A stretch of DNA of 64,000 nt from a virus (Duplodnaviria; Caudoviricetes). Below are positions 1-64,000 of the stretch, in pieces. The stretch is from the IMG/VR virus record IMGVR_UViG_3300042298_000319, positions 1,486 through 65,485 of that record; one strand, written 5' to 3'. Within the stretch, counting starts at the first letter, position 1. The number at the start of each line of letters is the position of its first letter. The position numbers were made by a program, and so were the translations under genes. The notes beneath the pieces were generated by a model. That model did no database searches and was not told the origin of the DNA. It saw only the letters and a program-made list of their open reading frames with translations.

Positions 1-2
1 CG

Positions 3-410
3 CAACAGGAACGCCCTAAGCAGTGGGCTCCTGCTGAACTACTACCAGAACCTGATAAACAGGCTGGGTTTGCGTATAGGTGGGTACGCGTTGCTACGCT
101 TAACAAAGCTGACCCCAAGAACATCTCCGCTAAATTGCGAGAAGGTTGGGAACCAGTAAGGATTGAGGAGCAACCTAAATTTAGACTGCTAGTCGACCCT
201 AATAGTCGTTTTAAAGACAACATTGAGGTCGATGGGCTACTGTTATGCAAGACGCCTGAAGAGTTTGTGCAACAGCGTAATCAGTATTACGCAAACCAAA
301 CCATAGCTCAGACGAATGCGATTGACAGCAGCTTCATGCGCGAGAACGATGTTCGTATGCCTCTTTTTGCTGAGAGAAAGTCTACGACCACGTTCGGCAA
401 AGGTGGTTAA
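3..410 (+). CDS. Conserved head-region hypothetical protein (5' truncated)
   Basis: Frame is open from base 3 (QQERPKQWAPAELLPEPDKQAGFAYRWVRV...REGWEPV); lies upstream of the capsid genes. Confidence 0.8.
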   Translation, partial: QQERPKQWAPAELLPEPDKQAGFAYRWVRVATLNKADPKNISAKLREGWEPVRIEEQPKFRLLVDPNSRFKDNIEVDGLLLCKTPEEFVQQRNQYYANQTIAQTNAIDSSFMRENDVRMPLFAERKSTTTFGKGG

Positions 411-431
411 TCTCAATTTTTGGAGTCAAAC

Positions 432-1112
432 ATGGCATATCCGACTGTAAATGCCCCTTACGGGCTAAAACCGATCAATCTGATCGGCGGTCAGGTGTTT
501 GCGGGCCAGACTCGTGAACTCCCGATTGCAAGTAACTACGGTACTGCTATCTATAATGGCGACATCGTTCGCCTAGATGGTGGCACTATTGTTAAAGAGA
601 CCGGCACGACTACTGTTAACGCCAATGGCGTGACTGGCGTGTTCCTTGGTGTTAGCTACACCAATCCATCGACCGGCCAAAAGCTGTTCGCTAACTCATA
701 TCCGGGCAGTGTTGTTGCTTCGGACATCGTGGCTTATGTCGCTGATGATCCTGATCAACTGTTCAAGGTTGCTGTGACTGGCGGCGCTACTAGCTCCACC
801 ATCACTCCAATTTCGGGCACGATCTTGGGCAACAACATGGCTATTTCGCAGCCAGCCTCGAACACCACTATTTCGGGTAACTCGAACATTGGTGCTTATG
901 ATTCGGGCAGCAATACTGCGCAGACGCTACCGTTCCGTGTCGTTGGCCTCGTTGAAGAGACTACCGATTCCAGCGGTAACTACAGCGAAGTTATTGTTAA
1001 GTGGAATGCTCCGCACCCAACCATCACTATCGACTTCACGGCTGAAACCGCGTCGGTAACTCTGGCTGGCGGTCATTCTTATCTCAACCCGAACGGCCCA
1101 GATAGCGTATAA
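432..1112 (+). CDS. Probable capsid decoration/cement protein
   Basis: GGAG RBS before ATG 432; beta-rich MAYPTVNAPYGLKP...; directly upstream of the major capsid gene. Confidence 0.65.
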   Translation: MAYPTVNAPYGLKPINLIGGQVFAGQTRELPIASNYGTAIYNGDIVRLDGGTIVKETGTTTVNANGVTGVFLGVSYTNPSTGQKLFANSYPGSVVASDIVAYVADDPDQLFKVAVTGGATSSTITPISGTILGNNMAISQPASNTTISGNSNIGAYDSGSNTAQTLPFRVVGLVEETTDSSGNYSEVIVKWNAPHPTITIDFTAETASVTLAGGHSYLNPNGPDSV

Positions 1113-1124
1113 GGGAGTTAAATC

Positions 1125-2033
1125 ATGGCTATTTCACGCGCACAACTACTGAAAGAGCTGCTCCCCGGCTTGAACGCTTTGTTCGGCATGGAGTACTCGC
1201 GTTATGGTGAGGAACACAAGGAAATCTACGAAACAGAGAGTTCCGAGCGTTCGTTCGAAGAAGAAACCAAGCTGTCCGGCTTCTCGGCAGCTCCGGTGAA
1301 AAACGAAGGTTCTGCGATTGCGTATGACAATGCGCAAGAAGCATGGACTGCACGATACAACCACGAAACTATTGCTCTGGGTTTCTCGCTGACCGAAGAG
1401 GCCATTGAAGATAACCTGTATGACAGCCTGTCGGCTCGTTATACCAAGGCTCTGGCTCGTGCTATGTCGTATACCAAGCAAGTCAAAGCAGCAAACGTGT
1501 TGAACAACGGCTTTAATGCTTCCTATCCGGGTGGCGACGGTAAAGCCCTGTTTGCAAACAACCACCCACTCGTCTCTGGCGGCACTAACTCGAACATCCC
1601 TTCGACTCCTGCTGACTTGAACGAAACTTCGCTGGAAAACGCTGTGATTCAAATCGCTGCGTGGACTGACGAACGTGGTCTGCTGATTGCTGCGAAACCA
1701 CAGAAGCTGATCATCCCACCGTCCCTCCAGTTCGTTGCTACTCGTCTGTTGGAAACCGAACTCCGTGTCGGTACCAACGATAACGACGTGAACGCACTGA
1801 AGAACAACGGTTCGATCCCCGGCGGCTACACGATCAACCACTTCTTGACCGACAACAACGCATGGTTCCTGACCACTGACGTTCCAAACGGCATGAAGCA
1901 CTTTGTTCGTACGCCTCTGGCGAACTCGATGGACGGTGACTTTGACACCGGCAACGTGCGTTACAAGGCTCGTGAGCGTTACTCGTTCGGCTGGTCTGAC
2001 CCGCTGGGCATGTACGGCTCGCAAGGCGCGTAA
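1125..2033 (+). CDS. Major capsid protein (Mu gpT-like, HK97 fold)
   Basis: MAISRAQLLKELLPGLNALFG...RYKARERYSFGWSD; strong RBS, strong codon bias, terminator follows. Confidence 0.9.
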   Translation: MAISRAQLLKELLPGLNALFGMEYSRYGEEHKEIYETESSERSFEEETKLSGFSAAPVKNEGSAIAYDNAQEAWTARYNHETIALGFSLTEEAIEDNLYDSLSARYTKALARAMSYTKQVKAANVLNNGFNASYPGGDGKALFANNHPLVSGGTNSNIPSTPADLNETSLENAVIQIAAWTDERGLLIAAKPQKLIIPPSLQFVATRLLETELRVGTNDNDVNALKNNGSIPGGYTINHFLTDNNAWFLTTDVPNGMKHFVRTPLANSMDGDFDTGNVRYKARERYSFGWSDPLGMYGSQGA

Positions 2034-2036
2034 TAG

Positions 2037-2063
2037 AAAAGGGGGCTTTACGCCCCCTTTTTT
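2037..2063 (+). terminator. Intrinsic terminator after capsid gene
   Basis: AAAAGGGGGC-TTTAC-GCCCCCTTTTTT. Confidence 0.85.
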
Positions 2064-2083
2064 GTAGTATATAAAGTAGGTAT

Positions 2084-2160
2084 ACCGGGTTTACCCGGTG
2101 CGTCAAACAGGCACCCGGCCTGACTTCATGCAGATTGACGCACCTAACCGCATGAGGAAA
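2084..2160 (+). ncRNA. Pseudoknotted structured RNA, probably the Mu-gpT-DE (Mu-like gpT downstream element) motif
   Basis: Pairings GGTGCGTCAA(2097)/TTGACGCACC(2135), CCGGGT(2085)/ACCCGG(2113), CAGG/CCTG, CTTCATGC(2124)/GCATGAGG(2150); immediately downstream of a gpT-like capsid gene. Confidence 0.65.
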
Positions 2161-2163
2161 AAT

Positions 2164-2619
2164 ATGGCTCTTTCTACTACCCAAAGTATTTGGCGTTCGG
2201 GTGGCGGCGACACGACTCGTACCGCGTATTGCGGTTCCGGTCTGATGGCTGCTCAGTTCTACATCCCTGACGCATCTGAAACCGCTAACGTGCTGGTTTC
2301 TTCTGTTTCTGGCGCACCTGCACTTATTCTCCCAGCTGGCGCAGTTGTCGTTTCGGTAAGTGTTATCACTACCGGCGCGGGTTCTGTTGACCTTGGCACA
2401 ACCGGCTACACCAGCGGCACCGCAACACCTGCGGCTATCGCTAACAACTTGTCTGTGGCAACTGCCGCGACTACCAGCATTGGTACTGTTGTGACCGGTA
2501 CAGCTTCTACCGAGATGGCTTACGTGACTTCCCGTAGTGACACAAGCGGCAACAACCCTGTTGCTGGCATCATCACTTACTTCGTCACCGATCCGCTGGT
2601 TGGTCAGCAAAACGTCTGA
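2164..2619 (+). CDS. Virion structural protein (possible head fibre/decoration)
   Basis: GAGG RBS before ATG 2164; Ala/Thr/Gly-rich; head module position. Confidence 0.65.
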   Translation: MALSTTQSIWRSGGGDTTRTAYCGSGLMAAQFYIPDASETANVLVSSVSGAPALILPAGAVVVSVSVITTGAGSVDLGTTGYTSGTATPAAIANNLSVATAATTSIGTVVTGTASTEMAYVTSRSDTSGNNPVAGIITYFVTDPLVGQQNV

Positions 2620-2634
2620 TAAGGAGGCATCACC

Positions 2635-2907
2635 ATGATGCAAACAGACGTAAAAGCCGCGCAGGTAACCTCTACCAATACGGCGTATGGCGCTCCAACC
2701 CGTGTAAAAGCGGTAACGGTCAGCTACGACGAAAGCGGAACTGTTGTTCTAAAAGACGGCGGTTCCGGCGGTACGACGAGGTTTTCTTTTACGGCTCCTG
2801 CGGCCAAGGGGTCAGTACACATTCTGTTCCCCGGCGAAGGCATCAAGTTCAACACGGATGTACATGCCACGCTGTCTAGCGCAACCATTGTGGTGTTCTA
2901 TGGCTAA
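2635..2907 (+). CDS. Small virion structural protein
   Basis: AGGAGG RBS; beta-rich 90 aa. Confidence 0.65.
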   Translation: MMQTDVKAAQVTSTNTAYGAPTRVKAVTVSYDESGTVVLKDGGSGGTTRFSFTAPAAKGSVHILFPGEGIKFNTDVHATLSSATIVVFYG

Positions 2908-3154
2908 GTCTCCGGCGTGGCAAAGAAAAGAAGGGAAGAACCCCAAGGGCGGTTTAAACGCCAAGGGGCGGGCGTCGTATAACGCGGCGAACCCCGGTAA
3001 ACCCGGATTGAAAGCGCCACAACCGGAGGGTGGGCCTCGTAAGAAATCATTCTGCGCCCGTATGGAAGGAATGAAAAAGAAGCTTACGAGTTCCAAGACA
3101 GCGAGCGACCCTAATAGTCGTATTAACAAATCTTTACGAGCTTGGAAGTGTTAA
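2900..3154 (+). CDS. Small basic protein (DUF6321-like)
   Basis: MAKSPAWQRKEGKNPKGGLNAKGR...SFCARM...SLRAWKC. Confidence 0.7.
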   Translation: MAKSPAWQRKEGKNPKGGLNAKGRASYNAANPGKPGLKAPQPEGGPRKKSFCARMEGMKKKLTSSKTASDPNSRINKSLRAWKC

Positions 3155-3156
3155 CC

Positions 3157-3405
3157 GTGGACCTAGCATTCGTTTGGAATGGCGCGTTGTCGCTGTTTGT
3201 GGGCTTGTTTGCGTATATTGCCCATGAAAAATTCTCTGAGCTTGCGCGTATCACTATTCTTTTGAATAAGACGCGTGAAGAAATTGCACGGGATAACGTG
3301 ACAAAAGCGGAAGTGGATCGTATTACTGATCACATTGATCAGAGATTCAATAGGCTGGAGAATAAGATTGACCAGCTAATTGAGTCGCAAAGGAGAGTTT
3401 TATGA
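3157..3405 (+). CDS. Membrane-anchored coiled-coil protein
   Basis: N-terminal hydrophobic helix, C-terminal heptads RFNRLENKIDQL; start codon uncertain (3142 or 3157). Confidence 0.65.
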   Translation: MDLAFVWNGALSLFVGLFAYIAHEKFSELARITILLNKTREEIARDNVTKAEVDRITDHIDQRFNRLENKIDQLIESQRRVL

Positions 3406-4187
3406 AAAAGAAGGCTAAAAAGTTCGGTACTGGGGGCACCATCCTTACCGGCTTAGGTGCTGGCTTTGTCGGCTCTGCTATATACGACAAGCTGATGAAG
3501 AACAAAGAAGATAAGGAAGACAAGTTCCAGAGCTTGAAGTCTGTAGACAGTAAAGGCCGCTCGCCGCAGGAACAGATAGATAAGCAAGTCGGTGCTAAGT
3601 CAGTAGAGCCTGAGACTAAAGCTGCGCCAAAAGAAGAGACTCGTGAAGAGTATCTTGCGAAGAAGGTTAAGCCGATCAAAGAGACCGGCACTTTTTCTGG
3701 GTCTGATACAACTGAACCTGATACTGACGTTAAAGACAACACCCCCGCACCTGCGCCTGTTAAGAAAGTTTCGACATCAAAGCCAACAGTGTCGTCATCT
3801 ACTGCTGTAAAAATGGCCCCGCCTGATAACGCAGACCTTAAACCTAAGTCGGTTCCAAAGGCGCAGCCTAAAAAACCAGAAACTAAGATGCCTTTGCCAT
3901 CTAGTGAGCGTCCGTCTAAGCCTTATCCAACTGGCAGTAAGTATGATCTTGAGGATAAAGCTAAGAGCGAAGATAAACCAAAACCGGCTAAGCCTAAGAC
4001 TGCGCCTGTTACTAGGTATTCTAAGGACAAGGAAAAGGGCAGCGATAGTAAGTTTGTGCCACGACACCTGCGTAATACAACTCCGTTCAAGAAGGGCGGT
4101 ATGGTTAAAAAGTATAACGGCGGCTCCGCTTCTAGTCGAGGCGATGGCATTGCACAGCGCGGCAAGACTCGCGGGAGAATGGTCTGA
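3402..4187 (+). CDS. Lys/Pro-rich disordered protein with xGG motifs and C-terminal RGDGIAQRGKT tail
   Basis: ATGA overlap with upstream ORF; low-complexity sequence. Confidence 0.75.
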   Translation: MKKKAKKFGTGGTILTGLGAGFVGSAIYDKLMKNKEDKEDKFQSLKSVDSKGRSPQEQIDKQVGAKSVEPETKAAPKEETREEYLAKKVKPIKETGTFSGSDTTEPDTDVKDNTPAPAPVKKVSTSKPTVSSSTAVKMAPPDNADLKPKSVPKAQPKKPETKMPLPSSERPSKPYPTGSKYDLEDKAKSEDKPKPAKPKTAPVTRYSKDKEKGSDSKFVPRHLRNTTPFKKGGMVKKYNGGSASSRGDGIAQRGKTRGRMV

Positions 4188-4582
4188 TGCCAAGCGTCTC
4201 AGGTAAACAACACCGTCTCATGGCTGCGGTGGCAACTAATCCAGCTGTGGCAAAGAAAACTAAGATTCCACAGTCTGTGGGAAAAGAGTTTATGGAAGCC
4301 GATAAAGGCAAGAAATTTAAAGGAGGCGGTGAGATGAAAGAGTCAATGAAGAAGGTTAAGGAAGAGATTGGCTTCATGAAAAAGAAGGGTGCTCCTAAGT
4401 CCATGATCAAACATGAGATGGCTGAAGCTGGTATGAATAAAGGTGGCGGCGTCAAAAAGTACGCCGCTGGTGGTCTGGCTGCTGGTCACAAGTCGGCTGA
4501 TGGTGTTGCCCACAAAGGCAAGACCAAAGCTAAACAGGTGACGATGAAGAGCGGCGGTAAGGCTGGCGGCAAGTATTGCTAA
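4187..4582 (+). CDS. Small basic protein with four xGG motifs
   Basis: TGATG coupling; MPSVSGKQHRLMAAVA... Confidence 0.75.
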   Translation: MPSVSGKQHRLMAAVATNPAVAKKTKIPQSVGKEFMEADKGKKFKGGGEMKESMKKVKEEIGFMKKKGAPKSMIKHEMAEAGMNKGGGVKKYAAGGLAAGHKSADGVAHKGKTKAKQVTMKSGGKAGGKYC

Positions 4583-4592
4583 GGAGATTGAG

Positions 4593-4943
4593 ATGAGACC
4601 TATCAAACCAAGAGGACCTGCTGGCGGTGGTCGTCCTATGCCGGGCCCCGCTGTAAACGTACTACCTACTAGGGGTGGCCCTGCTGGTGGCGGTATGCCC
4701 GTTGGCCCTGCTGTGAACGTATTGCCTAATAAACCGACCGGCGGCGCTCCTATGATCGGTGGGGGTGGTCCGGCAAATCCGGCGCCAATGCCAATGCCGC
4801 GTCCTACTAGTATGCCCATGACTAATGTAAAACCTGCTGCGCCGGGAATGGGCATGAAGAAGGGCGGTAAGGTCAAATCGTCTGCTTCAAAGAGAGCAGA
4901 TGGTATCGCTCAACGCGGTAAAACTAAGGGTAAGATCATATGA
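4593..4943 (+). CDS. Pro/Gly-rich basic protein with C-terminal RADGIAQRGKTKG tail
   Basis: AGGAG RBS; internal duplicated GPAGGG...GPAVNVLP unit. Confidence 0.7.
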   Translation: MRPIKPRGPAGGGRPMPGPAVNVLPTRGGPAGGGMPVGPAVNVLPNKPTGGAPMIGGGGPANPAPMPMPRPTSMPMTNVKPAAPGMGMKKGGKVKSSASKRADGIAQRGKTKGKII

Positions 4944-5188
4944 TGCTTTCTCGCGGGATGGGCGATATAAGCCCAGCTAAGATCAAAACCATCAAAAAGC
5001 GTGATGGTAATGAGCCTGTGAAAGTGTATAAAAAGGGTGGCGAGGTCTGGGATAAGCCTCGCCCTAAAGGTCTTGGTAAGCCAAGTAAGCTTAGTCCTGA
5101 GAAAAAGTCCGCTGCAAAAGCAGCGGCTAAAGCCGCCGGGAGACCTTATCCTAATTTGATAGATAACATGCGGGCAGCGAGGGGGTAG
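4940..5188 (+). CDS. Small basic protein
   Basis: ATGA overlap; AKAAGRPYPNLIDNMRAA C-terminus. Confidence 0.7.
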   Translation: MMLSRGMGDISPAKIKTIKKRDGNEPVKVYKKGGEVWDKPRPKGLGKPSKLSPEKKSAAKAAAKAAGRPYPNLIDNMRAARG

Positions 5189-5190
5189 TT

Positions 5191-5589
5191 ATGGCTGGTG
5201 GCGGTCCAGTTGGTCAAGTAGGCAATCCGGGGGCACAGAGTATGCTCTCGTCTTCTATGCAGAGTATGCGTAGAATTAATCCGTATGGGGGCGGTAATCC
5301 TTATACCCAAGGGTTTCAAAACTATTCCAACTTTTCTCCTAGCCCCCCTCCTAGTATGCCGGGGTGGATGCAGCAAGCGCAGGAAGCGCAACAAAAGTTT
5401 CAGCAGAGTAGTCCTTATACGGAATACATGAACAAGCAAAAAGCGTTGCAAGAAGAGTTTGAAAACAGTCAGGGGTTTAAGGATTTTCAAACCCAGATGC
5501 AAGGGTTCCAGAAACAACAGCAAGAATATCGTCCACCGTTTTCCCCGTATGGCGGGATGTATGGTGGTCTTGGTCGCATGTATTTTTAA
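5191..5589 (+). CDS. Q/S/P/G/Y-rich low-complexity protein
   Basis: Fills the gap in the operon; starts MAGGGPV. Confidence 0.55.
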   Translation: MAGGGPVGQVGNPGAQSMLSSSMQSMRRINPYGGGNPYTQGFQNYSNFSPSPPPSMPGWMQQAQEAQQKFQQSSPYTEYMNKQKALQEEFENSQGFKDFQTQMQGFQKQQQEYRPPFSPYGGMYGGLGRMYF

Positions 5590-5600
5590 TTTAAATAATC

Positions 5601-6341
5601 ATGGCCTTTACAACTAGTAACACAAGTTTCAACCCCGACCTTAACGAAATTTTTGAAGAGGCGTTTGAGCGTTGCGGGCTTGAGTTGCGTACCGGCTATG
5701 ACTTTCGTACGGCACGGCGCAGCCTTAATTTTCTTATTGGTGAGTGGGCTAACCGAGGTATCAACTTGTGGACGATTGAGCAAGGCTCAATTAATTTAGT
5801 ACAAGGGGTGGTTACATATGATTTACCTAATGATACCGTTGATCTTATTGAACATGTTATTCGCACTGATTCCGGACAAGGTCCTAACCAGACTGATCTA
5901 AATATAACTCGAATCAGCGTATCTACGTATTCAACTATCCCAAATAAACTAACGCAAGGCCGTCCTATTCAAGTTTGGATTAATCGGCAGAGCGGGCAGA
6001 CGACCGATTTATTGGGCGCAACCCCAAAGTATCCACAAATTAATGTATGGCCTGCACCAGACCAAGGCACGCAACTAAACCCATATTACGTGTTTTATTA
6101 CTGGCGGTTAAAACGTATTTATGATGCAGGTAATGGAACTAACGTAGTAGATATACCGTTCCGTTTCCAGAACTGTTTAGTAGCGGGCCTTGCTTATATG
6201 ATTTCTGTAAAAAAGCCGGAAGTTGACCCAATGCGCATCCAAGCTCTAAAGGCTATGTATGATGAAGCGTGGGATTTAGCGGCGGGCGAAGACCGCGAAA
6301 AAGCGGCTGACCGTCTAGTGCCACGGGAGATGTTTTTCTAA
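5601..6341 (+). CDS. Probable head-tail adaptor protein
   Basis: EEAFERCG...ARRSLN...WANRGINLWT...GRP...WPAP pattern typical of podovirus-type adaptors. Confidence 0.6.
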   Translation: MAFTTSNTSFNPDLNEIFEEAFERCGLELRTGYDFRTARRSLNFLIGEWANRGINLWTIEQGSINLVQGVVTYDLPNDTVDLIEHVIRTDSGQGPNQTDLNITRISVSTYSTIPNKLTQGRPIQVWINRQSGQTTDLLGATPKYPQINVWPAPDQGTQLNPYYVFYYWRLKRIYDAGNGTNVVDIPFRFQNCLVAGLAYMISVKKPEVDPMRIQALKAMYDEAWDLAAGEDREKAADRLVPREMFF

Positions 6342-6754
6342 TGGGAAACAGGTTTGCTAGTGGCAAGAATTCTATTGCGGAGTGTGACCGTTGTGGATTT
6401 CGTTACAAGCTGAAAGAACTGAAGAAGCTAACGATTAAAACCAAACAGGTTTCGATTAAAGTATGTCATACCTGTTGGGAACAAGATCATCCGCAGTTAC
6501 AGTTAGGGATGTACCCAGTGCAAGACCCGCAAGCTGTTCGGGAGCCAAGACCGGATTTAAGTTACCGCCAAGCTGGTTATACCGGATTGCAGCTGACGTT
6601 GAACACTGATTTTGGCGACCCTTCGGGGGGTAGCCGTATTATTCAGTGGGGGTGGAACCCAGTAGGGTTTGGTAACGGCGGGGATTTTCAACTAGCTATT
6701 AATGACCTTGTAGGTCTTGGTCAGGTAGGGACAGTAACAGTATCTATTACTTAG
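6341..6754 (+). CDS. Zn-ribbon virion-region protein
   Basis: CDRC...CHTC, DPQAVREPRPD. Confidence 0.7.
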   Translation: MGNRFASGKNSIAECDRCGFRYKLKELKKLTIKTKQVSIKVCHTCWEQDHPQLQLGMYPVQDPQAVREPRPDLSYRQAGYTGLQLTLNTDFGDPSGGSRIIQWGWNPVGFGNGGDFQLAINDLVGLGQVGTVTVSIT

Positions 6755-6763
6755 GAGTAGATT

Positions 6764-6925
6764 ATGGACAGCATGAAGAAAGTGGCTAAGGCGGAAGTCA
6801 AAGCACACGAAAAGCGGATGCACAAAGGTATGGCTAAAGGCGGGGTGACCGGCGAAGCCATGAAGAAGATGGGCCGCAACATGGCTCGTGCTATGAATCA
6901 GCGTGGGTCTTCAAGGAGCCGATAA
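6764..6925 (+). CDS. 53-aa basic protein (absent from ORF track)
   Basis: AGGAG RBS; MDSMKKVAKAEVKAHEKRMHKGMAKGGVTGEAMKKMGRNMARAMNQRGSSRSR; TAATG coupling to the next ORF. Confidence 0.75.
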   Translation: MDSMKKVAKAEVKAHEKRMHKGMAKGGVTGEAMKKMGRNMARAMNQRGSSRSR

Positions 6926-7116
6926 TGGAAAAGATTAAATCCGCACCGCCATCGGTGCTTAAATCCTATTCTGGTAAAGACTGCATGAATGAGATGAACA
7001 TTGGTGCTGGTGTAGTTACTAAGGGTAACTATAAAGAGCCAAAAACCACTGGTATCAAAATTCGTGGCACAGGCGCAGCAACTAAAGGTTTAATGGCACG
7101 AGGCCCAATGGGTTGA
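6925..7116 (+). CDS. Small basic protein
   Basis: GIKIRGTGAATKGLMARGPMG C-terminus; AGGAG RBS. Confidence 0.7.
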   Translation: MEKIKSAPPSVLKSYSGKDCMNEMNIGAGVVTKGNYKEPKTTGIKIRGTGAATKGLMARGPMG

Positions 7117-7124
7117 GGTGAAGC

Positions 7125-7808
7125 GTGAACTACAACGAGTTGTTTATTGCTATAAAAAACTATTTGCAAAACGACTTTCCGTCGAATATATGGACGGATG
7201 TCGCGGGTACCGGCACGACTACATCTAACGGCACGGAGCAGATAGACCTGTTTATTCGACAGGCTGAAACCCGCATTTACAACTCGGTTCAGCTACCTGT
7301 CCAACGAAAAAATGTTACTGGTACAACTACCTTGGGGAACAAGTATTTGTCTCTCCCCGCAGATTGGCTATCAAATTATTCTATAGCCGTAGTTACGCCA
7401 ATTACCGGAGAGTACGAATACTTGCTAAATAAGGACGTAAACTTTATTAGGCAAGCTTTTCCTTACCCCGCAGTTTCTGGTAAACCCCAGTATTACGCCG
7501 TTTTTGACCAAAACACTTATATATTAGGTCCTACGCCTGATGCGGCCTATACCATGGAGATGCACTATAACGCCTACCCTGCGTCTATTGTAGACATAGG
7601 CACTTCATGGCTTGGAAGTAATTTTAGTACTGTCCTTTTATATGGCTCTCTAGTAGAAGCTTATATATTTTTAAAAGGTGAGGCAGACCTTTTGCAAATG
7701 TATCAAGCAAACTATAACGATGCGCTCAATCAACTGAAACGGTTGTCAGATGGTTTAGACCGTCAAGATGCGTATCGTTCAGGCCAAACTCGTGTTCAAG
7801 TAACTTAA
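7125..7808 (+). CDS. Probable second adaptor/neck protein
   Basis: GAGG RBS, GTG start; GKPQYYA...LGPTPD...LLYGSLVEA. Confidence 0.6.
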   Translation: MNYNELFIAIKNYLQNDFPSNIWTDVAGTGTTTSNGTEQIDLFIRQAETRIYNSVQLPVQRKNVTGTTTLGNKYLSLPADWLSNYSIAVVTPITGEYEYLLNKDVNFIRQAFPYPAVSGKPQYYAVFDQNTYILGPTPDAAYTMEMHYNAYPASIVDIGTSWLGSNFSTVLLYGSLVEAYIFLKGEADLLQMYQANYNDALNQLKRLSDGLDRQDAYRSGQTRVQVT

Positions 7809-7817
7809 AGAGGATTT

Positions 7818-8108
7818 ATGGCAAGCGCACAAGGCGTCGGAACGGTTGGTCGGTTCATGGTGTACACCACATCAAATCGTGGGCATTCACCAGAAGAACT
7901 AGCAGACATGGCGATGGAACATATTATTGCTGTGTCAGACACCGCGCCCGAACAAATAAAAATGCAAGCAGAAGCGTACAAGGCAAAACTACATGAAGTG
8001 CTTGTTAGGTATATGAAAAAAGCTGTCGAGCAGGACCGTCTGACCGTGTGTCGCCAGCTTGAGGACTCTGGTCAGGCTCAAATCGCAGATATTGTAAGGA
8101 GAATGTAA
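7818..8108 (+). CDS. Hypothetical protein
   Basis: AGAGG RBS; coupled to the next ORF. Confidence 0.7.
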   Translation: MASAQGVGTVGRFMVYTTSNRGHSPEELADMAMEHIIAVSDTAPEQIKMQAEAYKAKLHEVLVRYMKKAVEQDRLTVCRQLEDSGQAQIADIVRRM

Positions 8109-8536
8109 TGGCTATTACTCAGGCAATGTGCTCGTCTTTCAAAGGCGAGGTTATGCAAGCACTACACGACTTTGATGTTGGTGCTAACGTTTTTAAGCTC
8201 GCCTTATACACAAGTTCGGCTACGTTGGATGCGTCTACTACTGTTTACTCCGCGACTAATGAAGTGCCAAACAGTGGTTCGTATTCTTCTGGTGGTGGCT
8301 CACTAACTAATCAGGGTGTGACAGTGTCTGGCACTACGGGCTTCACAGATTTTTCTGACTTGTCGTTTACATCAGCAACAATCACAGCGCGTGGCGCTTT
8401 GATTTACAACAGCACTAACGGTGATCGTGCAGTTTGTGTGCTTGATTTCGGTGGCGACAAAACATCGACCGCCGGTACGTTCACCATTATCTTCCCAGCA
8501 GCTACCGCGAGTGATGCAATCATTCGTATTGCGTAA
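8108..8536 (+). CDS. Tail/fibre attachment structural protein
   Basis: MAITQAMCSSFK...FKLALYT...LDFGGDKTST; precedes the fibre genes. Confidence 0.65.
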   Translation: MAITQAMCSSFKGEVMQALHDFDVGANVFKLALYTSSATLDASTTVYSATNEVPNSGSYSSGGGSLTNQGVTVSGTTGFTDFSDLSFTSATITARGALIYNSTNGDRAVCVLDFGGDKTSTAGTFTIIFPAATASDAIIRIA

Positions 8537-8545
8537 GGTGGGGTT

Positions 8546-9895
8546 ATGCCGCTTGTCATTGCAGATAGAGTCCTTGAGACAACAACCACTACAGGCACCG
8601 GCACGATAACACTTGCCGGGGCTGAAATTGGGTATCAGTCTTTCTCCGTAGTTGGTGACGGCAATACAACTTACTACACCATTGCTGTAACTGGCGGCAC
8701 TGATTGGGAAGTAGGTATCGGTACCTACACCGCGTCAGGTACAACGCTATCTCGTGACACTGTTTTAGCGTCCTCTAATTCCGGGAGCCTTGTTTCGTTT
8801 GGTTCTGGAACCAAAAACGTCTTTGTAACCTATCCCGGTGCTAGAGCGGTGTATTACCAAGCCGCTGGTGGCGTTGTAGTCACAGACAACTCTTCTAACG
8901 ATGCGCTCCGCATCACACAGACAGGCACAGGTAACGCGTTGGTGGTGGAGGATAGTGCTAATCCTGACAGTACGCCATTTGTGGTGGGTGCTGATGGTAA
9001 ATTGCTGATTGGTGTTACATCAACTGCTGATGCGCCACCATTACAAGTTAATTCATCTGTTACTTATCCTGTAAATTTTAATGCGTGGAGAGGAACCGGA
9101 ACGCCCGGAAGCACCATAGCCCTTCGTCGCAGCAAATCAGACACAATTGGTACGCAGGCAATAGTTGCTGATGGAGATCAGTATGGGGCTTTAAATTTCT
9201 TTGGTAGTGATGGTACAAGCTTCGTTAACAGTGCAAGAATTGCGGCAGATGTAGACGGTACTCCCGGCACTAACGATATGCCCGGACGTTTGGTGTTCTT
9301 GACCACGGCTGATGGTGCTAGTAGTCCGACAGAACGGATGCGGATTGATAATGCGGGGAATATGTCATTAGCATCTGGCGGTACGGTTTCTAACCAGCGC
9401 GTCCGACTAGCAGGAAGTTTCACACAAGGCACAACTGGTTCTGGAAATTCATTTGGGTTTATTCAGGCTGGCACGGTACAGAGTGACGTAACAAACTTAT
9501 TTGTTACTTATAGGTCTGAGACTAGAACTGCTGCTGCAAGTTTTGCACTTGGTAATTACTGGCACTTTCAAGCATCGCAATTATCTATTGGAGCTGGTTC
9601 ATCTATATCTTCGCAAATTGGTTTTTTAGCTGAAAACACATTAACCGGCGCAACTAACAACTACGGCTTCTACTCCGACATCGCTAGTGGTACAGGTCGT
9701 TGGAACTTCTATGCGAATGGTACGGCGGCGAATTACTTCGGTGGAAATACCATCATTAATGGTGCTGTAGGCGTAGGAGCAGCAGGTTCACCAAGTTACG
9801 GCACCTCCGGTCAAACACTAACTTCTCGCGGTTCGGCTGCTGCACCCGTATGGTCTAACCCCGGCATCATCTCTGCCCTTGTATTTGGTTTATAA
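8546..9895 (+). CDS. Tail fibre protein 1
   Basis: N-terminal DRVLETTTTTGTG anchor; ERMRID beta-repeat; Gly/Thr/Ser-rich. Confidence 0.75.
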   Translation: MPLVIADRVLETTTTTGTGTITLAGAEIGYQSFSVVGDGNTTYYTIAVTGGTDWEVGIGTYTASGTTLSRDTVLASSNSGSLVSFGSGTKNVFVTYPGARAVYYQAAGGVVVTDNSSNDALRITQTGTGNALVVEDSANPDSTPFVVGADGKLLIGVTSTADAPPLQVNSSVTYPVNFNAWRGTGTPGSTIALRRSKSDTIGTQAIVADGDQYGALNFFGSDGTSFVNSARIAADVDGTPGTNDMPGRLVFLTTADGASSPTERMRIDNAGNMSLASGGTVSNQRVRLAGSFTQGTTGSGNSFGFIQAGTVQSDVTNLFVTYRSETRTAAASFALGNYWHFQASQLSIGAGSSISSQIGFLAENTLTGATNNYGFYSDIASGTGRWNFYANGTAANYFGGNTIINGAVGVGAAGSPSYGTSGQTLTSRGSAAAPVWSNPGIISALVFGL

Positions 9896-9904
9896 GGAAG
9901 CGTC

Positions 9905-10279
9905 ATGGCAAACCCAAGTATTCTTTCCGCGACTTCCATCATAGGAGAGAACTCGCTAACTTCTCTTACTACGACGGGGGCTACGTCCATTCTGAGTAAT
10001 GCTGCGTCAAGCAACAAGGTGTTCAAACTAAACAGCATTATTGTTTCTAACGTGGACGGTGCGACTCCGGCGGACATTACGATCAACTTCTACAGCGCGG
10101 CGGCACTAGGCGGAACAGCGTTCCCAATCGTTTCTACGTTGTCTGTCCCTGCGGATTCGTCGGTAATTGTCGTTGATAAAACCACAGGGTTGTACGTAAA
10201 AGAAAACCAATCAATCGGTGCTACGGCAGGCACCGCAAACGATCTTGTTGTAGTGGCTTCTTGGGAAGAAATTACATGA
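9905..10279 (+). CDS. Fibre-associated small structural protein
   Basis: AAGGAAG RBS; IIVSNVDG...VVASWEEIT. Confidence 0.65.
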   Translation: MANPSILSATSIIGENSLTSLTTTGATSILSNAASSNKVFKLNSIIVSNVDGATPADITINFYSAAALGGTAFPIVSTLSVPADSSVIVVDKTTGLYVKENQSIGATAGTANDLVVVASWEEIT

Positions 10280-11238
10280 GTCTTCGTTATATTGGTGGTC
10301 GTCTTGTTGGTAGTGTTGATACCAATACGTCTGGGATAAAAATCCCATCAGGCATTTTTACGCCTAACCAATTAACTGAAGCAGATATTCCAGCAGCCGG
10401 TCAACAGGAATACACCACCGCAGGTACTTTCTCTTGGGTAGCGCCACTTAACGTCACAAGCGTATCCGCTGTTTGTATTGGTGGGGGTGCAGGCGGTAAC
10501 TACTCAACTGCGGGTAACGGTGGTTCGGGTGGTGGCGGTGGTGGATTAGGTTGGAAAAATAACATCGCAGTTGTTCCCGGCACTTCTTATACCGTCATAG
10601 TGGGTGTTGGCGGCACCAGCTCTTCAACTTCTAACATTTCTGTTACCGGCGCAGGAGGCGATAGTTCCTTTATCAACACCTCGACTGTCAGGGGCGGTGG
10701 TGGGGCAGGCCCTTCTACCTTCCTTGTTGGTGGTACGGGCGGAACCTTTACCGGAGACGGTGGTGGTAATGGTGGAGCAGGGGGCTCTGCTGCGGGGACT
10801 ACTAGTGCCGGGGGTGGTGGGGGTGCTGGCGGGTATTCAGGCGCTGGCGGTGCTGGTAGCGCATCAGGCGCAGCAGCAGGCAGCCCCGGAACCGGGGGTG
10901 GTGGTGGTGGTGGCGCGGGGGGAGGCAGCGCAGATACAGGTGGAGGTGGTGGCGGCACTGGCATTTATGGTGAGGGCACAAGCGGGTTTGGTGGGTCTGC
11001 TACCGGCGGGGACGGTGTTGGGGCAGGGGGTGGTTCTGGTGGTGGTAATGGAACCCAGCAATTTACTGGTGCAAACTTTTACGCCACAAACCTACTATCC
11101 ACCCCCGGTGCCCCCGGTGGAGGTTCTGCGGGGTCAGATTCCACTGGGCTTGAGATGGCAAACGGCGCAGTAGGCGCGGTGCGTATTATCTGGGGTAAAA
11201 ATAGAGCGTTTCCTTCTACTAACACGGGTAATCTGTGA
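10276..11238 (+). CDS. Glycine-rich adhesin-like protein A
   Basis: ATGA overlap; poly-Gly runs flanked by GTFSWVAP...VCIGGG and GAVRIIWG. Confidence 0.75.
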   Translation: MSLRYIGGRLVGSVDTNTSGIKIPSGIFTPNQLTEADIPAAGQQEYTTAGTFSWVAPLNVTSVSAVCIGGGAGGNYSTAGNGGSGGGGGGLGWKNNIAVVPGTSYTVIVGVGGTSSSTSNISVTGAGGDSSFINTSTVRGGGGAGPSTFLVGGTGGTFTGDGGGNGGAGGSAAGTTSAGGGGGAGGYSGAGGAGSASGAAAGSPGTGGGGGGGAGGGSADTGGGGGGTGIYGEGTSGFGGSATGGDGVGAGGGSGGGNGTQQFTGANFYATNLLSTPGAPGGGSAGSDSTGLEMANGAVGAVRIIWGKNRAFPSTNTGNL

Positions 11239-11492
11239 TGGAACTGTATATTCGTATCGTTGACGGGCAACCGTTTGAGCACCCGATTATGGGCGATAAC
11301 TTCCGGCAGGCGTTTCCACATGTTGACGTAAACAACCTGCCACCTGAGTTTGCGCGATTTGAGCGAGTACCTTGCCCTAACCCAGATGAAGGTATGTACC
11401 TAGTTGAAGCGACATGCACTTATCAGTGGGTTGATGGCATTGTTAAAGATGTATGGCAACTGACGCAAGCGCCTATTCCAACGGAGGCTTAA
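11235..11492 (+). CDS. Probable fibre assembly/accessory protein
   Basis: Coupled to the Gly-rich gene; FRQAFP...PPEFARFER. Confidence 0.6.
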   Translation: MMELYIRIVDGQPFEHPIMGDNFRQAFPHVDVNNLPPEFARFERVPCPNPDEGMYLVEATCTYQWVDGIVKDVWQLTQAPIPTEA

Positions 11493-12764
11493 ATGCCGTT
11501 TGTTCTTAACGACAGGGTACTTGAAATATCGACGACAACAGGAACAGTCCCTTTCGTTTTGGGAGGCCCTCCTTCGGGCTACCAATCTTTCTTGTCAGGT
11601 ATTGGCGGTAGCAACACCACGTTTTATGCAGCGTTTAACACCGTTGCTAATGAATGGGAATTAGGTCTTGGTACATTGAATGCCGGAGCCACAGAACTTA
11701 CTCGCACAACGATATACAGTAGTTCTAACAGTAACTTAGCGGTTAACTTTTCTGCTGGCACTAAGAATGTCTTTGTAGCTCTACCTTCGTCACAAACGCT
11801 TACTGCCAGTCAATCAAACATTTTTACCGCTGCGCAGACGTTTAGAGCAGCTAGTGCGGTTCGTTCAGAAGCAGCAGCCACACAAGATGCTGTTGTACTT
11901 GCTGGACGGGCAGGCGGCACATCGTCTTATGCAGTAACTATAACTCCTACTACGCTGTCTGCAAACCGCACGCTAACTTTAGCAGACGGGAATACCACAT
12001 TAGTCGCAGGTACAACGGCAGTCCTTGGTACGGCGCAGACATTTACCGCAGCACAGACTTTCCGGGCAGCGAATGCAGTTCGTTCAGAAGCAGCAGCTAC
12101 ACAAGACGCGGTAGTGTTGGCAGGGCGCGCAGGAGGTACAGGTTCTTTTGCAGTTACTTTGACCCCCACTACGCTTTCTGCCAGTCGCACTCTGACACTT
12201 CCCAACGTCACTGACACTGTAGCGACGATTGGAACTGCACAAACATTTACTGCCGCTCAAACATTCCGAGCGGCGAATGCTATTCGTTCGGAAGCAGCTT
12301 CTACGCAAGATGCTTTAGTTGTTGCGGGTAGGGCAGGGGGCACAGGAAGCTTTGCCATTACGCTTACCCCCGATACATTAGCGGCGAATAGAACGTATAC
12401 GTTTTCAGACCCCGGCGAAAATGTCACCGTTGGGTATTTAAACATCCCACAGAATTCGGAATCGGCTGATTACACGTTAGTAGCGTCCGATGCTGGAAAG
12501 CATATTTTCCATCCCTCTGCGGATACCACTCCACGAACTTTTACAATTCCAGCAAACGGCACTGTTCCATACGCCATAGGCACAACAATTACTTTTATCA
12601 ATCAAAACGGAGCAGGGGCAGTAACCATTGCAATCACCTCCGACACAATGCGATTAGCGGGGTCTGGGGCAACGGGTAGCCGGACTTTGGCGGCTAATGG
12701 TATTGCAACATGCATAAAAGTCACTAGCACTGAGTGGCTTATTTCTGGGACCGGGCTAACGTGA
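11493..12764 (+). CDS. Tail fibre protein 2 with three internal repeats
   Basis: N-terminus paralogous to 8546; 3x FTAAQTFRAA..RSEAA.TQDA.V.AGRAGGT; C-terminal WLISGTGLT. Confidence 0.75.
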   Translation: MPFVLNDRVLEISTTTGTVPFVLGGPPSGYQSFLSGIGGSNTTFYAAFNTVANEWELGLGTLNAGATELTRTTIYSSSNSNLAVNFSAGTKNVFVALPSSQTLTASQSNIFTAAQTFRAASAVRSEAAATQDAVVLAGRAGGTSSYAVTITPTTLSANRTLTLADGNTTLVAGTTAVLGTAQTFTAAQTFRAANAVRSEAAATQDAVVLAGRAGGTGSFAVTLTPTTLSASRTLTLPNVTDTVATIGTAQTFTAAQTFRAANAIRSEAASTQDALVVAGRAGGTGSFAITLTPDTLAANRTYTFSDPGENVTVGYLNIPQNSESADYTLVASDAGKHIFHPSADTTPRTFTIPANGTVPYAIGTTITFINQNGAGAVTIAITSDTMRLAGSGATGSRTLAANGIATCIKVTSTEWLISGTGLT

Positions 12765-13612
12765 GTGGCATTGTTCAAGGATTACTTGCTAGTCTTGGCA
12801 CGGCGATCCCCGGTCAGAATGCATATATCGTCCCCGGCACTTACACATGGGTAGCGCCTGAACACGTGTCATCTGTTTCTGTTGTTGCTATAGGTGGTGG
12901 CGGTGGCGGTAGCAACGGTGCTGGTAGTGGCGGGGCGGGTGGTGGCGGGGGTGGCCTTGGCTGGAAAAACAATATTCCGGTTGTATCCAGACAGTCGTAC
13001 ACGGTTGTTGTTGGCGTAGCAGGAGCTAGAGGCAACACCGTAGCTAGTGATGGTGGAGATAGCTACTTTATTAGTACTGGAACTGTGTATGGGCAAGGCG
13101 GACGCGGAGCAACTAGCGCACTTGCGGGCGGGGCCGGGGGCACATTTGTAGGTGATGGTGGGGGTAACGGTGGTAGTTCTGGAACCTCGACCACAGCTTC
13201 TGCGTCTGGTGGTGGCGGTGCTGGTGGGTATTCCGGTAACGGCGGGGCAGGCGCTGCTACAGGTCTTGCCGGAGGAAACGGCGCTGGAGGTGGAGCCGGT
13301 GGCGGTTCTGCTGGCGGGTCGTCAGATGCCGCAGGTGCTGGTGGCGGTGTTGGTATTTTAGGTGAAGGCACGTCAGGAACAGGCGGGGCGTTTAGCGGTG
13401 CGGATGGTGCACCGGGTACCGGCGGTTCTGGCGGGGCAAATGGTTCTCCTACTCCGGGGTCAACGGCAAACCCATCCACAGGTGGAGCGTATGGTGGTGG
13501 CGGTGGCGGCGCAGAACTTTTAAACGAAAACGGCCCCGGCGCAGTAGGTGCAGTGCGTATTATATGGGGTACAGGGCGCTCTTTCCCTGCTACTAATACC
13601 GGCGATGTGTAA
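12761..13612 (+). CDS. Glycine-rich adhesin-like protein B (paralog of 10276)
   Basis: GTGA overlap; shares GGGGGGLGWKNNI.V and GAVGAVRIIWG..R.FP.TNTG. Confidence 0.75.
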   Translation: MSGIVQGLLASLGTAIPGQNAYIVPGTYTWVAPEHVSSVSVVAIGGGGGGSNGAGSGGAGGGGGGLGWKNNIPVVSRQSYTVVVGVAGARGNTVASDGGDSYFISTGTVYGQGGRGATSALAGGAGGTFVGDGGGNGGSSGTSTTASASGGGGAGGYSGNGGAGAATGLAGGNGAGGGAGGGSAGGSSDAAGAGGGVGILGEGTSGTGGAFSGADGAPGTGGSGGANGSPTPGSTANPSTGGAYGGGGGGAELLNENGPGAVGAVRIIWGTGRSFPATNTGDV

Positions 13613-13615
13613 GAA

Positions 13616-14932
13616 ATGCTTGGCTTTACTCCCCTCTCGCAGATACCGTTATCCAGCCTACCTGCGGCGGGAGGGACTAATGTCGCCGTTAATCTCACGG
13701 GCGTATTCGGTACTGGGCAAACAGGCACACTAGATGCGACGGGCACAGCAAATGTCACGCTTACTGGTGTTGTCGGCACGGGTCAAACCGGCACATTAGC
13801 CGCTACGGGCGATGCGCCTGTTGATGTTACAGGCGTATTTGGTACCGGCTTTGTTAACTCTGTAACGGTTGCGGCAAATGCGGATGCTGCGGTTACTAGC
13901 GTTACAGGTACGGGTCAGACAGGAACGCTTGATGCCACCGGCACAGCTAACGTAACTCTTACCGGAGTAGTAGGAACAGGCCAAACTGGTACTGCCACAG
14001 TAGCCGGTAGTGCTCCCGTAGATGTCACCGGGGTGTTTGCTACTGGTTTTGTAAACTCGGTTGCCACTACCGCGAACGCGGATGTGCCCGTTACAGGGGT
14101 TACGGGTACCGGTCAAACAGGCACGGTAACTACCAATTCGGATGGCAATGTAACACTGACAGGGGTTCAAGCCCAAGGTCAGATTGCAGCAAACAATCTC
14201 CAAGACGGCACACAGTTTTTTGGATTTGGCCCGATTGGTAGTGCGCCATATGGCGATGCCTATGAGCGGTACAGCTTTGCGTCAGGTGACGCAAATGTTT
14301 CGGTTACAGGCGTATTTGCTACAGGCGCAGTTGGTACTGTTGCTACCACCGCAGATGCAAATGTCCCTGTCATCGGCGTTTCTGCGCAGGGACAGATTGG
14401 GGACGAAGCCACCTCTGGTAGCGCCTCTGTTTATGTAGTCGGGGTATTTGGTACAGGGCAAACTGGGACATTAGATGCTACGGGCGATGCAAACGTATCG
14501 CTCTCTGGGGTATTTGCTACTGGCGAAGTTGGGACAGTAACTACGGAAGCGAATTCCGATGTGTCACCAACCGGGGTTTTTGGTACAACTCAGCTTGGGA
14601 TTGTTACTACAACCGCCGATGCAAATGTCCCGGTAATTGGTGTACAAGCTACTGGCGCAGTTGGCACTGTAATTGTTGAGCCGGGAGTCCCTGTATTTGT
14701 AGTTGGGGTACAGGCGACGGGTTTCGTTGGTCAGGTCATGATTTGGTCTCAGATCAATGACAACCAAAACCCTGATTGGCAGAACATAAATGATGCGCAA
14801 GGGGCGGTATGGGCCGCAATAAATGACGCCCAATCCCCTGATTGGCAGGACGTAAATAATGCCCAAGGGGGCACTTGGCAAACTATTGATGATGGTAATA
14901 ATGTGATCTGGCAAGAGATACCAGATCAGTAA
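13616..14932 (+). CDS. Repetitive fibre-like virion protein
   Basis: About 20-aa repeats (V.VTGV.GTGQ.GT) and C-terminal WQ.IND repeats. Confidence 0.7.
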   Translation: MLGFTPLSQIPLSSLPAAGGTNVAVNLTGVFGTGQTGTLDATGTANVTLTGVVGTGQTGTLAATGDAPVDVTGVFGTGFVNSVTVAANADAAVTSVTGTGQTGTLDATGTANVTLTGVVGTGQTGTATVAGSAPVDVTGVFATGFVNSVATTANADVPVTGVTGTGQTGTVTTNSDGNVTLTGVQAQGQIAANNLQDGTQFFGFGPIGSAPYGDAYERYSFASGDANVSVTGVFATGAVGTVATTADANVPVIGVSAQGQIGDEATSGSASVYVVGVFGTGQTGTLDATGDANVSLSGVFATGEVGTVTTEANSDVSPTGVFGTTQLGIVTTTADANVPVIGVQATGAVGTVIVEPGVPVFVVGVQATGFVGQVMIWSQINDNQNPDWQNINDAQGAVWAAINDAQSPDWQDVNNAQGGTWQTIDDGNNVIWQEIPDQ

Positions 14933-14935
14933 ATT

Positions 14936-15631
14936 GTGGACCCGCTCACCCTTCTAGCAGCAGCAAATGCAGCGGTCGCGGCAGTCCGAAAGGGCTGCGA
15001 GTTGTACAAAGAAATCAAGGGCACAGCGGGTGATGTAAAGGAAGTGTTGGATGACTTGAAGGAGCAGTACCACAAGATCGTCGACCCAACGCCGATACAG
15101 AAGCAGCAGTACAACGCGGAAGTGCAGCGGGTGCAGGAGATAGCGAAAGCCGATCCTAATGACGTTTTCACCGACATTGGCAATCAGTTGGGTGCGTTGA
15201 TGGACAGCTATGACGCAATCAGCAAGTTGTTCCTGAAGGAGCAGTTGGACGCGAAGCAGGTCTACAAGGGTGAAGAGAGTATCGGGCGGCGGGCGTTGAA
15301 GCGCATATTGATAACGGCAAGACTAGACGCTATGCTGGTAGAGATTCGAGAGACGATGACGTACCGAGCGCCGCCGGAGTTGGGCGCACTTTGGAGTAAG
15401 TTTGAAGAGATGTGGCAGCGGATCGTTGCCGAGCAGGAAGAGGCCCACGCAGAAGAACTTAGATTAGCTCAGATAGCAAGATGGCGACGCAAAAGAAGAA
15501 TAGCGGAACTCAGGGCAAAAGTGGCATGGATTTCAGCAGTCGTTTTCGTAATAGCGTGGGCGGTGGGACTAATGTGGCTAACGACAAGAAGCACGATTCA
15601 GAGGATGTACCTTGGTCACTTATCGTTGTAG
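14936..15631 (+). CDS. Helical protein with C-terminal transmembrane segment
   Basis: 231-aa ORF; WISAVVFVIAWAVGLMWL. Confidence 0.7.
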   Translation: MDPLTLLAAANAAVAAVRKGCELYKEIKGTAGDVKEVLDDLKEQYHKIVDPTPIQKQQYNAEVQRVQEIAKADPNDVFTDIGNQLGALMDSYDAISKLFLKEQLDAKQVYKGEESIGRRALKRILITARLDAMLVEIRETMTYRAPPELGALWSKFEEMWQRIVAEQEEAHAEELRLAQIARWRRKRRIAELRAKVAWISAVVFVIAWAVGLMWLTTRSTIQRMYLGHLSL

Positions 15632-15633
15632 TG

Positions 15634-15786
15634 ATGGCGGTTCTTTTGATGTTCTTCATCATTATGCCGATCTTAGCTTTTATGTACTACGACATGTACT
15701 ACGCGACGCAGGCAGCAGTGCATGAGGTTCGCAAAATGCGTGAGCTGCGCAAAGAAATACAACTTGAACGGATGTACGATAGATAA
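15634..15786 (+). CDS. Small membrane protein (start uncertain)
   Basis: MAVLLMFFIIMPILAFMYY...; frame is open from 15481. Confidence 0.5.
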   Translation: MAVLLMFFIIMPILAFMYYDMYYATQAAVHEVRKMRELRKEIQLERMYDR

Positions 15787-15792
15787 GGAGCA

Positions 15793-16308
15793 ATGATGCT
15801 GACGCTTATTTCGACCCTTGGTGGCTACCTAGTCGCCCTCTTTCCAAGACTGTTTGATCTTCTCCAAGACCGTGCGGATAAAAAGCATGAGCTAGACATC
15901 CTGCACATGCAGATGCGCCAGCAGTTGGCGCTGACCGACAAAGGCTATTCCCCATCAGATAAGACTGAGGAAGTCCGCGAGAACGACGAGCAGGATCACC
16001 AGCAGTACATGGCTCAGATCGGTGCCATCTACAACAATCAAGAAAAACTATTGGAATCGTCCTCCCAGTGGGTCAAGGATATGACGGCGGCTACCCGCCC
16101 GTTCGTGACGTTTATCTTTGTGTTCGAGCTTGTGCTGATTAACTTGCTGACCATGCTGTGGATATTTATGCACGGCGACAAGGTGACATCAATCGGCGAA
16201 CTGATCCAGATCATGGAGATCGTGTTTGACGCCGACGAGATGGCGCTACTCGGTACCATCATCGCTATGTGGTTTGGCTCCCGTGGTAACTCGAAGGCTG
16301 GCAAGTGA
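15793..16308 (+). CDS. Probable holin (3-TM, GTA-holin-like)
   Basis: WV......TRP..T and I...WFGSR motifs; upstream of the endolysin. Confidence 0.6.
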   Translation: MMLTLISTLGGYLVALFPRLFDLLQDRADKKHELDILHMQMRQQLALTDKGYSPSDKTEEVRENDEQDHQQYMAQIGAIYNNQEKLLESSSQWVKDMTAATRPFVTFIFVFELVLINLLTMLWIFMHGDKVTSIGELIQIMEIVFDADEMALLGTIIAMWFGSRGNSKAGK

Positions 16309-16379
16309 TTTACCTTGTCTATGCGCGGGTAGCCGCAACGGTGTTGCTATGTGCTTATTTGATAAGTAATCTGCCATGA
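16305..16379 (+). CDS. 24-aa hydrophobic micropeptide (absent from ORF track)
   Basis: MIYLVYARVAATVLLCAYLISNLP; GTGA overlap with holin stop and ATGA overlap with endolysin start. Confidence 0.5.
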   Translation: MIYLVYARVAATVLLCAYLISNLP

Positions 16380-16861
16380 AACTACCACTTGCCACAATTG
16401 CAATGATTAAGCATCACGAGGGGGTGCGGTATAAGCCTTACAAGTGTCCAGCGAAGTTGTGGACGATAGGTGTGGGGCATGTGCTGTACCCCGAGCAGGG
16501 CAAGATGCCCGTCGATCAACGCGATAAGTTCGCACTCAAAATAGAGGACTTCCGTGTATTTAGCAAAGAAGAAGTTGATTCGATCCTTGAGAAAGACTTA
16601 CAGCGCTTTGTCGCTGGTGTTCTTCGTTACTGCCCTGACCATCTTAACGAAAATCGCTTGGGCGCGTTGGTCAGCTTTGCATTCAATGTTGGGCTAGGCA
16701 CTCTCCAGAGATCAACCCTGCGACAGAAGCACAACCGTGGAGATTTTGAAGGTGCGAAGCAGGAGTTTCTGAAGTTCACGAAGGGCGGCGGCAAGGTCTT
16801 GCCGGGGCTGGTCAAGCGCAGGAATGACGAGATAGCCCTGTATTTTGCGGAACCAAAATGA
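16376..16861 (+). CDS. Endolysin, GH24 phage lysozyme
   Basis: HEG...Y.CPA..WTIGVGH catalytic motif; FNVG...STL; GLVKRR..E. Confidence 0.92.
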   Translation: MKLPLATIAMIKHHEGVRYKPYKCPAKLWTIGVGHVLYPEQGKMPVDQRDKFALKIEDFRVFSKEEVDSILEKDLQRFVAGVLRYCPDHLNENRLGALVSFAFNVGLGTLQRSTLRQKHNRGDFEGAKQEFLKFTKGGGKVLPGLVKRRNDEIALYFAEPK

Positions 16862-17319
16862 ACCCCTACCTGATCCTCGGTGGTGTTCTAGCCATTGGCT
16901 TGGCGGCTGGGGGCGGGTATTATAAAGGCAATTCTGCGGGTAAATCTGAAGTCCAGCAGGCGTGGGACAAAGAAAAGGCTGACCAGTACGCCGCTTACGC
17001 CAAAGGCCAAGAAGAAGCACGGCAAAAAGAACAGGAATTGCAGGCGGCAGCAGATAAACTGCGAAGGGAAAAAGATGCGCAGATCAGGGATATTAATGCT
17101 CGCAATACCGCTCTTGTTAACAGCTTGCGCGACAGGCCGGAGCGCCCCGCCAAAACAGATACCGTGTCCGGTTCTACCCGATCTTGCAGTGGAGCCTCCG
17201 GCGCGGAGCTGGCAAAAGGAGATGGAGAGTTTCTTGCAGGGTACAGTGCCGACGCAGCCCGCCTCCAAGCAGCCCTCGACCAGTGCATCAAACAATACAA
17301 CGCCGCAAGGCAAAAGTAA
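16858..17319 (+). CDS. Rz: Inner-membrane spanin
   Basis: N-terminal TM plus periplasmic coiled coil, ending ADAARLQAALDQC; follows the endolysin. Confidence 0.8.
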   Translation: MNPYLILGGVLAIGLAAGGGYYKGNSAGKSEVQQAWDKEKADQYAAYAKGQEEARQKEQELQAAADKLRREKDAQIRDINARNTALVNSLRDRPERPAKTDTVSGSTRSCSGASGAELAKGDGEFLAGYSADAARLQAALDQCIKQYNAARQK

Positions 17320-17326
17320 GGAATAG
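17075..17326 (+). CDS. Rz1: Outer-membrane lipoprotein spanin, nested in the +1 frame of Rz
   Basis: MRRSGILMLAIPLLLTAC lipobox followed by a Pro-rich mature region; AAGGGA RBS. Confidence 0.8.
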   Translation: MRRSGILMLAIPLLLTACATGRSAPPKQIPCPVLPDLAVEPPARSWQKEMESFLQGTVPTQPASKQPSTSASNNTTPQGKSKE

Positions 17327-17328
17327 CC

Positions 17329-19251
17329 ATGCCAAGTACATATTCTCAAGACCTACGTATTGAACTAATTGCTGCCGGTGAGCAATCCGGTACATGGGGC
17401 TCTACAACCAACAACAACTTAGGCAACTTAATTGAAGATGCTATTTCCGGCGCTGTTGTAATTACAATCGACCCCGGCACTGGGGTGCAGCAAGCAATAC
17501 TAGCCGCAAATGGCGCGATTGATCAGGCGCGTTGTTCGGCGCTTGTTTTAACCGGCGCTACAGATGATTTTGAAATTTTTGCCCCCCCAGTTACTAAAAT
17601 CTATGTCATACGAAACGAGTGTTCGTTTCAAGCTACGTTGTGGTGCGCTACTACAATTAACGGCACTACTGCCCCAATAGGCGCTTCCGGCTACATTATT
17701 CCTGCAAACAAAACTGTACTTGTTCACTCCCCTGATGGCGTTCAGTTCTACGACGCTATGAACTATTTAAACAGCGCACTACCAGCTAACAGCGGGGGTA
17801 CAGGATTCCAAACTTATGCAGTTGGTGATCTGCTTTATGCAAACACAACTACATCATTAGCTAAATTGGCGGACGTTGCTACGGGAAATGCTTTAATTTC
17901 TGGCGGAGTAAATACCGCCCCTGCTTGGGGAAAAGTAGGGCTAACTACTCATGTTACTGGGGTGTTGGATGAGACTAATGGTGGTACAGGTCAATCTACC
18001 ATTCCAGCGTTATCTGTTCTTGTTGCAAATACATTAAATACTTTAACCCCTGTGACGGTAACAGCAGGGCAATCAGTAAAGTTAAATAGTGGCGGCACAG
18101 CATGGGAGGCCTATACTCCTTCAGGCGCAGGCAGTGTCACTTTTACAGGCACCGTCCCAGTAGCCCAAGGGCAAGTAACAGTATTTAACGACACCTCAGG
18201 CACTTCCATTACCACTGCGCGCACGTATCAGTTCCGGGCAACAAGTGCGGGGCCCGCGCAAATTCAGTTATTTGAAGATACCGACAGCGGCGCCGACGCT
18301 ATAACTATTCAACCTCCTGCCACACTTGCTAGTAGTTACACGCTGACGTTACCTACAACAGACGGCTCTGCTAGCCAATTACTACAAACAGATGGTTCTG
18401 GAGTTTTGACTTGGGCGACAATTACAGCAGGGACAGGGATTACTGTTACGCCTGCGTCCGGGTCTATAACTATTGCAGCAACAGGCGGTGGTGGCACTGG
18501 GGACGTAGTAGGCCCGTCTTCTGCCACTAACAATGCGATTGTTCGCTTTGACGCAACTACAGGTAAGTTAATTCAAAACTCGGTTGTAACTATCTCTGAT
18601 ACGGGCGCAGCAACAGGATTTACTACATTAAATGCCAGCAGCACAATAACAGGTAACGGGTTCGTCTCAAGTACCGGCGCATATAACTTTACTGCAAGTG
18701 CCGAATCTATTTTTGGTTCTACTGGGTTAGTTTCTATTGCTGTTGGTGGCTCTGCGCGTATTGACGTAACTATTTCTGATTTTCTACCAGACGGCGATAA
18801 CAACATGGGGTTGGGTTCTTCTGGTAAACGCTGGACTGCGGTGTATGCAGTAAACGGAACTATTCAGACTTCTGACGCCAACAGCAAACAAGACATTGCT
18901 GATCTTGACGACGCCGAAAGACGAGTGGCGGCGCGTATTAAAGGGCTGATTAAAAAATTTCGCTTTAAGGATGCCGTAGCCACTAAAGGGGATGCAGCGC
19001 GTATTCACGTGGGAGTAATTGCCCAAGAAGTACGAGACGCGTTTACTGCTGAAGGACTTGATGCAGATCGTTACGGCATGTTCTGTTCGGATACATGGTG
19101 GGAGCGCGAAGAAGATGTGTATCAACCCTTTAACGGGACCACTGTACGTAAGAAAGTAATTCACAAAACCCCAGTAGAAAGTGCGACTGAGGTTACTCAG
19201 TTAGGTGTGCGCTACGACGAGCTTCTCGCGTTTGTTATTGCCGCTATGTAA
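17329..19251 (+). CDS. Tail fibre/spike with C-terminal intramolecular chaperone (peptidase S74) domain
   Basis: QTSD...K.DI; GVIAQEV; GVRYDELLAF. Confidence 0.8.
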   Translation: MPSTYSQDLRIELIAAGEQSGTWGSTTNNNLGNLIEDAISGAVVITIDPGTGVQQAILAANGAIDQARCSALVLTGATDDFEIFAPPVTKIYVIRNECSFQATLWCATTINGTTAPIGASGYIIPANKTVLVHSPDGVQFYDAMNYLNSALPANSGGTGFQTYAVGDLLYANTTTSLAKLADVATGNALISGGVNTAPAWGKVGLTTHVTGVLDETNGGTGQSTIPALSVLVANTLNTLTPVTVTAGQSVKLNSGGTAWEAYTPSGAGSVTFTGTVPVAQGQVTVFNDTSGTSITTARTYQFRATSAGPAQIQLFEDTDSGADAITIQPPATLASSYTLTLPTTDGSASQLLQTDGSGVLTWATITAGTGITVTPASGSITIAATGGGGTGDVVGPSSATNNAIVRFDATTGKLIQNSVVTISDTGAATGFTTLNASSTITGNGFVSSTGAYNFTASAESIFGSTGLVSIAVGGSARIDVTISDFLPDGDNNMGLGSSGKRWTAVYAVNGTIQTSDANSKQDIADLDDAERRVAARIKGLIKKFRFKDAVATKGDAARIHVGVIAQEVRDAFTAEGLDADRYGMFCSDTWWEREEDVYQPFNGTTVRKKVIHKTPVESATEVTQLGVRYDELLAFVIAAM

Positions 19252-19260
19252 GGGGCTAAG

Positions 19261-21801
19261 ATGCCACTACAGAAACTACAACTGCGCCCCGGTGTAAACC
19301 GCGAGGGTACGACGCTCGCCAACGAAGGTGGTTGGTATGACTGCGATAAAGTTCGATTTCGTTCAGGTTACCCGGAAAAGATAGGTGGGTGGGCTGCACT
19401 GTCTTACAACACATTTCTTGGCGTGTGTCGGTCTTTGTGGAATTGGGTGACCTTAAAGAACTACAACATACTGGGGGTAGGTACAAATTTAAAGTTCTAC
19501 GTCGAGAATGGCGGAACTTATTACGACATTACGCCAATCAGAGAGGTTAACGACAACAGCCCTCTTAATGACATAACACTTGAAATTACAAATGGCTCTA
19601 GCACACTGACTATTACTGACCTAAACGCTGACACGTTACAAGTAAATGATTTCGTAACTATAGCCGGTGCTATTGATTTAGGCACAGCAGGTACAAACGT
19701 GCTTGCTGCGGTTTTAAATCAAGAATATCAAATTACATCCGTAATAAGTAACACTAAATATACAGTTACTCTACGTACAGCTGATACTTCTGTAACCGGG
19801 ATTAACTTTACAGTAAACCCTACAACATCTGTTTTAACAGTTTCTCCTACTGTAGCTATCAATAACGGCGAGATAATTACGCTACTGCCTACAATCGCAA
19901 GTCCAGCGGGGTTAAATACAGGGGTAACTTATTACATAGTTAACGCTGTTAGCAACACTTTTCAGCTGTCGTTAACGTCTGGCGGTAGCCCTGTTTCTAT
20001 AACTACTGTTGGTACAGGACAGCAAGCGTTTTACTTTGTTCTTGAGTCTAACCGTACTGCCTCTAGTGGCACGATGGCAGCGGTCACGCTTACTTATCAG
20101 TTGCAAACTGGGCAAGCTATTTATACAGAAGGTACTGGGTGGGGCGCGGGTCCTTGGGTTCCATATTCAGCTACAACACTGACTGATCCATTTGCTACTG
20201 TTAGTGGTTCATCTACTATTACAGTGACACAAGCTGGGCATGGACTAACCACTGGGCAGTATGTTTATTTTAATTCTATATCTGACACAGACGTAAGCGG
20301 TATAACAAATACGGTTCTGCAAAAAGCTTTTGAAGTTACTGTTACCGGCTCAAATACTTACACAATATCTACAGTCATAGGTCAAGCGCCGGGGCCTGTT
20401 ATTACATATACGGCAAATGCAACAAGTTCGACGCAAGGTGGCACTGTTGCTGTGTTTTACCCGTCTAGTGTAGTTGCTAATAGTATTAGAACTTGGAATT
20501 CTGGATATACCACTGGTATCGGCTTACAGTTGCGTTTATGGAGTCAAACTAACTTTGGTGAACGCCTATTGTTTAGTCCACGTCAGGGGCCGTTATTTGT
20601 TTGGGACCCCGGCGCTGGAGCTACCCCAGCGTTTTCACAACGCGGGCAACTAGTAAGCGGGTTAGATGTGCCTAGTAAGATCGGTCAGATTATGGTGTCT
20701 GACATTACTAGGATAACTATAGCTTTTGGTTGCAATGATATAGGTTTGTATGACACAACTGAATATGACCCACTTTTGGTTCGATGGTCTGATGCTGAAG
20801 ACTATACTAGTTGGTCGGAATCAGTATTAAGTTTAGCTGGTTCTACCCGGCTATCTCATGGGTCTGAAATAGTCGGGGCTATACAGACACGACAAGAAAT
20901 ATTTGTTTTAACTGACGCTGCTGCGTACGCCATGCAGCTTGTACCAGACGCTGTTTTTAGTTTTACTTTACTTGCAGACAATATATCAATCGTCTCGCCC
21001 AACGCTATGGCAACTGCGGCGGGGGTTGTGTATTGGATGGGCGTGGATAAGTTTTATATCTATTCAGGTCGAGTTGAAACTCTTCCCTGCGCTGTGCGTC
21101 AGTACGTGTTTACAGATATAAACAGAGATCAAGAGTCACAATTTTTTGCTGGTACTAACGAAGGTTACAGTGAAGTTTGGTGGTTCTATTGTTCTGTATC
21201 TGGGCCTGACGGTACAGGCACATTAGAGAATCCAAACAACATAGTAGACCGTTACGTCATATTTAACTATCTTGACCGCGTTTGGTACTACGGCAAGCTA
21301 GACAGAACAGCGTGGCTAGACTCGCCGTTAAGACAGTTCCCGCAAGCAGCTACTGGTAATAATTTAGTTGTAATTCATGAAGCGTCGGTTGATGATAATT
21401 CAACCCCTGAGCCTGCTCCTATTCAAGCCTACATCCAATCGTCGGATTTTGATATTAGTGATGGGCATAACTACGGCTTTGTTTGGCGGATAATCCCAGA
21501 CATCACATTTGATGGGTCAAACACTACTGGCCTTACAAACGTAAACCCATACGTTAAATTCAAGATACGCCCTAGGCAGAACCCCGGTTCCGGCTATTAC
21601 GCTGGGGTTTTATCGCCCGAAGTTGCCTCTAAAGATAGTTATGCGGGCACTCAAACTTATAACGTGCAGCGGTTCACCGAAATAATTTACAGCCGTGTAC
21701 GTGGGAGACAAATTGCTTTCCGTATTGAGTCCGACTCATTAGGCACTCAATGGCAGTTAGGTGTGCCGAATATTGACGTAAGACCAGATGGGCGGCGTTG
21801 A
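19261..21801 (+). CDS. Probable tail nozzle/DNA-stabilisation protein (P22 gp10-like beta-propeller with inserted beta domains)
   Basis: W..CDKVRFR.G.PEKIGGW; VRWSD.ED; EVWWFYCS; ends RPDGRR. Confidence 0.65.
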   Translation: MPLQKLQLRPGVNREGTTLANEGGWYDCDKVRFRSGYPEKIGGWAALSYNTFLGVCRSLWNWVTLKNYNILGVGTNLKFYVENGGTYYDITPIREVNDNSPLNDITLEITNGSSTLTITDLNADTLQVNDFVTIAGAIDLGTAGTNVLAAVLNQEYQITSVISNTKYTVTLRTADTSVTGINFTVNPTTSVLTVSPTVAINNGEIITLLPTIASPAGLNTGVTYYIVNAVSNTFQLSLTSGGSPVSITTVGTGQQAFYFVLESNRTASSGTMAAVTLTYQLQTGQAIYTEGTGWGAGPWVPYSATTLTDPFATVSGSSTITVTQAGHGLTTGQYVYFNSISDTDVSGITNTVLQKAFEVTVTGSNTYTISTVIGQAPGPVITYTANATSSTQGGTVAVFYPSSVVANSIRTWNSGYTTGIGLQLRLWSQTNFGERLLFSPRQGPLFVWDPGAGATPAFSQRGQLVSGLDVPSKIGQIMVSDITRITIAFGCNDIGLYDTTEYDPLLVRWSDAEDYTSWSESVLSLAGSTRLSHGSEIVGAIQTRQEIFVLTDAAAYAMQLVPDAVFSFTLLADNISIVSPNAMATAAGVVYWMGVDKFYIYSGRVETLPCAVRQYVFTDINRDQESQFFAGTNEGYSEVWWFYCSVSGPDGTGTLENPNNIVDRYVIFNYLDRVWYYGKLDRTAWLDSPLRQFPQAATGNNLVVIHEASVDDNSTPEPAPIQAYIQSSDFDISDGHNYGFVWRIIPDITFDGSNTTGLTNVNPYVKFKIRPRQNPGSGYYAGVLSPEVASKDSYAGTQTYNVQRFTEIIYSRVRGRQIAFRIESDSLGTQWQLGVPNIDVRPDGRR

Positions 21802-23183
21802 TGGCTACTACTAATATAGTAACTACTGGGTCTACACAGTTTGTAGCGACCAAAGCACCTGCTCTACCTTTTGCGCCTGTTCAGTATGACCGTGGGTATC
21901 AAGACACTTTTAACAACATTCTCCGGCAGTACTTTAGTACGCTAGATAACTTTTTAGGTCAATTTATGGCGTCTTCATCGGGAATTTTAGGCGTATACGG
22001 CGCGGGTACGGGGGCTGATGCTTTTGGTCGCTTGCGGGTGTCTAACCCCTACACGTTGTTTGATAGCCAGAATAGATTTCAAGCGGACAATCAATTTAGT
22101 CAATCTCTTACTGGCACCGGTTCAGCTACTTATTTACCAAACGAGTCGTCTGTCAGTTTGCAAGTAACAGCTAACGGAGACGAAGCAATACGACAATCTT
22201 TGCGTTGTATGCCCTATCAGCCGGGTAAAGGGCTACTAGTGATGTGTACTTTTGTTATGCCCAGCGCAACAGGTGTTACTTCGCGGGTGGGCTATTTCAA
22301 CGCTAGTAACGGTGTGTTTTTCCAACAGGTTGGCGGTACTAAGTCTTTTGTACTCCGCACTAATACTAGTGGTACTCCAAGTGATGTAAGAACTATTGAT
22401 CAAAGTGAATGGAACGGAGATAAGTTAGACGGCACCGGGGCGTCGGGCGTTACGTTAAACACTAACAACGCACAGATTTTATGGATGGATTTTGAATGGC
22501 TGGGCGTAGGGTCGGTGCGTTGCGGGTTTATTATTAACGGCGAATATATTGTTTGCCATACGTTTAACAACGCAAATGACCTAAACAAAGTCTACATGAC
22601 CACCGCTATCCTGCCAGTGCGGTATCAAATTACCCGAACAGCTGGCACAGGTGCAGCTACCCTTACTCAAATCTGTTCAACAGTTATTTCAGAAGGCGGG
22701 TATGGGCAGGTGTCATCGCCTAATACAGTGCGCCGAACTACAGCACTAGGATCAATCAGCACTACTTTTTTGCCATTAGTAGCTATTCAATTAAATAGCG
22801 GGCGAGAAGGGGCTATTGTCTTACCGCAAACCGTAAATGTTATGCCTACTACTGCGGGCGATTATGAAGTAGTACTGATGCTAACTGACTCTTCTCCTTT
22901 AACAGGCGGCGCTTGGGTTACTTCTGACTTCCCAAATGTGCAGTACAACATATCAGCTACGGCGGTAACGCAGCCTACACCTAGCCAGATTGTTGATCAG
23001 TTCTACATTACCGCGACAAATCAAAGCGCGGGGGCGTCTTCAGAGCCTGTAGCTTATAACTTTGACACGCAGATTGGCGCGTCTATCGCGGGGGTAAGCC
23101 AAGTGTATGTTGTAGCGGTACGGGTTTTAACCGGTACTGGGTCTGCGATTGGCGCATTAAGTTTTTATGACCTGACACAGTAA
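21801..23183 (+). CDS. Tail-associated structural protein with lectin-like beta domain
   Basis: N-terminal PALP..P..Y helix, then DAFGRLRVS...YQPGK...FEWLGVG. Confidence 0.6.
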   Translation: MATTNIVTTGSTQFVATKAPALPFAPVQYDRGYQDTFNNILRQYFSTLDNFLGQFMASSSGILGVYGAGTGADAFGRLRVSNPYTLFDSQNRFQADNQFSQSLTGTGSATYLPNESSVSLQVTANGDEAIRQSLRCMPYQPGKGLLVMCTFVMPSATGVTSRVGYFNASNGVFFQQVGGTKSFVLRTNTSGTPSDVRTIDQSEWNGDKLDGTGASGVTLNTNNAQILWMDFEWLGVGSVRCGFIINGEYIVCHTFNNANDLNKVYMTTAILPVRYQITRTAGTGAATLTQICSTVISEGGYGQVSSPNTVRRTTALGSISTTFLPLVAIQLNSGREGAIVLPQTVNVMPTTAGDYEVVLMLTDSSPLTGGAWVTSDFPNVQYNISATAVTQPTPSQIVDQFYITATNQSAGASSEPVAYNFDTQIGASIAGVSQVYVVAVRVLTGTGSAIGALSFYDLTQ

Positions 23184-23491
23184 TGGAAGACGTTCGACAG
23201 ACTTTGTACAAAGACGAGGACGTGGAGTTCCTCTGTGACTACCTGTTTGACCGTACCTTAATCGCCATGCACTTAAATATAACGCCGGGGGCGTGGTCGG
23301 CGGGTAAGTTTAAAAAGTACTATGATATTTTTATTAACAAAATTGTACCATTTTTGAAGTCGCGGGATTACCATGAAGTGTACGCAACACCTTTCAAAGA
23401 TGATATAAAAGCCCAGAAACTCATTAAAATGTTCGGACTTTATGCTTATGGGCAGAACATGGGTTTCGTGCTCATGAAACGGGAGATTTAA
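23183..23491 (+). CDS. Possible GNAT-fold protein
   Basis: EVYAT...KAQKLIKMFG resembles the GNAT C-terminal motif; precedes an ejection-type gene. Confidence 0.45.
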   Translation: MEDVRQTLYKDEDVEFLCDYLFDRTLIAMHLNITPGAWSAGKFKKYYDIFINKIVPFLKSRDYHEVYATPFKDDIKAQKLIKMFGLYAYGQNMGFVLMKREI

Positions 23492-23492
23492 T

Positions 23493-25166
23493 ATGCCACA
23501 AGTCGTCGCTGCTGCTATGGCTCAAGCTGCTATGGCTGGAGGAACCGCCGCCGCTACCACCGCCGCCACTACTGCGGCATCAACCGCCGCGCTTGAAACT
23601 GCTAAGCAAGCGGCGATTCAAGAGGCTATGAGGCAACAAGCTGCTCAGCAAGCGACTCAGCAAGCAGCTCAACAAGCAGCTCAACAAGCTGCTGCACAAC
23701 AAGCAGCTCAACAAGCTGCTGCACAACAAGCAGCACAGGCCGGTTTAACACAGGCCGGTGCCGGAACACCGGGGATTGCGCAAGGCGCTACGCCCCCTAC
23801 ACCGCCCGGAGCGCCTGCCGCCCCCGCTGCGCCACCTCCTCCTGCTTCGCCACTTCCTCCTGCTGGCAGCAACATGACGTTAGAGCAACAATTACAGTTC
23901 TTAAAAAATAACCCGTCGAACCTTGGCAACTTCCCGCAGTATGAGCAAGTAGCTCAAGCGGGCACAGAAGCTACTCCTCTTGTTGAAAAAGCGGCTATGA
24001 ACCCGCCTATAACAATAGGTGAGACTGTTGCCCGTGTAAACCCTGAATCATGGATGTCTAATCCGGGCATAACCGATAGGGAGATTGCTTCTAGAGTTGG
24101 GGAGCGGTTTATAGACTCTCAGACAAGCGGGATTGCTAAAGGGGCGACAGACGCTGTTAACTGGATGAAAAACAACAAGTTTGAAACAGGACTTGGGTTC
24201 ATGATGGCGGGTCAGGTTTACGATAAGGTCTTCCCAGAAAAGAAGAAGGAGTATCGTAATACAGTGGATATGTCTAAGTTTAAGCCTTCGATTGCAAGGC
24301 CGATACGTTTTACTCCTTCTTATAATTACGCAGACGGTGGCCCCGTGCAACAAATGTCAGACATGAACGCGTTAGGGGCAAATATGGGTTATCCGATGGC
24401 GGCGTTAAACACGCCAGCGTACTCTAACTCCGCAATACAAAGCCCACGAGCCACTAATGTAATAGCTCCTAGCGGTGGCCCTGCGGTTGACGCGTTTAAT
24501 GGAGAACCACGATTTGCTAGTGGCGGTATAGCTGATCTTGACCTTAAAGATTACGCGCTTGATAAAAAACAAAAGACATCAAAAAATGCGTCGAAAGCTT
24601 TGTCTGATATGTACAAGGCTACAGAAGCAGAACGCAATAAACAAATGGCTGCTGCTCGTGCGGCTATGGTCGATAAAGAAGATTCAGGCGGGACAGTTGC
24701 AAGAAGCCGTACTCAGCTTCTAAGCAGCCCATTTTCTGCGGCGGTAGAAGAACATAACCGCCTCGCTAAGAAAACAAAAACTAAACCGGCTGCTTTACCT
24801 AAAACTAATTTAGGCGACATTGACAACTACATGGACATACCGGTTGATACGGTTGCCGCTGCTAGTGGTGGAATCATGAGCAACCTTGGCGGCTATTCTG
24901 ACGGCGGACGTTTATTGAGAGGGCCCGGCGATGGAGTTTCGGATTCTATTCCTGCTGTCATTGGCAAGCGTCAGCCTGCTCGTCTTGCTGATGGTGAGTT
25001 TGTAATCCCTGCGCGTATTGTGTCTGAGCTAGGCAACGGTTCAACTGAAGCTGGCGCAAGAAAGCTCTACGCGATGATGGAACGAATTCAGAATACGCGT
25101 AAGAAATCTATCGGTAAAAAGAAAGTAGCGGTTAATAGTCGCGCTGATAAACATCTACCTGCTTAA
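23493..25166 (+). CDS. Internal virion/ejection protein with xGG motifs and tape-measure-like C-terminal domain
   Basis: Ala/Gln-rich N-terminus; YSDGG...GPGDGVSDSIPA...LADGEFVIPA. Confidence 0.65.
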   Translation: MPQVVAAAMAQAAMAGGTAAATTAATTAASTAALETAKQAAIQEAMRQQAAQQATQQAAQQAAQQAAAQQAAQQAAAQQAAQAGLTQAGAGTPGIAQGATPPTPPGAPAAPAAPPPPASPLPPAGSNMTLEQQLQFLKNNPSNLGNFPQYEQVAQAGTEATPLVEKAAMNPPITIGETVARVNPESWMSNPGITDREIASRVGERFIDSQTSGIAKGATDAVNWMKNNKFETGLGFMMAGQVYDKVFPEKKKEYRNTVDMSKFKPSIARPIRFTPSYNYADGGPVQQMSDMNALGANMGYPMAALNTPAYSNSAIQSPRATNVIAPSGGPAVDAFNGEPRFASGGIADLDLKDYALDKKQKTSKNASKALSDMYKATEAERNKQMAAARAAMVDKEDSGGTVARSRTQLLSSPFSAAVEEHNRLAKKTKTKPAALPKTNLGDIDNYMDIPVDTVAAASGGIMSNLGGYSDGGRLLRGPGDGVSDSIPAVIGKRQPARLADGEFVIPARIVSELGNGSTEAGARKLYAMMERIQNTRKKSIGKKKVAVNSRADKHLPA

Positions 25167-25168
25167 AT

Positions 25169-25576
25169 ATGCCTTTATATCAAGTAACGCCCCAACAACT
25201 GCCGCAAGTCTGGCCTATTGTAGCCCCTATGTTGCAGCGAGCTGTTGATCTGGAGCCAGAGCAAATTACTATAGAACAGGCTGAGTATTTAATACGTACA
25301 GGGCAAACGTACTTACTTATATGGGAAGAGCCCGATGAAGGTATTACAGGCGCTGCGACGGTAGAAATTATTGACTATCCACGACAGCGTGCGGCACATG
25401 TCAACTTAATGGGCGGCAAAGGAATAGTCCGCCCGCATGTGTTTGAAGAAGCAAAAAATTGGATGCGGTTGATGGGCGCTACTGTAGCGCAGTGTTGGGC
25501 TAAAGGCTCTCTAGTCACTATGTATGAAAAGATGGGTATGTCTAATACTCATCAGGTCATGAGGGAAAAATTATGA
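25169..25576 (+). CDS. GNAT-fold protein (P22 gp14-like position)
   Basis: GAATVEII.YP...HVNLMGG...MYEKMG. Confidence 0.55.
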   Translation: MPLYQVTPQQLPQVWPIVAPMLQRAVDLEPEQITIEQAEYLIRTGQTYLLIWEEPDEGITGAATVEIIDYPRQRAAHVNLMGGKGIVRPHVFEEAKNWMRLMGATVAQCWAKGSLVTMYEKMGMSNTHQVMREKL

Positions 25577-28323
25577 TCATCCGGAATAAATTTAATGGTT
25601 ACAACGGCGATGGTCGTCGTCTCTACCCACTAGGCGGCGGAGGCGGTACAACTCAGTCCTATACGCATAACATTCCTGAGTATGCTCAGCCATACGTTGA
25701 GCGGATGCTGGGCTCTACAGAAGGCCAGATATTCCAAAAAGACGAAAATGGAGACATCGCTGGTTTCAAACCGTATGTGTCTTTTAGGCAAGCGCAAGAA
25801 GAAGCTGGTGGCGCGGCTGCTGGGTTTTCTCCTGAGTCTGTAGCAGGGTTTAGCCCTATGCAGCGGCAGGCTATGCAAGGGCTTGCGAATTACCAGATGC
25901 CGGGGCAAACAGGTGCGGCTAGTGCTATGGCCTCCGATCTAGCTGGACGGGCGCTTCAAGCAGGGGAATACAGAGCGGGCACATTTAACAATCAATTTAC
26001 ATCCCCCGATGCGTATCAGGCAGGGGTGTTTACTCCTCAAGCGTTACAGCAGTATCAGATGGGTGGCCCCCAGCAAGTGAGTACTGGCTCGTTTACGCAA
26101 GCTGGTACCGCTCAAGATTACATGTCGCCGTATCAGCAAGCGGTAACTGATATTGAAAGACGCGAAGCCCAACGCGCGTCAGCTATACAAGGGAAAGAAA
26201 ACCGTTTACGTTCTATGATGCAAGGGTCGTTTGGCGGCTCTCGTGGGGCGCAAATTGAAGCTGAGCGTCAGCGTAACTTGGGGCAGCAGCTAGGCGACAT
26301 TCAGGCTCGTGGCGGGCAGGCCGCGTTCCAGCAAGCCCAGCAACAGTACAACACCGAACAACAAGCGCGACTACAAGCTGCGCTGGCTAATCAGCAAGCA
26401 GGGCTCACCACTGAGCAACAGAACCTAGCCGCTCGACTCGGCGTACAACAGCTTGGCGCAGAACAGGGTATGCAAGCGCAGCAAATGCGTGAACAGTCAC
26501 GTCAGTTTGGCTATGGGCAAGGTATGACCGCCGCGCAACTTCGTGCGCAGTATGGGCTATCTGCACAGCAAGCACGCGAACAATCTAGACAGTTTGGCGC
26601 TAACTTAGGTATGCAAGGGATTGAAAGCGCAAGGGCTTCTGCGGGGCTGCTTGGTAACTTAGGCCAGCAGCAATATGCTCAAGAAATGGGGTTAATGGGC
26701 CAACAGTTTGACATAGGCTCAAAAGAACAAGCTTATGAGCAAGCGCGGCTAAACCAGATTATCCAAGACTATGCTACAGAACAGCAGTACCCATTTATCC
26801 AGATGGGCACGCTGTCTAACATGCTGCGCGGCTTGCCCATGCAAGCATCTACCACCCAGATGTACCAAGCACAGCCTTCGTTTATACAACAGGGTATCGG
26901 TGCTTTGGGTGCGTGGAACCAATTTAACCAAGCGCAACAAGGCTCTGGGCGCAAGGAAGGTGGCGCGGTAAAAGAAATGGCTGGTGGCGGTATTGCGTCG
27001 GGGGTTGACCCGAACAAGCTGCCTAGCATGATGGAAAAACTGTCGGATGAACAGTTAAAAGGCAAACTTCAACCGCAAAATAGTGACCCTCAAACACTAG
27101 GTATCGCCCAAGCTGAGAAGCAGCGCCGTGACCAAGTGCGTGGCGGTATGGCTAACGGTGGCATCATTGCTTTTAAAGAAGGCAAAACGGTAGATGAAGT
27201 AGATAACCCTTTTGAAACCAAAGCTAAGAATGAGGTTAAAACTGCGGAAGCTAAACCCGCGCCCGCGCCCGCGCCCGCGCCTGCACCTAAGCCTGCACCT
27301 AGGCAAGCAGCTGCGCCCGCTCAACCAGAAATATTTGAACAGATAACACAAAAAGGACTCACGGCTCCAAGTACTGAGCATCTAAAGCCGTTAATGGAGC
27401 AGCAAGAAAGACTTGGCAAAGAAGTAAGAGGCGGCGTAGAAGGTCAATTAGAGCGGCGTCAAGCTATGTACAATAAATACGGCGTAGACCCGTTGGCCCT
27501 TATTGACAAACACCGTCAAGAACAGCAGACGCTTTTGGAGCAAGCTAGAGGTGATGCGAAGAAGGCTGAGCATTTACGCTATGCGCAGATGTGGGCTAAG
27601 TTTGGTTCTACACCGGGGCCGCTTCTACGTGCAGCCTGCGTAGCTATAGAAGAAGGAGTGCCTGATCTATTAGATGATCAAGAGAAAGCTCGTACAGTTC
27701 AAAACAACATCAAAAAAGTTATCTTTGATCTAGATAAGGCGGAGTATCTAGAAAAGAAAAACAAATTAGATGAAGCAGAAAAGAAACATGACTCTGCTAT
27801 TAGTAAGTTAGCTGAAGTAGAGATTGCGCTTACTAACAACCTAGTAAAGCAAGAGACTGCTAGGTTTGAAGTAGCTGGAAAACTTACGCAAGAGAAGATG
27901 GGCAACATCTCGGCGCAGAAGGTCGCTGTTATTAGGGAAAGCGCGGAGGGAAAAAGACAAGATACGTCTCAAAGAAGAATGGAGTTACAGGAAGAAAAAG
28001 AACAACGTAGAAGGCAGGAAAATGAGCAAAGAGAAATTGGGCATCATACCGACAGAGTAAGTAGAGGGCTGTCCGAGTTTGATAAGCAGAATAAAGACGA
28101 AGTGACTCAAGCTCAAAGCGTGCTTAGAATAAAAGGCGCTAAGCCAGAAGTTAAAGAAATGGCTAAGAAAACTTTAGATGACGTAAATGAAAAACGTCGG
28201 GCGCTTGAAGCACAACTGTTAGATATGTATCCGAGAGCTAGAGCTGGTGGCGCACCCACTACTAAAGCGCCAGCAGTAGATTTGTCTAAGTGGGGCGAGC
28301 CACAAGTTGTTACTAATAAATAA
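25573..28323 (+). CDS. DNA ejection/pilot protein
   Basis: LYPLGGGGG N-terminus; YMSPYQQ.V and G.FGGSR motifs; Gln/Ala-rich coiled coils. Confidence 0.65.
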   Translation: MIIRNKFNGYNGDGRRLYPLGGGGGTTQSYTHNIPEYAQPYVERMLGSTEGQIFQKDENGDIAGFKPYVSFRQAQEEAGGAAAGFSPESVAGFSPMQRQAMQGLANYQMPGQTGAASAMASDLAGRALQAGEYRAGTFNNQFTSPDAYQAGVFTPQALQQYQMGGPQQVSTGSFTQAGTAQDYMSPYQQAVTDIERREAQRASAIQGKENRLRSMMQGSFGGSRGAQIEAERQRNLGQQLGDIQARGGQAAFQQAQQQYNTEQQARLQAALANQQAGLTTEQQNLAARLGVQQLGAEQGMQAQQMREQSRQFGYGQGMTAAQLRAQYGLSAQQAREQSRQFGANLGMQGIESARASAGLLGNLGQQQYAQEMGLMGQQFDIGSKEQAYEQARLNQIIQDYATEQQYPFIQMGTLSNMLRGLPMQASTTQMYQAQPSFIQQGIGALGAWNQFNQAQQGSGRKEGGAVKEMAGGGIASGVDPNKLPSMMEKLSDEQLKGKLQPQNSDPQTLGIAQAEKQRRDQVRGGMANGGIIAFKEGKTVDEVDNPFETKAKNEVKTAEAKPAPAPAPAPAPKPAPRQAAAPAQPEIFEQITQKGLTAPSTEHLKPLMEQQERLGKEVRGGVEGQLERRQAMYNKYGVDPLALIDKHRQEQQTLLEQARGDAKKAEHLRYAQMWAKFGSTPGPLLRAACVAIEEGVPDLLDDQEKARTVQNNIKKVIFDLDKAEYLEKKNKLDEAEKKHDSAISKLAEVEIALTNNLVKQETARFEVAGKLTQEKMGNISAQKVAVIRESAEGKRQDTSQRRMELQEEKEQRRRQENEQREIGHHTDRVSRGLSEFDKQNKDEVTQAQSVLRIKGAKPEVKEMAKKTLDDVNEKRRALEAQLLDMYPRARAGGAPTTKAPAVDLSKWGEPQVVTNK

Positions 28324-28331
28324 GGTGCAGC

Positions 28332-31300
28332 ATGGTAACTTATGAAATCCGTGGGCCAGATGGCAAGAACTATCGAATTGATGGCCCTGAAGGAGCTAGT
28401 AAGGAACAAATAGTATCGGCTATTCAAGCCAAGCTTGAATCTAAAAAGACCGCTAGGGAAGAAGAGGAAGCGGCTAAAAAAGTTGAAGCCCCTAAAGCTG
28501 AACCTGAAACAGGGTTTACCGCTGCCGTTCGTTCGGGCTTTGTACGTCTGCTAAGTGACTTCGAAGCAATGAAGGCGGCTGGTAACGTAGAAGGCGCTGA
28601 GAAAAAAGCCAAAGAGCTTAGAGAAGAGGCGGCAAGAATATACAAGCAGCCAGAACTGCTTGATGCTCCGTGGGAATATATTAAAGGGCTGGCTGGTCAG
28701 TCACTCCCCTATATGGTTGCGCCGGTCGCCGCCGCTGCCGCTGCTACTGTTGCAGCCCCCACCGCTATCGCTGGCCTTGCTGCTACTGGCGCAGCGTTCA
28801 CCGCCTCCGCGTTACAGTTCTCCGGGTCTAACCTTTCCCGTCAGCTAGAAGAAAATGTAGCGGCGAAAGACCTAAAGGTACTAAACGCCGTTGCCGCATC
28901 TGTGCCACAGGCCGCGCTTGATACCCTCAGCTTACGCATGGTTCCGGGGCTTAGAAATGTGTTCGCTAAAGCTGGTATTAACCTAAGCGAAAAAGAAGCT
29001 GCGCAGGTCGCTAAAGAAAGTATCGTAGGACGCGTAGCTAAATCTTCCGGGGCAGAAGGTCTTACAGAAGCTGCGCAACAAGTGTTTGAACGCGCTCAGG
29101 CAGGGCTAAGTCTGACTGACCAGAAGGCACGCAAAGAGTACTTTGACAACTTCATAGGCGGTGCAATCCTTGGCGGCGGTATAGCTGTACCCGGTGCTGC
29201 CTACGAGAAGATGAAGGCGCAGGACAAAGTCCTAGCCAAAGAAGCAGAAGATGCGCGTAAAGCGGCGGAGCAAGAAGCCGCTAAGATTAGTCAGACTGCC
29301 GTGCCTGATGAGACAGGCAACGTGCCACCCCCGGCACCGCTACCCTCCTTTGAAACAAGGCCACCAATTACAGCGGCCCCTGAAGCCGACATTGACCCAA
29401 CTATTGCGCTGGCCGAAGCCGCAGCAGCACCGATTGAGGCCACGCCAGCTAAACCCGCTGAAGCCGCCCCAGAAGCAGCGCCCGCTCCTAGCGGGTTGTC
29501 AGACCTAGAAATTGAAGACGCCTACGCTGCTACAGGAGTTAACACAGAGAAGGTGCGTAAGACTCTTGAGCCGCAACTTATCGAGGCGGGCTTTGATACT
29601 AAAGAGAAACAAAAGGAATTCTTACGTAGCAAACAAGCTGAACTAGGCATTCCGAAGTTTGATCCAAAAGCTTCGAAAGAGGAGCAAGAAAAACAGCGAG
29701 AGGCTAAGAAGTCTTGGATTGAAAGTCACACGGCTAAAAAACAAACGGAGGTTACTGATGTCGAGAAGCCTACTAGAGTTGACCCAACAACAGCTCAGCC
29801 TAGCACTGTTAGTCCTGCATCAGGAGTGGGAGCAACCCCCACAGGAGCTGAAACACTTGGAACCGTTGGATTGGGTGATGCTGGAGGACCTACTACACCA
29901 CCTCCTACAACAGAAGGAACGCAGCCCGCTGCATTAAAGCAAAGTGAAATAACTTTCAACGACGGCGCCACATATGTTGGGACAACCTTAAATGGTGTAC
30001 TTGAAGGGCAGGGAACGCTAACTTACCCTAATGGCGACACATATGTTGGTGAATACAAAAACGGTAAACGCGACGGTCAGGGCACGTACACTTTTGCTGA
30101 CGGCGATACATATGTTGGCGGATATAAGGACGACAAGTTTCACGGTCAGGGTACATACACTTACGCTGATGGCTCTGTAGAAACAGGTATTTTTGAAAAT
30201 GACGAATTAATTTCGGAGGAGAAACCCGGTGTCTCTGAAACCCCTCAAGCCGAGCAAGCAGAAGCGCAAAGACAAGAAGAAGCAGCCCCCGCCGAGCGCG
30301 TAGTACTTACGCCTGAACAACTTAAGACAGGCTACAAACTACTGCAAGAGCAGTACGGCGATGAGCTACCTTCGTGGGGTGACCTTACCGCTGATATGCG
30401 GAAGGCGTTTGTTGGTGAAATAGAAGGCGCTTTAAAGACCAAAGGCATGTTGCCTTCTAAAGGCGCTGCGCCAACAGTGTCTCCTAATATTGCTGCGCTC
30501 AAAAAAGTTAAAGCGGTTATTAATTCTTATAACGAAAACCGCCCTGAGCGTATGCGGCAATGGGCTGATCTTAACGAAGATGAGCGTGCGTTGTATCTGT
30601 CTGAGATTAGAAACAACACAGCGGAAGAACAAGACAGGGCATATAACCTGTTGTATGGGTATATGAAGTCCAGTCAGAAAATAACGCAAGAAGGAATGGA
30701 AGAAGGCATCGTGCCAGAAGGCGCGTCTGTCTATGAATTAAATAAAAAGGCATACACTTCTCAACTCCCACGTTGGGGCGAACTAGACGATACAGCGCGT
30801 TCACTATTTATAAACGCGATCCGCCCCGGCATGACGTTTGATGAGAACGGTAAAGAGGTATCGCGTCAGATAACTAGTGAACAAATGGACACGGGGTTTG
30901 CTGACATTTGGATTTATTTAGCAGAGAAAGAAGCCCGCGCCCCGAAAGAAGAAGAAGGCAAGGCACAGCGAGTCGCCAGAGAAGAAGCAGCGGCTGCTAA
31001 AGAAGAAGTCGAAGTCGGTGCAGAACTGCCTCCGTTAATTAAGGCGCTTCTGGGTAAGGGCGGTGTCAAAGAAGCCCTACAGTACATAATGAGTAAGGCT
31101 AAAGGCGTACGGATAAATAGAAAAGGCCGTAAGCTTGGCTCCGTGCGGGTTGCTGAAGCACGCTATGCGGCACTTACTCGCGGGATATTTAAGAACGTAG
31201 CAGCTGCGCTCTATAAGATTGACTTCTCTGGATCGTCTGTTGTCGTAGACCCGAACAACGCTGTAATTAAACAGTTGATACGTGAGGGCAAGTTAGCCGC

Positions 31301-34300
31301 GTACGACCCTAAAACAGATACGTTCTACTTCACCAAAGACGGTATGGATGAGATGACCGTCCTGCATGAGATTGTTCACGCAGGCACGATCAAGATTCTG
31401 TACGCATTTAAGACCAACCCTAATAGCCTGACTCGTGAGCAGCGAGAAGCCGCTGAGCAGATCAATAAAGTATACGAGTTTGCTAAGAAGAAATTAGAAG
31501 GCAAGTATGCCAATCAGCTAGAGAACGTGTATGAGTTTGTTAGCTACGCGCTAACCGACCCACGCTTCCAAGAAGAGCTATCGCGTATACAAGCGCCTTC
31601 TCTTGCCAGATATACAAAGGCGCCTCTAGGCGCACCGTCCGGCTTTAACATGCAGACGGTTTGGTCGCACTTGACCAAAGCTATGATGAAGTTGTACGAC
31701 CTAACAAAGGCTGCAACTAGGTTCTTTGAAATTAAGCCAGACTTGTATGACCAAGTGTCAAGGGCATTTGGCGGCGAGAGATACACCAAGCAGAAACTAG
31801 AAATAAACAAAGGCGTACAACGCGAAGTAGCTGTTTATCTTGAGACAGAAGATAAAAAGAGGGGGGAACTAAGCCCCGGTGTACGACTGACGTTTGAGTC
31901 TGTTAGAAATCTAAAAGACGATGTGCAAGAACGTCTTGAAGAAAACTACCCAGATGCGTTTGAAGACACGTCAGACCAAGGCGTCTTAGACTTTGTAAAC
32001 AAGTACCTAAAAGACAAAGCGTTTGCAGAAGAAGTCGATAAGACGACTGCTGACATTTACAAACAAGGTAAAGTTGGGCTGTCCAAACAAGCTGGTTTTC
32101 AAGGCAACGCGCTGCTTGAGGTTACCCAAGCGTTCCAAGACATTCTAGCTGCGCCAGAGGCGGGCATCGACATAGAGGCTCTACCAGCTAAACAGGCTAA
32201 GCCAACTATACAGGCCCCGGCTGGTGGTTCTACAGATATTAACGAGCTGCGTGACAGCATCCCTAGCCCGTCGTTCAACGCTAGACAAGTAGTTAAGACA
32301 TTTAGCTTGAGTAAATTTACGGAAGCTGCGGTGCGCATTTTCCAGAACGACCGTGCCGCTATTAAGAATTGGCAGCGCAGAATGTGGCTGACAGGTCGGT
32401 TAGTCGCCTACTCTACAGGGTTCAACAACATATACGATCAGCTGACGCTGTCTTCTGGTAACGCCCACTGGCTGTATACGCAATACGTTCAAGAGCATAA
32501 CGAGGCTGTGCGCGAAGCAATAGCCGATTACGCAAAAGCCCGCAAGCTAGATATGGACACGGCGTTGAAAGAGCTTGGCATGTTTGCGGTGGCCTTGCAT
32601 GAACCTGAGCGGCGTGAAGTCCTCTATTTGCGTACAGTCGATCTATCCGATAAACCAATACTTATCGACAAAGCTACAAAGACGCCTATCTCCCCACGAG
32701 AAGCGCGTGACGCAATCTTTAAGTATCTTGACTCAAACAAGTTAACTTTAGCTGACGCTAAGTATTTACGTAAGACGCTGGAAGATATTGTCAATGACAA
32801 GAGTAACTTGGACAGCACTGTAAGTCCTACTCTGCTAGACCGTAACGACCAGAAGTACGCTGTGGCGGGCTACACACCAGCCCAAGTTAAGGCAATGATC
32901 GCCAACTATAACCAACACAAAGCGGCGGCAGACAAAGTGTTGGACAAACTTAAAGCTGTAAACGAAGCCACTCTTGAGCTTAACAAGATGGCTAATTACA
33001 TGTCTGAGTACGCCAATAACTATTTGATGTTCTACGGGTTTAACAGCTACGTTCCGTTTAAGGGCAAGAACTTTAACGAAGACAAAGCCGACATGTTCAA
33101 CCATGACGGGCGCAAGTTGGGCGGTGACTTCCAAGAACAGCAACATACGTTTGAAGGTCGCTTGACGGTTCCTGATAACCCGTTGCTACAAGTTATGGCA
33201 GACGGTGCGAAAGCCGCTATGCGGGCTGGACGGCGCGATGTGACACAGGCCATCTACAATGCAGTGAAAGAAAAAACATTAGATGGCGAGATCATAGAGG
33301 AAGTAGATTTTAAAGACCGCGCCAATGACGACTTACTGCAAAGGCTTAAAGGGGACACAAAAGTATTCCATTACATGCCTGACGGTAAGGTAGCTATTAT
33401 TCAGATTAATGATACGCAACAACGCGAGGCTATCCGCCGCACTTACCGCGATACCAACCCTGCGTTGGACTACATGGTTAACACCATGAATAACCTAACT
33501 GGCAAAGTTGGGCAGATGCACACCCGCTTCAAGCCGTCGTTCGCCCCTGTTAACTTTGTGCGTGACGTGCTGACTAACGCTTGGACTATTGGTGCTGAAG
33601 GCAAGGGGTTACTTGGCCCACTGCAATCGTTCCGTTATCTAAGTTCCGTTGCACTAAACATAGTCAAGGGGGACTTAATTAGATCATGGCGTGCCGCTGC
33701 GCTGTACTCACAAGGCAAAACTGGGGTACTTGAGCGGCTGGCAAAGAGTAATCCCTACTATAAAGACGTGCTGGATTACTATGAGTCAGGCGGCAGAGTG
33801 TCTTACATACAAGGCATCGCGCCAAAAGGTCAGTTAGACCAGCTTCTTAAAGCCCCAAGTGGCAAGATTGACGTAAGCGGCGTTACTCGCTTGTTTGATA
33901 TTTGGGTCGATACGTTTGAAACTGCTTCGCGTGTGGCGGCGTTTAGGCTAACTAAGTCAAACGAGATGGCTAAGCTATCTAAACAACCCGGCTTGTCTAA
34001 GAAAGAAATAGAAGAAGCCGCGACCAAGACAGCTGCGGCGTTCGCCAAGAACCTAGCTAACTTTGAGCAAGTAGGTGAGTGGGGTAGAAGTCTTGGTGCT
34101 CTGTTCATGTTCTACCGCCCATCAGCTACTGGTGCAGTGCGTGCTATGGATGCTGTTGCCCCGGCGTTTCGCAATAAAGAGTCGGTAAAACAAAGCTTGC
34201 CTGAATACGCCCGCGCTGCGCAAATCCGCCATGAGCTTGGTAAAAACCCTACGGCTAAGAAAGAAGCAGAGCTAAAAGCAGAATTAGCTACGTTGGATAA

Positions 34301-35378
34301 AGCTTTAGCCACATTTGATAAGAACTACGGGCAGCTACAGACAAGTTCACGCTTAATGGTAGGCGCTTTAGCCGGTGCCGGAGTTACTTTGTATTTAATG
34401 GCGCAGGCAAGTTCAGACGATGACGAGCTAGGACGTAATAGAGTATCAACTGATGATATGGCTCGATGGACTAAGTTTGCCCGACTGCATTTACCGGGGT
34501 TTGATAACCCAATTCAGTTGCCGTGGGGCTTCGGCTTGGGCGCTTTTGCGGCGCTAGGTTCTCAACTCGCTGCCATGACTGATTCGGAAAACCCGACTAA
34601 GCCGACTGAAATCTTCGGCAACATGATAGACATCGCAACGGACTCCTTTCTCCCGCTGCCGTTCTCTCGCATTCCTTTAACGGAAGACCCCGGACGCAAG
34701 ATGTTGGACAGTATATTGCCTAGTATCTTCCGTCCAGCGTTTGAGTATTACATGAACATGGATGCGCTAGGGCACCAAATCTATAACAACCGGCAAAGCC
34801 GGTACGGTGATGCGTATACAGGGGGCGACAATATACCGGAGGCATTTAAAGACGCTGCAATATTGTTGGCAGAGTCAACCAACGGGAAGATAAACTGGAG
34901 TCCTAACGTAATGTATTTCTTCTTTAATAATTATGTGGACGGTGTATCGTCGCTAATTAATAGCCCATACAACATGGCGCTTTGGATGTCGGGCAGTAAA
35001 GACTTTAACTCACACACCGACACCATGATCTTCGACAGCTTCTTTGGATCAAGGTCTAACTTTGACGCGCGGCAATGGTCTAAAGTTGAAAAAGACCTAG
35101 AGCAACGGGCTGAAAAAATTAACATGTTTAAAAATGACCCAGCTAAATACTATGAGTACTTAGCTGAGAATCCGTTCGACGCTATGTTAGTTAAGATGTA
35201 CAACGGCGATGCTAACAAGAAGCTAAAAGACCTACGTGAAGAAGCTAACAAGTGGCGTACCATGAAAGGGTTAGACGTTAAAACAAGAACTGACCTTGTC
35301 AAAAACGTCGTGCTTCAGCAGAACCTTCTTAAGTACAGCCTAGTACAGAAATACAAAGCGTTTGGCGTAGAGCCTTAA
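28332..35378 (+). CDS. Giant polyvalent ejection protein (MORN repeats, HExxH metallopeptidase-like motif, LPD38-like C-terminus)
   Basis: 2348 aa; last gene of the virion module; hydrophobic N-terminal segments; HEIVH; LP.GFGLG. Confidence 0.7.
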   Translation: MVTYEIRGPDGKNYRIDGPEGASKEQIVSAIQAKLESKKTAREEEEAAKKVEAPKAEPETGFTAAVRSGFVRLLSDFEAMKAAGNVEGAEKKAKELREEAARIYKQPELLDAPWEYIKGLAGQSLPYMVAPVAAAAAATVAAPTAIAGLAATGAAFTASALQFSGSNLSRQLEENVAAKDLKVLNAVAASVPQAALDTLSLRMVPGLRNVFAKAGINLSEKEAAQVAKESIVGRVAKSSGAEGLTEAAQQVFERAQAGLSLTDQKARKEYFDNFIGGAILGGGIAVPGAAYEKMKAQDKVLAKEAEDARKAAEQEAAKISQTAVPDETGNVPPPAPLPSFETRPPITAAPEADIDPTIALAEAAAAPIEATPAKPAEAAPEAAPAPSGLSDLEIEDAYAATGVNTEKVRKTLEPQLIEAGFDTKEKQKEFLRSKQAELGIPKFDPKASKEEQEKQREAKKSWIESHTAKKQTEVTDVEKPTRVDPTTAQPSTVSPASGVGATPTGAETLGTVGLGDAGGPTTPPPTTEGTQPAALKQSEITFNDGATYVGTTLNGVLEGQGTLTYPNGDTYVGEYKNGKRDGQGTYTFADGDTYVGGYKDDKFHGQGTYTYADGSVETGIFENDELISEEKPGVSETPQAEQAEAQRQEEAAPAERVVLTPEQLKTGYKLLQEQYGDELPSWGDLTADMRKAFVGEIEGALKTKGMLPSKGAAPTVSPNIAALKKVKAVINSYNENRPERMRQWADLNEDERALYLSEIRNNTAEEQDRAYNLLYGYMKSSQKITQEGMEEGIVPEGASVYELNKKAYTSQLPRWGELDDTARSLFINAIRPGMTFDENGKEVSRQITSEQMDTGFADIWIYLAEKEARAPKEEEGKAQRVAREEAAAAKEEVEVGAELPPLIKALLGKGGVKEALQYIMSKAKGVRINRKGRKLGSVRVAEARYAALTRGIFKNVAAALYKIDFSGSSVVVDPNNAVIKQLIREGKLAAYDPKTDTFYFTKDGMDEMTVLHEIVHAGTIKILYAFKTNPNSLTREQREAAEQINKVYEFAKKKLEGKYANQLENVYEFVSYALTDPRFQEELSRIQAPSLARYTKAPLGAPSGFNMQTVWSHLTKAMMKLYDLTKAATRFFEIKPDLYDQVSRAFGGERYTKQKLEINKGVQREVAVYLETEDKKRGELSPGVRLTFESVRNLKDDVQERLEENYPDAFEDTSDQGVLDFVNKYLKDKAFAEEVDKTTADIYKQGKVGLSKQAGFQGNALLEVTQAFQDILAAPEAGIDIEALPAKQAKPTIQAPAGGSTDINELRDSIPSPSFNARQVVKTFSLSKFTEAAVRIFQNDRAAIKNWQRRMWLTGRLVAYSTGFNNIYDQLTLSSGNAHWLYTQYVQEHNEAVREAIADYAKARKLDMDTALKELGMFAVALHEPERREVLYLRTVDLSDKPILIDKATKTPISPREARDAIFKYLDSNKLTLADAKYLRKTLEDIVNDKSNLDSTVSPTLLDRNDQKYAVAGYTPAQVKAMIANYNQHKAAADKVLDKLKAVNEATLELNKMANYMSEYANNYLMFYGFNSYVPFKGKNFNEDKADMFNHDGRKLGGDFQEQQHTFEGRLTVPDNPLLQVMADGAKAAMRAGRRDVTQAIYNAVKEKTLDGEIIEEVDFKDRANDDLLQRLKGDTKVFHYMPDGKVAIIQINDTQQREAIRRTYRDTNPALDYMVNTMNNLTGKVGQMHTRFKPSFAPVNFVRDVLTNAWTIGAEGKGLLGPLQSFRYLSSVALNIVKGDLIRSWRAAALYSQGKTGVLERLAKSNPYYKDVLDYYESGGRVSYIQGIAPKGQLDQLLKAPSGKIDVSGVTRLFDIWVDTFETASRVAAFRLTKSNEMAKLSKQPGLSKKEIEEAATKTAAAFAKNLANFEQVGEWGRSLGALFMFYRPSATGAVRAMDAVAPAFRNKESVKQSLPEYARAAQIRHELGKNPTAKKEAELKAELATLDKALATFDKNYGQLQTSSRLMVGALAGAGVTLYLMAQASSDDDELGRNRVSTDDMARWTKFARLHLPGFDNPIQLPWGFGLGAFAALGSQLAAMTDSENPTKPTEIFGNMIDIATDSFLPLPFSRIPLTEDPGRKMLDSILPSIFRPAFEYYMNMDALGHQIYNNRQSRYGDAYTGGDNIPEAFKDAAILLAESTNGKINWSPNVMYFFFNNYVDGVSSLINSPYNMALWMSGSKDFNSHTDTMIFDSFFGSRSNFDARQWSKVEKDLEQRAEKINMFKNDPAKYYEYLAENPFDAMLVKMYNGDANKKLKDLREEANKWRTMKGLDVKTRTDLVKNVVLQQNLLKYSLVQKYKAFGVEP

Positions 35379-35584
35379 GCAACACGCCAAACACGTACGC
35401 CCAGATGACCTTCTTTATGGCAGGTGTAAATCTTTACCCGTACCTCTGCCTTCTTAGCTGCTACGTCAGCTAAATAGATCATCTGGGCTGGACGCAAAGT
35501 AGGTACGAAAAAGCTATCCCCTACATTCATGTAAGCGTACGGAAAAACCCATTCGGGTTCCTCAGTCAGCCTCTCCATGTCCAT
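35375..35584 (-). CDS. Small conserved phage protein
   Basis: FPY..MNVGDSFFVP...GVRVWRV. Confidence 0.7.
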   Translation of the reverse strand: MDMERLTEEPEWVFPYAYMNVGDSFFVPTLRPAQMIYLADVAAKKAEVRVKIYTCHKEGHLGVRVWRVA

Positions 35585-38417
35585 CGGAGCCAAAGAAAGA
35601 ACTTGGGATTTTTGTTTCAAAGACATAGCAATTTACGTTCATGTTTTTGTCTAGGATGCTAAACGCGCCCTTCCAACCAGAGTCCAAACGCATCTTCTTC
35701 GTCCCGACTAAGATACCTTTGTCCTTCATCGCCTTCTCAAACTCGCGTGAACTAAGTTGTTTCTCACCGAGATACTTTTTGAATTCGGTAGTGGAGATAT
35801 AGACGTGCCCGGTCGCAACGTCGATCCGCCCGACAAGTGATGCTCTCGGTTCATACGTAACCTTGCCATCATTAATCCCAAGAAAACCTGTATAGAACTT
35901 GTTGATGTATTCTCCGACGAGTCCTTCATAATCCATGTGCCCCAGTCTAACTACGTTGTCACGTAGGTTAATCATCTCATACAGCACGCGGTCATAAATT
36001 CGGTTCAACTCAAAGTCAATGATGTTGAACTCATTAGCCACCATGCCGCCTGTAAACACTGCGCAGATGTAATCTTTATAGAAACGATAGATGTCGTCTG
36101 CCCCAAAGTCTTTTTCAAACCTTGCCAGCCAGTACGCTATGCGGTCTAGCAAATCGTTCTCGCCTAGTATGTAAAAGCCCTGTACTAGTTTGATGCCAGC
36201 ATGACCGTAGTTATACCGTAGTGGGTCAAATATGCGGCGCCCCATATGAGGGTCTTCTATCATGGCGCGGGGCTTTTCAATCATCAGCTCAATCAACCGC
36301 GCCATCTCCCCGTTGGCGTAGCTCTTCTTCTGCATAATAAGATCAAGCATGGGTTGGTTGGATGTAAGCATCGCTATAGATGAGGCTACTAGCTCATGCT
36401 CCCGTTCAGCGTTGACCGATCCCTGCATCCTGATCTTGGCTTTACCCTGCGAGACTGCGTGAATAAATCTAGCCACCTCGTCTCCGGGCCTGTTATGCGC
36501 TTCGTCTAGTCCGTATGGGATATTTTTGAAGGTAACGTATCGCGTTATTAATCCATTCTGTGTCGCGTCCAGCACCCACATATCCTTCGGGTTCCCCCAT
36601 GTACTCAGGTTCGCCATGAGCGCACCAGTCTTCGCATTCCCCGATTCCCCGGTGAATGACAAAGTTACGCCACTTGTAGATGTCAAATTCATTAGCGGCG
36701 CGCCGAAGCCGGTAAGCGCACCAAGGGCGTGTAGCTCCATTGATGGTCGATTCAGCTCTTGCACACATTCTTGCCATTTTTCAAATGTCCCCTTTGGGTC
36801 AAACATCTTAGCCACGCTACGGATAATCGGCGCAACAGCCGCCTTCACAACAGTGCCATCGCGCTTAACCATTTGATTGCCAATAACAAACTCGTCACCA
36901 AAGCGTTTGCCGCCTTCAGTGACTTCTGTCCAGCCCATTTGCATCTGGACTATTTCTGCGGGAACCGTACTAGCTAAATACTTTCCCCATTTATTTAAAT
37001 ATCCCATGAGGTGCACCATCAAGTGAGGTAGTGGGATGATGTCGTGAAACAGCAAAGACTTCTTCAGCTCATCCGTTGACTGAAGAATCCTAATAGGCAG
37101 CAAAAATTCTTTTGGCGGGTCTTTGGGTAACAGCAGCCGCATCAGCATCAAAGCCCCGTCTGTCTTGCTGTAGAGCCGCTCTACCGGAAACAACTCGTGC
37201 TCGTAAATCAATATCGGGTCTTGCTCAATCTTGTTTCCCTTCTTATCTTTTTCAGGCGGTGGCTGGTAATAAATGCCGCCTCTCTCCGCTCTAAAGTACG
37301 GAAACAAGTACTGCGGGTGATCTGGAATTAGGCTCTTTGAAACAGCTTCGGTATCCTCGTCCTGCCGAACTGTGTCCGCCTTAGCGACTTTGATGATTCT
37401 TCCGAGGGCAAGAGGGTTAGTGATGCTTCCTCTGTGCTTGCAGTTACTACAGACATCGGGGTTGATGTTGTCAAACACTTCGCAAGAATAAGGCTTGCCT
37501 TGCCGCTGGTGTGCTTTCTTTTCTGTTTCTTCCCAACTATAGCCGGGGTAGTCGCAGGAGATTGCGTGGATTGCTTCATCTCTGTCGGTGCAGTGTTGTG
37601 CGATAGACAGCACGGCTGTCCATACTGGTTCAGGGAGCGTTTGTCGGTTCTCGATTGCCCACTTAATTTGCTCACACCCATCTCCTTCCATGCTACGGAT
37701 TGCGATCTTGTCGAATACCGTCTCGTAGTTGTCCATCTTCAGAAGAGCCCTAGTCTCTTCGTCAAGCCCTTTCGGAACACTCTTTAGGACATCAGCCGCC
37801 GCTATGTTAAATTCTTCTACGCCAAGAAACTCTTTAAACGCTTCAAAGGAGTAAGTGTGTATCTCGTCAGTCAGTACAGCAGTAGGTGACGGTGGGTCTG
37901 TCTTGTAATTAAACGTGTCAGGACAGCGCAGGATGCGTGAAACATCTGCGGTGACTACGGGGTCAATCTTTATGTGTTCAAGGCAGAACGCTTTGAACTT
38001 CTCAGCGTAAGGTTTCCACTCTGCTACGGGGATGTCTTCGTCGAAGAGCCAATAGGCGTGGACGCCTGTACCCGAATCGATAATGACCGGTGGAGGGAGT
38101 TCTTGTCCACCCACGAATCCCGATAGATGCTCAAGAGCTTCTTCTTTTGTTCCGTATCCTTTGCCATCTCCGACATCGAGATCGACGAAGAATGAACGTA
38201 GGTATTGCGCATCCTCTGCCTTTCTAGAATAACCTTCGAAGGTTGCAAGTGCCACATAGACATTATCTCCGCCCAACGAGAACTGTCGTGCAATAGTTTC
38301 AAGTTCATCAAGGCTCTCCGTAAACCTTTGCGTTATCTTGTGCGTCTTTGGATGGATTCGTGCCACACAATAGACGCCCTGCGAAGGCAATGCTTTCTCG
38401 TAAAATTGTTTTATCAT
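35562..38417 (-). CDS. Primase-helicase (N-terminal primase, Zn/PriCT-like region, DUF927-like ATPase)
   Basis: FFVDLDVG, SGTGVHAYW, RILRCP; GESGNAKT Walker A-like; LDE Walker B. Confidence 0.8.
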   Translation of the reverse strand: MIKQFYEKALPSQGVYCVARIHPKTHKITQRFTESLDELETIARQFSLGGDNVYVALATFEGYSRKAEDAQYLRSFFVDLDVGDGKGYGTKEEALEHLSGFVGGQELPPPVIIDSGTGVHAYWLFDEDIPVAEWKPYAEKFKAFCLEHIKIDPVVTADVSRILRCPDTFNYKTDPPSPTAVLTDEIHTYSFEAFKEFLGVEEFNIAAADVLKSVPKGLDEETRALLKMDNYETVFDKIAIRSMEGDGCEQIKWAIENRQTLPEPVWTAVLSIAQHCTDRDEAIHAISCDYPGYSWEETEKKAHQRQGKPYSCEVFDNINPDVCSNCKHRGSITNPLALGRIIKVAKADTVRQDEDTEAVSKSLIPDHPQYLFPYFRAERGGIYYQPPPEKDKKGNKIEQDPILIYEHELFPVERLYSKTDGALMLMRLLLPKDPPKEFLLPIRILQSTDELKKSLLFHDIIPLPHLMVHLMGYLNKWGKYLASTVPAEIVQMQMGWTEVTEGGKRFGDEFVIGNQMVKRDGTVVKAAVAPIIRSVAKMFDPKGTFEKWQECVQELNRPSMELHALGALTGFGAPLMNLTSTSGVTLSFTGESGNAKTGALMANLSTWGNPKDMWVLDATQNGLITRYVTFKNIPYGLDEAHNRPGDEVARFIHAVSQGKAKIRMQGSVNAEREHELVASSIAMLTSNQPMLDLIMQKKSYANGEMARLIELMIEKPRAMIEDPHMGRRIFDPLRYNYGHAGIKLVQGFYILGENDLLDRIAYWLARFEKDFGADDIYRFYKDYICAVFTGGMVANEFNIIDFELNRIYDRVLYEMINLRDNVVRLGHMDYEGLVGEYINKFYTGFLGINDGKVTYEPRASLVGRIDVATGHVYISTTEFKKYLGEKQLSSREFEKAMKDKGILVGTKKMRLDSGWKGAFSILDKNMNVNCYVFETKIPSSFFGSDGHGEAD

Positions 38418-38431
38418 ATCCGCAGAGACAG

Positions 38432-38456
38432 AAAGGGCAGAGCAAAAGCTCTGCCC
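38432..38456 (-). terminator. Hairpin/terminator directly upstream of the primase start
   Basis: Minus strand GGGCAGAGC-TTTT-GCTCTGCCC-TTTCT. Confidence 0.55.
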
Positions 38457-38478
38457 GGTTGTACAAAAGTGCCGTTAC

Positions 38479-38631
38479 TTAGGAGCAGAACGTACTGCAG
38501 TTATTCCCGTAACTATCGCAGCAAGTTGTACACATCACAGCACGTCCGTTGTAAAAGTAGCTGTGTGTGGTGCAGCCAGCGTAAGCCATGCCAGCAGAAG
38601 TTAACGCCCAGATTACAAATAGTTTTTTCAT
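38479..38631 (-). CDS. Secreted 6-Cys mini-protein (absent from ORF track)
   Basis: MKKLFVIWALTSAGMAYA|GCTTHSYFYNGRAVMCTTCCDSYGNNCSTFCS; ATGA overlap with the HTH gene stop. Confidence 0.7.
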   Translation of the reverse strand: MKKLFVIWALTSAGMAYAGCTTHSYFYNGRAVMCTTCCDSYGNNCSTFCS

Positions 38632-38939
38632 AGCGGTTGCCCTATCATGTTTTCGAGGTAGGCTTTAGCTTCTTTCAATGACTTAACAGGCAGATCACCA
38701 CTTGCTGTATCTTTCCTGAGCAAAGAAATCATAGCTAAAGCCAGCTCCTCGTTCTTACCCCGTAGAATCGCGCCCCTAAACCAATTATGTATTGTTATAC
38801 GAGACACGTTGAGTGCCTGTGCAACATACTTGGCTGGTAGATTAGCCTTCACACATTCTTGCGCCAGCATGACGCCAACACGATGGGTGTTCTTGCTAAA
38901 CACTTCATCAATAAATTCTTTGCTGTAAGGACGCGGCAT
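38628..38939 (-). CDS. HTH (XRE/Cro-like) DNA-binding protein
   Basis: AKYVAQALNVSRITIHNWFRG. Confidence 0.8.
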   Translation of the reverse strand: MPRPYSKEFIDEVFSKNTHRVGVMLAQECVKANLPAKYVAQALNVSRITIHNWFRGAILRGKNEELALAMISLLRKDTASGDLPVKSLKEAKAYLENMIGQPL

Positions 38940-38947
38940 TTTTCCTC

Positions 38948-39781
38948 TTATGACTTCTTAGACCATTTTTTGATGACATCAGACGCTTCAGTAGTCTGCA
39001 TCACCGGCTTTTTAGCGCTCTCGCGCACAGTCGGTTCAGCTACATCCACCGTAGCTTCTCCTTCCTTCTTCTTGTACACGGTCAACTTAATTGCTGCTTC
39101 AGCTGCCGCGCTCTTACCCTGCTGACTAATAATGTCAAAGTCTTTAGGATCAACTGCACCTGCTGGTGAGAACAACACTTTCGGGAACTGCACCTTAGTG
39201 TCGAACGCAACCTTCGTTACCACGCGACCTTTGGATACGTTGTTACTGGCAAGCATCCCAATGTACGACTTGAAAGGCCAGCGTCCGTTTTCCTCTTTGC
39301 CAAAAGTCGAAGCTGCGGGGATAACGAATTCCAGTACGTCACCACTTGGGTCTTGTGGTAGGACGACAGCTGTGCGCCATGACAGTTTACATTTCGCGCC
39401 AACACCGGAATCGTTCGAGCCCTTAGCTGAGTTCGGGCAAACATCGCACGTTGGAGCACAAGGGTGCTCAACATCATCGTCGGGCTTAACGGAGTCGTTT
39501 GACCAGCAGATCGGAGAAACGGTTTTTCCTTCTTCATACGTACCCTCGTAGCATTGACGCGACGCGCTGTGTGCCATACGAACAAAGATCACGTTCATAT
39601 GACGGTCTTCGATACTGCCTACTTCTTTGCCGCCTACCATCTTGCGGAACACACCGCCTTTGATAGACAGACGCTTAGTCTGATTACTACTACCACCCGC
39701 AACTGCGGCGGTATCTTCATCAATACCCGACTGAATGATTGACGGGAAGTTTGCTAGGATTGTTGCGAGTTCTGTACTCAT
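38948..39781 (-). CDS. Replication protein, possibly ssDNA-binding
   Basis: RLSIKGGVFR; CWS.D...PD; C..CP; position within the replication module. Confidence 0.55.
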   Translation of the reverse strand: MSTELATILANFPSIIQSGIDEDTAAVAGGSSNQTKRLSIKGGVFRKMVGGKEVGSIEDRHMNVIFVRMAHSASRQCYEGTYEEGKTVSPICWSNDSVKPDDDVEHPCAPTCDVCPNSAKGSNDSGVGAKCKLSWRTAVVLPQDPSGDVLEFVIPAASTFGKEENGRWPFKSYIGMLASNNVSKGRVVTKVAFDTKVQFPKVLFSPAGAVDPKDFDIISQQGKSAAAEAAIKLTVYKKKEGEATVDVAEPTVRESAKKPVMQTTEASDVIKKWSKKS

Positions 39782-39799
39782 AATTAACCTCAACTAAAT

Positions 39800-40204
39800 T
39801 TAACTAACACGGGACGTGGGCTTACGAACTGTGATGGTGAACTCACGCATCACATTCACTCCGGGCGGTAGTCCTTCATGATGCCGCTCAGACATGAATT
39901 CTTTAAAATTACCTTGATGCAAACGCGCTTCAAACAACTCAACTGCACCTGTCTCTAATACGAACTTGTTGAAGTTATCGCGGTCAGCGCAGGTGTAGCG
40001 TTCTTTCAATGACTTAATTACTGTGCCGCTGTCAGTGCGCAGACTCTCAACCTTCATGTCGTTACACCCTGCCAGCATCTCTTGTTCAAGGATCGCCATG
40101 TCAGCCTTCAGCTGCATGTCGCGTTCTTTGTATTCCGACTCGATCTTTTCACGCTCATTTCGAATAGTCAAGTAGGCTTTAACTAATTCATTCATATCCT
40201 TCAT
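39800..40204 (-). CDS. Conserved coiled-coil phage protein
   Basis: LVKAYLTIRN...PPGVNV...ITVRK. Confidence 0.7.
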   Translation of the reverse strand: MKDMNELVKAYLTIRNEREKIESEYKERDMQLKADMAILEQEMLAGCNDMKVESLRTDSGTVIKSLKERYTCADRDNFNKFVLETGAVELFEARLHQGNFKEFMSERHHEGLPPGVNVMREFTITVRKPTSRVS

Positions 40205-41786
40205 AGGTTTTTTCTCCTAGTTCTGATCTATACAGATCGATAAGTTTCTCGTGAGAATCAACTTTGCTTTGCAGCATCCGATACATCTTCCGTTCAACCT
40301 CTGAGCCTTGCAGGTGCACTACTGTCATACGATTCTTCTGCCCCACACGATCAATACGGGCAATACATTGCAGGTATGTTTCGACAGACATAACCGGCGA
40401 CCAGAAGACGATTGTGTTTGCAGCGGTTAACGTGACACCGTGTGACGCTGCTTGAGGCTGGATGACAAGCACTCGCGGTTCAGGCGTAGATTGAAATTTA
40501 TTAACAATCCTAGTGCGTTCATTGCCTGACACGCTTCCGTTAATAACTTCATTAGTGATACCGTTTTCAGCTAAGAATCTCGATAACATTTCGATAGTGT
40601 GCGTGAACGGTACAAACACCAGCACCTTGTGTTCTGTTTCTTCTAACACCTCCATAAGCGCGTTGAGCCGGGGCTTCACATCAAACTCCACTACCTCACG
40701 CGCATCTGAGTACACGGCCCCGCCCGCAACTTGCAACAGCTTGGATAGCTTCGCTGCGGCATTTACTGCGCTTATCTGTTCCCCCGCTGCTTGTACTAGC
40801 ATCTCCTCTTTCAGTGCCTTGTAGTACTTCGCTGCCTGTGGGGTCAGTGGTACTTCGCGGGTCTGATACAACACCTCTGGCAGATCAAGGCATTCTTCTT
40901 TTGAGAATCTGATAGCAGGTTGTAGCGCATGGAATACAGTATCTTTAGATGACGGCTTTGGTATCCATTTAAATCTAGTTAGCTGAGTCATGACCTTATC
41001 GCGCCACGCCGTCGCGTACTTAGGAACACGGTTCGGTGACACCAGCCGAGCCAGCCCAAACGCATCAAGCGGTGACTGAGAAGCGGGTGTGCCGGTCAAC
41101 ATCCAAAGCCTAGTCTCAGGCTTAATTAGTTTTGCTAACAACCGCCAGCGCACAGTGGACGTAGTCTTGTAGGCGTTAGCCTCGTCCACGATGATCAGGT
41201 CAAACCCCCCGCTGTTAATCTCATTAAATAGGATGCCCACGCCATCGTAGTTAACAACTATGAACTCGTAGTCTCCGCTGATTATTTTCTTACGCTTAGC
41301 GGCGGGGCCATACGCAATCCCTACCGTGCGGTGCATAGCTGCTTTGAAGATATCGGCTTGCCACGCCGAATACATAATTGTCAGAGGGCACACAACAAGC
41401 ACGCGTTTAACCAGCCCCAAGCTCATTAAATAGTCAGCCGCCCATATCATCGACGACGTTTTGCCTGTACCCGCTTCGTTAAAACAGAACGCGCGGCGCC
41501 TTACCGACATGAATGAGGCGGTAGTTTTCTGGTGGTCGAACGGTTTAAAGATGCCCGGCCAGCTATAGTCTTTGAGTATGGGTGATGGGATATTGTCGTA
41601 GCCGAAGGACTCAGCTAGAAAGGTAACCTCATCAAGCCCCCAGTTGACCAGCAGTTCGGTGTGGGTCTTGCCGCGATTCAATGCTGCGGACTTTTCGATG
41701 TACTTGAGAACGACATCTGCGTCCTCGTTAGGGGCGGTAAAACGGAGGGCGGACTCGTCCACCACTGTAAACTTAATCGTACTCAA
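40188..41786 (-). CDS. SNF2-family helicase
   Basis: EAGTGKT, VDEA, LTGTP, HGVTLT, QCIARIDRVGQ. Confidence 0.9.
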   Translation of the reverse strand: MSTIKFTVVDESALRFTAPNEDADVVLKYIEKSAALNRGKTHTELLVNWGLDEVTFLAESFGYDNIPSPILKDYSWPGIFKPFDHQKTTASFMSVRRRAFCFNEAGTGKTSSMIWAADYLMSLGLVKRVLVVCPLTIMYSAWQADIFKAAMHRTVGIAYGPAAKRKKIISGDYEFIVVNYDGVGILFNEINSGGFDLIIVDEANAYKTTSTVRWRLLAKLIKPETRLWMLTGTPASQSPLDAFGLARLVSPNRVPKYATAWRDKVMTQLTRFKWIPKPSSKDTVFHALQPAIRFSKEECLDLPEVLYQTREVPLTPQAAKYYKALKEEMLVQAAGEQISAVNAAAKLSKLLQVAGGAVYSDAREVVEFDVKPRLNALMEVLEETEHKVLVFVPFTHTIEMLSRFLAENGITNEVINGSVSGNERTRIVNKFQSTPEPRVLVIQPQAASHGVTLTAANTIVFWSPVMSVETYLQCIARIDRVGQKNRMTVVHLQGSEVERKMYRMLQSKVDSHEKLIDLYRSELGEKTYEGYE

Positions 41787-41811
41787 TTTAACCTCACTAT
41801 AAACTTAACGA

Positions 41812-41950
41812 TGCCCCTTACGGGGGCTAGTCGGTTAACTCCGTGCCGTAGGAGCACTACTCCGAAAGGGGGGCACTAGTTAACTGATGTGGTTTATTAG
41901 AGGGGGCAAACCTTCCAAAACCCCTCGCCCACTCACACCTTACGGCGGGA
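41812..41950 (-). ncRNA. Candidate multi-stem structured RNA upstream of the helicase
   Basis: Five or more stems; GUAA (x2), UACG and UUCG loops only when read on the minus strand. Confidence 0.5.
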
Positions 41951-41953
41951 AGA

Positions 41954-42265
41954 CTATTTCTTACGTTCTCTCTTGCTTACCTCAGACACTAACGCGCTTG
42001 AGGAACTACGTTTGAACGAACGATTCTTCGACGGTGACTGTACCATCACTCCATCTGCATTACTACCGCCTTTTGATAAAGCAACACGGTGAGCAATGTC
42101 TTTACCCTCTCGTGCATCAGCTTTACCGTTGCCGTTACCGTCCTTGCCTTTTTTATCCATTGCACGACGCGCGCGTTGACGCTCCATGCGATCAGGGTGT
42201 TCGCCTCTGGCTTTCTCCTGCTGATACTCTTTCTTGTACGGACGCGCTTTGTTTACGTATGGCAT
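41954..42265 (-). CDS. Small basic HNH-like protein
   Basis: GKDIAH..ALSKGGSN......S...NRS. Confidence 0.6.
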   Translation of the reverse strand: MPYVNKARPYKKEYQQEKARGEHPDRMERQRARRAMDKKGKDGNGNGKADAREGKDIAHRVALSKGGSNADGVMVQSPSKNRSFKRSSSSALVSEVSKRERKK

Positions 42266-42373
42266 CTTTAGCTCCGTGAATAAAATTGTTGTGATATTCC
42301 TCGTCAGATTCGTCAATGCAACGCCAATGAGTTGGCTTGCGGTTAATTGGGTTAATCCCTCTGCCAATAATCA

Positions 42374-43030
42374 TTATCTAGTCCTATGAAACTCGCACTC
42401 TGTTACAGGACACCAGCCACATAGCGGTGTCGGGTTTGGTTGCCACGTATCATTCTCAAACGACAACGCTAGGCGGTCCAAGTCTGGCGTAAAGTTATTC
42501 CACAGCTCATCAATCTGACTACGGTCGTATTCTTCTGGTATGAAGTTGTTGTGCATCACAAACAGCAGACCAGCTTTAATCTTCTGTACTTCAGGAAAAT
42601 GTGCAAACGTCATTAGCGCCATTAGTCGTAACTGTTTTAGATCAGGGTACTTGTCGCTCCCTGTCTTGTAGTCAACGATGAACGCTACGTCATCTGACAC
42701 AATCATTAAATCCACAATCCCCCGCACCCAGTAGCCTTTGCCGTAAGAGCAGGGTTGTCTGTTTATATCTAACGCCATTCGATATTCAGGATAGCGCGTC
42801 CCATCGATCTCAAGCAGCGGGTCAACCAAGGGAGCAAACCGCTTGTAATTGTGGGGTAACTCTGTTCCGTCCTTCGTGTAGTTCTCCAACGCTGTATGAA
42901 CTTCCGTGCCATAGAGCATTTGGTGTGTGGGCCTAATGTCATATCTCTTTAAAACTTTTACCTGTTGATATTGTCTTGGGCAATTAATGTACTGTTTCAA
43001 ACTGGAAAACGACCACGTAACTGAACTCAT
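42374..43030 (-). CDS. PD-(D/E)XK exonuclease (Cas4/RecB-like)
   Basis: SFSS....CP, G..VH..LE, RGIVD, VDYKTG, QL..., C.WCPV..C. Confidence 0.88.
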   Translation of the reverse strand: MSSVTWSFSSLKQYINCPRQYQQVKVLKRYDIRPTHQMLYGTEVHTALENYTKDGTELPHNYKRFAPLVDPLLEIDGTRYPEYRMALDINRQPCSYGKGYWVRGIVDLMIVSDDVAFIVDYKTGSDKYPDLKQLRLMALMTFAHFPEVQKIKAGLLFVMHNNFIPEEYDRSQIDELWNNFTPDLDRLALSFENDTWQPNPTPLCGWCPVTECEFHRTR

Positions 43031-43047
43031 AGGGGTACCTTTATTTG

Positions 43048-44928
43048 TTAACACTCTCCGTAACTATGCCCCCATTTTGCTTCACATGCAACAGGTAGAG
43101 TCGGAGCCCAGACCGGTGGTGTGGACATCTTTTCTATGACGAATTCCATAGCTGTTTCACGCTCCGCCTCCGGCACAACAACCACCGCTGCGTCATGCAC
43201 GGTCAGAACGACGCGATGCCTTTCATTAATAGCAAGCATCTGCTCCCCTACAACAATCCTAGCCAACGCTTGCACCACGTTCTCGACCACCGCCCCGCCC
43301 CAGATACTGATCTCTCCCTTGCGCGACTTGTACTTGTACTGAGACTTCTCCCCCTCAGTGTCATACCGCAGCTTCGGGTAACGGATAAACAAACCATTCG
43401 GCAGACATATACCCTCTTCCGTCACCTGCAACACCTCGTGCTGCCCCAGATAAAACGGATCAGACAGCGCGTCCCAGTTGGCTATTTCCCCTAACGCTTC
43501 GTCGCATTCTTTCCATAAAGAAATGATATTGTCGTTGACCTCACGATACAGATTTACTATCGCCTGACATTCTTCATCGGGAAGCTGGACGCTAATCGGC
43601 TGCGATGTCCCAAGCGTGTGCTGTAACTTTCTCCAGCCTGTGCCGTAGCCCAAACCGAGAACGCATGTCTTGCCAACGAATCGCTCTTCTGGGTTCTTCT
43701 TTGTTATGTCTCGGTTGTAGACTTTGGAAGCAAAGATTGAATATACGTCTTCGCCGCTGGCGAATTGTTGAACAACATCATCTTGTCCTGCCAACCAAGC
43801 CAGCACCCGTGCTTCGATCTGGGAGGAGTCGCAGTTAATGACCACGTAGTTGTCTGGTGGAAGTACGGCGTTCTTGAGGGTCTTCTTCTTTTTATCTCGG
43901 CTAGGAAGATTCTGGAAGTTAACTTTGTCTGAACCACTCCATCGTCCAGTATGTGCGCCGTAATATTTAAGGGGGATGGGTAGTAGTCCTCGATTGCGCT
44001 TTCCAATGTCGATGAATCGAGTGATGCGTGACTCTTCCAGAGTTGACTTAGTTCCAAGTCTGACTGCACACAGTTGCTGGACAAGTGTATTCTCGTGTTT
44101 CGACAGTTCGATAAAACCCTCGTCGTTCTTCGCCAATGCGAATGTCTCCTTGCCTGTGACTGGACTGAGCTTTCGTGGTACCTCCACTGGCGGGTCAAGG
44201 GATTCGAGGAGGGCAGCAAACTGCTTATTGCTTGCCAGCTTCTTTCTAACAGCTTCTTCATCATCGCACTTTAAATCCTCTTTTAAAGTAGCCAGCAGGG
44301 AGTTCTTCTCTTCCCGCAAGTCTTCTAGCCGTTGAACCAGCAACGCATCGTCAACCTGAAACACCGGCTCGATGAACATGCGTAGCGTCATGTCAATAAG
44401 TTTTACCTCATTGCCGGGGAACTGCGGCGCCATCAAGTGAAACAACTTGTAGGTTAGTTCTGTATCATTCTTGCAGTAGTCACCGTAGGCCGAGAGTTGT
44501 GCAGGAGTGAAGTCTGCCCTGCGCTTGCCCAACGCTTTGACTACCTCGTCACCCTTCTCACCAATCCTATATCGCTCAGCCAACGCGCTGAGACTACCGC
44601 CAGCATCCACACCGTGTAATGCTCTTGCCATGCACAGCGTGTCTAGATAAAAAGCGGGGCGAATACCGAACCGCCAACCAAGTATTGCCCCGTCGAAAAG
44701 AGTGTTGTGGCATAGAAGCGCGGAGTCTGACCAATCGGTTAGGTCAGTTAAGTGTTTCTTTAGTTCGTCGTGTGAACCAGAATACCAATACGCGGTAGCG
44801 TCATCGATCTTGATGCCAACCCCAATCTCTTCAAACTGCTTGTCGCGTATGTATTCCTCAGTAGTTAAGTTTTTAAACCCAAACCCCTCGGCGTAGTACG
44901 TCTCAAAATCAAGTGTTATTAGACTCAT
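43048..44928 (-). CDS. polA: DNA polymerase family A with 3'-5' exonuclease
   Basis: DFET exo I; HTGRWSG; DSSQIEAR motif A; R...K...LGLGYG motif B; TVHD motif C. Confidence 0.93.
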   Translation of the reverse strand: MSLITLDFETYYAEGFGFKNLTTEEYIRDKQFEEIGVGIKIDDATAYWYSGSHDELKKHLTDLTDWSDSALLCHNTLFDGAILGWRFGIRPAFYLDTLCMARALHGVDAGGSLSALAERYRIGEKGDEVVKALGKRRADFTPAQLSAYGDYCKNDTELTYKLFHLMAPQFPGNEVKLIDMTLRMFIEPVFQVDDALLVQRLEDLREEKNSLLATLKEDLKCDDEEAVRKKLASNKQFAALLESLDPPVEVPRKLSPVTGKETFALAKNDEGFIELSKHENTLVQQLCAVRLGTKSTLEESRITRFIDIGKRNRGLLPIPLKYYGAHTGRWSGSDKVNFQNLPSRDKKKKTLKNAVLPPDNYVVINCDSSQIEARVLAWLAGQDDVVQQFASGEDVYSIFASKVYNRDITKKNPEERFVGKTCVLGLGYGTGWRKLQHTLGTSQPISVQLPDEECQAIVNLYREVNDNIISLWKECDEALGEIANWDALSDPFYLGQHEVLQVTEEGICLPNGLFIRYPKLRYDTEGEKSQYKYKSRKGEISIWGGAVVENVVQALARIVVGEQMLAINERHRVVLTVHDAAVVVVPEAERETAMEFVIEKMSTPPVWAPTLPVACEAKWGHSYGEC

Positions 44929-45121
44929 TTTTAATTAGTTTTCTCATCTCTTCGTAGGCGTCTGCGCTTTGCTTGTGGGTTTTCGCTGTCATCATTTCGT
45001 GCGCTGCTTCGTACACACGCGCAAGCCCAATCAGTACAGCGGCGGCTTCAAGGTCGTTCTCATCGCGTGGCATCTCCTGAAAGTTATTGGCTAGACGGAC
45101 AGCTTGGCGGGCTAGTTTCAT
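44909..45121 (-). CDS. Hypothetical protein
   Basis: ATGA-coupled; GGAAG upstream. Confidence 0.55.
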   Translation of the reverse strand: MKLARQAVRLANNFQEMPRDENDLEAAAVLIGLARVYEAAHEMMTAKTHKQSADAYEEMRKLIKNESNNT

Positions 45122-45351
45122 GACGCTTCCATGCCGCATCGAATAACTGCATACCCTATATCCCCCATGTACCCGCCACAAAGAGAATCCCCGCTTCGCG
45201 TGTAGCAAGATATTTCGCCTTTATATATGCAGTCTTCTGGGTGTAAAGGGAATGCGCCCTCGGTACTGTTGGGGTAAGGTTTGATTGCTACTGGGCGGTA
45301 CTTGATTAAATGTATTTTGTTTTGATCGTCAGCGTATATTTCAGTAATCAT
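45118..45351 (-). CDS. Hypothetical protein
   Basis: TGATG coupling. Confidence 0.55.
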   Translation of the reverse strand: MITEIYADDQNKIHLIKYRPVAIKPYPNSTEGAFPLHPEDCIYKGEISCYTRSGDSLCGGYMGDIGYAVIRCGMEAS

Positions 45352-45554
45352 CACAGTTTCCTTTGGCAAGCAAATGCCTGTATGTCAACACGAAACGCAT
45401 TAGCGAACTTGCAGTCGCCAGCGATGCGCCCCTCAGTCTGAACAATTCCTATCCACATACCAAGTACAAACAGCATGATTGCAACGAATGACTTAGCCCA
45501 GACAGCGTTAAGCCACGCCCAGACAGCTTTGTAGTTGATAGTGTCGATAATCAT
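45351..45554 (-). CDS. Small membrane protein
   Basis: One TM helix; coupled ORF. Confidence 0.6.
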   Translation of the reverse strand: MIIDTINYKAVWAWLNAVWAKSFVAIMLFVLGMWIGIVQTEGRIAGDCKFANAFRVDIQAFACQRKL

Positions 45555-45778
45555 TTTTCACCAATTCTCTTGATTGCCCTGCCTGACCAGAAAACACTAA
45601 ACGGTTCATGTTGGAACACGCGCTTCTCCAGACTCAAGTCTTTAGCGCCTTGATAAAAACTATTCGGTGACATTGTCTTGACTAGCCGGATAGCGTCATC
45701 TATGTGTGTTCTATCTTTTGTAGCCACGTATCTTTCGTAACCACGAACCAGACAATCACGATACTTCTGTTCTAGCAT
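45551..45778 (-). CDS. Hypothetical protein
   Basis: AGGAG RBS. Confidence 0.6.
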   Translation of the reverse strand: MLEQKYRDCLVRGYERYVATKDRTHIDDAIRLVKTMSPNSFYQGAKDLSLEKRVFQHEPFSVFWSGRAIKRIGEK

Positions 45779-45779
45779 C

Positions 45780-46076
45780 TCAGTCTCCTAGTTTTAGTCT
45801 CGTTGAACTCAAGCACACGCCTGTCATCTTGTCGTACATACTGCCCGTCACCGAATCAACAAGTATGTGCTGTATAGAAGTAACAGATGTTTCCCTGTCG
45901 TATACCTCGATCTCGAACGGTATAAATACGCGCTCTAGGTCTCCGAGGATATCACTACTAACTACCCTCTTGATACCGATTATTTTATTTTTCTTCGTGT
46001 GCTTCTTTATCAGAAACGCCATATCAACTTCTTTGATGCAGCCGTTGCTGTATCGAATTTTTCTTTCTTCAGTCAC
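45780..46076 (-). CDS. Hypothetical protein
   Basis: GTG start overlapping the upstream stop; D.VTGSMY...TG.C.SS C-terminus. Confidence 0.55.
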   Translation of the reverse strand: MTEERKIRYSNGCIKEVDMAFLIKKHTKKNKIIGIKRVVSSDILGDLERVFIPFEIEVYDRETSVTSIQHILVDSVTGSMYDKMTGVCLSSTRLKLGD

Positions 46077-46273
46077 GCGTTCTTCTCCATCTCTTTCCCT
46101 GCTTCCACGCCCATCTTGTAAGCGTCTTCCCAGCCATTGACATTGACTGTTGCCGCGTCCCAACCACGCGAAAACGCCTCCCAATGCGAGGACTTCTTGA
46201 TCGTATCCCAATCGTATTCGACGTAGCGATTGGATTCTTGCATCCACATAAGCCATGCTTCTTCTTTGGTCAT
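46073..46273 (-). CDS. Hypothetical protein
   Basis: GGAGG RBS. Confidence 0.6.
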   Translation of the reverse strand: MTKEEAWLMWMQESNRYVEYDWDTIKKSSHWEAFSRGWDAATVNVNGWEDAYKMGVEAGKEMEKNA

Positions 46274-46500
46274 GTGTTCTCCTCCTTGTACTGCCTCAAT
46301 TTATTTTTCTTCCAAAGCATATCGTCCAGCAACTCATAAAATCTTTTCAGCCGATCTTCTGCGCCTTTACTCTGCTCCATCGCTTGCTCAACTTCTTCAG
46401 TCGTCAGCCCAACCCACTCTTTCTTGACCACAACACCTTCGTCCACTCTGTCATCGTAAGCAGCGCAGCCTCGCTCGTAACAGTCTTTGTTCAGAATCAT
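46270..46500 (-). CDS. Hypothetical protein (WVGLT.EE motif)
   Basis: GAGG RBS, ATGA overlap. Confidence 0.6.
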   Translation of the reverse strand: MILNKDCYERGCAAYDDRVDEGVVVKKEWVGLTTEEVEQAMEQSKGAEDRLKRFYELLDDMLWKKNKLRQYKEENT

Positions 46501-46703
46501 GGCGCACCTCTCTCGCGGATAGCGAACGCGCAACTTACCCAAGACGCATCGACTCGTTCACCTTCAGCCTCACACACCTTCGCACACGCCTCGCGCTCTG
46601 CTGCTGCGACTAATTTTGCGAAACTTCTTAAAGCGTAGTGCTGATCTTTTGATGGATATGGCAAAAACTCTCTTATCAATTTACTCAATTCTTCATCAGT
46701 CAT
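46497..46703 (-). CDS. Hypothetical protein (AEREACAKVC...AIRERG family)
   Basis: Recognisable small-protein motif; coupled ORF. Confidence 0.65.
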   Translation of the reverse strand: MTDEELSKLIREFLPYPSKDQHYALRSFAKLVAAAEREACAKVCEAEGERVDASWVSCAFAIRERGAP

Positions 46704-46918
46704 GGCGCACCTCTCTCCCTTATCGCTGCGGCTATCGCCAACGTGCCATAGCCCTCTATGCCCATCTGTTCAACCAACGTAGCTATCGCTTCACGGTCTG
46801 CTGAAGTGATAAGACGCGCAAGCGCCTCCAAACTGTTGACCGATTCTTTTACGTTGCCCTCGTATCTGTGAAACTGAAATCCTGCCTCGTGTGCCATCCT
46901 GATCAAATCTTCGCGCAC
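46700..46918 (-). CDS. Hypothetical protein, paralog of 46497
   Basis: Same AIRERGAP C-terminus. Confidence 0.65.
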   Translation of the reverse strand: MREDLIRMAHEAGFQFHRYEGNVKESVNSLEALARLITSADREAIATLVEQMGIEGYGTLAIAAAIRERGAP

Positions 46919-46963
46919 TTTGTTCTCCCGATCAAGAAATAAATATTAATCAAACTTTACAAA

Positions 46964-47236
46964 TCAATAGTCGTCCTCGATAAAATAACTCGGTACGCGA
47001 TCTTCTATGCGACGCCGTATCTCAACTTTTGTTTTGTTGATCTTTGCTACATCGGGTTTGGTGTACAGCCCACGCGCATCTGGCTTTATCTTTTCAGTCA
47101 CTGGTTTCAAATAGAGTTCTTCCATCGTATAAAAACTTTCTTTGCAACCTGTACAACGGCGCTGTCTTCGTATCCCCTTTTCTGTTTTTATTGTATTGAC
47201 GACACATGATCTTTTATCACCGCATTGGCAAAACAT
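46964..47236 (-). CDS. Zn-ribbon protein (NrdR N-terminal-like)
   Basis: CQCG....VVNT.....IRRQRRCTGC...FYT.E. Confidence 0.7.
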   Translation of the reverse strand: MFCQCGDKRSCVVNTIKTEKGIRRQRRCTGCKESFYTMEELYLKPVTEKIKPDARGLYTKPDVAKINKTKVEIRRRIEDRVPSYFIEDDY

Positions 47237-47257
47237 AATTAAGCACCTTGAATAGAC

Positions 47258-47293
47258 AAAAAAATAGCGATTCAGGTCACCCTGAACCGCTAT
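47258..47293 (-). terminator. Intrinsic terminator whose stem contains the TTCAG-N6-CTGAA palindrome
   Basis: Minus strand ATAGCGGTTCAGG-GTGA-CCTGAATCGCTAT-TTTTTT. Confidence 0.7.
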
Positions 47294-47300
47294 ATAAAAG

Positions 47301-47807
47301 TTAAATGTGTTGCGCGAGAATCTCACGCTCCAAGTACCACTTCGCTTTACGTAGGTCTTCTACGCGATTACCTTTGTGGTCGGCTCGTGTAATGTACTTC
47401 ACCACGTTGCCCAAGTTATAGTTGAGCTGCTTGGCCTCGATGAAGTCAATCGTCTCAATCCCTCCTGTGGTGTAGTGCGGTGGGTTGTTAACAAAGTCCA
47501 CATTCGAATTACCAAACTCGTAGTGCGTAACTTGCGGCACGTCTCCCGAACCCCGCATACGCGTCTTGTAACGTGGTGTAGTATCCACTGATGAGGATGG
47601 GATCAACCTCGGATTCGGCTGTACTACATACTTCGCCAACGGCGAACCCGCTGCGATTAGATCGACTACCTTATCCTTCAACGTCTTTCGCACGTAATAC
47701 ACATTAGCGATGTTAACGCCCAAAGCTGTTGCAATATCTTTTGGTATCGCGTTTGGGTGCTTCTTCATGTATGCGCGAATACGCTTTGCGTCAGTTCTTT
47801 TAGCCAT
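47301..47807 (-). CDS. HTH-like domain fused to DUF3310 (SaV/T7 gp1.7-like) domain
   Basis: VNNPPHY..GGIETIDFI...GNVVKY..R...K...EDL.KA.WYL; N-terminal PKDIATALGV..A.VY. Confidence 0.8.
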   Translation of the reverse strand: MAKRTDAKRIRAYMKKHPNAIPKDIATALGVNIANVYYVRKTLKDKVVDLIAAGSPLAKYVVQPNPRLIPSSSVDTTPRYKTRMRGSGDVPQVTHYEFGNSNVDFVNNPPHYTTGGIETIDFIEAKQLNYNLGNVVKYITRADHKGNRVEDLRKAKWYLEREILAQHI

Positions 47808-47808
47808 C

Positions 47809-48015
47809 TTAGTTTCCCTCTCGGTTGTGTTTAAATAAATAGTCATCACGATACTCGGATGGTGGTGTCCATCCATGCTTACGCCAGACTGCTTGCACGT
47901 TCGCCCCCGGCTTCCACTTAAAGTCATCTATCAGACGACTATGTTTTGGCTGAGAGCGAAAGATTCCTGCTTCGGGTACGACCATGTAGTCATCCCCCAC
48001 GACTCTGAATTTCAT
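47809..48015 (-). CDS. Hypothetical protein
   Basis: F.W.PGA.VQ.VWRKHGW.PPSE. Confidence 0.65.
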   Translation of the reverse strand: MKFRVVGDDYMVVPEAGIFRSQPKHSRLIDDFKWKPGANVQAVWRKHGWTPPSEYRDDYLFKHNREGN

Positions 48016-48292
48016 GGTTTATTAACTCCTCTAGTTGTGAGACGTTAGTCTCGTTAATCAACAAAGCAATGCCACCGCACTTGCGTATGTCCTCTAAGTT
48101 TTTTAGTTGAAGCGCAGTTGGCTTGCCGCCGTTGGCTTTGTACTCAACAGCGACAAACCACCCACGATAACAACCAACGTCATCAGGTACACCGCTTCGA
48201 CCATACCCACCAGAGAACGGAGGAAAGTGATACATCCCCATCTTGGTAAGTATGGCTCGGCCTTGCTTCTTAACTTTAGCTTCGGGTGTCAC
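47990..48292 (-). CDS. VRR-NUC domain nuclease
   Basis: TPEAKVK, GVPD, VEYKA, PTALQ. Confidence 0.88.
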   Translation of the reverse strand: MTPEAKVKKQGRAILTKMGMYHFPPFSGGYGRSGVPDDVGCYRGWFVAVEYKANGGKPTALQLKNLEDIRKCGGIALLINETNVSQLEELINHEIQSRGG

Positions 48293-48647
48293 CTTTTAAC
48301 TCTTCCAGTTGTGTTTCCGTCAAAATTACCACCATGTATCGCTTGGATAATTGCCAGCCGATAGTCTCAAACCCTTCGAACGGAAGCATTGAATACAACA
48401 TGATTGCAAACGATGGGTTATCATGCTCAGTCAACGTATCGTCAATTAACAGTTCAGGTTTGGCTGAAGCCTTAATCATCGACAGCTTCAGCGCAAGAAA
48501 GTCAGGCAACGTGTCCGACGTAAACTTTCGTACAAAATTATCTCCAACGAACACGGTATGTATATCCCCTTCCTGATAAATAGGAACGCGATAATACTTC
48601 TGACTCTCGTCCTCTACATTAGCTGTAAGCGGCGATAAGTACATCAT
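48276..48647 (-). CDS. Hypothetical protein
   Basis: ATGA-coupled. Confidence 0.65.
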   Translation of the reverse strand: MMYLSPLTANVEDESQKYYRVPIYQEGDIHTVFVGDNFVRKFTSDTLPDFLALKLSMIKASAKPELLIDDTLTEHDNPSFAIMLYSMLPFEGFETIGWQLSKRYMVVILTETQLEELKGDTRS

Positions 48648-49597
48648 ACAAGGAACAACCATCTAGGCTTGGCCGGAAAGAAATCATGACGCCATCCGTC
48701 AGTATCTACTCTGTAGAGACCTAACTCCTCGTTGTAACTATCACGGCCTAACGGAAAGAACTGCTCCTCGCCAACGAACCTCATGTCTGGGTCATCCTTT
48801 TGTCCAAGTACTTTGTACATAGCCAAGCGAGAGGCGAAGTCTGGGTCATCCATGAATCTATCAACGCGCTCACACTTGACTGCTACAGGTCTAGCATCGT
48901 CTACACGATAGTCCTCATCAAGTTTGATGCCAATGTTTATCTCACCTTTGAGGAACGTATCTGTGCTGTCGTACATGAGAAACTTTACTGGTTTGTCAAA
49001 CACTTCTTTGACTATATTTAGTTTTTCCTCTCTAGTCTTATCGACCTTATCGTAATCGTCAAGAATTTTCTTAAATTTCTCCATTGATTCTAACGATAGA
49101 TTCTCCAAAGGCTGATAGCCAAAAGCTACCTTCAACAAACGATGCAGAGACTCGCCGTTCAGAGGATTATGTTTACCCACATTCTTTTGTTTTGCCAACA
49201 CGATATTAACTAGATCGTAAAAGTGATTAAGTTTGACAAACACCTCTAACGAATCATTGGGCAACAGGTGATACTTTTCTATGTTACGCATCAGTACAGA
49301 CACTTTCGCGGCAGCATAGGTCATCCTGTCCTCTGTCGTACGCCCGCGCTCCTTCGGTGTAATTACTGTGCGGAAAGTGTATTGCCCATCACGATTAAAA
49401 CCAGCAATACCCAATACCATGCCCTCGTTGTTTGCTATGTAGAAACAGTTGTTCTCGTCGTCTACAGACCAGTTGGATTGTTTTATCCCTATCACATGCA
49501 GCTTGTACTTATGAACAATCTCACGAACCAGCGGGTATGCTTTCGTCATGATGATTTGCGATTCAGCTATACGTGAACTCATAATTGGATGGATCAT
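48644..49597 (-). CDS. Hypothetical protein
   Basis: 317-aa ORF with RBS. Confidence 0.7.
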   Translation of the reverse strand: MIHPIMSSRIAESQIIMTKAYPLVREIVHKYKLHVIGIKQSNWSVDDENNCFYIANNEGMVLGIAGFNRDGQYTFRTVITPKERGRTTEDRMTYAAAKVSVLMRNIEKYHLLPNDSLEVFVKLNHFYDLVNIVLAKQKNVGKHNPLNGESLHRLLKVAFGYQPLENLSLESMEKFKKILDDYDKVDKTREEKLNIVKEVFDKPVKFLMYDSTDTFLKGEINIGIKLDEDYRVDDARPVAVKCERVDRFMDDPDFASRLAMYKVLGQKDDPDMRFVGEEQFFPLGRDSYNEELGLYRVDTDGWRHDFFPAKPRWLFLV

Positions 49598-49598
49598 G

Positions 49599-50846
49599 TT
49601 ATTCCCCTTCGATGATTAGTTTCTTACCGCTTGGTGGTACAAAGCGGCTGTTGCCTTTCACAAGCCACAGCGTATCGACTGTCGCCGCCCATTGGATGTT
49701 GTCCTCAAGGTAACCGTCAGTCAGTATCACCGCGCAGTCTGGTGTGAGTTTGTTCTTGATGATGTACTCCGATACACAGGAAGCCCGTGTACCACCGCCG
49801 CCTTGTGGCTTAAGTAGCTTTCGGATGTTGTCGTAGTCATCAGTAAACACTTGCTCCCCATGCACATGCGTATCCCACCACAGCACACGTACCTTCTCTG
49901 GCCTACAAGTCTCACACGCAGCAGCAATCTGTACTGCTACCGCAGCCAAATCTGCGTCACCTATCGAGCCTGAAGTATCCACAGCGAACAGCACTTCTGT
50001 GATGGTCTCAGACTCAACGCTTGGCGCAAGAATGTCATTGGCAAGCAAACTGCGATTGAACCTACGCCACGTTAGTTCATCTGCGCCACGTACCGATGTC
50101 TTGACGTAATCCTGCAACTCCTTACGCCAATCGACAGGGGATACCAGAGACTCCTCTAGCTCTCGCGGCATCTTAGTTCCAAGCCGACCAGCAAGCATCC
50201 CGCCCTCGCGCAACGCTTTGCCGATCTTCTCTTCTAACTCTTTCATCTCTTCCGGTGTCTTACCCTCCGTACCTTGTGCGTCATGTTCGTCGGAGCCTTC
50301 GGTTGAATGTGTCTTACCGTTAACTACGACTTCACCCTTCCCTGAACCGTTAGATTGTCCGCTACCGTCCGGCTGTGTCCGGCTTTGTCCGCTACTGTCC
50401 GGCGGTGGTGGGTTCTGCTTCTTGAGATCGTTGTATATCTCACGCACAGACCAGCCATCGTAGTGAGGATCAAAGATGCCCCCCTCCGGTAGCTTGCATA
50501 GCTTCTTGTCATTCAGTCTGTTGATGATGTTGTTGACCACGATGTCCATTGCCACGTTAGCCAGCAAGCGGTTCTCATCCATCAAATCCTTGTGTCGAGG
50601 AATGTGCATCAACGCTACATGTAAATTCTCATGCAGAATCAACCCGCGTAGTTCTTCGTCACTCAGCTTCTCAATGAACTTGGCTGAATACTTCTTGTTG
50701 AGCCCATCGGTGTACGCAGTAAACATCTCGTCTGATACATGAGATTCACCTGCCATGATCACGCCTGAGTACAACGCCGTCTCTGGATGTCGCATCAATG
50801 CGATATGATTCTTTTTCATCCTCTCTTCTGGTGTGATGCTAATCAT
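49599..50846 (-). CDS. Metallopeptidase-like plus VWA domain protein (DUF2201-like)
   Basis: TAYTDG, HENLH, DTSGS MIDAS, GGGGT, LTDGY. Confidence 0.88.
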   Translation of the reverse strand: MISITPEERMKKNHIALMRHPETALYSGVIMAGESHVSDEMFTAYTDGLNKKYSAKFIEKLSDEELRGLILHENLHVALMHIPRHKDLMDENRLLANVAMDIVVNNIINRLNDKKLCKLPEGGIFDPHYDGWSVREIYNDLKKQNPPPPDSSGQSRTQPDGSGQSNGSGKGEVVVNGKTHSTEGSDEHDAQGTEGKTPEEMKELEEKIGKALREGGMLAGRLGTKMPRELEESLVSPVDWRKELQDYVKTSVRGADELTWRRFNRSLLANDILAPSVESETITEVLFAVDTSGSIGDADLAAVAVQIAAACETCRPEKVRVLWWDTHVHGEQVFTDDYDNIRKLLKPQGGGGTRASCVSEYIIKNKLTPDCAVILTDGYLEDNIQWAATVDTLWLVKGNSRFVPPSGKKLIIEGE

Positions 50847-50872
50847 CGGTTCACCCTTTCCTGAACTGTTAA

Positions 50873-52009
50873 TCAAAGATACTTGTAGTTAGTCATCGCC
50901 CATTGCTTGACTGTCTCATTGCCAGCAGCCAGCTTGGTGGTGCGCTTGTTGTCCAACAGCATCGTAAAGAAAAGACTCTGTAACTCGTCTTGCTTCATAC
51001 GCTGAATGAACTGCATAAAGCTAGACAAATCATCCTGCGTTTGAATCTCATCGACTGCATTGATCATCGTCATGCACAAAGCCGCAATGTCCTCTGGAAG
51101 AATAATTCCCATTGGGTCTTTGATAATTTCTCTGACCGGTGTTACTTGAGACTCCATGTCGATGAACACAGACAACAGCTTCGCACCCGACAGGCCAATC
51201 GTGCCAGCCAACGCAACATCAGCCGCCGCTTTGCCCCACACGTTGCGGTTCTTGACGATACGGTTGCACTTCGACAACGAACGTGGCGAGATGAACGATA
51301 CCGTCTGCGTAGGCTTAGTCGGGTTGAAGATGAACTCGTTGTTCTCCTGCCCACCATCCATGTAAGAGTTCAACACGCGAGGATTCATAGCAACGAACGC
51401 ACGAATCGTCGAACTGATACCGTTATCACCAGCCCACTTGATCCAACGCCGAGCATCAGGCTTCTCCATACGCATGAGACAAATACGGTTGCCCTGATGC
51501 GCTTGCATCGCGTCACCCACACCATCGCTTGAGTTATTAGATGTAGCAAAGACGATAGACCCAATAGGCAGCGGTCGATCACCTACCATGCGCTCTAACT
51601 TCAGGCGAGTAAACAGCGTACCCATCAGCTTGGGAACCTTGAACACCTCGTCAAGCATGATTACTTTAGGCTTGTCCGAATCTAGCTTGAACAGCGCGCC
51701 GATGTATTGCTCAAGAGACTTCTCAACGTGATTAGGGATAGTGCCAGAGATGTCCATGTAGTCCTTCGATGGGCAATCCACGTAGATGTAGTCATACTTG
51801 TCTGTAGGACAAACGTCTTTAGGGCGACGCCACTTGTCGCCATTGTTCTGAGCAATGAGTTTCAGAATAGATGTCTTACCTACTCCGGGCTCGCTGATAA
51901 TGACAGGCGTGACATGATCGTCTGATTCTTCAGTTGTCTCTGACATTACAGGAATCATCGCAGCGAGCTGCTCGATGTTGACGGTGTCGGTGAAATGAAT
52001 CTTAGCCAT
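50873..52009 (-). CDS. MoxR-like AAA+ ATPase
   Basis: PGVGKT, MLDE, ATSN, SPRS; adjacent to the VWA gene. Confidence 0.85.
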   Translation of the reverse strand: MAKIHFTDTVNIEQLAAMIPVMSETTEESDDHVTPVIISEPGVGKTSILKLIAQNNGDKWRRPKDVCPTDKYDYIYVDCPSKDYMDISGTIPNHVEKSLEQYIGALFKLDSDKPKVIMLDEVFKVPKLMGTLFTRLKLERMVGDRPLPIGSIVFATSNNSSDGVGDAMQAHQGNRICLMRMEKPDARRWIKWAGDNGISSTIRAFVAMNPRVLNSYMDGGQENNEFIFNPTKPTQTVSFISPRSLSKCNRIVKNRNVWGKAAADVALAGTIGLSGAKLLSVFIDMESQVTPVREIIKDPMGIILPEDIAALCMTMINAVDEIQTQDDLSSFMQFIQRMKQDELQSLFFTMLLDNKRTTKLAAGNETVKQWAMTNYKYL

Positions 52010-52038
52010 GATTTGTTTCCTTTCGGGTTGTGAGTTAA

Positions 52039-52944
52039 TTAGATACTACGTGGTGCAAACTTCGACAGGATGTCATCCATCTCGTCTTTTACTTGTGACC
52101 GTACTGCATCTGAATCACGCAACGCTTCTGCATCAACGCCGCGCAACGCTAGGTCAAGCCTAGTTACTGCTTCATCCAACGCTGAATCGTTAGTCAGGTT
52201 GAAGTCTTTGAAGAGACGACAATACTCTTTCGCCTTGTCCACCGTACCCTCGTATATCTTGCGCTTCTTCTGCTTGGTCTCGCCATCGGTCGTTGTTGTC
52301 TCATCGTACCCGCAGCAATGCGCGAGTGACTCCATGACATCAACCAACCTCTCTACCTGATCGTTCAGGATGCCCTGAACTATTGTTTCCGCTTGGCGAC
52401 TGTAATGTGTATTCAAGTCATTAGCCAAGTCCTGCGCTATCGCGCACCGATAGTCGCCCACCGGAACCTCGCTGGTGTACAGCGTGACCCCGAACTTGTT
52501 ACGCACCTGATCCACCGTCGGGTAGTCATCGCGGTTAAACATATCGCCCTGCGCGAACGCCATGTTCGACACCGTTGTGTTGTAGTTGTTACAGAAGTTG
52601 TCTAAAAGACGCGTGAACTCAATCTCGTGCCAGTCAAACTCCTGCATGAACTTGGGCAACGCTACGTACGGCAGATAGTCCTGCGACTTGTTCCACGGAT
52701 AGGTCGAACGCTGTATCCAGTTGTAGATCGTCTGACGATAGTTCAGCAACGCCTTGTGGTCGACGTTGTTCGCCAGCAAGTTTTTAACGAACCTGCCTGC
52801 ATTCGTATCGGCTTTCTTTGCGGTAGTAACCTCATTGCTGATGGCTCGGTCTTGCTTGGTAGCTGACCAGACGTTGACCTCGACTGCGACCAGAAGGCCG
52901 CTGGTTGCGAGTGACGTGATGTGCTGTGGTTTATTGAGTTCCAT
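52039..52944 (-). CDS. Conserved helical phage protein (DUF3150-like)
   Basis: WSATKQD, TYPW, FNRDDYP, FNLTND. Confidence 0.65.
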   Translation of the reverse strand: MELNKPQHITSLATSGLLVAVEVNVWSATKQDRAISNEVTTAKKADTNAGRFVKNLLANNVDHKALLNYRQTIYNWIQRSTYPWNKSQDYLPYVALPKFMQEFDWHEIEFTRLLDNFCNNYNTTVSNMAFAQGDMFNRDDYPTVDQVRNKFGVTLYTSEVPVGDYRCAIAQDLANDLNTHYSRQAETIVQGILNDQVERLVDVMESLAHCCGYDETTTTDGETKQKKRKIYEGTVDKAKEYCRLFKDFNLTNDSALDEAVTRLDLALRGVDAEALRDSDAVRSQVKDEMDDILSKFAPRSI

Positions 52945-53032
52945 GATGTTTCCTTTCGTTTCGTTGATGAGTGATTCAGGTGACCCTGAACCGTTAACTG
53001 CGTTGCGTGCTACTTTCCCTTACCACACTATA

Positions 53033-53061
53033 ATTATACTATAACTTGACATATTAGTCAA
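53033..53061 (-). promoter_or_regulatory. Sigma70 promoter with an overlapping palindrome
   Basis: TTGACT-17-TATAAT; ACTTGAC-N6-GTCAAGT covers the -35 box. Confidence 0.85.
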
Positions 53062-53079
53062 GTAGTTTACTCGTGTTTT

Positions 53080-53187
53080 TTAGATGACCCAGAACCATAA
53101 CTGCGGATACGTGTAGGCAACCCAACCACCCAAGCACGTAAGCGCAGCTGGCGCAGCCGCCAGAGCAAGCAGAAGCCAGTTACCCAC
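53080..53187 (-). CDS. 35-aa hydrophobic peptide (absent from ORF track)
   Basis: GGAGG RBS; MGNWLLLALAAAPAALTCLGGWVAYTYPQLWFWVI. Confidence 0.5.
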   Translation of the reverse strand: MGNWLLLALAAAPAALTCLGGWVAYTYPQLWFWVI

Positions 53188-53410
53188 GGCGCTTGCCTCC
53201 CCTGACGCTAAAGATTTTGTCGCCATCCTCATCCAGCACCGCATAGCCACTTTCGGTCAGCTCAATAGCCCAATCCCTACGCGCTATGCGGTCGAGCATG
53301 TACATAATCTTATGCCTAAAAATCTTTTTACTGACGTGTTGTGCTACTACCACACAGCCAAGTACTATCGTTGCTATCTCGTAGAAGTTATCCATCTCAT
53401 AGTTCTCCAT
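53180..53410 (-). CDS. Small membrane protein
   Basis: One TM helix; early operon. Confidence 0.55.
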   Translation of the reverse strand: MENYEMDNFYEIATIVLGCVVVAQHVSKKIFRHKIMYMLDRIARRDWAIELTESGYAVLDEDGDKIFSVRGGKRRG

Positions 53411-53747
53411 GCGTTTCTTTAAAAGTGGTTGCTTCGCTTCCAGTATCCCCCTCGGCTACCTGATCCGCAGTCAAGTTGGCTATCTGCACCAGCTTCTCCT
53501 CCACCTGCTCGTCGGTCAGCCAGCCGATCACGTCACCCTCTGAACAGACATCTTTCGGGTAGATAAGTACGTAGTTACCCCCCTCCCCCTCGAACCGGAT
53601 AACGCCTAGCTCCCACAGACCCTCGTCGCCTCCGTAGGTAAACTCACCCCTGACAACAGACGCACCAGCCCCGTTGGGGAAGCGGTAAAGTTTCTGTACA
53701 GACGTAGGCTCATGCTTGATCACCACGTCGTAAGGTCTTATATCCAT
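53397..53747 (-). CDS. Conserved early phage protein
   Basis: YRFPNG.GASVV...YGG..GLWEL.V...DVIGWLT. Confidence 0.75.
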   Translation of the reverse strand: MDIRPYDVVIKHEPTSVQKLYRFPNGAGASVVRGEFTYGGDEGLWELGVIRFEGEGGNYVLIYPKDVCSEGDVIGWLTDEQVEEKLVQIANLTADQVAEGDTGSEATTFKETHGEL

Positions 53748-53866
53748 CCCATCCTCCCTTTGGTCTTGACGATCAACGCCAGCCAGAATTCTCTCGCCTG
53801 ACGGTCATGGTCTATTCCCCGGAGAACGCGCTTGGCATCGCGTATTACTTTCTTATATCGTTTCAT
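53738..53866 (-). CDS. 42-aa basic protein (absent from ORF track)
   Basis: GGAGG RBS, ATGA overlap; MKRYKKVIRDAKRVLRG... Confidence 0.55.
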   Translation of the reverse strand: MKRYKKVIRDAKRVLRGIDHDRQAREFWLALIVKTKGRMGWI

Positions 53867-54030
53867 TTCAGCCCTCCCTGAAGAGTTACTTTCCTCACGG
53901 CTGCATCAGCCGACGCTGCGCGTACGAACGCCGCTGTCCATGCCTTCGGATGCCAGCCGCACGTACCTAGTTGCCCTTGTGGGCGAACACACCACTCGCC
54001 ATTGCGTAGTTGAATAGCTTCTAGTTTCAT
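53863..54030 (-). CDS. 55-aa protein (absent from ORF track)
   Basis: ATGA overlaps at both ends; MKLEAIQLRNGEWCVRP... Confidence 0.55.
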   Translation of the reverse strand: MKLEAIQLRNGEWCVRPQGQLGTCGWHPKAWTAAFVRAASADAAVRKVTLQGGLK

Positions 54031-54239
54031 TTCACCAGCCCTCCCTTGTTGTTCAACCCCTTCAAGTCAGCCAAGTCTGTGACCAACACGTAATTGCTCT
54101 TGTGCATCGGTGCGATGGTGCGCTTGATCCCCCGTGCCGCTTGCTCTCCGCATGGTTTACAAGTCTTTGCCCCGATAGCCCACCTAGCTAGGGCGTACTC
54201 CGCCCCGCACAACATGCACTCTGGAACGTAATCTTCCAT
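54027..54239 (-). CDS. C4 zinc-finger protein (DksA/TraR-like finger)
   Basis: CMLCG......R......CKPC; GGAGGGG RBS. Confidence 0.65.
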   Translation of the reverse strand: MEDYVPECMLCGAEYALARWAIGAKTCKPCGEQAARGIKRTIAPMHKSNYVLVTDLADLKGLNNKGGLVK

Positions 54240-54258
54240 GTCACCCCTCCCTGAACTG

Positions 54259-54627
54259 TTAATCAATGTGTATGCTTCGACTGAGTCTGAGTCTGCCGCC
54301 GCATAACCCTGCCTCGTAATGCTCCACATCGTCGTAACTCTCGCCCACACGCATAAACTCGTAGCCGTACTTGCTGTCGTGATGCTCCGCGCAGAACGTC
54401 TCCTGAAAGTCAGTAAAGAGTTTCTCTAGCCGACGTATGGATGGATAGTCTGGATACCACTTCCATTGCTCCGCAGTAAACACCACCTCGGTATCATGGA
54501 ACTCAAAGTAATCTATCTCATCGTCGTGTATGTGTTGCTTTAGCCACGTAGTCATGATTGCGCCCGCGCCCTTGTCATCGGGTTTGCTGGTGTACATGAT
54601 GCACGTCACGTCAGAACGGTAGCCCAT
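54259..54627 (-). CDS. Conserved early phage protein
   Basis: MGYRSDV...KWY..Y...F.RVGE..DD.E. Confidence 0.7.
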   Translation of the reverse strand: MGYRSDVTCIMYTSKPDDKGAGAIMTTWLKQHIHDDEIDYFEFHDTEVVFTAEQWKWYPDYPSIRRLEKLFTDFQETFCAEHHDSKYGYEFMRVGESYDDVEHYEAGLCGGRLRLSRSIHID

Positions 54628-55126
54628 CTTCCCCTCCCTTCGCATAGAAGTTGTTCGATATAGCCACGTCGATGTTCAAGTCCAAGTACCGCCGATATGC
54701 GCCCAGACGTACCACGTCGCTGTCTTCGATAGTCCTGTACACGTTGAACTTCACCCAGACATGTTCTAGCGCATAGCCCTCGGTCGGCTCGTCACCCTCG
54801 CCCCACCACACGCTGTCATCGTCGTAGTCAGGCAGGAACGTCTCCTTGTAGTCATGGATCAACGCGTTTAACTGCTCGTAGTCGTGTGATGTATGAAATG
54901 TTCCACCCACGATAATCCCACGCGGCTCCATCACGTCACACCACCCGCCGTATGACGTGTTGAACCCCTGCTTTTCCCACCACCCCTTGAGAACAGCAAA
55001 CTCGCCTCTGGCTCGTGCCACCTGAGACTGTTTGTCCTCCTCGGTGTAGTACTTCAGGATACGGTTGTCCACCTCAGCAGTCGATGTGTAAAAGGCAACG
55101 TGTGCCTTGAGAAGTTTTATGCTCAT
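54611..55126 (-). CDS. Hypothetical protein
   Basis: ATGA-coupled 171-aa ORF. Confidence 0.65.
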   Translation of the reverse strand: MSIKLLKAHVAFYTSTAEVDNRILKYYTEEDKQSQVARARGEFAVLKGWWEKQGFNTSYGGWCDVMEPRGIIVGGTFHTSHDYEQLNALIHDYKETFLPDYDDDSVWWGEGDEPTEGYALEHVWVKFNVYRTIEDSDVVRLGAYRRYLDLNIDVAISNNFYAKGGEDGLPF

Positions 55127-55323
55127 AGGTCACAGTCTCCACCCAACCCCTGCATGTTCTCCCACAGGTCTAACTCCAGCTGAATCCACAGCGGCATGTC
55201 GTCGGCTTCGGTTACTGTGGCTAGAAACTCCTGCTCGGCATCTGCCAACGCTTGACCCATCAGGTCAGGCATATTCTCGCGCCATTCTTGCATCTCGATC
55301 ATTAGTTGTTTGATACGTCCCAT
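55123..55323 (-). CDS. Small acidic protein
   Basis: AAAGGAG RBS. Confidence 0.65.
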   Translation of the reverse strand: MGRIKQLMIEMQEWRENMPDLMGQALADAEQEFLATVTEADDMPLWIQLELDLWENMQGLGGDCDL

Positions 55324-55356
55324 GATGTTGCTCCTTTCGATTAATTAAATAACAGT

Positions 55357-55554
55357 TCAGATCACGCTGAACGCTTGATCGTCACCGTCGTAGAACCAGT
55401 CTGTGTAACTGTAGATACTGCCCTCGTTGCTGAAGTACTGCCCATGCAGCGGCTCTTCTACGTATTCTTCGAACCCTGCTTCCTCCAGAGAAACTATTAG
55501 GCCACGCTCCCGCGCAACGTCTTCCCACTCCATCTCATCGACTAAATCAAACAT
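55357..55554 (-). CDS. Small highly acidic protein
   Basis: GAAAGGG RBS; first gene after the 55654 promoter; D/E- and aromatic-rich. Confidence 0.65.
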   Translation of the reverse strand: MFDLVDEMEWEDVARERGLIVSLEEAGFEEYVEEPLHGQYFSNEGSIYSYTDWFYDGDDQAFSVI

Positions 55555-55653
55555 GGTGAACCCTTTCGTAAATAGTGAGTCAGGTGACCCTGAACTGTTA
55601 AATAAAAATGCTGGTGTTGGATGCTATCTAGCTACATTGCTCTCCAACAGTAT

Positions 55654-55684
55654 AATTATAGCATAACTTAACATATAAGTCAAG
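55654..55684 (-). promoter_or_regulatory. Sigma70 promoter with an overlapping palindrome
   Basis: TTGACT-17-TATAAT with extended TG; AACTTGAC-N6-GTTAAGTT. Confidence 0.85.
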
Positions 55685-55699
55685 TTGTTTGGGTGACTT

Positions 55700-56110
55700 T
55701 TTTAGGCAGGGGTTTGTTCTGATTTTGGGCTGGTGAGATGAGTTTTGGAACGAAAAAAGGGCTGAAAACCCGCATTATTCCGTGAGGGTGTTCTGAGGAA
55801 AATGGTTGCCAGAACAGAAAAAGTACGCGTAAGTGTTTGTATTTCTTATTTTATTTTTTAACATAAACTATATATAGTTGTTCTGTTCTAGAAAAAATAT
55901 GAGTACGCTTCCTTCGGAGTGAATTTTGCACTTGCCACAGGACTCGACCGATCCGTAAAAAATCGTGCGTTTCCCTCCCCCTACCCCAAAAACACCGGAA
56001 CATTGGAACAAACGCTGAAAACCCGCATAAATCCTAGCTTTTCTTGTTCTGCCTGACCCTGTTTGTTCCGGCTTTTTTGGAACAAGCTATCGGAACAAGG
56101 CAACTCAGCG
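55700..56110. other. Candidate replication origin
   Basis: ORF-free; about 11 TGTTCY/RGAACA boxes in both orientations, an AT-rich core (55839-55900) and a duplicated GCTGAAAACCCGCAT. Confidence 0.5.
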
Positions 56111-56242
56111 TCATTTAAGCAAACGGTAAATGATGCAACTCACAATAATTTCCGCCGAACGAGCCTTTTCCATCAACATGGTGTAAAAGTTAATTTAACG
56201 AGTCAGGCATAGCTGAACTCTTATTTAACGCGCTTGCCCGCG

Positions 56243-56272
56243 CACGCGCGAGGACAAAGAACTGGTTTCAAA
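56243..56272. repeat. Cassette-junction repeat, copy 1
   Basis: CACGCGCGAGGACAAAGAACTGGTTTCAAA. Confidence 0.85.
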
Positions 56273-56283
56273 AACGCAGGCGC

Positions 56284-56316
56284 AAAAAAGCCGACGCGTC
56301 TTGCGACGCGTCGGCT
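56284..56316 (-). terminator. Intrinsic terminator
   Basis: AGCCGACGCGTC-GCAA-GACGCGTCGGCT-TTTTT. Confidence 0.9.
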
Positions 56317-56320
56317 AAAA

Positions 56321-56968
56321 TTACTTCACATCATACTCTTTCCAGAATGCCGCACTAGCTCTTGCTAGTTTCTTGCTATCGGCAGTAGGATCATTTCCCC
56401 TTACTTCGGCAGTCTTGCATCGGGTCTTGAATGTCTCAAACTCTTTTTCCAGAAACTCAATCATCGCAAGAGTAGCTGCTCTGGTCTGCGTTTTCGGATT
56501 ACGTCGAGCATACTCTCGCTTTGCCGCAGCTATCAGATCATCCATGCAATTCTTGCAATACTTGTTGACCAGATCACGTAAAGCAAAGATCACATTGTAC
56601 TTAGCAAGATCATCGCGTTTCATCGCGCCGATAGCTTGCTGTGTGAAAGAATACGCATATGCGACGCCGATATTGACTACTTCTAGCGGCTTTGCATCCG
56701 GCGGCAGCTGGTCTACTGGAATGTAATTCCCGTCGATTACTGCGTATTCAGTAGCTGGATTATTAGCCTCATACCGCTTACGAAAACCAGCTTTAAGCTG
56801 GTCAATGTCCTCTTTAGCGGGCTCTGTTAAAAAGTTTTTAATGTTATCTAAAGCATACGCGCCATTCTTTTTGAGAATGTCCGAGCTACCAGCTACTGAA
56901 TAGCCGAAAGCCTCAAGGTCTTTGAAGGTTGATTCTACTGCTACTGCGATTTGGCTTTTCTTTGCCAT
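56321..56968 (-). CDS. Early protein, paralog A
   Basis: AAAGGGG RBS; aligns over its full length to 57189. Confidence 0.85.
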   Translation of the reverse strand: MAKKSQIAVAVESTFKDLEAFGYSVAGSSDILKKNGAYALDNIKNFLTEPAKEDIDQLKAGFRKRYEANNPATEYAVIDGNYIPVDQLPPDAKPLEVVNIGVAYAYSFTQQAIGAMKRDDLAKYNVIFALRDLVNKYCKNCMDDLIAAAKREYARRNPKTQTRAATLAMIEFLEKEFETFKTRCKTAEVRGNDPTADSKKLARASAAFWKEYDVK

Positions 56969-57017
56969 GATAATGCCCCTTTGCGTAAGGATTAAACCGG
57001 CACTAATTTCATCCGGT

Positions 57018-57056
57018 AATTATGTTATAGCTGATATCTAGCGAGAAAATCAATGT
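57018..57056 (-). promoter_or_regulatory. Early promoter (cassette type)
   Basis: TTGATT-18-TATAAC; shares TCRGCTAWAASATAAT with 57897 and 58869. Confidence 0.6.
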
Positions 57057-57110
57057 TTCAGGCATGGGTGAATCGTTAATTAGCGCATGACGCACACGCG
57101 CTCTGGCACG

Positions 57111-57138
57111 CGCGCGAGGACAAATAACTGGTTTCAAA
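57111..57138. repeat. Cassette-junction repeat, copy 2
   Basis: CGCGCGAGGACAAATAACTGGTTTCAAA. Confidence 0.85.
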
Positions 57139-57147
57139 CGCAGGGCG

Positions 57148-57184
57148 AAAAAAAACCCTGCCAACCTTTCGGCTGGCAGGGTTG
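57148..57184 (-). terminator. Intrinsic terminator
   Basis: AACCCTGCCAGCC-GAAA-GGTTGGCAGGGTT-TTTTTT. Confidence 0.9.
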
Positions 57185-57188
57185 AGTG

Positions 57189-57848
57189 TTACTGCTTGTT
57201 TAACATCTCATACTTGACCTTGAAAGCGATAATCGCTTCGCGTAAGGCCTTGCTGTCTGCGGTAGGATCGTTCCCTCTCGCCTCTGCTGTCTTGCAGCGC
57301 TGATTCCAAGCATCAAACTGCTTATCAAGGAACTCACCAAAAGCCAGCGTAGCAGCGCGTGTGGTTGATTCAGGATTGCGCTGCTTTTCTACCTTCCTTG
57401 CTGCTGCTTTCAAGTCTGACAAGCAGTTGAAGCAATACTTGTTTACCTTGTCACGCAGGTCTTGCAATATTTGATACTTGGGCAAATCCTCAGCCTTCAG
57501 CGCACCATATGCTTGCTGAGTGAACGAAAAGGCGTAAGCCACACCAATGTTGACGTTCTCCAGTACCTTAGCGTCAGCCGGTAGTTGATCGCGTGGTATG
57601 TAATTACCGTCAACGACAGCGTAAGCAACATCGGGGTGAGTTTCACTGTAACGCTGACGAAAACCTTCTTTCAGTTCGCTGATTGCTTCCTTAGCCGGTT
57701 CGGTAAGAAAGTTTGCAATGTTATCCAAAGCCCAAGCCCCATCGAGGCGTGATGCGTCAGACTTTTTAGCCACGCTATAACCAAAGTCGCGGTAGGACTT
57801 GTACGACACTTCCTGTACTGCTAATGCAATGGCAGTTTTCTTAGCCAT
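57189..57848 (-). CDS. Early protein, paralog B
   Basis: AAAGGAG RBS; shares ALDNI.NFLTEPAKE.I..LK.GFR and GNDPTADSK. Confidence 0.85.
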   Translation of the reverse strand: MAKKTAIALAVQEVSYKSYRDFGYSVAKKSDASRLDGAWALDNIANFLTEPAKEAISELKEGFRQRYSETHPDVAYAVVDGNYIPRDQLPADAKVLENVNIGVAYAFSFTQQAYGALKAEDLPKYQILQDLRDKVNKYCFNCLSDLKAAARKVEKQRNPESTTRAATLAFGEFLDKQFDAWNQRCKTAEARGNDPTADSKALREAIIAFKVKYEMLNKQ

Positions 57849-57896
57849 GATATTGCTCCTTTATGTAGTTGATAAAAGGCCAGTATTTATCTGGCA

Positions 57897-57935
57897 TAAT
57901 TATCTTTTAGCTGACACTACAGATAAAATCAACGT
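57897..57935 (-). promoter_or_regulatory. Early promoter (cassette type)
   Basis: GAAACGTTGATTTT...TCAGCTAAAAGATAAT. Confidence 0.55.
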
Positions 57936-57986
57936 TTCAGGATAGGCTGAACCGTTGGCGTGCGCGCTTGCGCCCGCGCCCTGACC

Positions 57987-58016
57987 CACGCGCGACGACA
58001 CATAACTGGTTTCAAA
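57987..58016. repeat. Cassette-junction repeat, copy 3
   Basis: CACGCGCGACGACACATAACTGGTTTCAAA. Confidence 0.85.
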
Positions 58017-58021
58017 CGAAC

Positions 58022-58047
58022 AAAAAGAAGGGGGCCGAAGCCCCCTC
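58022..58047 (-). terminator. Intrinsic terminator with UUCG loop
   Basis: GAGGGGGC-TTCG-GCCCCCTTC-TTTTT. Confidence 0.85.
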
Positions 58048-58049
58048 GA

Positions 58050-58223
58050 TCAGTCGTTGTACATGTTGTCGTACTCATGCACCTTCCGGCCTTCCTTCCA
58101 CAGTTCCACATACAGATAGTGGCGCGTGAGCAGATGGAACAGCGAGACAGCGTCAAGATACTTATCGCAGTAGAAGCTGCGGATGATGCCGTCGGTTTCT
58201 TGAATAGCAACTTTGTAGTCCAT
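58050..58223 (-). CDS. 57-aa early protein (absent from ORF track)
   Basis: GAAAGGAAA RBS; MDYKVAIQETDGIIRSFYCDKYLDAVSLFHLL... Confidence 0.7.
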   Translation of the reverse strand: MDYKVAIQETDGIIRSFYCDKYLDAVSLFHLLTRHYLYVELWKEGRKVHEYDNMYND

Positions 58224-58228
58224 GGTAT

Positions 58229-58259
58229 TTCCTTTCGAAGTGAGGGGGCCGAAGCCCCC
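58229..58259 (-). repeat. UUCG hairpin plus RBS repeat, copy 1
   Basis: GGGGGC-TTCG-GCCCCC-TCACTTCGAAAGGAAA, identical at 58555-58586. Confidence 0.85.
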
Positions 58260-58265
58260 GGTGGT

Positions 58266-58550
58266 TTAGCGTTGCAGCATGAAGCGGGCGAGTACTAGCA
58301 TTGCACCTACACCATTGTTGCCATCCATATCATTAGCAATTAGGTAAGCATCACTATCTATGATGTAGCGTGGCGCCGACCAATACTCTGGGCCGTCGTC
58401 ACCGTGCCGTGCTATTACTGAGTCGTTGCAGGTGTACCAATCAAGCAAACCCCTATCACTGTGCATCGAGCCGATGTATTCACAAGCCTCACAATCGTGA
58501 GTCCATTTAGAATGCATAGCCTTTCCTCTCAGAATGCGTGTAGAGCGCAT
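58266..58550 (-). CDS. Early protein with HDC..C motif
   Basis: W.HDCEACEYIG...D.Y.C.....ARHGDDGPEY.S. Confidence 0.7.
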   Translation of the reverse strand: MRSTRILRGKAMHSKWTHDCEACEYIGSMHSDRGLLDWYTCNDSVIARHGDDGPEYWSAPRYIIDSDAYLIANDMDGNNGVGAMLVLARFMLQR

Positions 58551-58554
58551 TGTC

Positions 58555-58586
58555 TTTCCTTTCGAAGTGAGGGGGCCGAAGCCCCC
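58555..58586 (-). repeat. UUCG hairpin plus RBS repeat, copy 2
   Basis: Identical to 58229-58259. Confidence 0.85.
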
Positions 58587-58591
58587 ATTAG

Positions 58592-58822
58592 TTAGAAGCG
58601 TGCGCCGAGTAAGCGTCCGCGTTTGCCGATCAGTACAGTTGCACCAACCGGGTAGCACTTAGCCCAACCAAGTGCGTCGTCGTAGTCACGAGCAAACCGT
58701 ACTGACTCGATGCTTTCCCACCGCGCGACTACTACGTAGCAGGTTAAGCGATACCACAATGTCCGTATTGGATGGGCATTGAGATTAGCTTTGGTGAATT
58801 TGAATAACAGCTTCTTTGCCAT
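58592..58822 (-). CDS. First early gene, hypothetical
   Basis: GAAAGG RBS; MAKK start like the two paralogs. Confidence 0.7.
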   Translation of the reverse strand: MAKKLLFKFTKANLNAHPIRTLWYRLTCYVVVARWESIESVRFARDYDDALGWAKCYPVGATVLIGKRGRLLGARF

Positions 58823-58868
58823 GATGTACCTTTCGGATCAGGTTATACGATACGGGTTCGCATCGCAT

Positions 58869-58907
58869 GATTATCTTATAGCCGACATATCCCCCATATG
58901 TAAAGTT
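58869..58907 (-). promoter_or_regulatory. Early promoter (cassette type)
   Basis: GAAACTTTACA-18-TATAAG ATAAT. Confidence 0.6.
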
Positions 58908-59152
58908 TCCGCCCGCGACCCCACCGTACCGCCACCCCCCAGAATGCGTGCAGGTACCATCGCGCGCCCATACTCTCGGATACGCACAAACGACACCACC
59001 AAATCCAAATTACTGATCCAAACCCCCCTTTCAATCATCCCCATGACACAGCCCACCCGTCATGTCACAGCCTTCTATCTAACATTTCTTTCGCCTAAAC
59101 AAAAAATATTTCACAAAAATTTTCCAAAACTTAGTTGCTAATTTAACAAGCA

Positions 59153-59180
59153 TTTACAACTGAGCAATACCTGCTATATT
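59153..59180 (+). promoter_or_regulatory. Candidate promoter for the packaging operon
   Basis: TTTACA-16-TATATT with extended TG. Confidence 0.45.
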
Positions 59181-59213
59181 CCACGTTATTCTGTTAGGCC
59201 ACAGAAAGCCGAT

Positions 59214-59777
59214 ATGAATACACTTCTACCCGACATCGAGGATGACATTCCTCTCCCAGCCTCAGCTACTGAGGCAATGCCTGACCTCACCCCGCAAGAA
59301 GAGATTGAGATGCGGGCGCGTACTATTAAGTTAGTCGCTGATCTAAACAACAAATCTATCGAGCCATCGTCTGAGCATATTAATCAGGCAAGAGAGCTTG
59401 CACATCAGATGGTGCATAACCCCGCGCACCGCCCAGACTTTGCTAAGTACCCAAACGAGGTCATGGCTTATCTGGCGGGCATGGTGGCGCAGAGCAACTG
59501 CATGATCGTTGAAGAGCTGTCTGATCTGAAACTATATGTAGTTAACAAGCTAGTCGCTGAAATTGAGAACGCCAAAGACCCCAAAGCGAGGATTGCGGCG
59601 CTATCGAAGCTTGGCGAAGTCGATGGTGTTGATGCGTTTAAGCGTCGTTCTGAAGTAACTCACAAGATAATGAGTATTGAAGAGGTCGAAAAAGAGCTGC
59701 TTGAGACGCTAAATACGTTGGAAGATCAGGTTATCGACGTGGAAGTACGCGAAACGGGGGCGGGACTTGGCACTTGA
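59214..59777 (+). CDS. Probable terminase small subunit
   Basis: Helical 187 aa directly upstream of TerL; ARIAALSKLG...F..R.EVT. Confidence 0.6.
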   Translation: MNTLLPDIEDDIPLPASATEAMPDLTPQEEIEMRARTIKLVADLNNKSIEPSSEHINQARELAHQMVHNPAHRPDFAKYPNEVMAYLAGMVAQSNCMIVEELSDLKLYVVNKLVAEIENAKDPKARIAALSKLGEVDGVDAFKRRSEVTHKIMSIEEVEKELLETLNTLEDQVIDVEVRETGAGLGT

Positions 59778-61293
59778 TGCACTAAGACTATCTACCGCAG
59801 ACATAAATAAGCTGCGTGCTAGGCTTCCCACCATGCCGGAGAAGCAAAAACGGCGTACTGCCGAGCTATTAAAGAAGTACAGAGAAGAAGTAACCCGCGA
59901 AATAGGCAAAGAATCGTTCTTAGACTTCGTAAAACACGTCTATCCGGGCTATAAAGTGGGCCCACACCACTATAGACTGGCAAAAATCTTCGAAGAAATT
60001 GCTTCTGGGGCGAAAAAACGGGTGATTGTGAACATCGCCCCCCGCCACGGCAAGTCAGAACTCATCTCATACCTCGCTCCAGCGTGGTTTTTGGGCAAAT
60101 ACCCGCAAAAGAAGGTCATTATGGCCTCACATACCGCTGATTTGGCGGTGCAGTTCGGTCGAAGAGTGCGAAACTTGGTTGGATCGGAGGCATACCGTGA
60201 CATTTTTCCGCAGATTGAGCTACAGGCGGACTCAAAGAGTGCGTCTAGGTGGGGAACCAATTTCAACGGGGAGTATTTTGCTATCGGTGTTGGCGGTGCT
60301 CTTGCTGGTCGTGGTGCTGACCTATTTATTATTGACGACCCCCATTCTGAGCAAGAGGCAAAACTGGGACGACCCGAAGTGTTTCTACCAGCGTGGGAAT
60401 GGTTTCAGTCAGGACCAATCCAGCGACTTATGCCGGGTGGGGCGATTATTGTAGTGATGACCAGATGGAGCAAACTTGATCTCACTGGGCAAATTATTAC
60501 GCAGATGGAGCGTAGCGAGGATGTGGATCGCTGGGAAGTGGTGGAGTTCCCGGCAATCGATGAGAACGACCAACCTCTCTGGCCCGAATTCTGGCCGCTT
60601 GAGGAGCTGCTGGCGAAAAAGGCATCACTGGATATTCGATACTGGAATGCTCAGTACATGCAGCAGCCAACGTCGGAAGAAGGAGCGTTAATAAAACGTG
60701 AGTGGTGGCAGATGTGGGACAAAGACGACCCGCCACACTGTGAATTTACGATCATGAGCTTGGATGCGGCACAAGAAGCCAACAACCGCTCTGACTACAA
60801 CGCCTTAACAACGTGGGGCGTGTTTTACAACGAGGAAGTAAACAACTACAACATCATCTTGCTTAACTCTATTAAGAGACGTATGGAGTACCCGGAGTTA
60901 AAACAGTTGGTGTTGGATGAGTACCGTGAATGGGAACCCGACTCATTCATCGTGGAGAAGAAGTCTTCTGGTTCCGTGTTGTATCAGGAGATGAGGCGTA
61001 TGGGTGTGCCGATACAAGAGTTCACACCGGGCAAGGGGCAAGACAAGATTTCTCGCGTTAACGCTGTTTCTTCACTGTTTCACAGTGGTGTGGTGTGGGC
61101 GCCGCACCGACGCTGGGCGATGGAGGTTATTGAAGAGTGTAATGACTTTCCGTCTGGCATAAATGACGACTTGGTGGACTCGACTACGCTGGCTCTGCTC
61201 CGCTTCCGGCAAGGTGGGTTTATACGACTGCATAACGACGAACCTGAAGAAATTCAGCTGTTTAAGTCGAAGAGGCATAGAGGATATTACTGA
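59767..61293 (+). CDS. terL: Terminase large subunit
   Basis: APRHGKS Walker A; IIDDP Walker B; MTRW; YMQQP; SLD/VEK/DDLVD nuclease acidic residues. Confidence 0.95.
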   Translation: MALDALRLSTADINKLRARLPTMPEKQKRRTAELLKKYREEVTREIGKESFLDFVKHVYPGYKVGPHHYRLAKIFEEIASGAKKRVIVNIAPRHGKSELISYLAPAWFLGKYPQKKVIMASHTADLAVQFGRRVRNLVGSEAYRDIFPQIELQADSKSASRWGTNFNGEYFAIGVGGALAGRGADLFIIDDPHSEQEAKLGRPEVFLPAWEWFQSGPIQRLMPGGAIIVVMTRWSKLDLTGQIITQMERSEDVDRWEVVEFPAIDENDQPLWPEFWPLEELLAKKASLDIRYWNAQYMQQPTSEEGALIKREWWQMWDKDDPPHCEFTIMSLDAAQEANNRSDYNALTTWGVFYNEEVNNYNIILLNSIKRRMEYPELKQLVLDEYREWEPDSFIVEKKSSGSVLYQEMRRMGVPIQEFTPGKGQDKISRVNAVSSLFHSGVVWAPHRRWAMEVIEECNDFPSGINDDLVDSTTLALLRFRQGGFIRLHNDEPEEIQLFKSKRHRGYY

Positions 61294-63770
61294 TGAGCAT
61301 CGAAAAAGGATTGTATGCAGCCCCGCAGGGGTTAGGGCAGGCCGTGATGGAGCCTGATTTAGAGATTGAGATTGAAGACCCAGAAGCAGTCAGACTGCGA
61401 ACTGAAGGCCTAGAGATTGACATTGAGCCGAAAGAAATGGACGACGAGGACTTTGAAGCTAACTTAGCTGAAGAGTTACCTGAGTCAATTCTGTCGCAGC
61501 TTGCGGGCGATTTGATTGAAGATTATGAAGAGGACGTAGCCAGCCGTAAGGATTGGATACAGACGTACGTTGATGGCCTTGACCTTTTGGGGATGAAGCT
61601 TGAAGAACGGACAGAACCTTGGGCGGGTGCTTGTGGAGTTACACACCCTCTTCTCGCAGAAGCACTCGTCAAATTCCAGTCGGAAACGATCATGGAAACT
61701 TTCCCGGCTGCTGGGCCGGTTAAGACGAAAATTATCGGTAAAGAGACTCCTGAAAAGAAAGAGGCGTCTGAACGCGTCAGAGACGATATGAATTATCGTC
61801 TGACAGAAGAAATGCCTGAATATCGCCCTGAACATGAGCGTATGTTGTGGGGTTTGGGCCTGTCAGGTAACGCGTTTAAAAAGGTTTATTTTGACCCGTC
61901 CTTGGGTCGACAGACTTCAATCTATGTGCCCGCTGAAGACGTAGTTGTACCGTACGGCACATCAAGTCTTAGAACAGCAGAACGTGTCACACATGTGATG
62001 CGTAAGACTGAGAATGAGATTAGAAAGCTGCAAGTCGATGGGTTCTATCGTGATATTGATTTAGGCGAACCGATAGACACTATTGAAGAAGTAGAGAAGA
62101 AAATCGCAGAGAAGATGGGCTTCCGCGCTACTACGGACAGCCGATACAAGCTTCTTGAGATGCAGGTAGATTTAGACTTGCCGGGGTATGAGGATGAGGA
62201 CGAAGATGGTGAAGAGACAGGCATTAAACTGCCTTACATCATTACTATCGATAAACATAGTCAGAAAATTCTGGCTATTCGCCGTAATTGGAAGCCTACA
62301 GACAAGCTAAAGCATAAGCGTACGCACTTCGTTCACTACGGTTACATCCCCGGCTTTGGCTTCTATTGCTTCGGGTTTATTCACTTAATCGGCGCGTACG
62401 CGAAGAGCGGTACTTCGATCCTAAGACAGCTCGTAGACGCAGGCACTTTGTCTAACCTGCCGGGCGGTTTGAAAGCCCGTGGGATGCGTATTAAAGGCGA
62501 CGACACGCCGATTTCCCCCGGTGAGTTCCGTGATGTAGACGTACCAAGCGGGGCTATTAAAGACAATATCTTACCGTTGCCATACAAAGAGCCTAGCGCA
62601 GTACTGGCTGGTTTGATGGATAAGATCATTGAAGAAGGCCGACGGTTCGCTAACGCAGCTGAATTGCAAGTGTCTGACATGTCGGCACAAGCCCCGGTAG
62701 GCACCACGCTGGCTATACTTGAGAGAACTCTAAAGATCATGTCTGCTGTGCAGGCACGCATCCACTACTCGATGCACGAGGAGTTTAGGTTACTCAAGGA
62801 CATCATCAAAGACTTTACCCCACCAGACTACGACTACGACCCAGTAGACGGTGATCGGAGAGCTAAGCAGAGCGACTACGATCAAGTGGATGTGATCCCG
62901 GTCAGTGATCCGAACGCTGCGACGATGAGTCAGAAAGTCGTGCAGTATCAGGCGGTACTACAGCTGGCACAAACAGCACCACAGCTCTATGACATGCCAC
63001 TACTACACAGACAGATGTTGGATGTGTTGGGCATTAAGAACTACACCAAGCTTGTACCGATGGAAGACGACACGCGCCCGCGTGATCCGATTACTGAGAA
63101 TCAGAATATCTTGAGAGGCAAGCCTGTTAAAGCGTTTATCTATCAGGACCATCAGGCACATATCGCGGTACACATGGCGGCGATACAAGACCCGAAGATT
63201 CAAGAAGTAATAGGACAGAACCCACAAGCGCCGATGCTACAAGCAGCAATGATGGCGCATATAACCGAGCATGTGGGGTATGAGTACCGCAAACAGCTTG
63301 AGGCAGCTATGGGCTTTCAGCTTCCGAACTACGAGGCAGATGAAGACATCGAGATTCCGAAAGAGATGGAGCTGCAAATCTCTAAGGCCGCAGCACAAGC
63401 TTCACAACAGCTATTGCAGCAGCATCAGCAAGAGGCTCAACAGAAACAAGCTGAACAGCAGATGCAAGACCCAATCATTCAGATGCAAATGCAAGAGTTG
63501 CAGATTAAACAGGCTGAAGTCCAGCGGAAGATCGCCAAGGATCAGTCTGATGCAGCTGCACGCATGGCGCAACTGGAGATTGAGAAGCAACGTATTGACG
63601 CCCAGAAAGAAATCGCTGGGGCAAATATGGCAGTTAAGTATGAGCTAGACAGAGACAAGCTAAACAAACAACAGGAAGCCGAAGGCTTCAGAGTTGCAGT
63701 TGATCTGCACAAACATCGTGAGCAACAGGCGAATAAACCTCCTCCACAGAAAGAGAAAGGTAAGAAATGA
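61293..63770 (+). CDS. Portal protein with long Gln-rich C-terminal barrel
   Basis: Follows TerL; HPLLAEA, G.AFKKVY, GFYCFG; P22-like size and coiled-coil tail. Confidence 0.88.
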   Translation: MSIEKGLYAAPQGLGQAVMEPDLEIEIEDPEAVRLRTEGLEIDIEPKEMDDEDFEANLAEELPESILSQLAGDLIEDYEEDVASRKDWIQTYVDGLDLLGMKLEERTEPWAGACGVTHPLLAEALVKFQSETIMETFPAAGPVKTKIIGKETPEKKEASERVRDDMNYRLTEEMPEYRPEHERMLWGLGLSGNAFKKVYFDPSLGRQTSIYVPAEDVVVPYGTSSLRTAERVTHVMRKTENEIRKLQVDGFYRDIDLGEPIDTIEEVEKKIAEKMGFRATTDSRYKLLEMQVDLDLPGYEDEDEDGEETGIKLPYIITIDKHSQKILAIRRNWKPTDKLKHKRTHFVHYGYIPGFGFYCFGFIHLIGAYAKSGTSILRQLVDAGTLSNLPGGLKARGMRIKGDDTPISPGEFRDVDVPSGAIKDNILPLPYKEPSAVLAGLMDKIIEEGRRFANAAELQVSDMSAQAPVGTTLAILERTLKIMSAVQARIHYSMHEEFRLLKDIIKDFTPPDYDYDPVDGDRRAKQSDYDQVDVIPVSDPNAATMSQKVVQYQAVLQLAQTAPQLYDMPLLHRQMLDVLGIKNYTKLVPMEDDTRPRDPITENQNILRGKPVKAFIYQDHQAHIAVHMAAIQDPKIQEVIGQNPQAPMLQAAMMAHITEHVGYEYRKQLEAAMGFQLPNYEADEDIEIPKEMELQISKAAAQASQQLLQQHQQEAQQKQAEQQMQDPIIQMQMQELQIKQAEVQRKIAKDQSDAAARMAQLEIEKQRIDAQKEIAGANMAVKYELDRDKLNKQQEAEGFRVAVDLHKHREQQANKPPPQKEKGKK

Positions 63771-63955
63771 ATGTCATAGAAGCCATCCTTAAAGAACTAC
63801 GTGAGCGTCGGGCACAACTATCTGACGGGCTTGGTAACAGTTCTGCCAAGAGCTTTGAGGAGTACCGGTTTATCTGCGGTGAAATTCGAGGTCTCACCGC
63901 AGTTGAAGCTTACATAATCGACCTCGCAAAACACTTGGAGTATTCAGATGACTGA
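63767..63955 (+). CDS. Conserved small protein after the portal
   Basis: L..G....FEEYR..CG.IRGL. Confidence 0.75.
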   Translation: MNVIEAILKELRERRAQLSDGLGNSSAKSFEEYRFICGEIRGLTAVEAYIIDLAKHLEYSDD

Positions 63956-64000
63956 ACTAGCCATCGCTACAGAAAGCGGTGAAGTGTCAACACTGCCACA
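63948..64000 (+). CDS. ORF start, truncated by the window end
   Basis: GGAG RBS; MTELAIATESGEVSTLP; too short to assign a product. Confidence 0.5.
   Translation, partial: MTELAIATESGEVSTLP

Follow-up and report, generated by a model that had tools for sequence, protein, structure and literature searches.

A lake-water phage carries about 13 copies of one short palindrome across its early genes, and related phages that carry a different palindrome at the same places also have a different version of the first early protein, so the two look like a regulator and its binding sites changing together. The sequence analyzed (the window) is a stretch of 64,000 nucleotides, positions 1,486 to 65,485 of IMG/VR record IMGVR_UViG_3300042298_000319, a complete phage genome of 65,485 bp. 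The protein in question, here named EP1, is encoded by two paralogous genes, EP1-A and EP1-B, at the head of the early region. We favor, with moderate confidence only, the reading that the palindromes are double-stranded DNA operators for EP1, a probable autoregulator and roadblock; that EP1 itself is the binder, that the target is DNA and not RNA, and that the effect is repression and not activation are inferences made without binding data.

A palindrome array in the leftward early region

The motif TTCAG-N6-CTGAA occurs seven times in the window, whereas 100 dinucleotide shuffles gave a mean of 0.10 and a maximum of 1, and the whole 65,485-bp record contains only these seven copies. The first-pass annotation, which had reported 13 palindromes confined to the early region, is confirmed: its 7 perfect, 5 one-mismatch, and single two-mismatch copies are all present. 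In total, there are 19 hits with at most one mismatch against 2.28 expected; 16 of them lie in 46790 to 57951, and the 3 outside (19362, 21063, and 29369) correspond to the chance level. One-mismatch hits at 46790, 49562, 51929, and 52171 had not been listed in that annotation. Position 5/12 is C or G independently on each arm, and the looser motif TTCAS-N6-STGAA gives 12 hits against 0.33 expected, all in 46790 to 57951.

The extension CTGAAC(T/C)GTTAA is seen at 50850, 52975, 54240, and 55579, with near variants at 50331 and 57057; the outer TAAC element is present on both sides in about half of the sites. On the coding (minus) strand, the spacers at 50850, 53867, and 54240 are Shine-Dalgarno-like, and an ATG follows 0 to 3 nt after the site. 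The TTGATT hexamers beside sites 57936 and 57057 were read by eye as -35 boxes, and the consensus promoter scan does not list these two promoters, although the same layout as that at 57936 is seen in relatives. The positions of the sites and associated features are collected below.

Coordinates of palindromes, genes, promoters, and terminators in the window
Coordinates	Strand	Feature	Context
57936..57951		Site 1, perfect	Ends 3 nt upstream of the TTGATT (-35-like) hexamer of the EP1-A promoter
57057..57072		Site 2, 1 mismatch, TTCAS class	Ends 3 nt upstream of the TTGATT of the EP1-B promoter
56202..56217		Site 3, 1 mismatch	After the EP1-B terminator, in a third copy of the EP1-type upstream region that has no gene
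55579..55594		Site 4, 1 mismatch	In the 5' leader of promoter P3, 24 nt before the ATG at 55554
55356..55371		Site 5, perfect	Last arm supplies the TGA stop of ORF 55357-55554; 32 nt before the next ATG
54240..54255		Site 6, 2 mismatches	Spacer GGAGGG acts as the Shine-Dalgarno sequence, ATG directly after
53867..53882		Site 7, perfect	Spacer GGAGGG acts as the Shine-Dalgarno sequence, ATG directly after
52975..52990		Site 8, perfect	In the 5' leader of promoter P4, upstream of the 301-aa gene
52364..52379		Site 9, perfect	Inside the 301-aa gene (codons VQGILN)
50850..50865		Site 10, 1 mismatch, TTCAS class	Over the Shine-Dalgarno sequence of the DUF2201 gene
50331..50346		Site 11, 1 mismatch, TTCAS class	Inside the Gly/Ser linker of the DUF2201 gene
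49562..49577		TTCAS-class hit, 1 mismatch	Inside the 317-aa gene; not conserved in relatives, status uncertain
48453..48468		Site 12, perfect	Inside the 128-aa gene
47264..47293	-	Intrinsic terminator (13-bp stem) with site 13 (47271-47286, perfect) as its core	End of the array
46790..46805		TTCAS-class hit, 1 mismatch	Just beyond the terminator
57189..57848	-	EP1-A, 219 aa	First early gene; candidate binder
57154..57183	-	Strong terminator	Closes the EP1-A unit
56321..56968	-	EP1-B, 215 aa	62% identical paralog in its own promoter-terminator unit
56289..56316	-	Strong terminator	Closes the EP1-B unit
55655..55683	-	Promoter P3 (TTGACT-17-TATAAT)	Site 4 roughly +54 to +69 downstream of its likely start
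53033..53061	-	Promoter P4 (TTGACT-17-TATAAT)	Site 8 roughly +36 to +51 downstream of its likely start

Clade-specific palindromes and the EP1 cassette

Relatives from IMG/VR (loci designated L005, L009, and so on) carry clade-specific palindromes at the same places, such as TCCAC, CCCAC, CTCAC, TACAC, TCCTAG, and CCTGACA. Over 66 typed sources (65 loci and the window), the density is about 1 site per kb from -4 to +2 kb around the ATPase start and tails off after +8 kb; in the 133.6 kb covered between -10 and -6 kb there is 1 site, and chance gives about 0.015 per kb. Orthologous intergenic sites keep their flanks but change their core, as seen for window 47271 against L005 5610 and window 50850 against L005 2142, where L005 carries the TCCTAG core. 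Sites inside genes are under selection beyond coding needs. Site 52364 is kept by codon choice in 7 of 7 TTCA-type genomes and broken by GTG in 4 of 5 TCCTAG-type genomes that encode the same residues; L009, a TCCTAG-type phage, nevertheless has an intact TTCAG-N6-CTGAA at this position. Site 48453 is kept in 6 of 6 against 0 of 4, and L009 encodes the same residues (ASAKPE) with codons that break the motif. Site 50331 is kept in 12 of 12 against 0 of 4, and the same position carries each phage's own arms in L031, L032, L047, L064, L072, and L092. Similarly, the ATPase codons DDPLP(D/T)GSQ read TCCG..CGGA in L064 and CCCA..TGGG in L072, although the two proteins are 97% identical.

The motif type tracks the EP1 cassette. 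In 4 non-overlapping sister pairs with different motifs (ATPase 87 to 97% identical), EP1 is 26 to 33% identical, whereas in 14 same-motif pairs (ATPase 84 to 100% identical) it is 62 to 100% identical (exact Mann-Whitney P = 0.00065); the controls do not differ (301-aa protein, P = 0.51; ATPase, P = 0.44). In 4 of 4 pairs examined, blastn similarity runs on both sides and drops out just over the EP1 gene or genes. However, motif types were labeled from perfect 4+4 arms, 6 loci by hand, and the 18 sister pairs were picked by hand from a tree; counted as label changes, the motif fits the EP1 tree no better than the ATPase tree (16 changes on 78 rows against 15 on 56 rows). In addition, first early genes of phages often diverge fast for other reasons, such as anti-defence, so part of the association could be linkage. 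EP1 is the first early gene in every locus with enough upstream DNA, and each copy sits behind palindrome plus promoter and ahead of a strong terminator.

EP1 has no recognizable DNA-binding domain: there is no Pfam, PHROG, or NCBIfam hit, its structural model (pLDDT 86) has no PDB or BFVD fold match at E ≤ 0.001, and its pI is only 8.6 to 8.8. It is predicted to form a symmetric homodimer, with a score of 0.80 against a best of 0.00 among 3 controls. That mark was reached by 20 of 30 proteins solved as pairs of one chain and by 1 of 23 solved as single chains, although these counts hold only roughly because our own alignment was used; the runs agree in at least 92% of contacts, and the partner pLDDT is at least 83. 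In the conserved motif R132-x-x-x-x-x-Y138, residue 137 is K in 21 of 24 unique EP1s whose arm position 2 is T and in 0 of 94 others, and residue 133 is E in 28 of 51 with C at arm position 1 and in 1 of 66 with T. This residue-base link is not significant once relatedness is allowed for, since only 3 independent pairs lie on well-supported branches (2 to 3 go the same way, none the other way; sign test P = 0.25 to 0.5).

The interpretation in the first-pass annotation was partly supported. A site for a dimeric protein, rather than a crossover site, is supported by the conserved arms, the variable spacers, and the independent variation of the two half-sites. Of the four binders it proposed, the EP1 paralogs are the ones the comparative data pick out. 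The HTH-DUF3310 protein does not track the motif, being 81% identical between the window and L009, which carry different motifs; the ORF at 38628, which lies outside the fetched loci, has no Pfam or NCBIfam match, so its designation as an HTH is unverified; and a host factor appears unlikely, although the hosts are unknown.

Models for the array

In the favored reading, each EP1 monomer reads one 5-bp arm (TTCAS), the 6-bp spacer is not read, and a weaker outer element, TAAC/GTTA, lies 2 nt outside each arm. EP1 is made at once from two sigma-70-type promoters, each with an operator touching its -35 box, so it would regulate itself. As it accumulates, EP1 would occupy about 13 operators spread through the early operons, in the 5' leaders of the two consensus promoters, over ribosome-binding sites, inside genes, and in the terminator that closes the region, where it most likely blocks or meters host RNA polymerase, giving a timed shut-off of early genes. 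A site centered near -47 is not a classic repressor position, so activation is not excluded.

The main alternative, which we consider possible but less likely, is that EP1 or another phage factor binds the transcribed hairpin on RNA, as a translational operator, a nut/boxB-like antitermination signal, or a processing or stability element for early mRNAs. All sites lie in the transcribed early strand region; 201 of 430 sites in relatives (47%) have a Shine-Dalgarno sequence plus start codon within 60 nt, against 23% of random positions, with a modal distance of 20 to 35 nt; and three window sites put the Shine-Dalgarno sequence in the loop with the ATG directly after the stem. Four of 13 sites fold far better than shuffles (z-scores from -3.8 to -6.8), and in L018 one arm position changes G.T to A-T, which keeps pairing on the coding strand only. 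However, the stem sequence is fixed within a genome while the loop is free, which appears to be the reverse of hairpin operators such as boxB and MS2-type sites. The closing pair is often unpaired, as C.C or G.G (5 of 10 sites in L014), the window mismatches include no wobble pairs, predicted hairpin energies run from -0.4 to -19.3 kcal/mol, and 5 of 13 sites have a z-score no stronger than about -1. Sites 1 and 2 sit after a terminator and before the promoter, so they would rarely be transcribed, and one L021 site is the same asymmetric 18-mer (1 spacer base differs) in the flipped orientation.

The remaining alternatives appear unlikely. The association is with a DNA segment and not strictly with a protein, and the segment also holds conserved noncoding elements (the CCAGTTnTnTGT plus GC-rich block and a 5' leader hairpin), so the binder could be a small unannotated ORF or an RNA from the EP1 regulatory region; yet EP1 genes fill most of the swapped segment in the 4 pairs examined, the predicted symmetric dimer fits a palindrome, and two residues in its most conserved motif follow the arm bases in raw counts. 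EP1 might instead be an enzyme that nicks, recombines, or primes replication at the sites, given that R132 (129 of 138) and Y138 (132 of 137) are nearly invariant, that R164 is invariant in A1, and that site 3 borders a 500-nt noncoding stretch with GAACA/TGTTC repeats and an AT-rich core that looks like an origin. Nevertheless, EP1 has no similarity to any recombinase, relaxase, or nuclease fold, the variable spacers argue against a fixed cleavage geometry, and the sites are placed relative to promoters, leaders, and a terminator. Still more doubtful is that the repeats are linkers for recombination or terminator-promoter cassettes kept alike by gene conversion, with no specific binder: they do flank variable small early genes, one is a terminator, two or three sit beside promoters, and the EP1 cassette itself is exchanged between phages, but at least 3 conserved sites (52364, 50331, and 48453) lie inside genes and are kept or recoded by codon choice, only 10 bases are conserved, too few for homologous exchange, and gene conversion does not explain why all sites of a genome switch together with one cassette. 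Recruitment of a host transcription factor is equally doubtful. The 5-6-5 geometry would be that of CRP-type sites, and no phage RNA polymerase or sigma factor was found, so the phage depends on host polymerase; however, although the hosts are unknown, phages with 94 to 97% identical ATPase carry unrelated arms (TCCG against CCCA, and TCCA against TTCA), and at least ten arm types occur within one phage group.

A more speculative possibility, which we regard as tentative, is that EP1 and its operators form an immunity-like specificity system in a phage that appears to be virulent. EP1, made in the first minutes to time the shut-off of early genes, would also silence a co-infecting relative that carries the same operator type, and escape from such cross-silencing would drive repeated swaps of the EP1 cassette, after which every operator would be recoded, even inside conserved genes such as the ATPase. 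EP1 would then be a new DNA-binding fold in which residues 133 and 137 of one helix read arm positions 1 and 2, giving a natural set of orthogonal regulator-operator pairs (330 clusters at 50% identity).

Comparison with known repeat and operator systems

N4-type hairpin promoters require a giant virion RNA polymerase, but the 2348-aa protein of this phage matches only MORN repeats and LPD38, and no RNA polymerase match was found by Pfam, PHROGs, PDB sequences, or PF00940, the last being a weak search because its control gave no hit. The KorB operators (OB) on plasmid RK2 are likewise palindromic and are used at several places at varied distances from promoters by one regulator that silences a whole set of operons (PMC11790492). 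KorB, however, is a ParB-family CTP-dependent sliding clamp, whereas EP1 shows no match to ParB/KorB structures, and nothing here indicates sliding or a partner like KorA.

The SAS/ESAS repeats of Cluster K mycobacteriophages, of unknown function, are set just upstream of start codons of a subset of genes and conserved across subclusters, and half of them carry an inverted repeat with a variable spacer (PMC3203893). SAS is a 13-bp asymmetric sequence that includes the ribosome-binding site and is found genome-wide, ESAS arms are 17 bp, and no co-varying protein is reported in the text we examined; here, 45% of sites in relatives lie inside open frames. The PeSL cassettes of T4-type phages are also repeated elements in the early, variable part of a lytic phage genome and combine a stem-loop, a sigma-70 promoter, and gene boundaries (PMC2839356, PMC4122927). 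They are intergenic composites of about 100 bp with G/C-tract stems, thought to serve recombination and termination, and have no fixed 5-bp arms, no intragenic copies kept by codon choice, and no linked specificity gene.

The array is most comparable to the stoperators of Cluster A mycobacteriophages (L5, Bxb1). In both, there are many copies of one short site, a few in promoters (2 of about 13 here, or 3 with site 3) and most away from promoters in transcribed DNA, and the consensus differs between related phages; that of stoperators follows the divergence and binding preference of the regulator (PMC6550527, PMC9283540). Stoperators are 13-bp asymmetric sites, 20 to 30 per genome, oriented with transcription and bound by a monomeric immunity repressor of temperate phages. 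In contrast, the sites described here are 16-bp palindromes confined to a roughly 11-kb early region, the genome has no integrase or resolvase match, the candidate binder is a predicted homodimer of unknown fold, and specificity appears to change by cassette swap followed by recoding of every site.

Distribution and anatomy of the palindromic sites

TTCAG-N6-CTGAA occurs 7 times in the window, and all of the copies lie between 47271 and 57951, whereas dinucleotide shuffles gave an expectation of 0.10 and a maximum of 1. The whole 65,485-bp virus record, which has direct terminal repeats and of which the window covers bases 1486 to 65485, contains the same 7 copies and no more. When one mismatch was allowed, 19 hits were obtained against 2.28 expected; 16 of them lie in 46790 to 57951 and 3 lie outside, which is what chance gives for the rest of the window. 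Position 5/12 of the motif is C or G independently on each arm, and TTCAS-N6-STGAA gives 12 hits against 0.33 expected, all in the same region. The first-pass annotation had described thirteen perfect and imperfect palindromes confined to the early region, and every coordinate and detail that it listed checks out, although the finding proved to be more than it had recognized. The hits at 52171 and 49562 are not conserved and may be chance hits or private to this phage; 51929, a one-mismatch hit whose changed base is the last of an arm, is treated as a chance hit without a check of its conservation.

Genes between about 35.5 and 58.8 kb run on the minus strand. The early genes come first and include a MoxR-like AAA ATPase, a DUF2201 metallopeptidase/VWA protein, and a DUF3310 protein; they are followed by the replication genes (PolA, an exonuclease, an SNF2 helicase, and a primase-helicase). 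Terminase, portal, head, and tail genes and the gene for a giant MORN/LPD38 protein, which closes the late operon and probably encodes a polyvalent virion or injected protein, are on the plus strand. No integrase, resolvase, sigma factor, or phage RNA polymerase was found, although the control for the PF00940 search gave no hit anywhere, so that one search is weak. The sequence is present in lake-water metagenomes, but no cultured phage is close: there is no DNA match, and the ATPase matches N4-like phages at about 24% identity. The ATPase and DUF2201 pair is conserved in all 414 relatives and is distantly shared with N4-like phages, and the PHROG label "HNH endonuclease" for the DUF2201 protein looks wrong. 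General literature searches, which did not include the motif string itself or supplementary files, turned up no paper on this phage group.

On the coding strand, the motif reads (T)TAAC(A/G)G-TTCAG-N6-CTGAA, and in about half of the sites (numbered 1 to 13 by decreasing coordinate) the outer TAAC element is mirrored on the 3' side. Sites 1 and 2 end 3 nt upstream of TTGATT hexamers, which are followed after 17 to 18 nt by TAAAAG or TATAAC, ahead of two paralogous genes that we designate EP1-A and EP1-B; these promoters were read by eye and are not listed by the consensus promoter scan. Each paralog is closed by a strong terminator. Sites 4 and 8 lie in the leaders of two near-identical consensus promoters, P3 and P4 (TTGACT-17-TATAAT), whereas sites 6, 7, and 10 carry the Shine-Dalgarno sequence in the spacer. 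P3 and P4 share a roughly 40-bp cassette, TTGACTnATATGTnAAGTTATnnTATAAT, the –35 box of which is one arm of a second 5-6-5 palindrome, TTGAC-N6-GTYAA, with 3 hits (2 places, one counted on both strands) against 0.35 expected. This second palindrome recurs 2 to 3 times per locus in several relatives and may be an operator for another factor. In addition, the element CCAGTT(A/C)T(T/G)TGT, followed by a GC-rich GCGCGC block, lies 45 to 60 nt upstream of sites 1, 2, and 3 and is conserved upstream of EP1 genes in most clades. The 5' leaders of EP1 genes also carry a conserved hairpin (in relatives CCGGATGCAATTnnGCACCGG-like), which suggests a second, RNA-level control of EP1. Between site 3 and P3 lies a roughly 500-nt stretch with no convincing ORF, which carries many GAACA/TGTTC(C) repeats and an AT-rich core; relatives have TTCCAA-type repeats at the same place (near 5733 in locus L019 and near 6762 in L021), and it could be a replication origin or a second binding array.

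Coordinates of selected features in the window
Position	Strand	Feature
57998-58009		CCAGTT(A/C)T(T/G)TGT element upstream of site 1
57879-57895		Hairpin in the 5' leader of EP1-A
57189-57848	minus	EP1-A gene
57154-57183		Strong terminator closing EP1-A
57120-57131		CCAGTT(A/C)T(T/G)TGT element upstream of site 2
near 56985-57010		Hairpin in the 5' leader of EP1-B
56321-56968	minus	EP1-B gene
56289-56316		Strong terminator closing EP1-B
56254-56265		CCAGTT(A/C)T(T/G)TGT element upstream of site 3
55690-56200	minus	Repeat-rich stretch between site 3 and P3
55655-55683		Promoter P3
54027-54239	minus	Small Cys-rich (zinc-ribbon-like) early protein
53033-53061		Promoter P4
52364		Site 9, inside a gene (VQGILN)
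50873-52009	minus	MoxR-like AAA ATPase
50850		Site 10, Shine-Dalgarno sequence in the spacer
49599-50876	minus	DUF2201 metallopeptidase/VWA protein
50331		Site 11, inside the DUF2201 gene (linker)
48453		Site 12, inside a gene (ASAKPE)
47264-47293		Terminator that ends the array; its core is site 13 (47271)
46964-47326	minus	First gene after the array's terminator; NrdR-like zinc ribbon, below Pfam's cutoff (E 4e-5); possible regulator of the next gene class
28332-35378	plus	Giant 2348-aa protein; MORN repeats (residues about 540-630) and LPD38 domain (2042-2211)

Clade-specific palindromes and selection on the sites

To examine the motif in relatives, loci were retrieved from IMG/VR with the ATPase (24 loci), with an ATPase alignment (80 of the 414 stretches that tblastn confirmed as relatives, out of 477 pattern-matched stretches), and with an EP1 sub-alignment (80 of 101). 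Each clade has its own palindrome at the same kinds of place, namely, TTCAC-GTATAC-GTGAA (locus L014), TTTCAYG..CRTGAAA (L021 to L023 and L028), TCCTAG-N5/6-CTAGGA (the closest relatives, with ATPase 86 to 88% identical), CCTGACA-N3-TGTCAGG (L024 to L026), TTCCRTCA-N2-TGATGGAA (L018), and, in the larger set, TCCAC, CCCAC, CCCAG, CTCAC, TACAC, TCCGTCA, TCTGTCA, and AGCGT types. Most share the form xxCAx-N6-xTGxx. Typed by perfect 4+4 arms, with 6 loci labeled by hand from inspection, the 92 sources divide as TCCA 22, TTCA 21, CCCA 20, CCTA 6, TCCG 4, CCTG 3, GCGT 3, TACA 2, CTCA 2, TCTG 1, and untyped 8. Over 66 typed sources (65 loci and the window), the density is about 1 site per kb from –4 to +2 kb around the ATPase start; there is 1 site in the 133.6 kb covered between –10 and –6 kb, and the density declines beyond +8 kb.

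Codon alignments show that the sites are under selection of their own. Site 9 is intact in 7 of 7 TTCA-type genomes and broken by GTG in 4 of 5 TCCTAG-type genomes with the same residues, the exception being L009, which keeps it. Site 12 is kept in 6 of 6 against 0 of 4, and L009 encodes the identical residues with codons that destroy the motif, whereas site 11 is kept in 12 of 12 against 0 of 4. Orthologous intergenic sites keep their flanks but swap the core, as seen for site 13 against position 5610 of L005 and for site 10 against position 2142 of L005. In L064 and L072 the ATPases are 97% identical, yet the same codons spell TCCG..CGGA in one and CCCA..TGGG in the other; the linker of the DUF2201 gene carries each phage's own arms in L031, L032, L047, L064, L072, and L092.

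Association of the motif with the EP1 cassette

All early ORFs of the window were compared with the loci, and only the paralog pair is out of step. It is 27 to 31% identical to the closest clade, which has a different motif, while its neighbors are 60 to 93% identical, and it is 47 to 58% identical to a more distant clade that has the same motif. The small Cys-rich early protein is conserved at 48 to 69% in nearly all clades whatever their motif type. EP1 is present in 1 to 2 copies as the first early gene in every locus with enough upstream DNA, always behind palindrome plus promoter. Among 326 locus pairs with ATPase identity of at least 75%, those at 86% or more split cleanly: with a different motif EP1 is 26 to 38% identical (L064/L092, whose motifs differ by one base, are at 54%), and with the same motif it is 54 to 100% identical. 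When only non-overlapping sister pairs, picked by hand from the ATPase tree, were considered, EP1 was 26 to 33% identical in the 4 different-motif pairs and 62 to 100% in the 14 same-motif pairs (exact P = 0.00065), whereas the 301-aa protein (P = 0.51) and the ATPase (P = 0.44) did not differ. In 4 of 4 pairs examined, blastn shows similarity on both sides and a gap just over the EP1 gene or genes. However, the motif label needs 16 changes on the EP1 tree (78 rows) and 15 on the ATPase tree (56 rows), and by that count EP1 fits no better.

EP1 has no Pfam, PHROG, or NCBIfam family, no PDB sequence match, no named neighbor in the ESM Atlas, and no match among 50,697 phage records. The AlphaFold model is confident (pLDDT 86, mostly helical) but matches nothing in PDB or BFVD at E <= 0.001. 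A profile search finds 330 clusters at 50% identity. EP1 is predicted to form a homodimer, with a score of 0.80 against a best of 3 controls of 0.00; that mark was reached by 20 of 30 proteins solved as pairs of one chain and by 1 of 23 solved as single chains, although these counts hold only roughly because our own alignment was used. The runs agree in at least 92% of contacts, and the pLDDT is at least 83. R132 and Y138 are nearly invariant, and the residues between them vary. In raw counts over 118 unique EP1s, residue 137 is K in 21 of 24 with T at arm position 2 and in 0 of 94 others, and residue 133 is E in 28 of 51 with C at arm position 1 and in 1 of 66 with T. Once relatedness is allowed for, only 3 independent pairs remain on supported branches; none goes the wrong way, but the sign test gives P values of 0.25 to 0.5, so this is a lead and not a result.

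Proposed mechanism and comparison with known systems

We favor duplex DNA as the target, because the arm sequence is fixed and the spacer is free, the two arms vary independently at position 5/12, and the window mismatches are transversions and not wobble pairs. Predicted hairpin energies range from –0.4 to –19.3 kcal/mol, and 5 of 13 sites are no better than shuffles; in addition, two sites lie between a terminator and the next promoter, and one L021 site is the same asymmetric 18-mer (1 spacer base differs) in flipped orientation. In favor of an RNA target are the Shine-Dalgarno sequence in the spacer at three sites and the excess of sites 20 to 35 nt before start codons (47% against 23% of random positions); even so, 45% of sites still lie deep in open frames. 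N4-like hairpin promoters, suggested by the genome layout and the giant gene, were discarded because no RNA polymerase was found. The right flank of 3 sites reads TCACTAT, which resembles a T7-like promoter, but the other sites lack it and no phage polymerase was found. Two sequencing runs labeled RNA-Seq were probably DNA and, as contigs at 90% likeness, showed only short pieces of relatives and low-confidence joints (for example, 47293 to 57109), so they say nothing about transcripts.

In our preferred reading, EP1 is a dimeric early regulator that binds its operator next to its own promoters, which is autoregulation, and also binds about a dozen operators inside the early operons, where it most likely blocks host polymerase and so times early shut-off. 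The association and the selection on the sites are shown, whereas binding, the DNA target, and the sign of regulation are inferred; because the site center near –47 is not a classic repressor position, activation or antitermination is not excluded. If EP1 binds these sites, it would be a DNA-binding family with no known fold, widespread in uncultured freshwater phages, and it would offer an unusually clear natural record of how a regulator and a dispersed set of operators change specificity together, including the recoding of conserved genes to carry the new site. The many arm types would be a source of orthogonal repressor-operator pairs. For annotation, the palindrome marks the early region and its end and predicts which relatives share regulatory specificity.

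KorB operators (PMC11790492), SAS/ESAS repeats (PMC3203893), and PeSLs (PMC2839356, PMC4122927) share single features only with the array described here. The closest working analogue is the stoperator system of Cluster A mycobacteriophages (PMC6550527), the sites of which are asymmetric, genome-wide, and bound by a temperate phage's immunity repressor; binding by EP1 would extend stoperator-like, genome-region-wide control to a phage in which no integrase was found.
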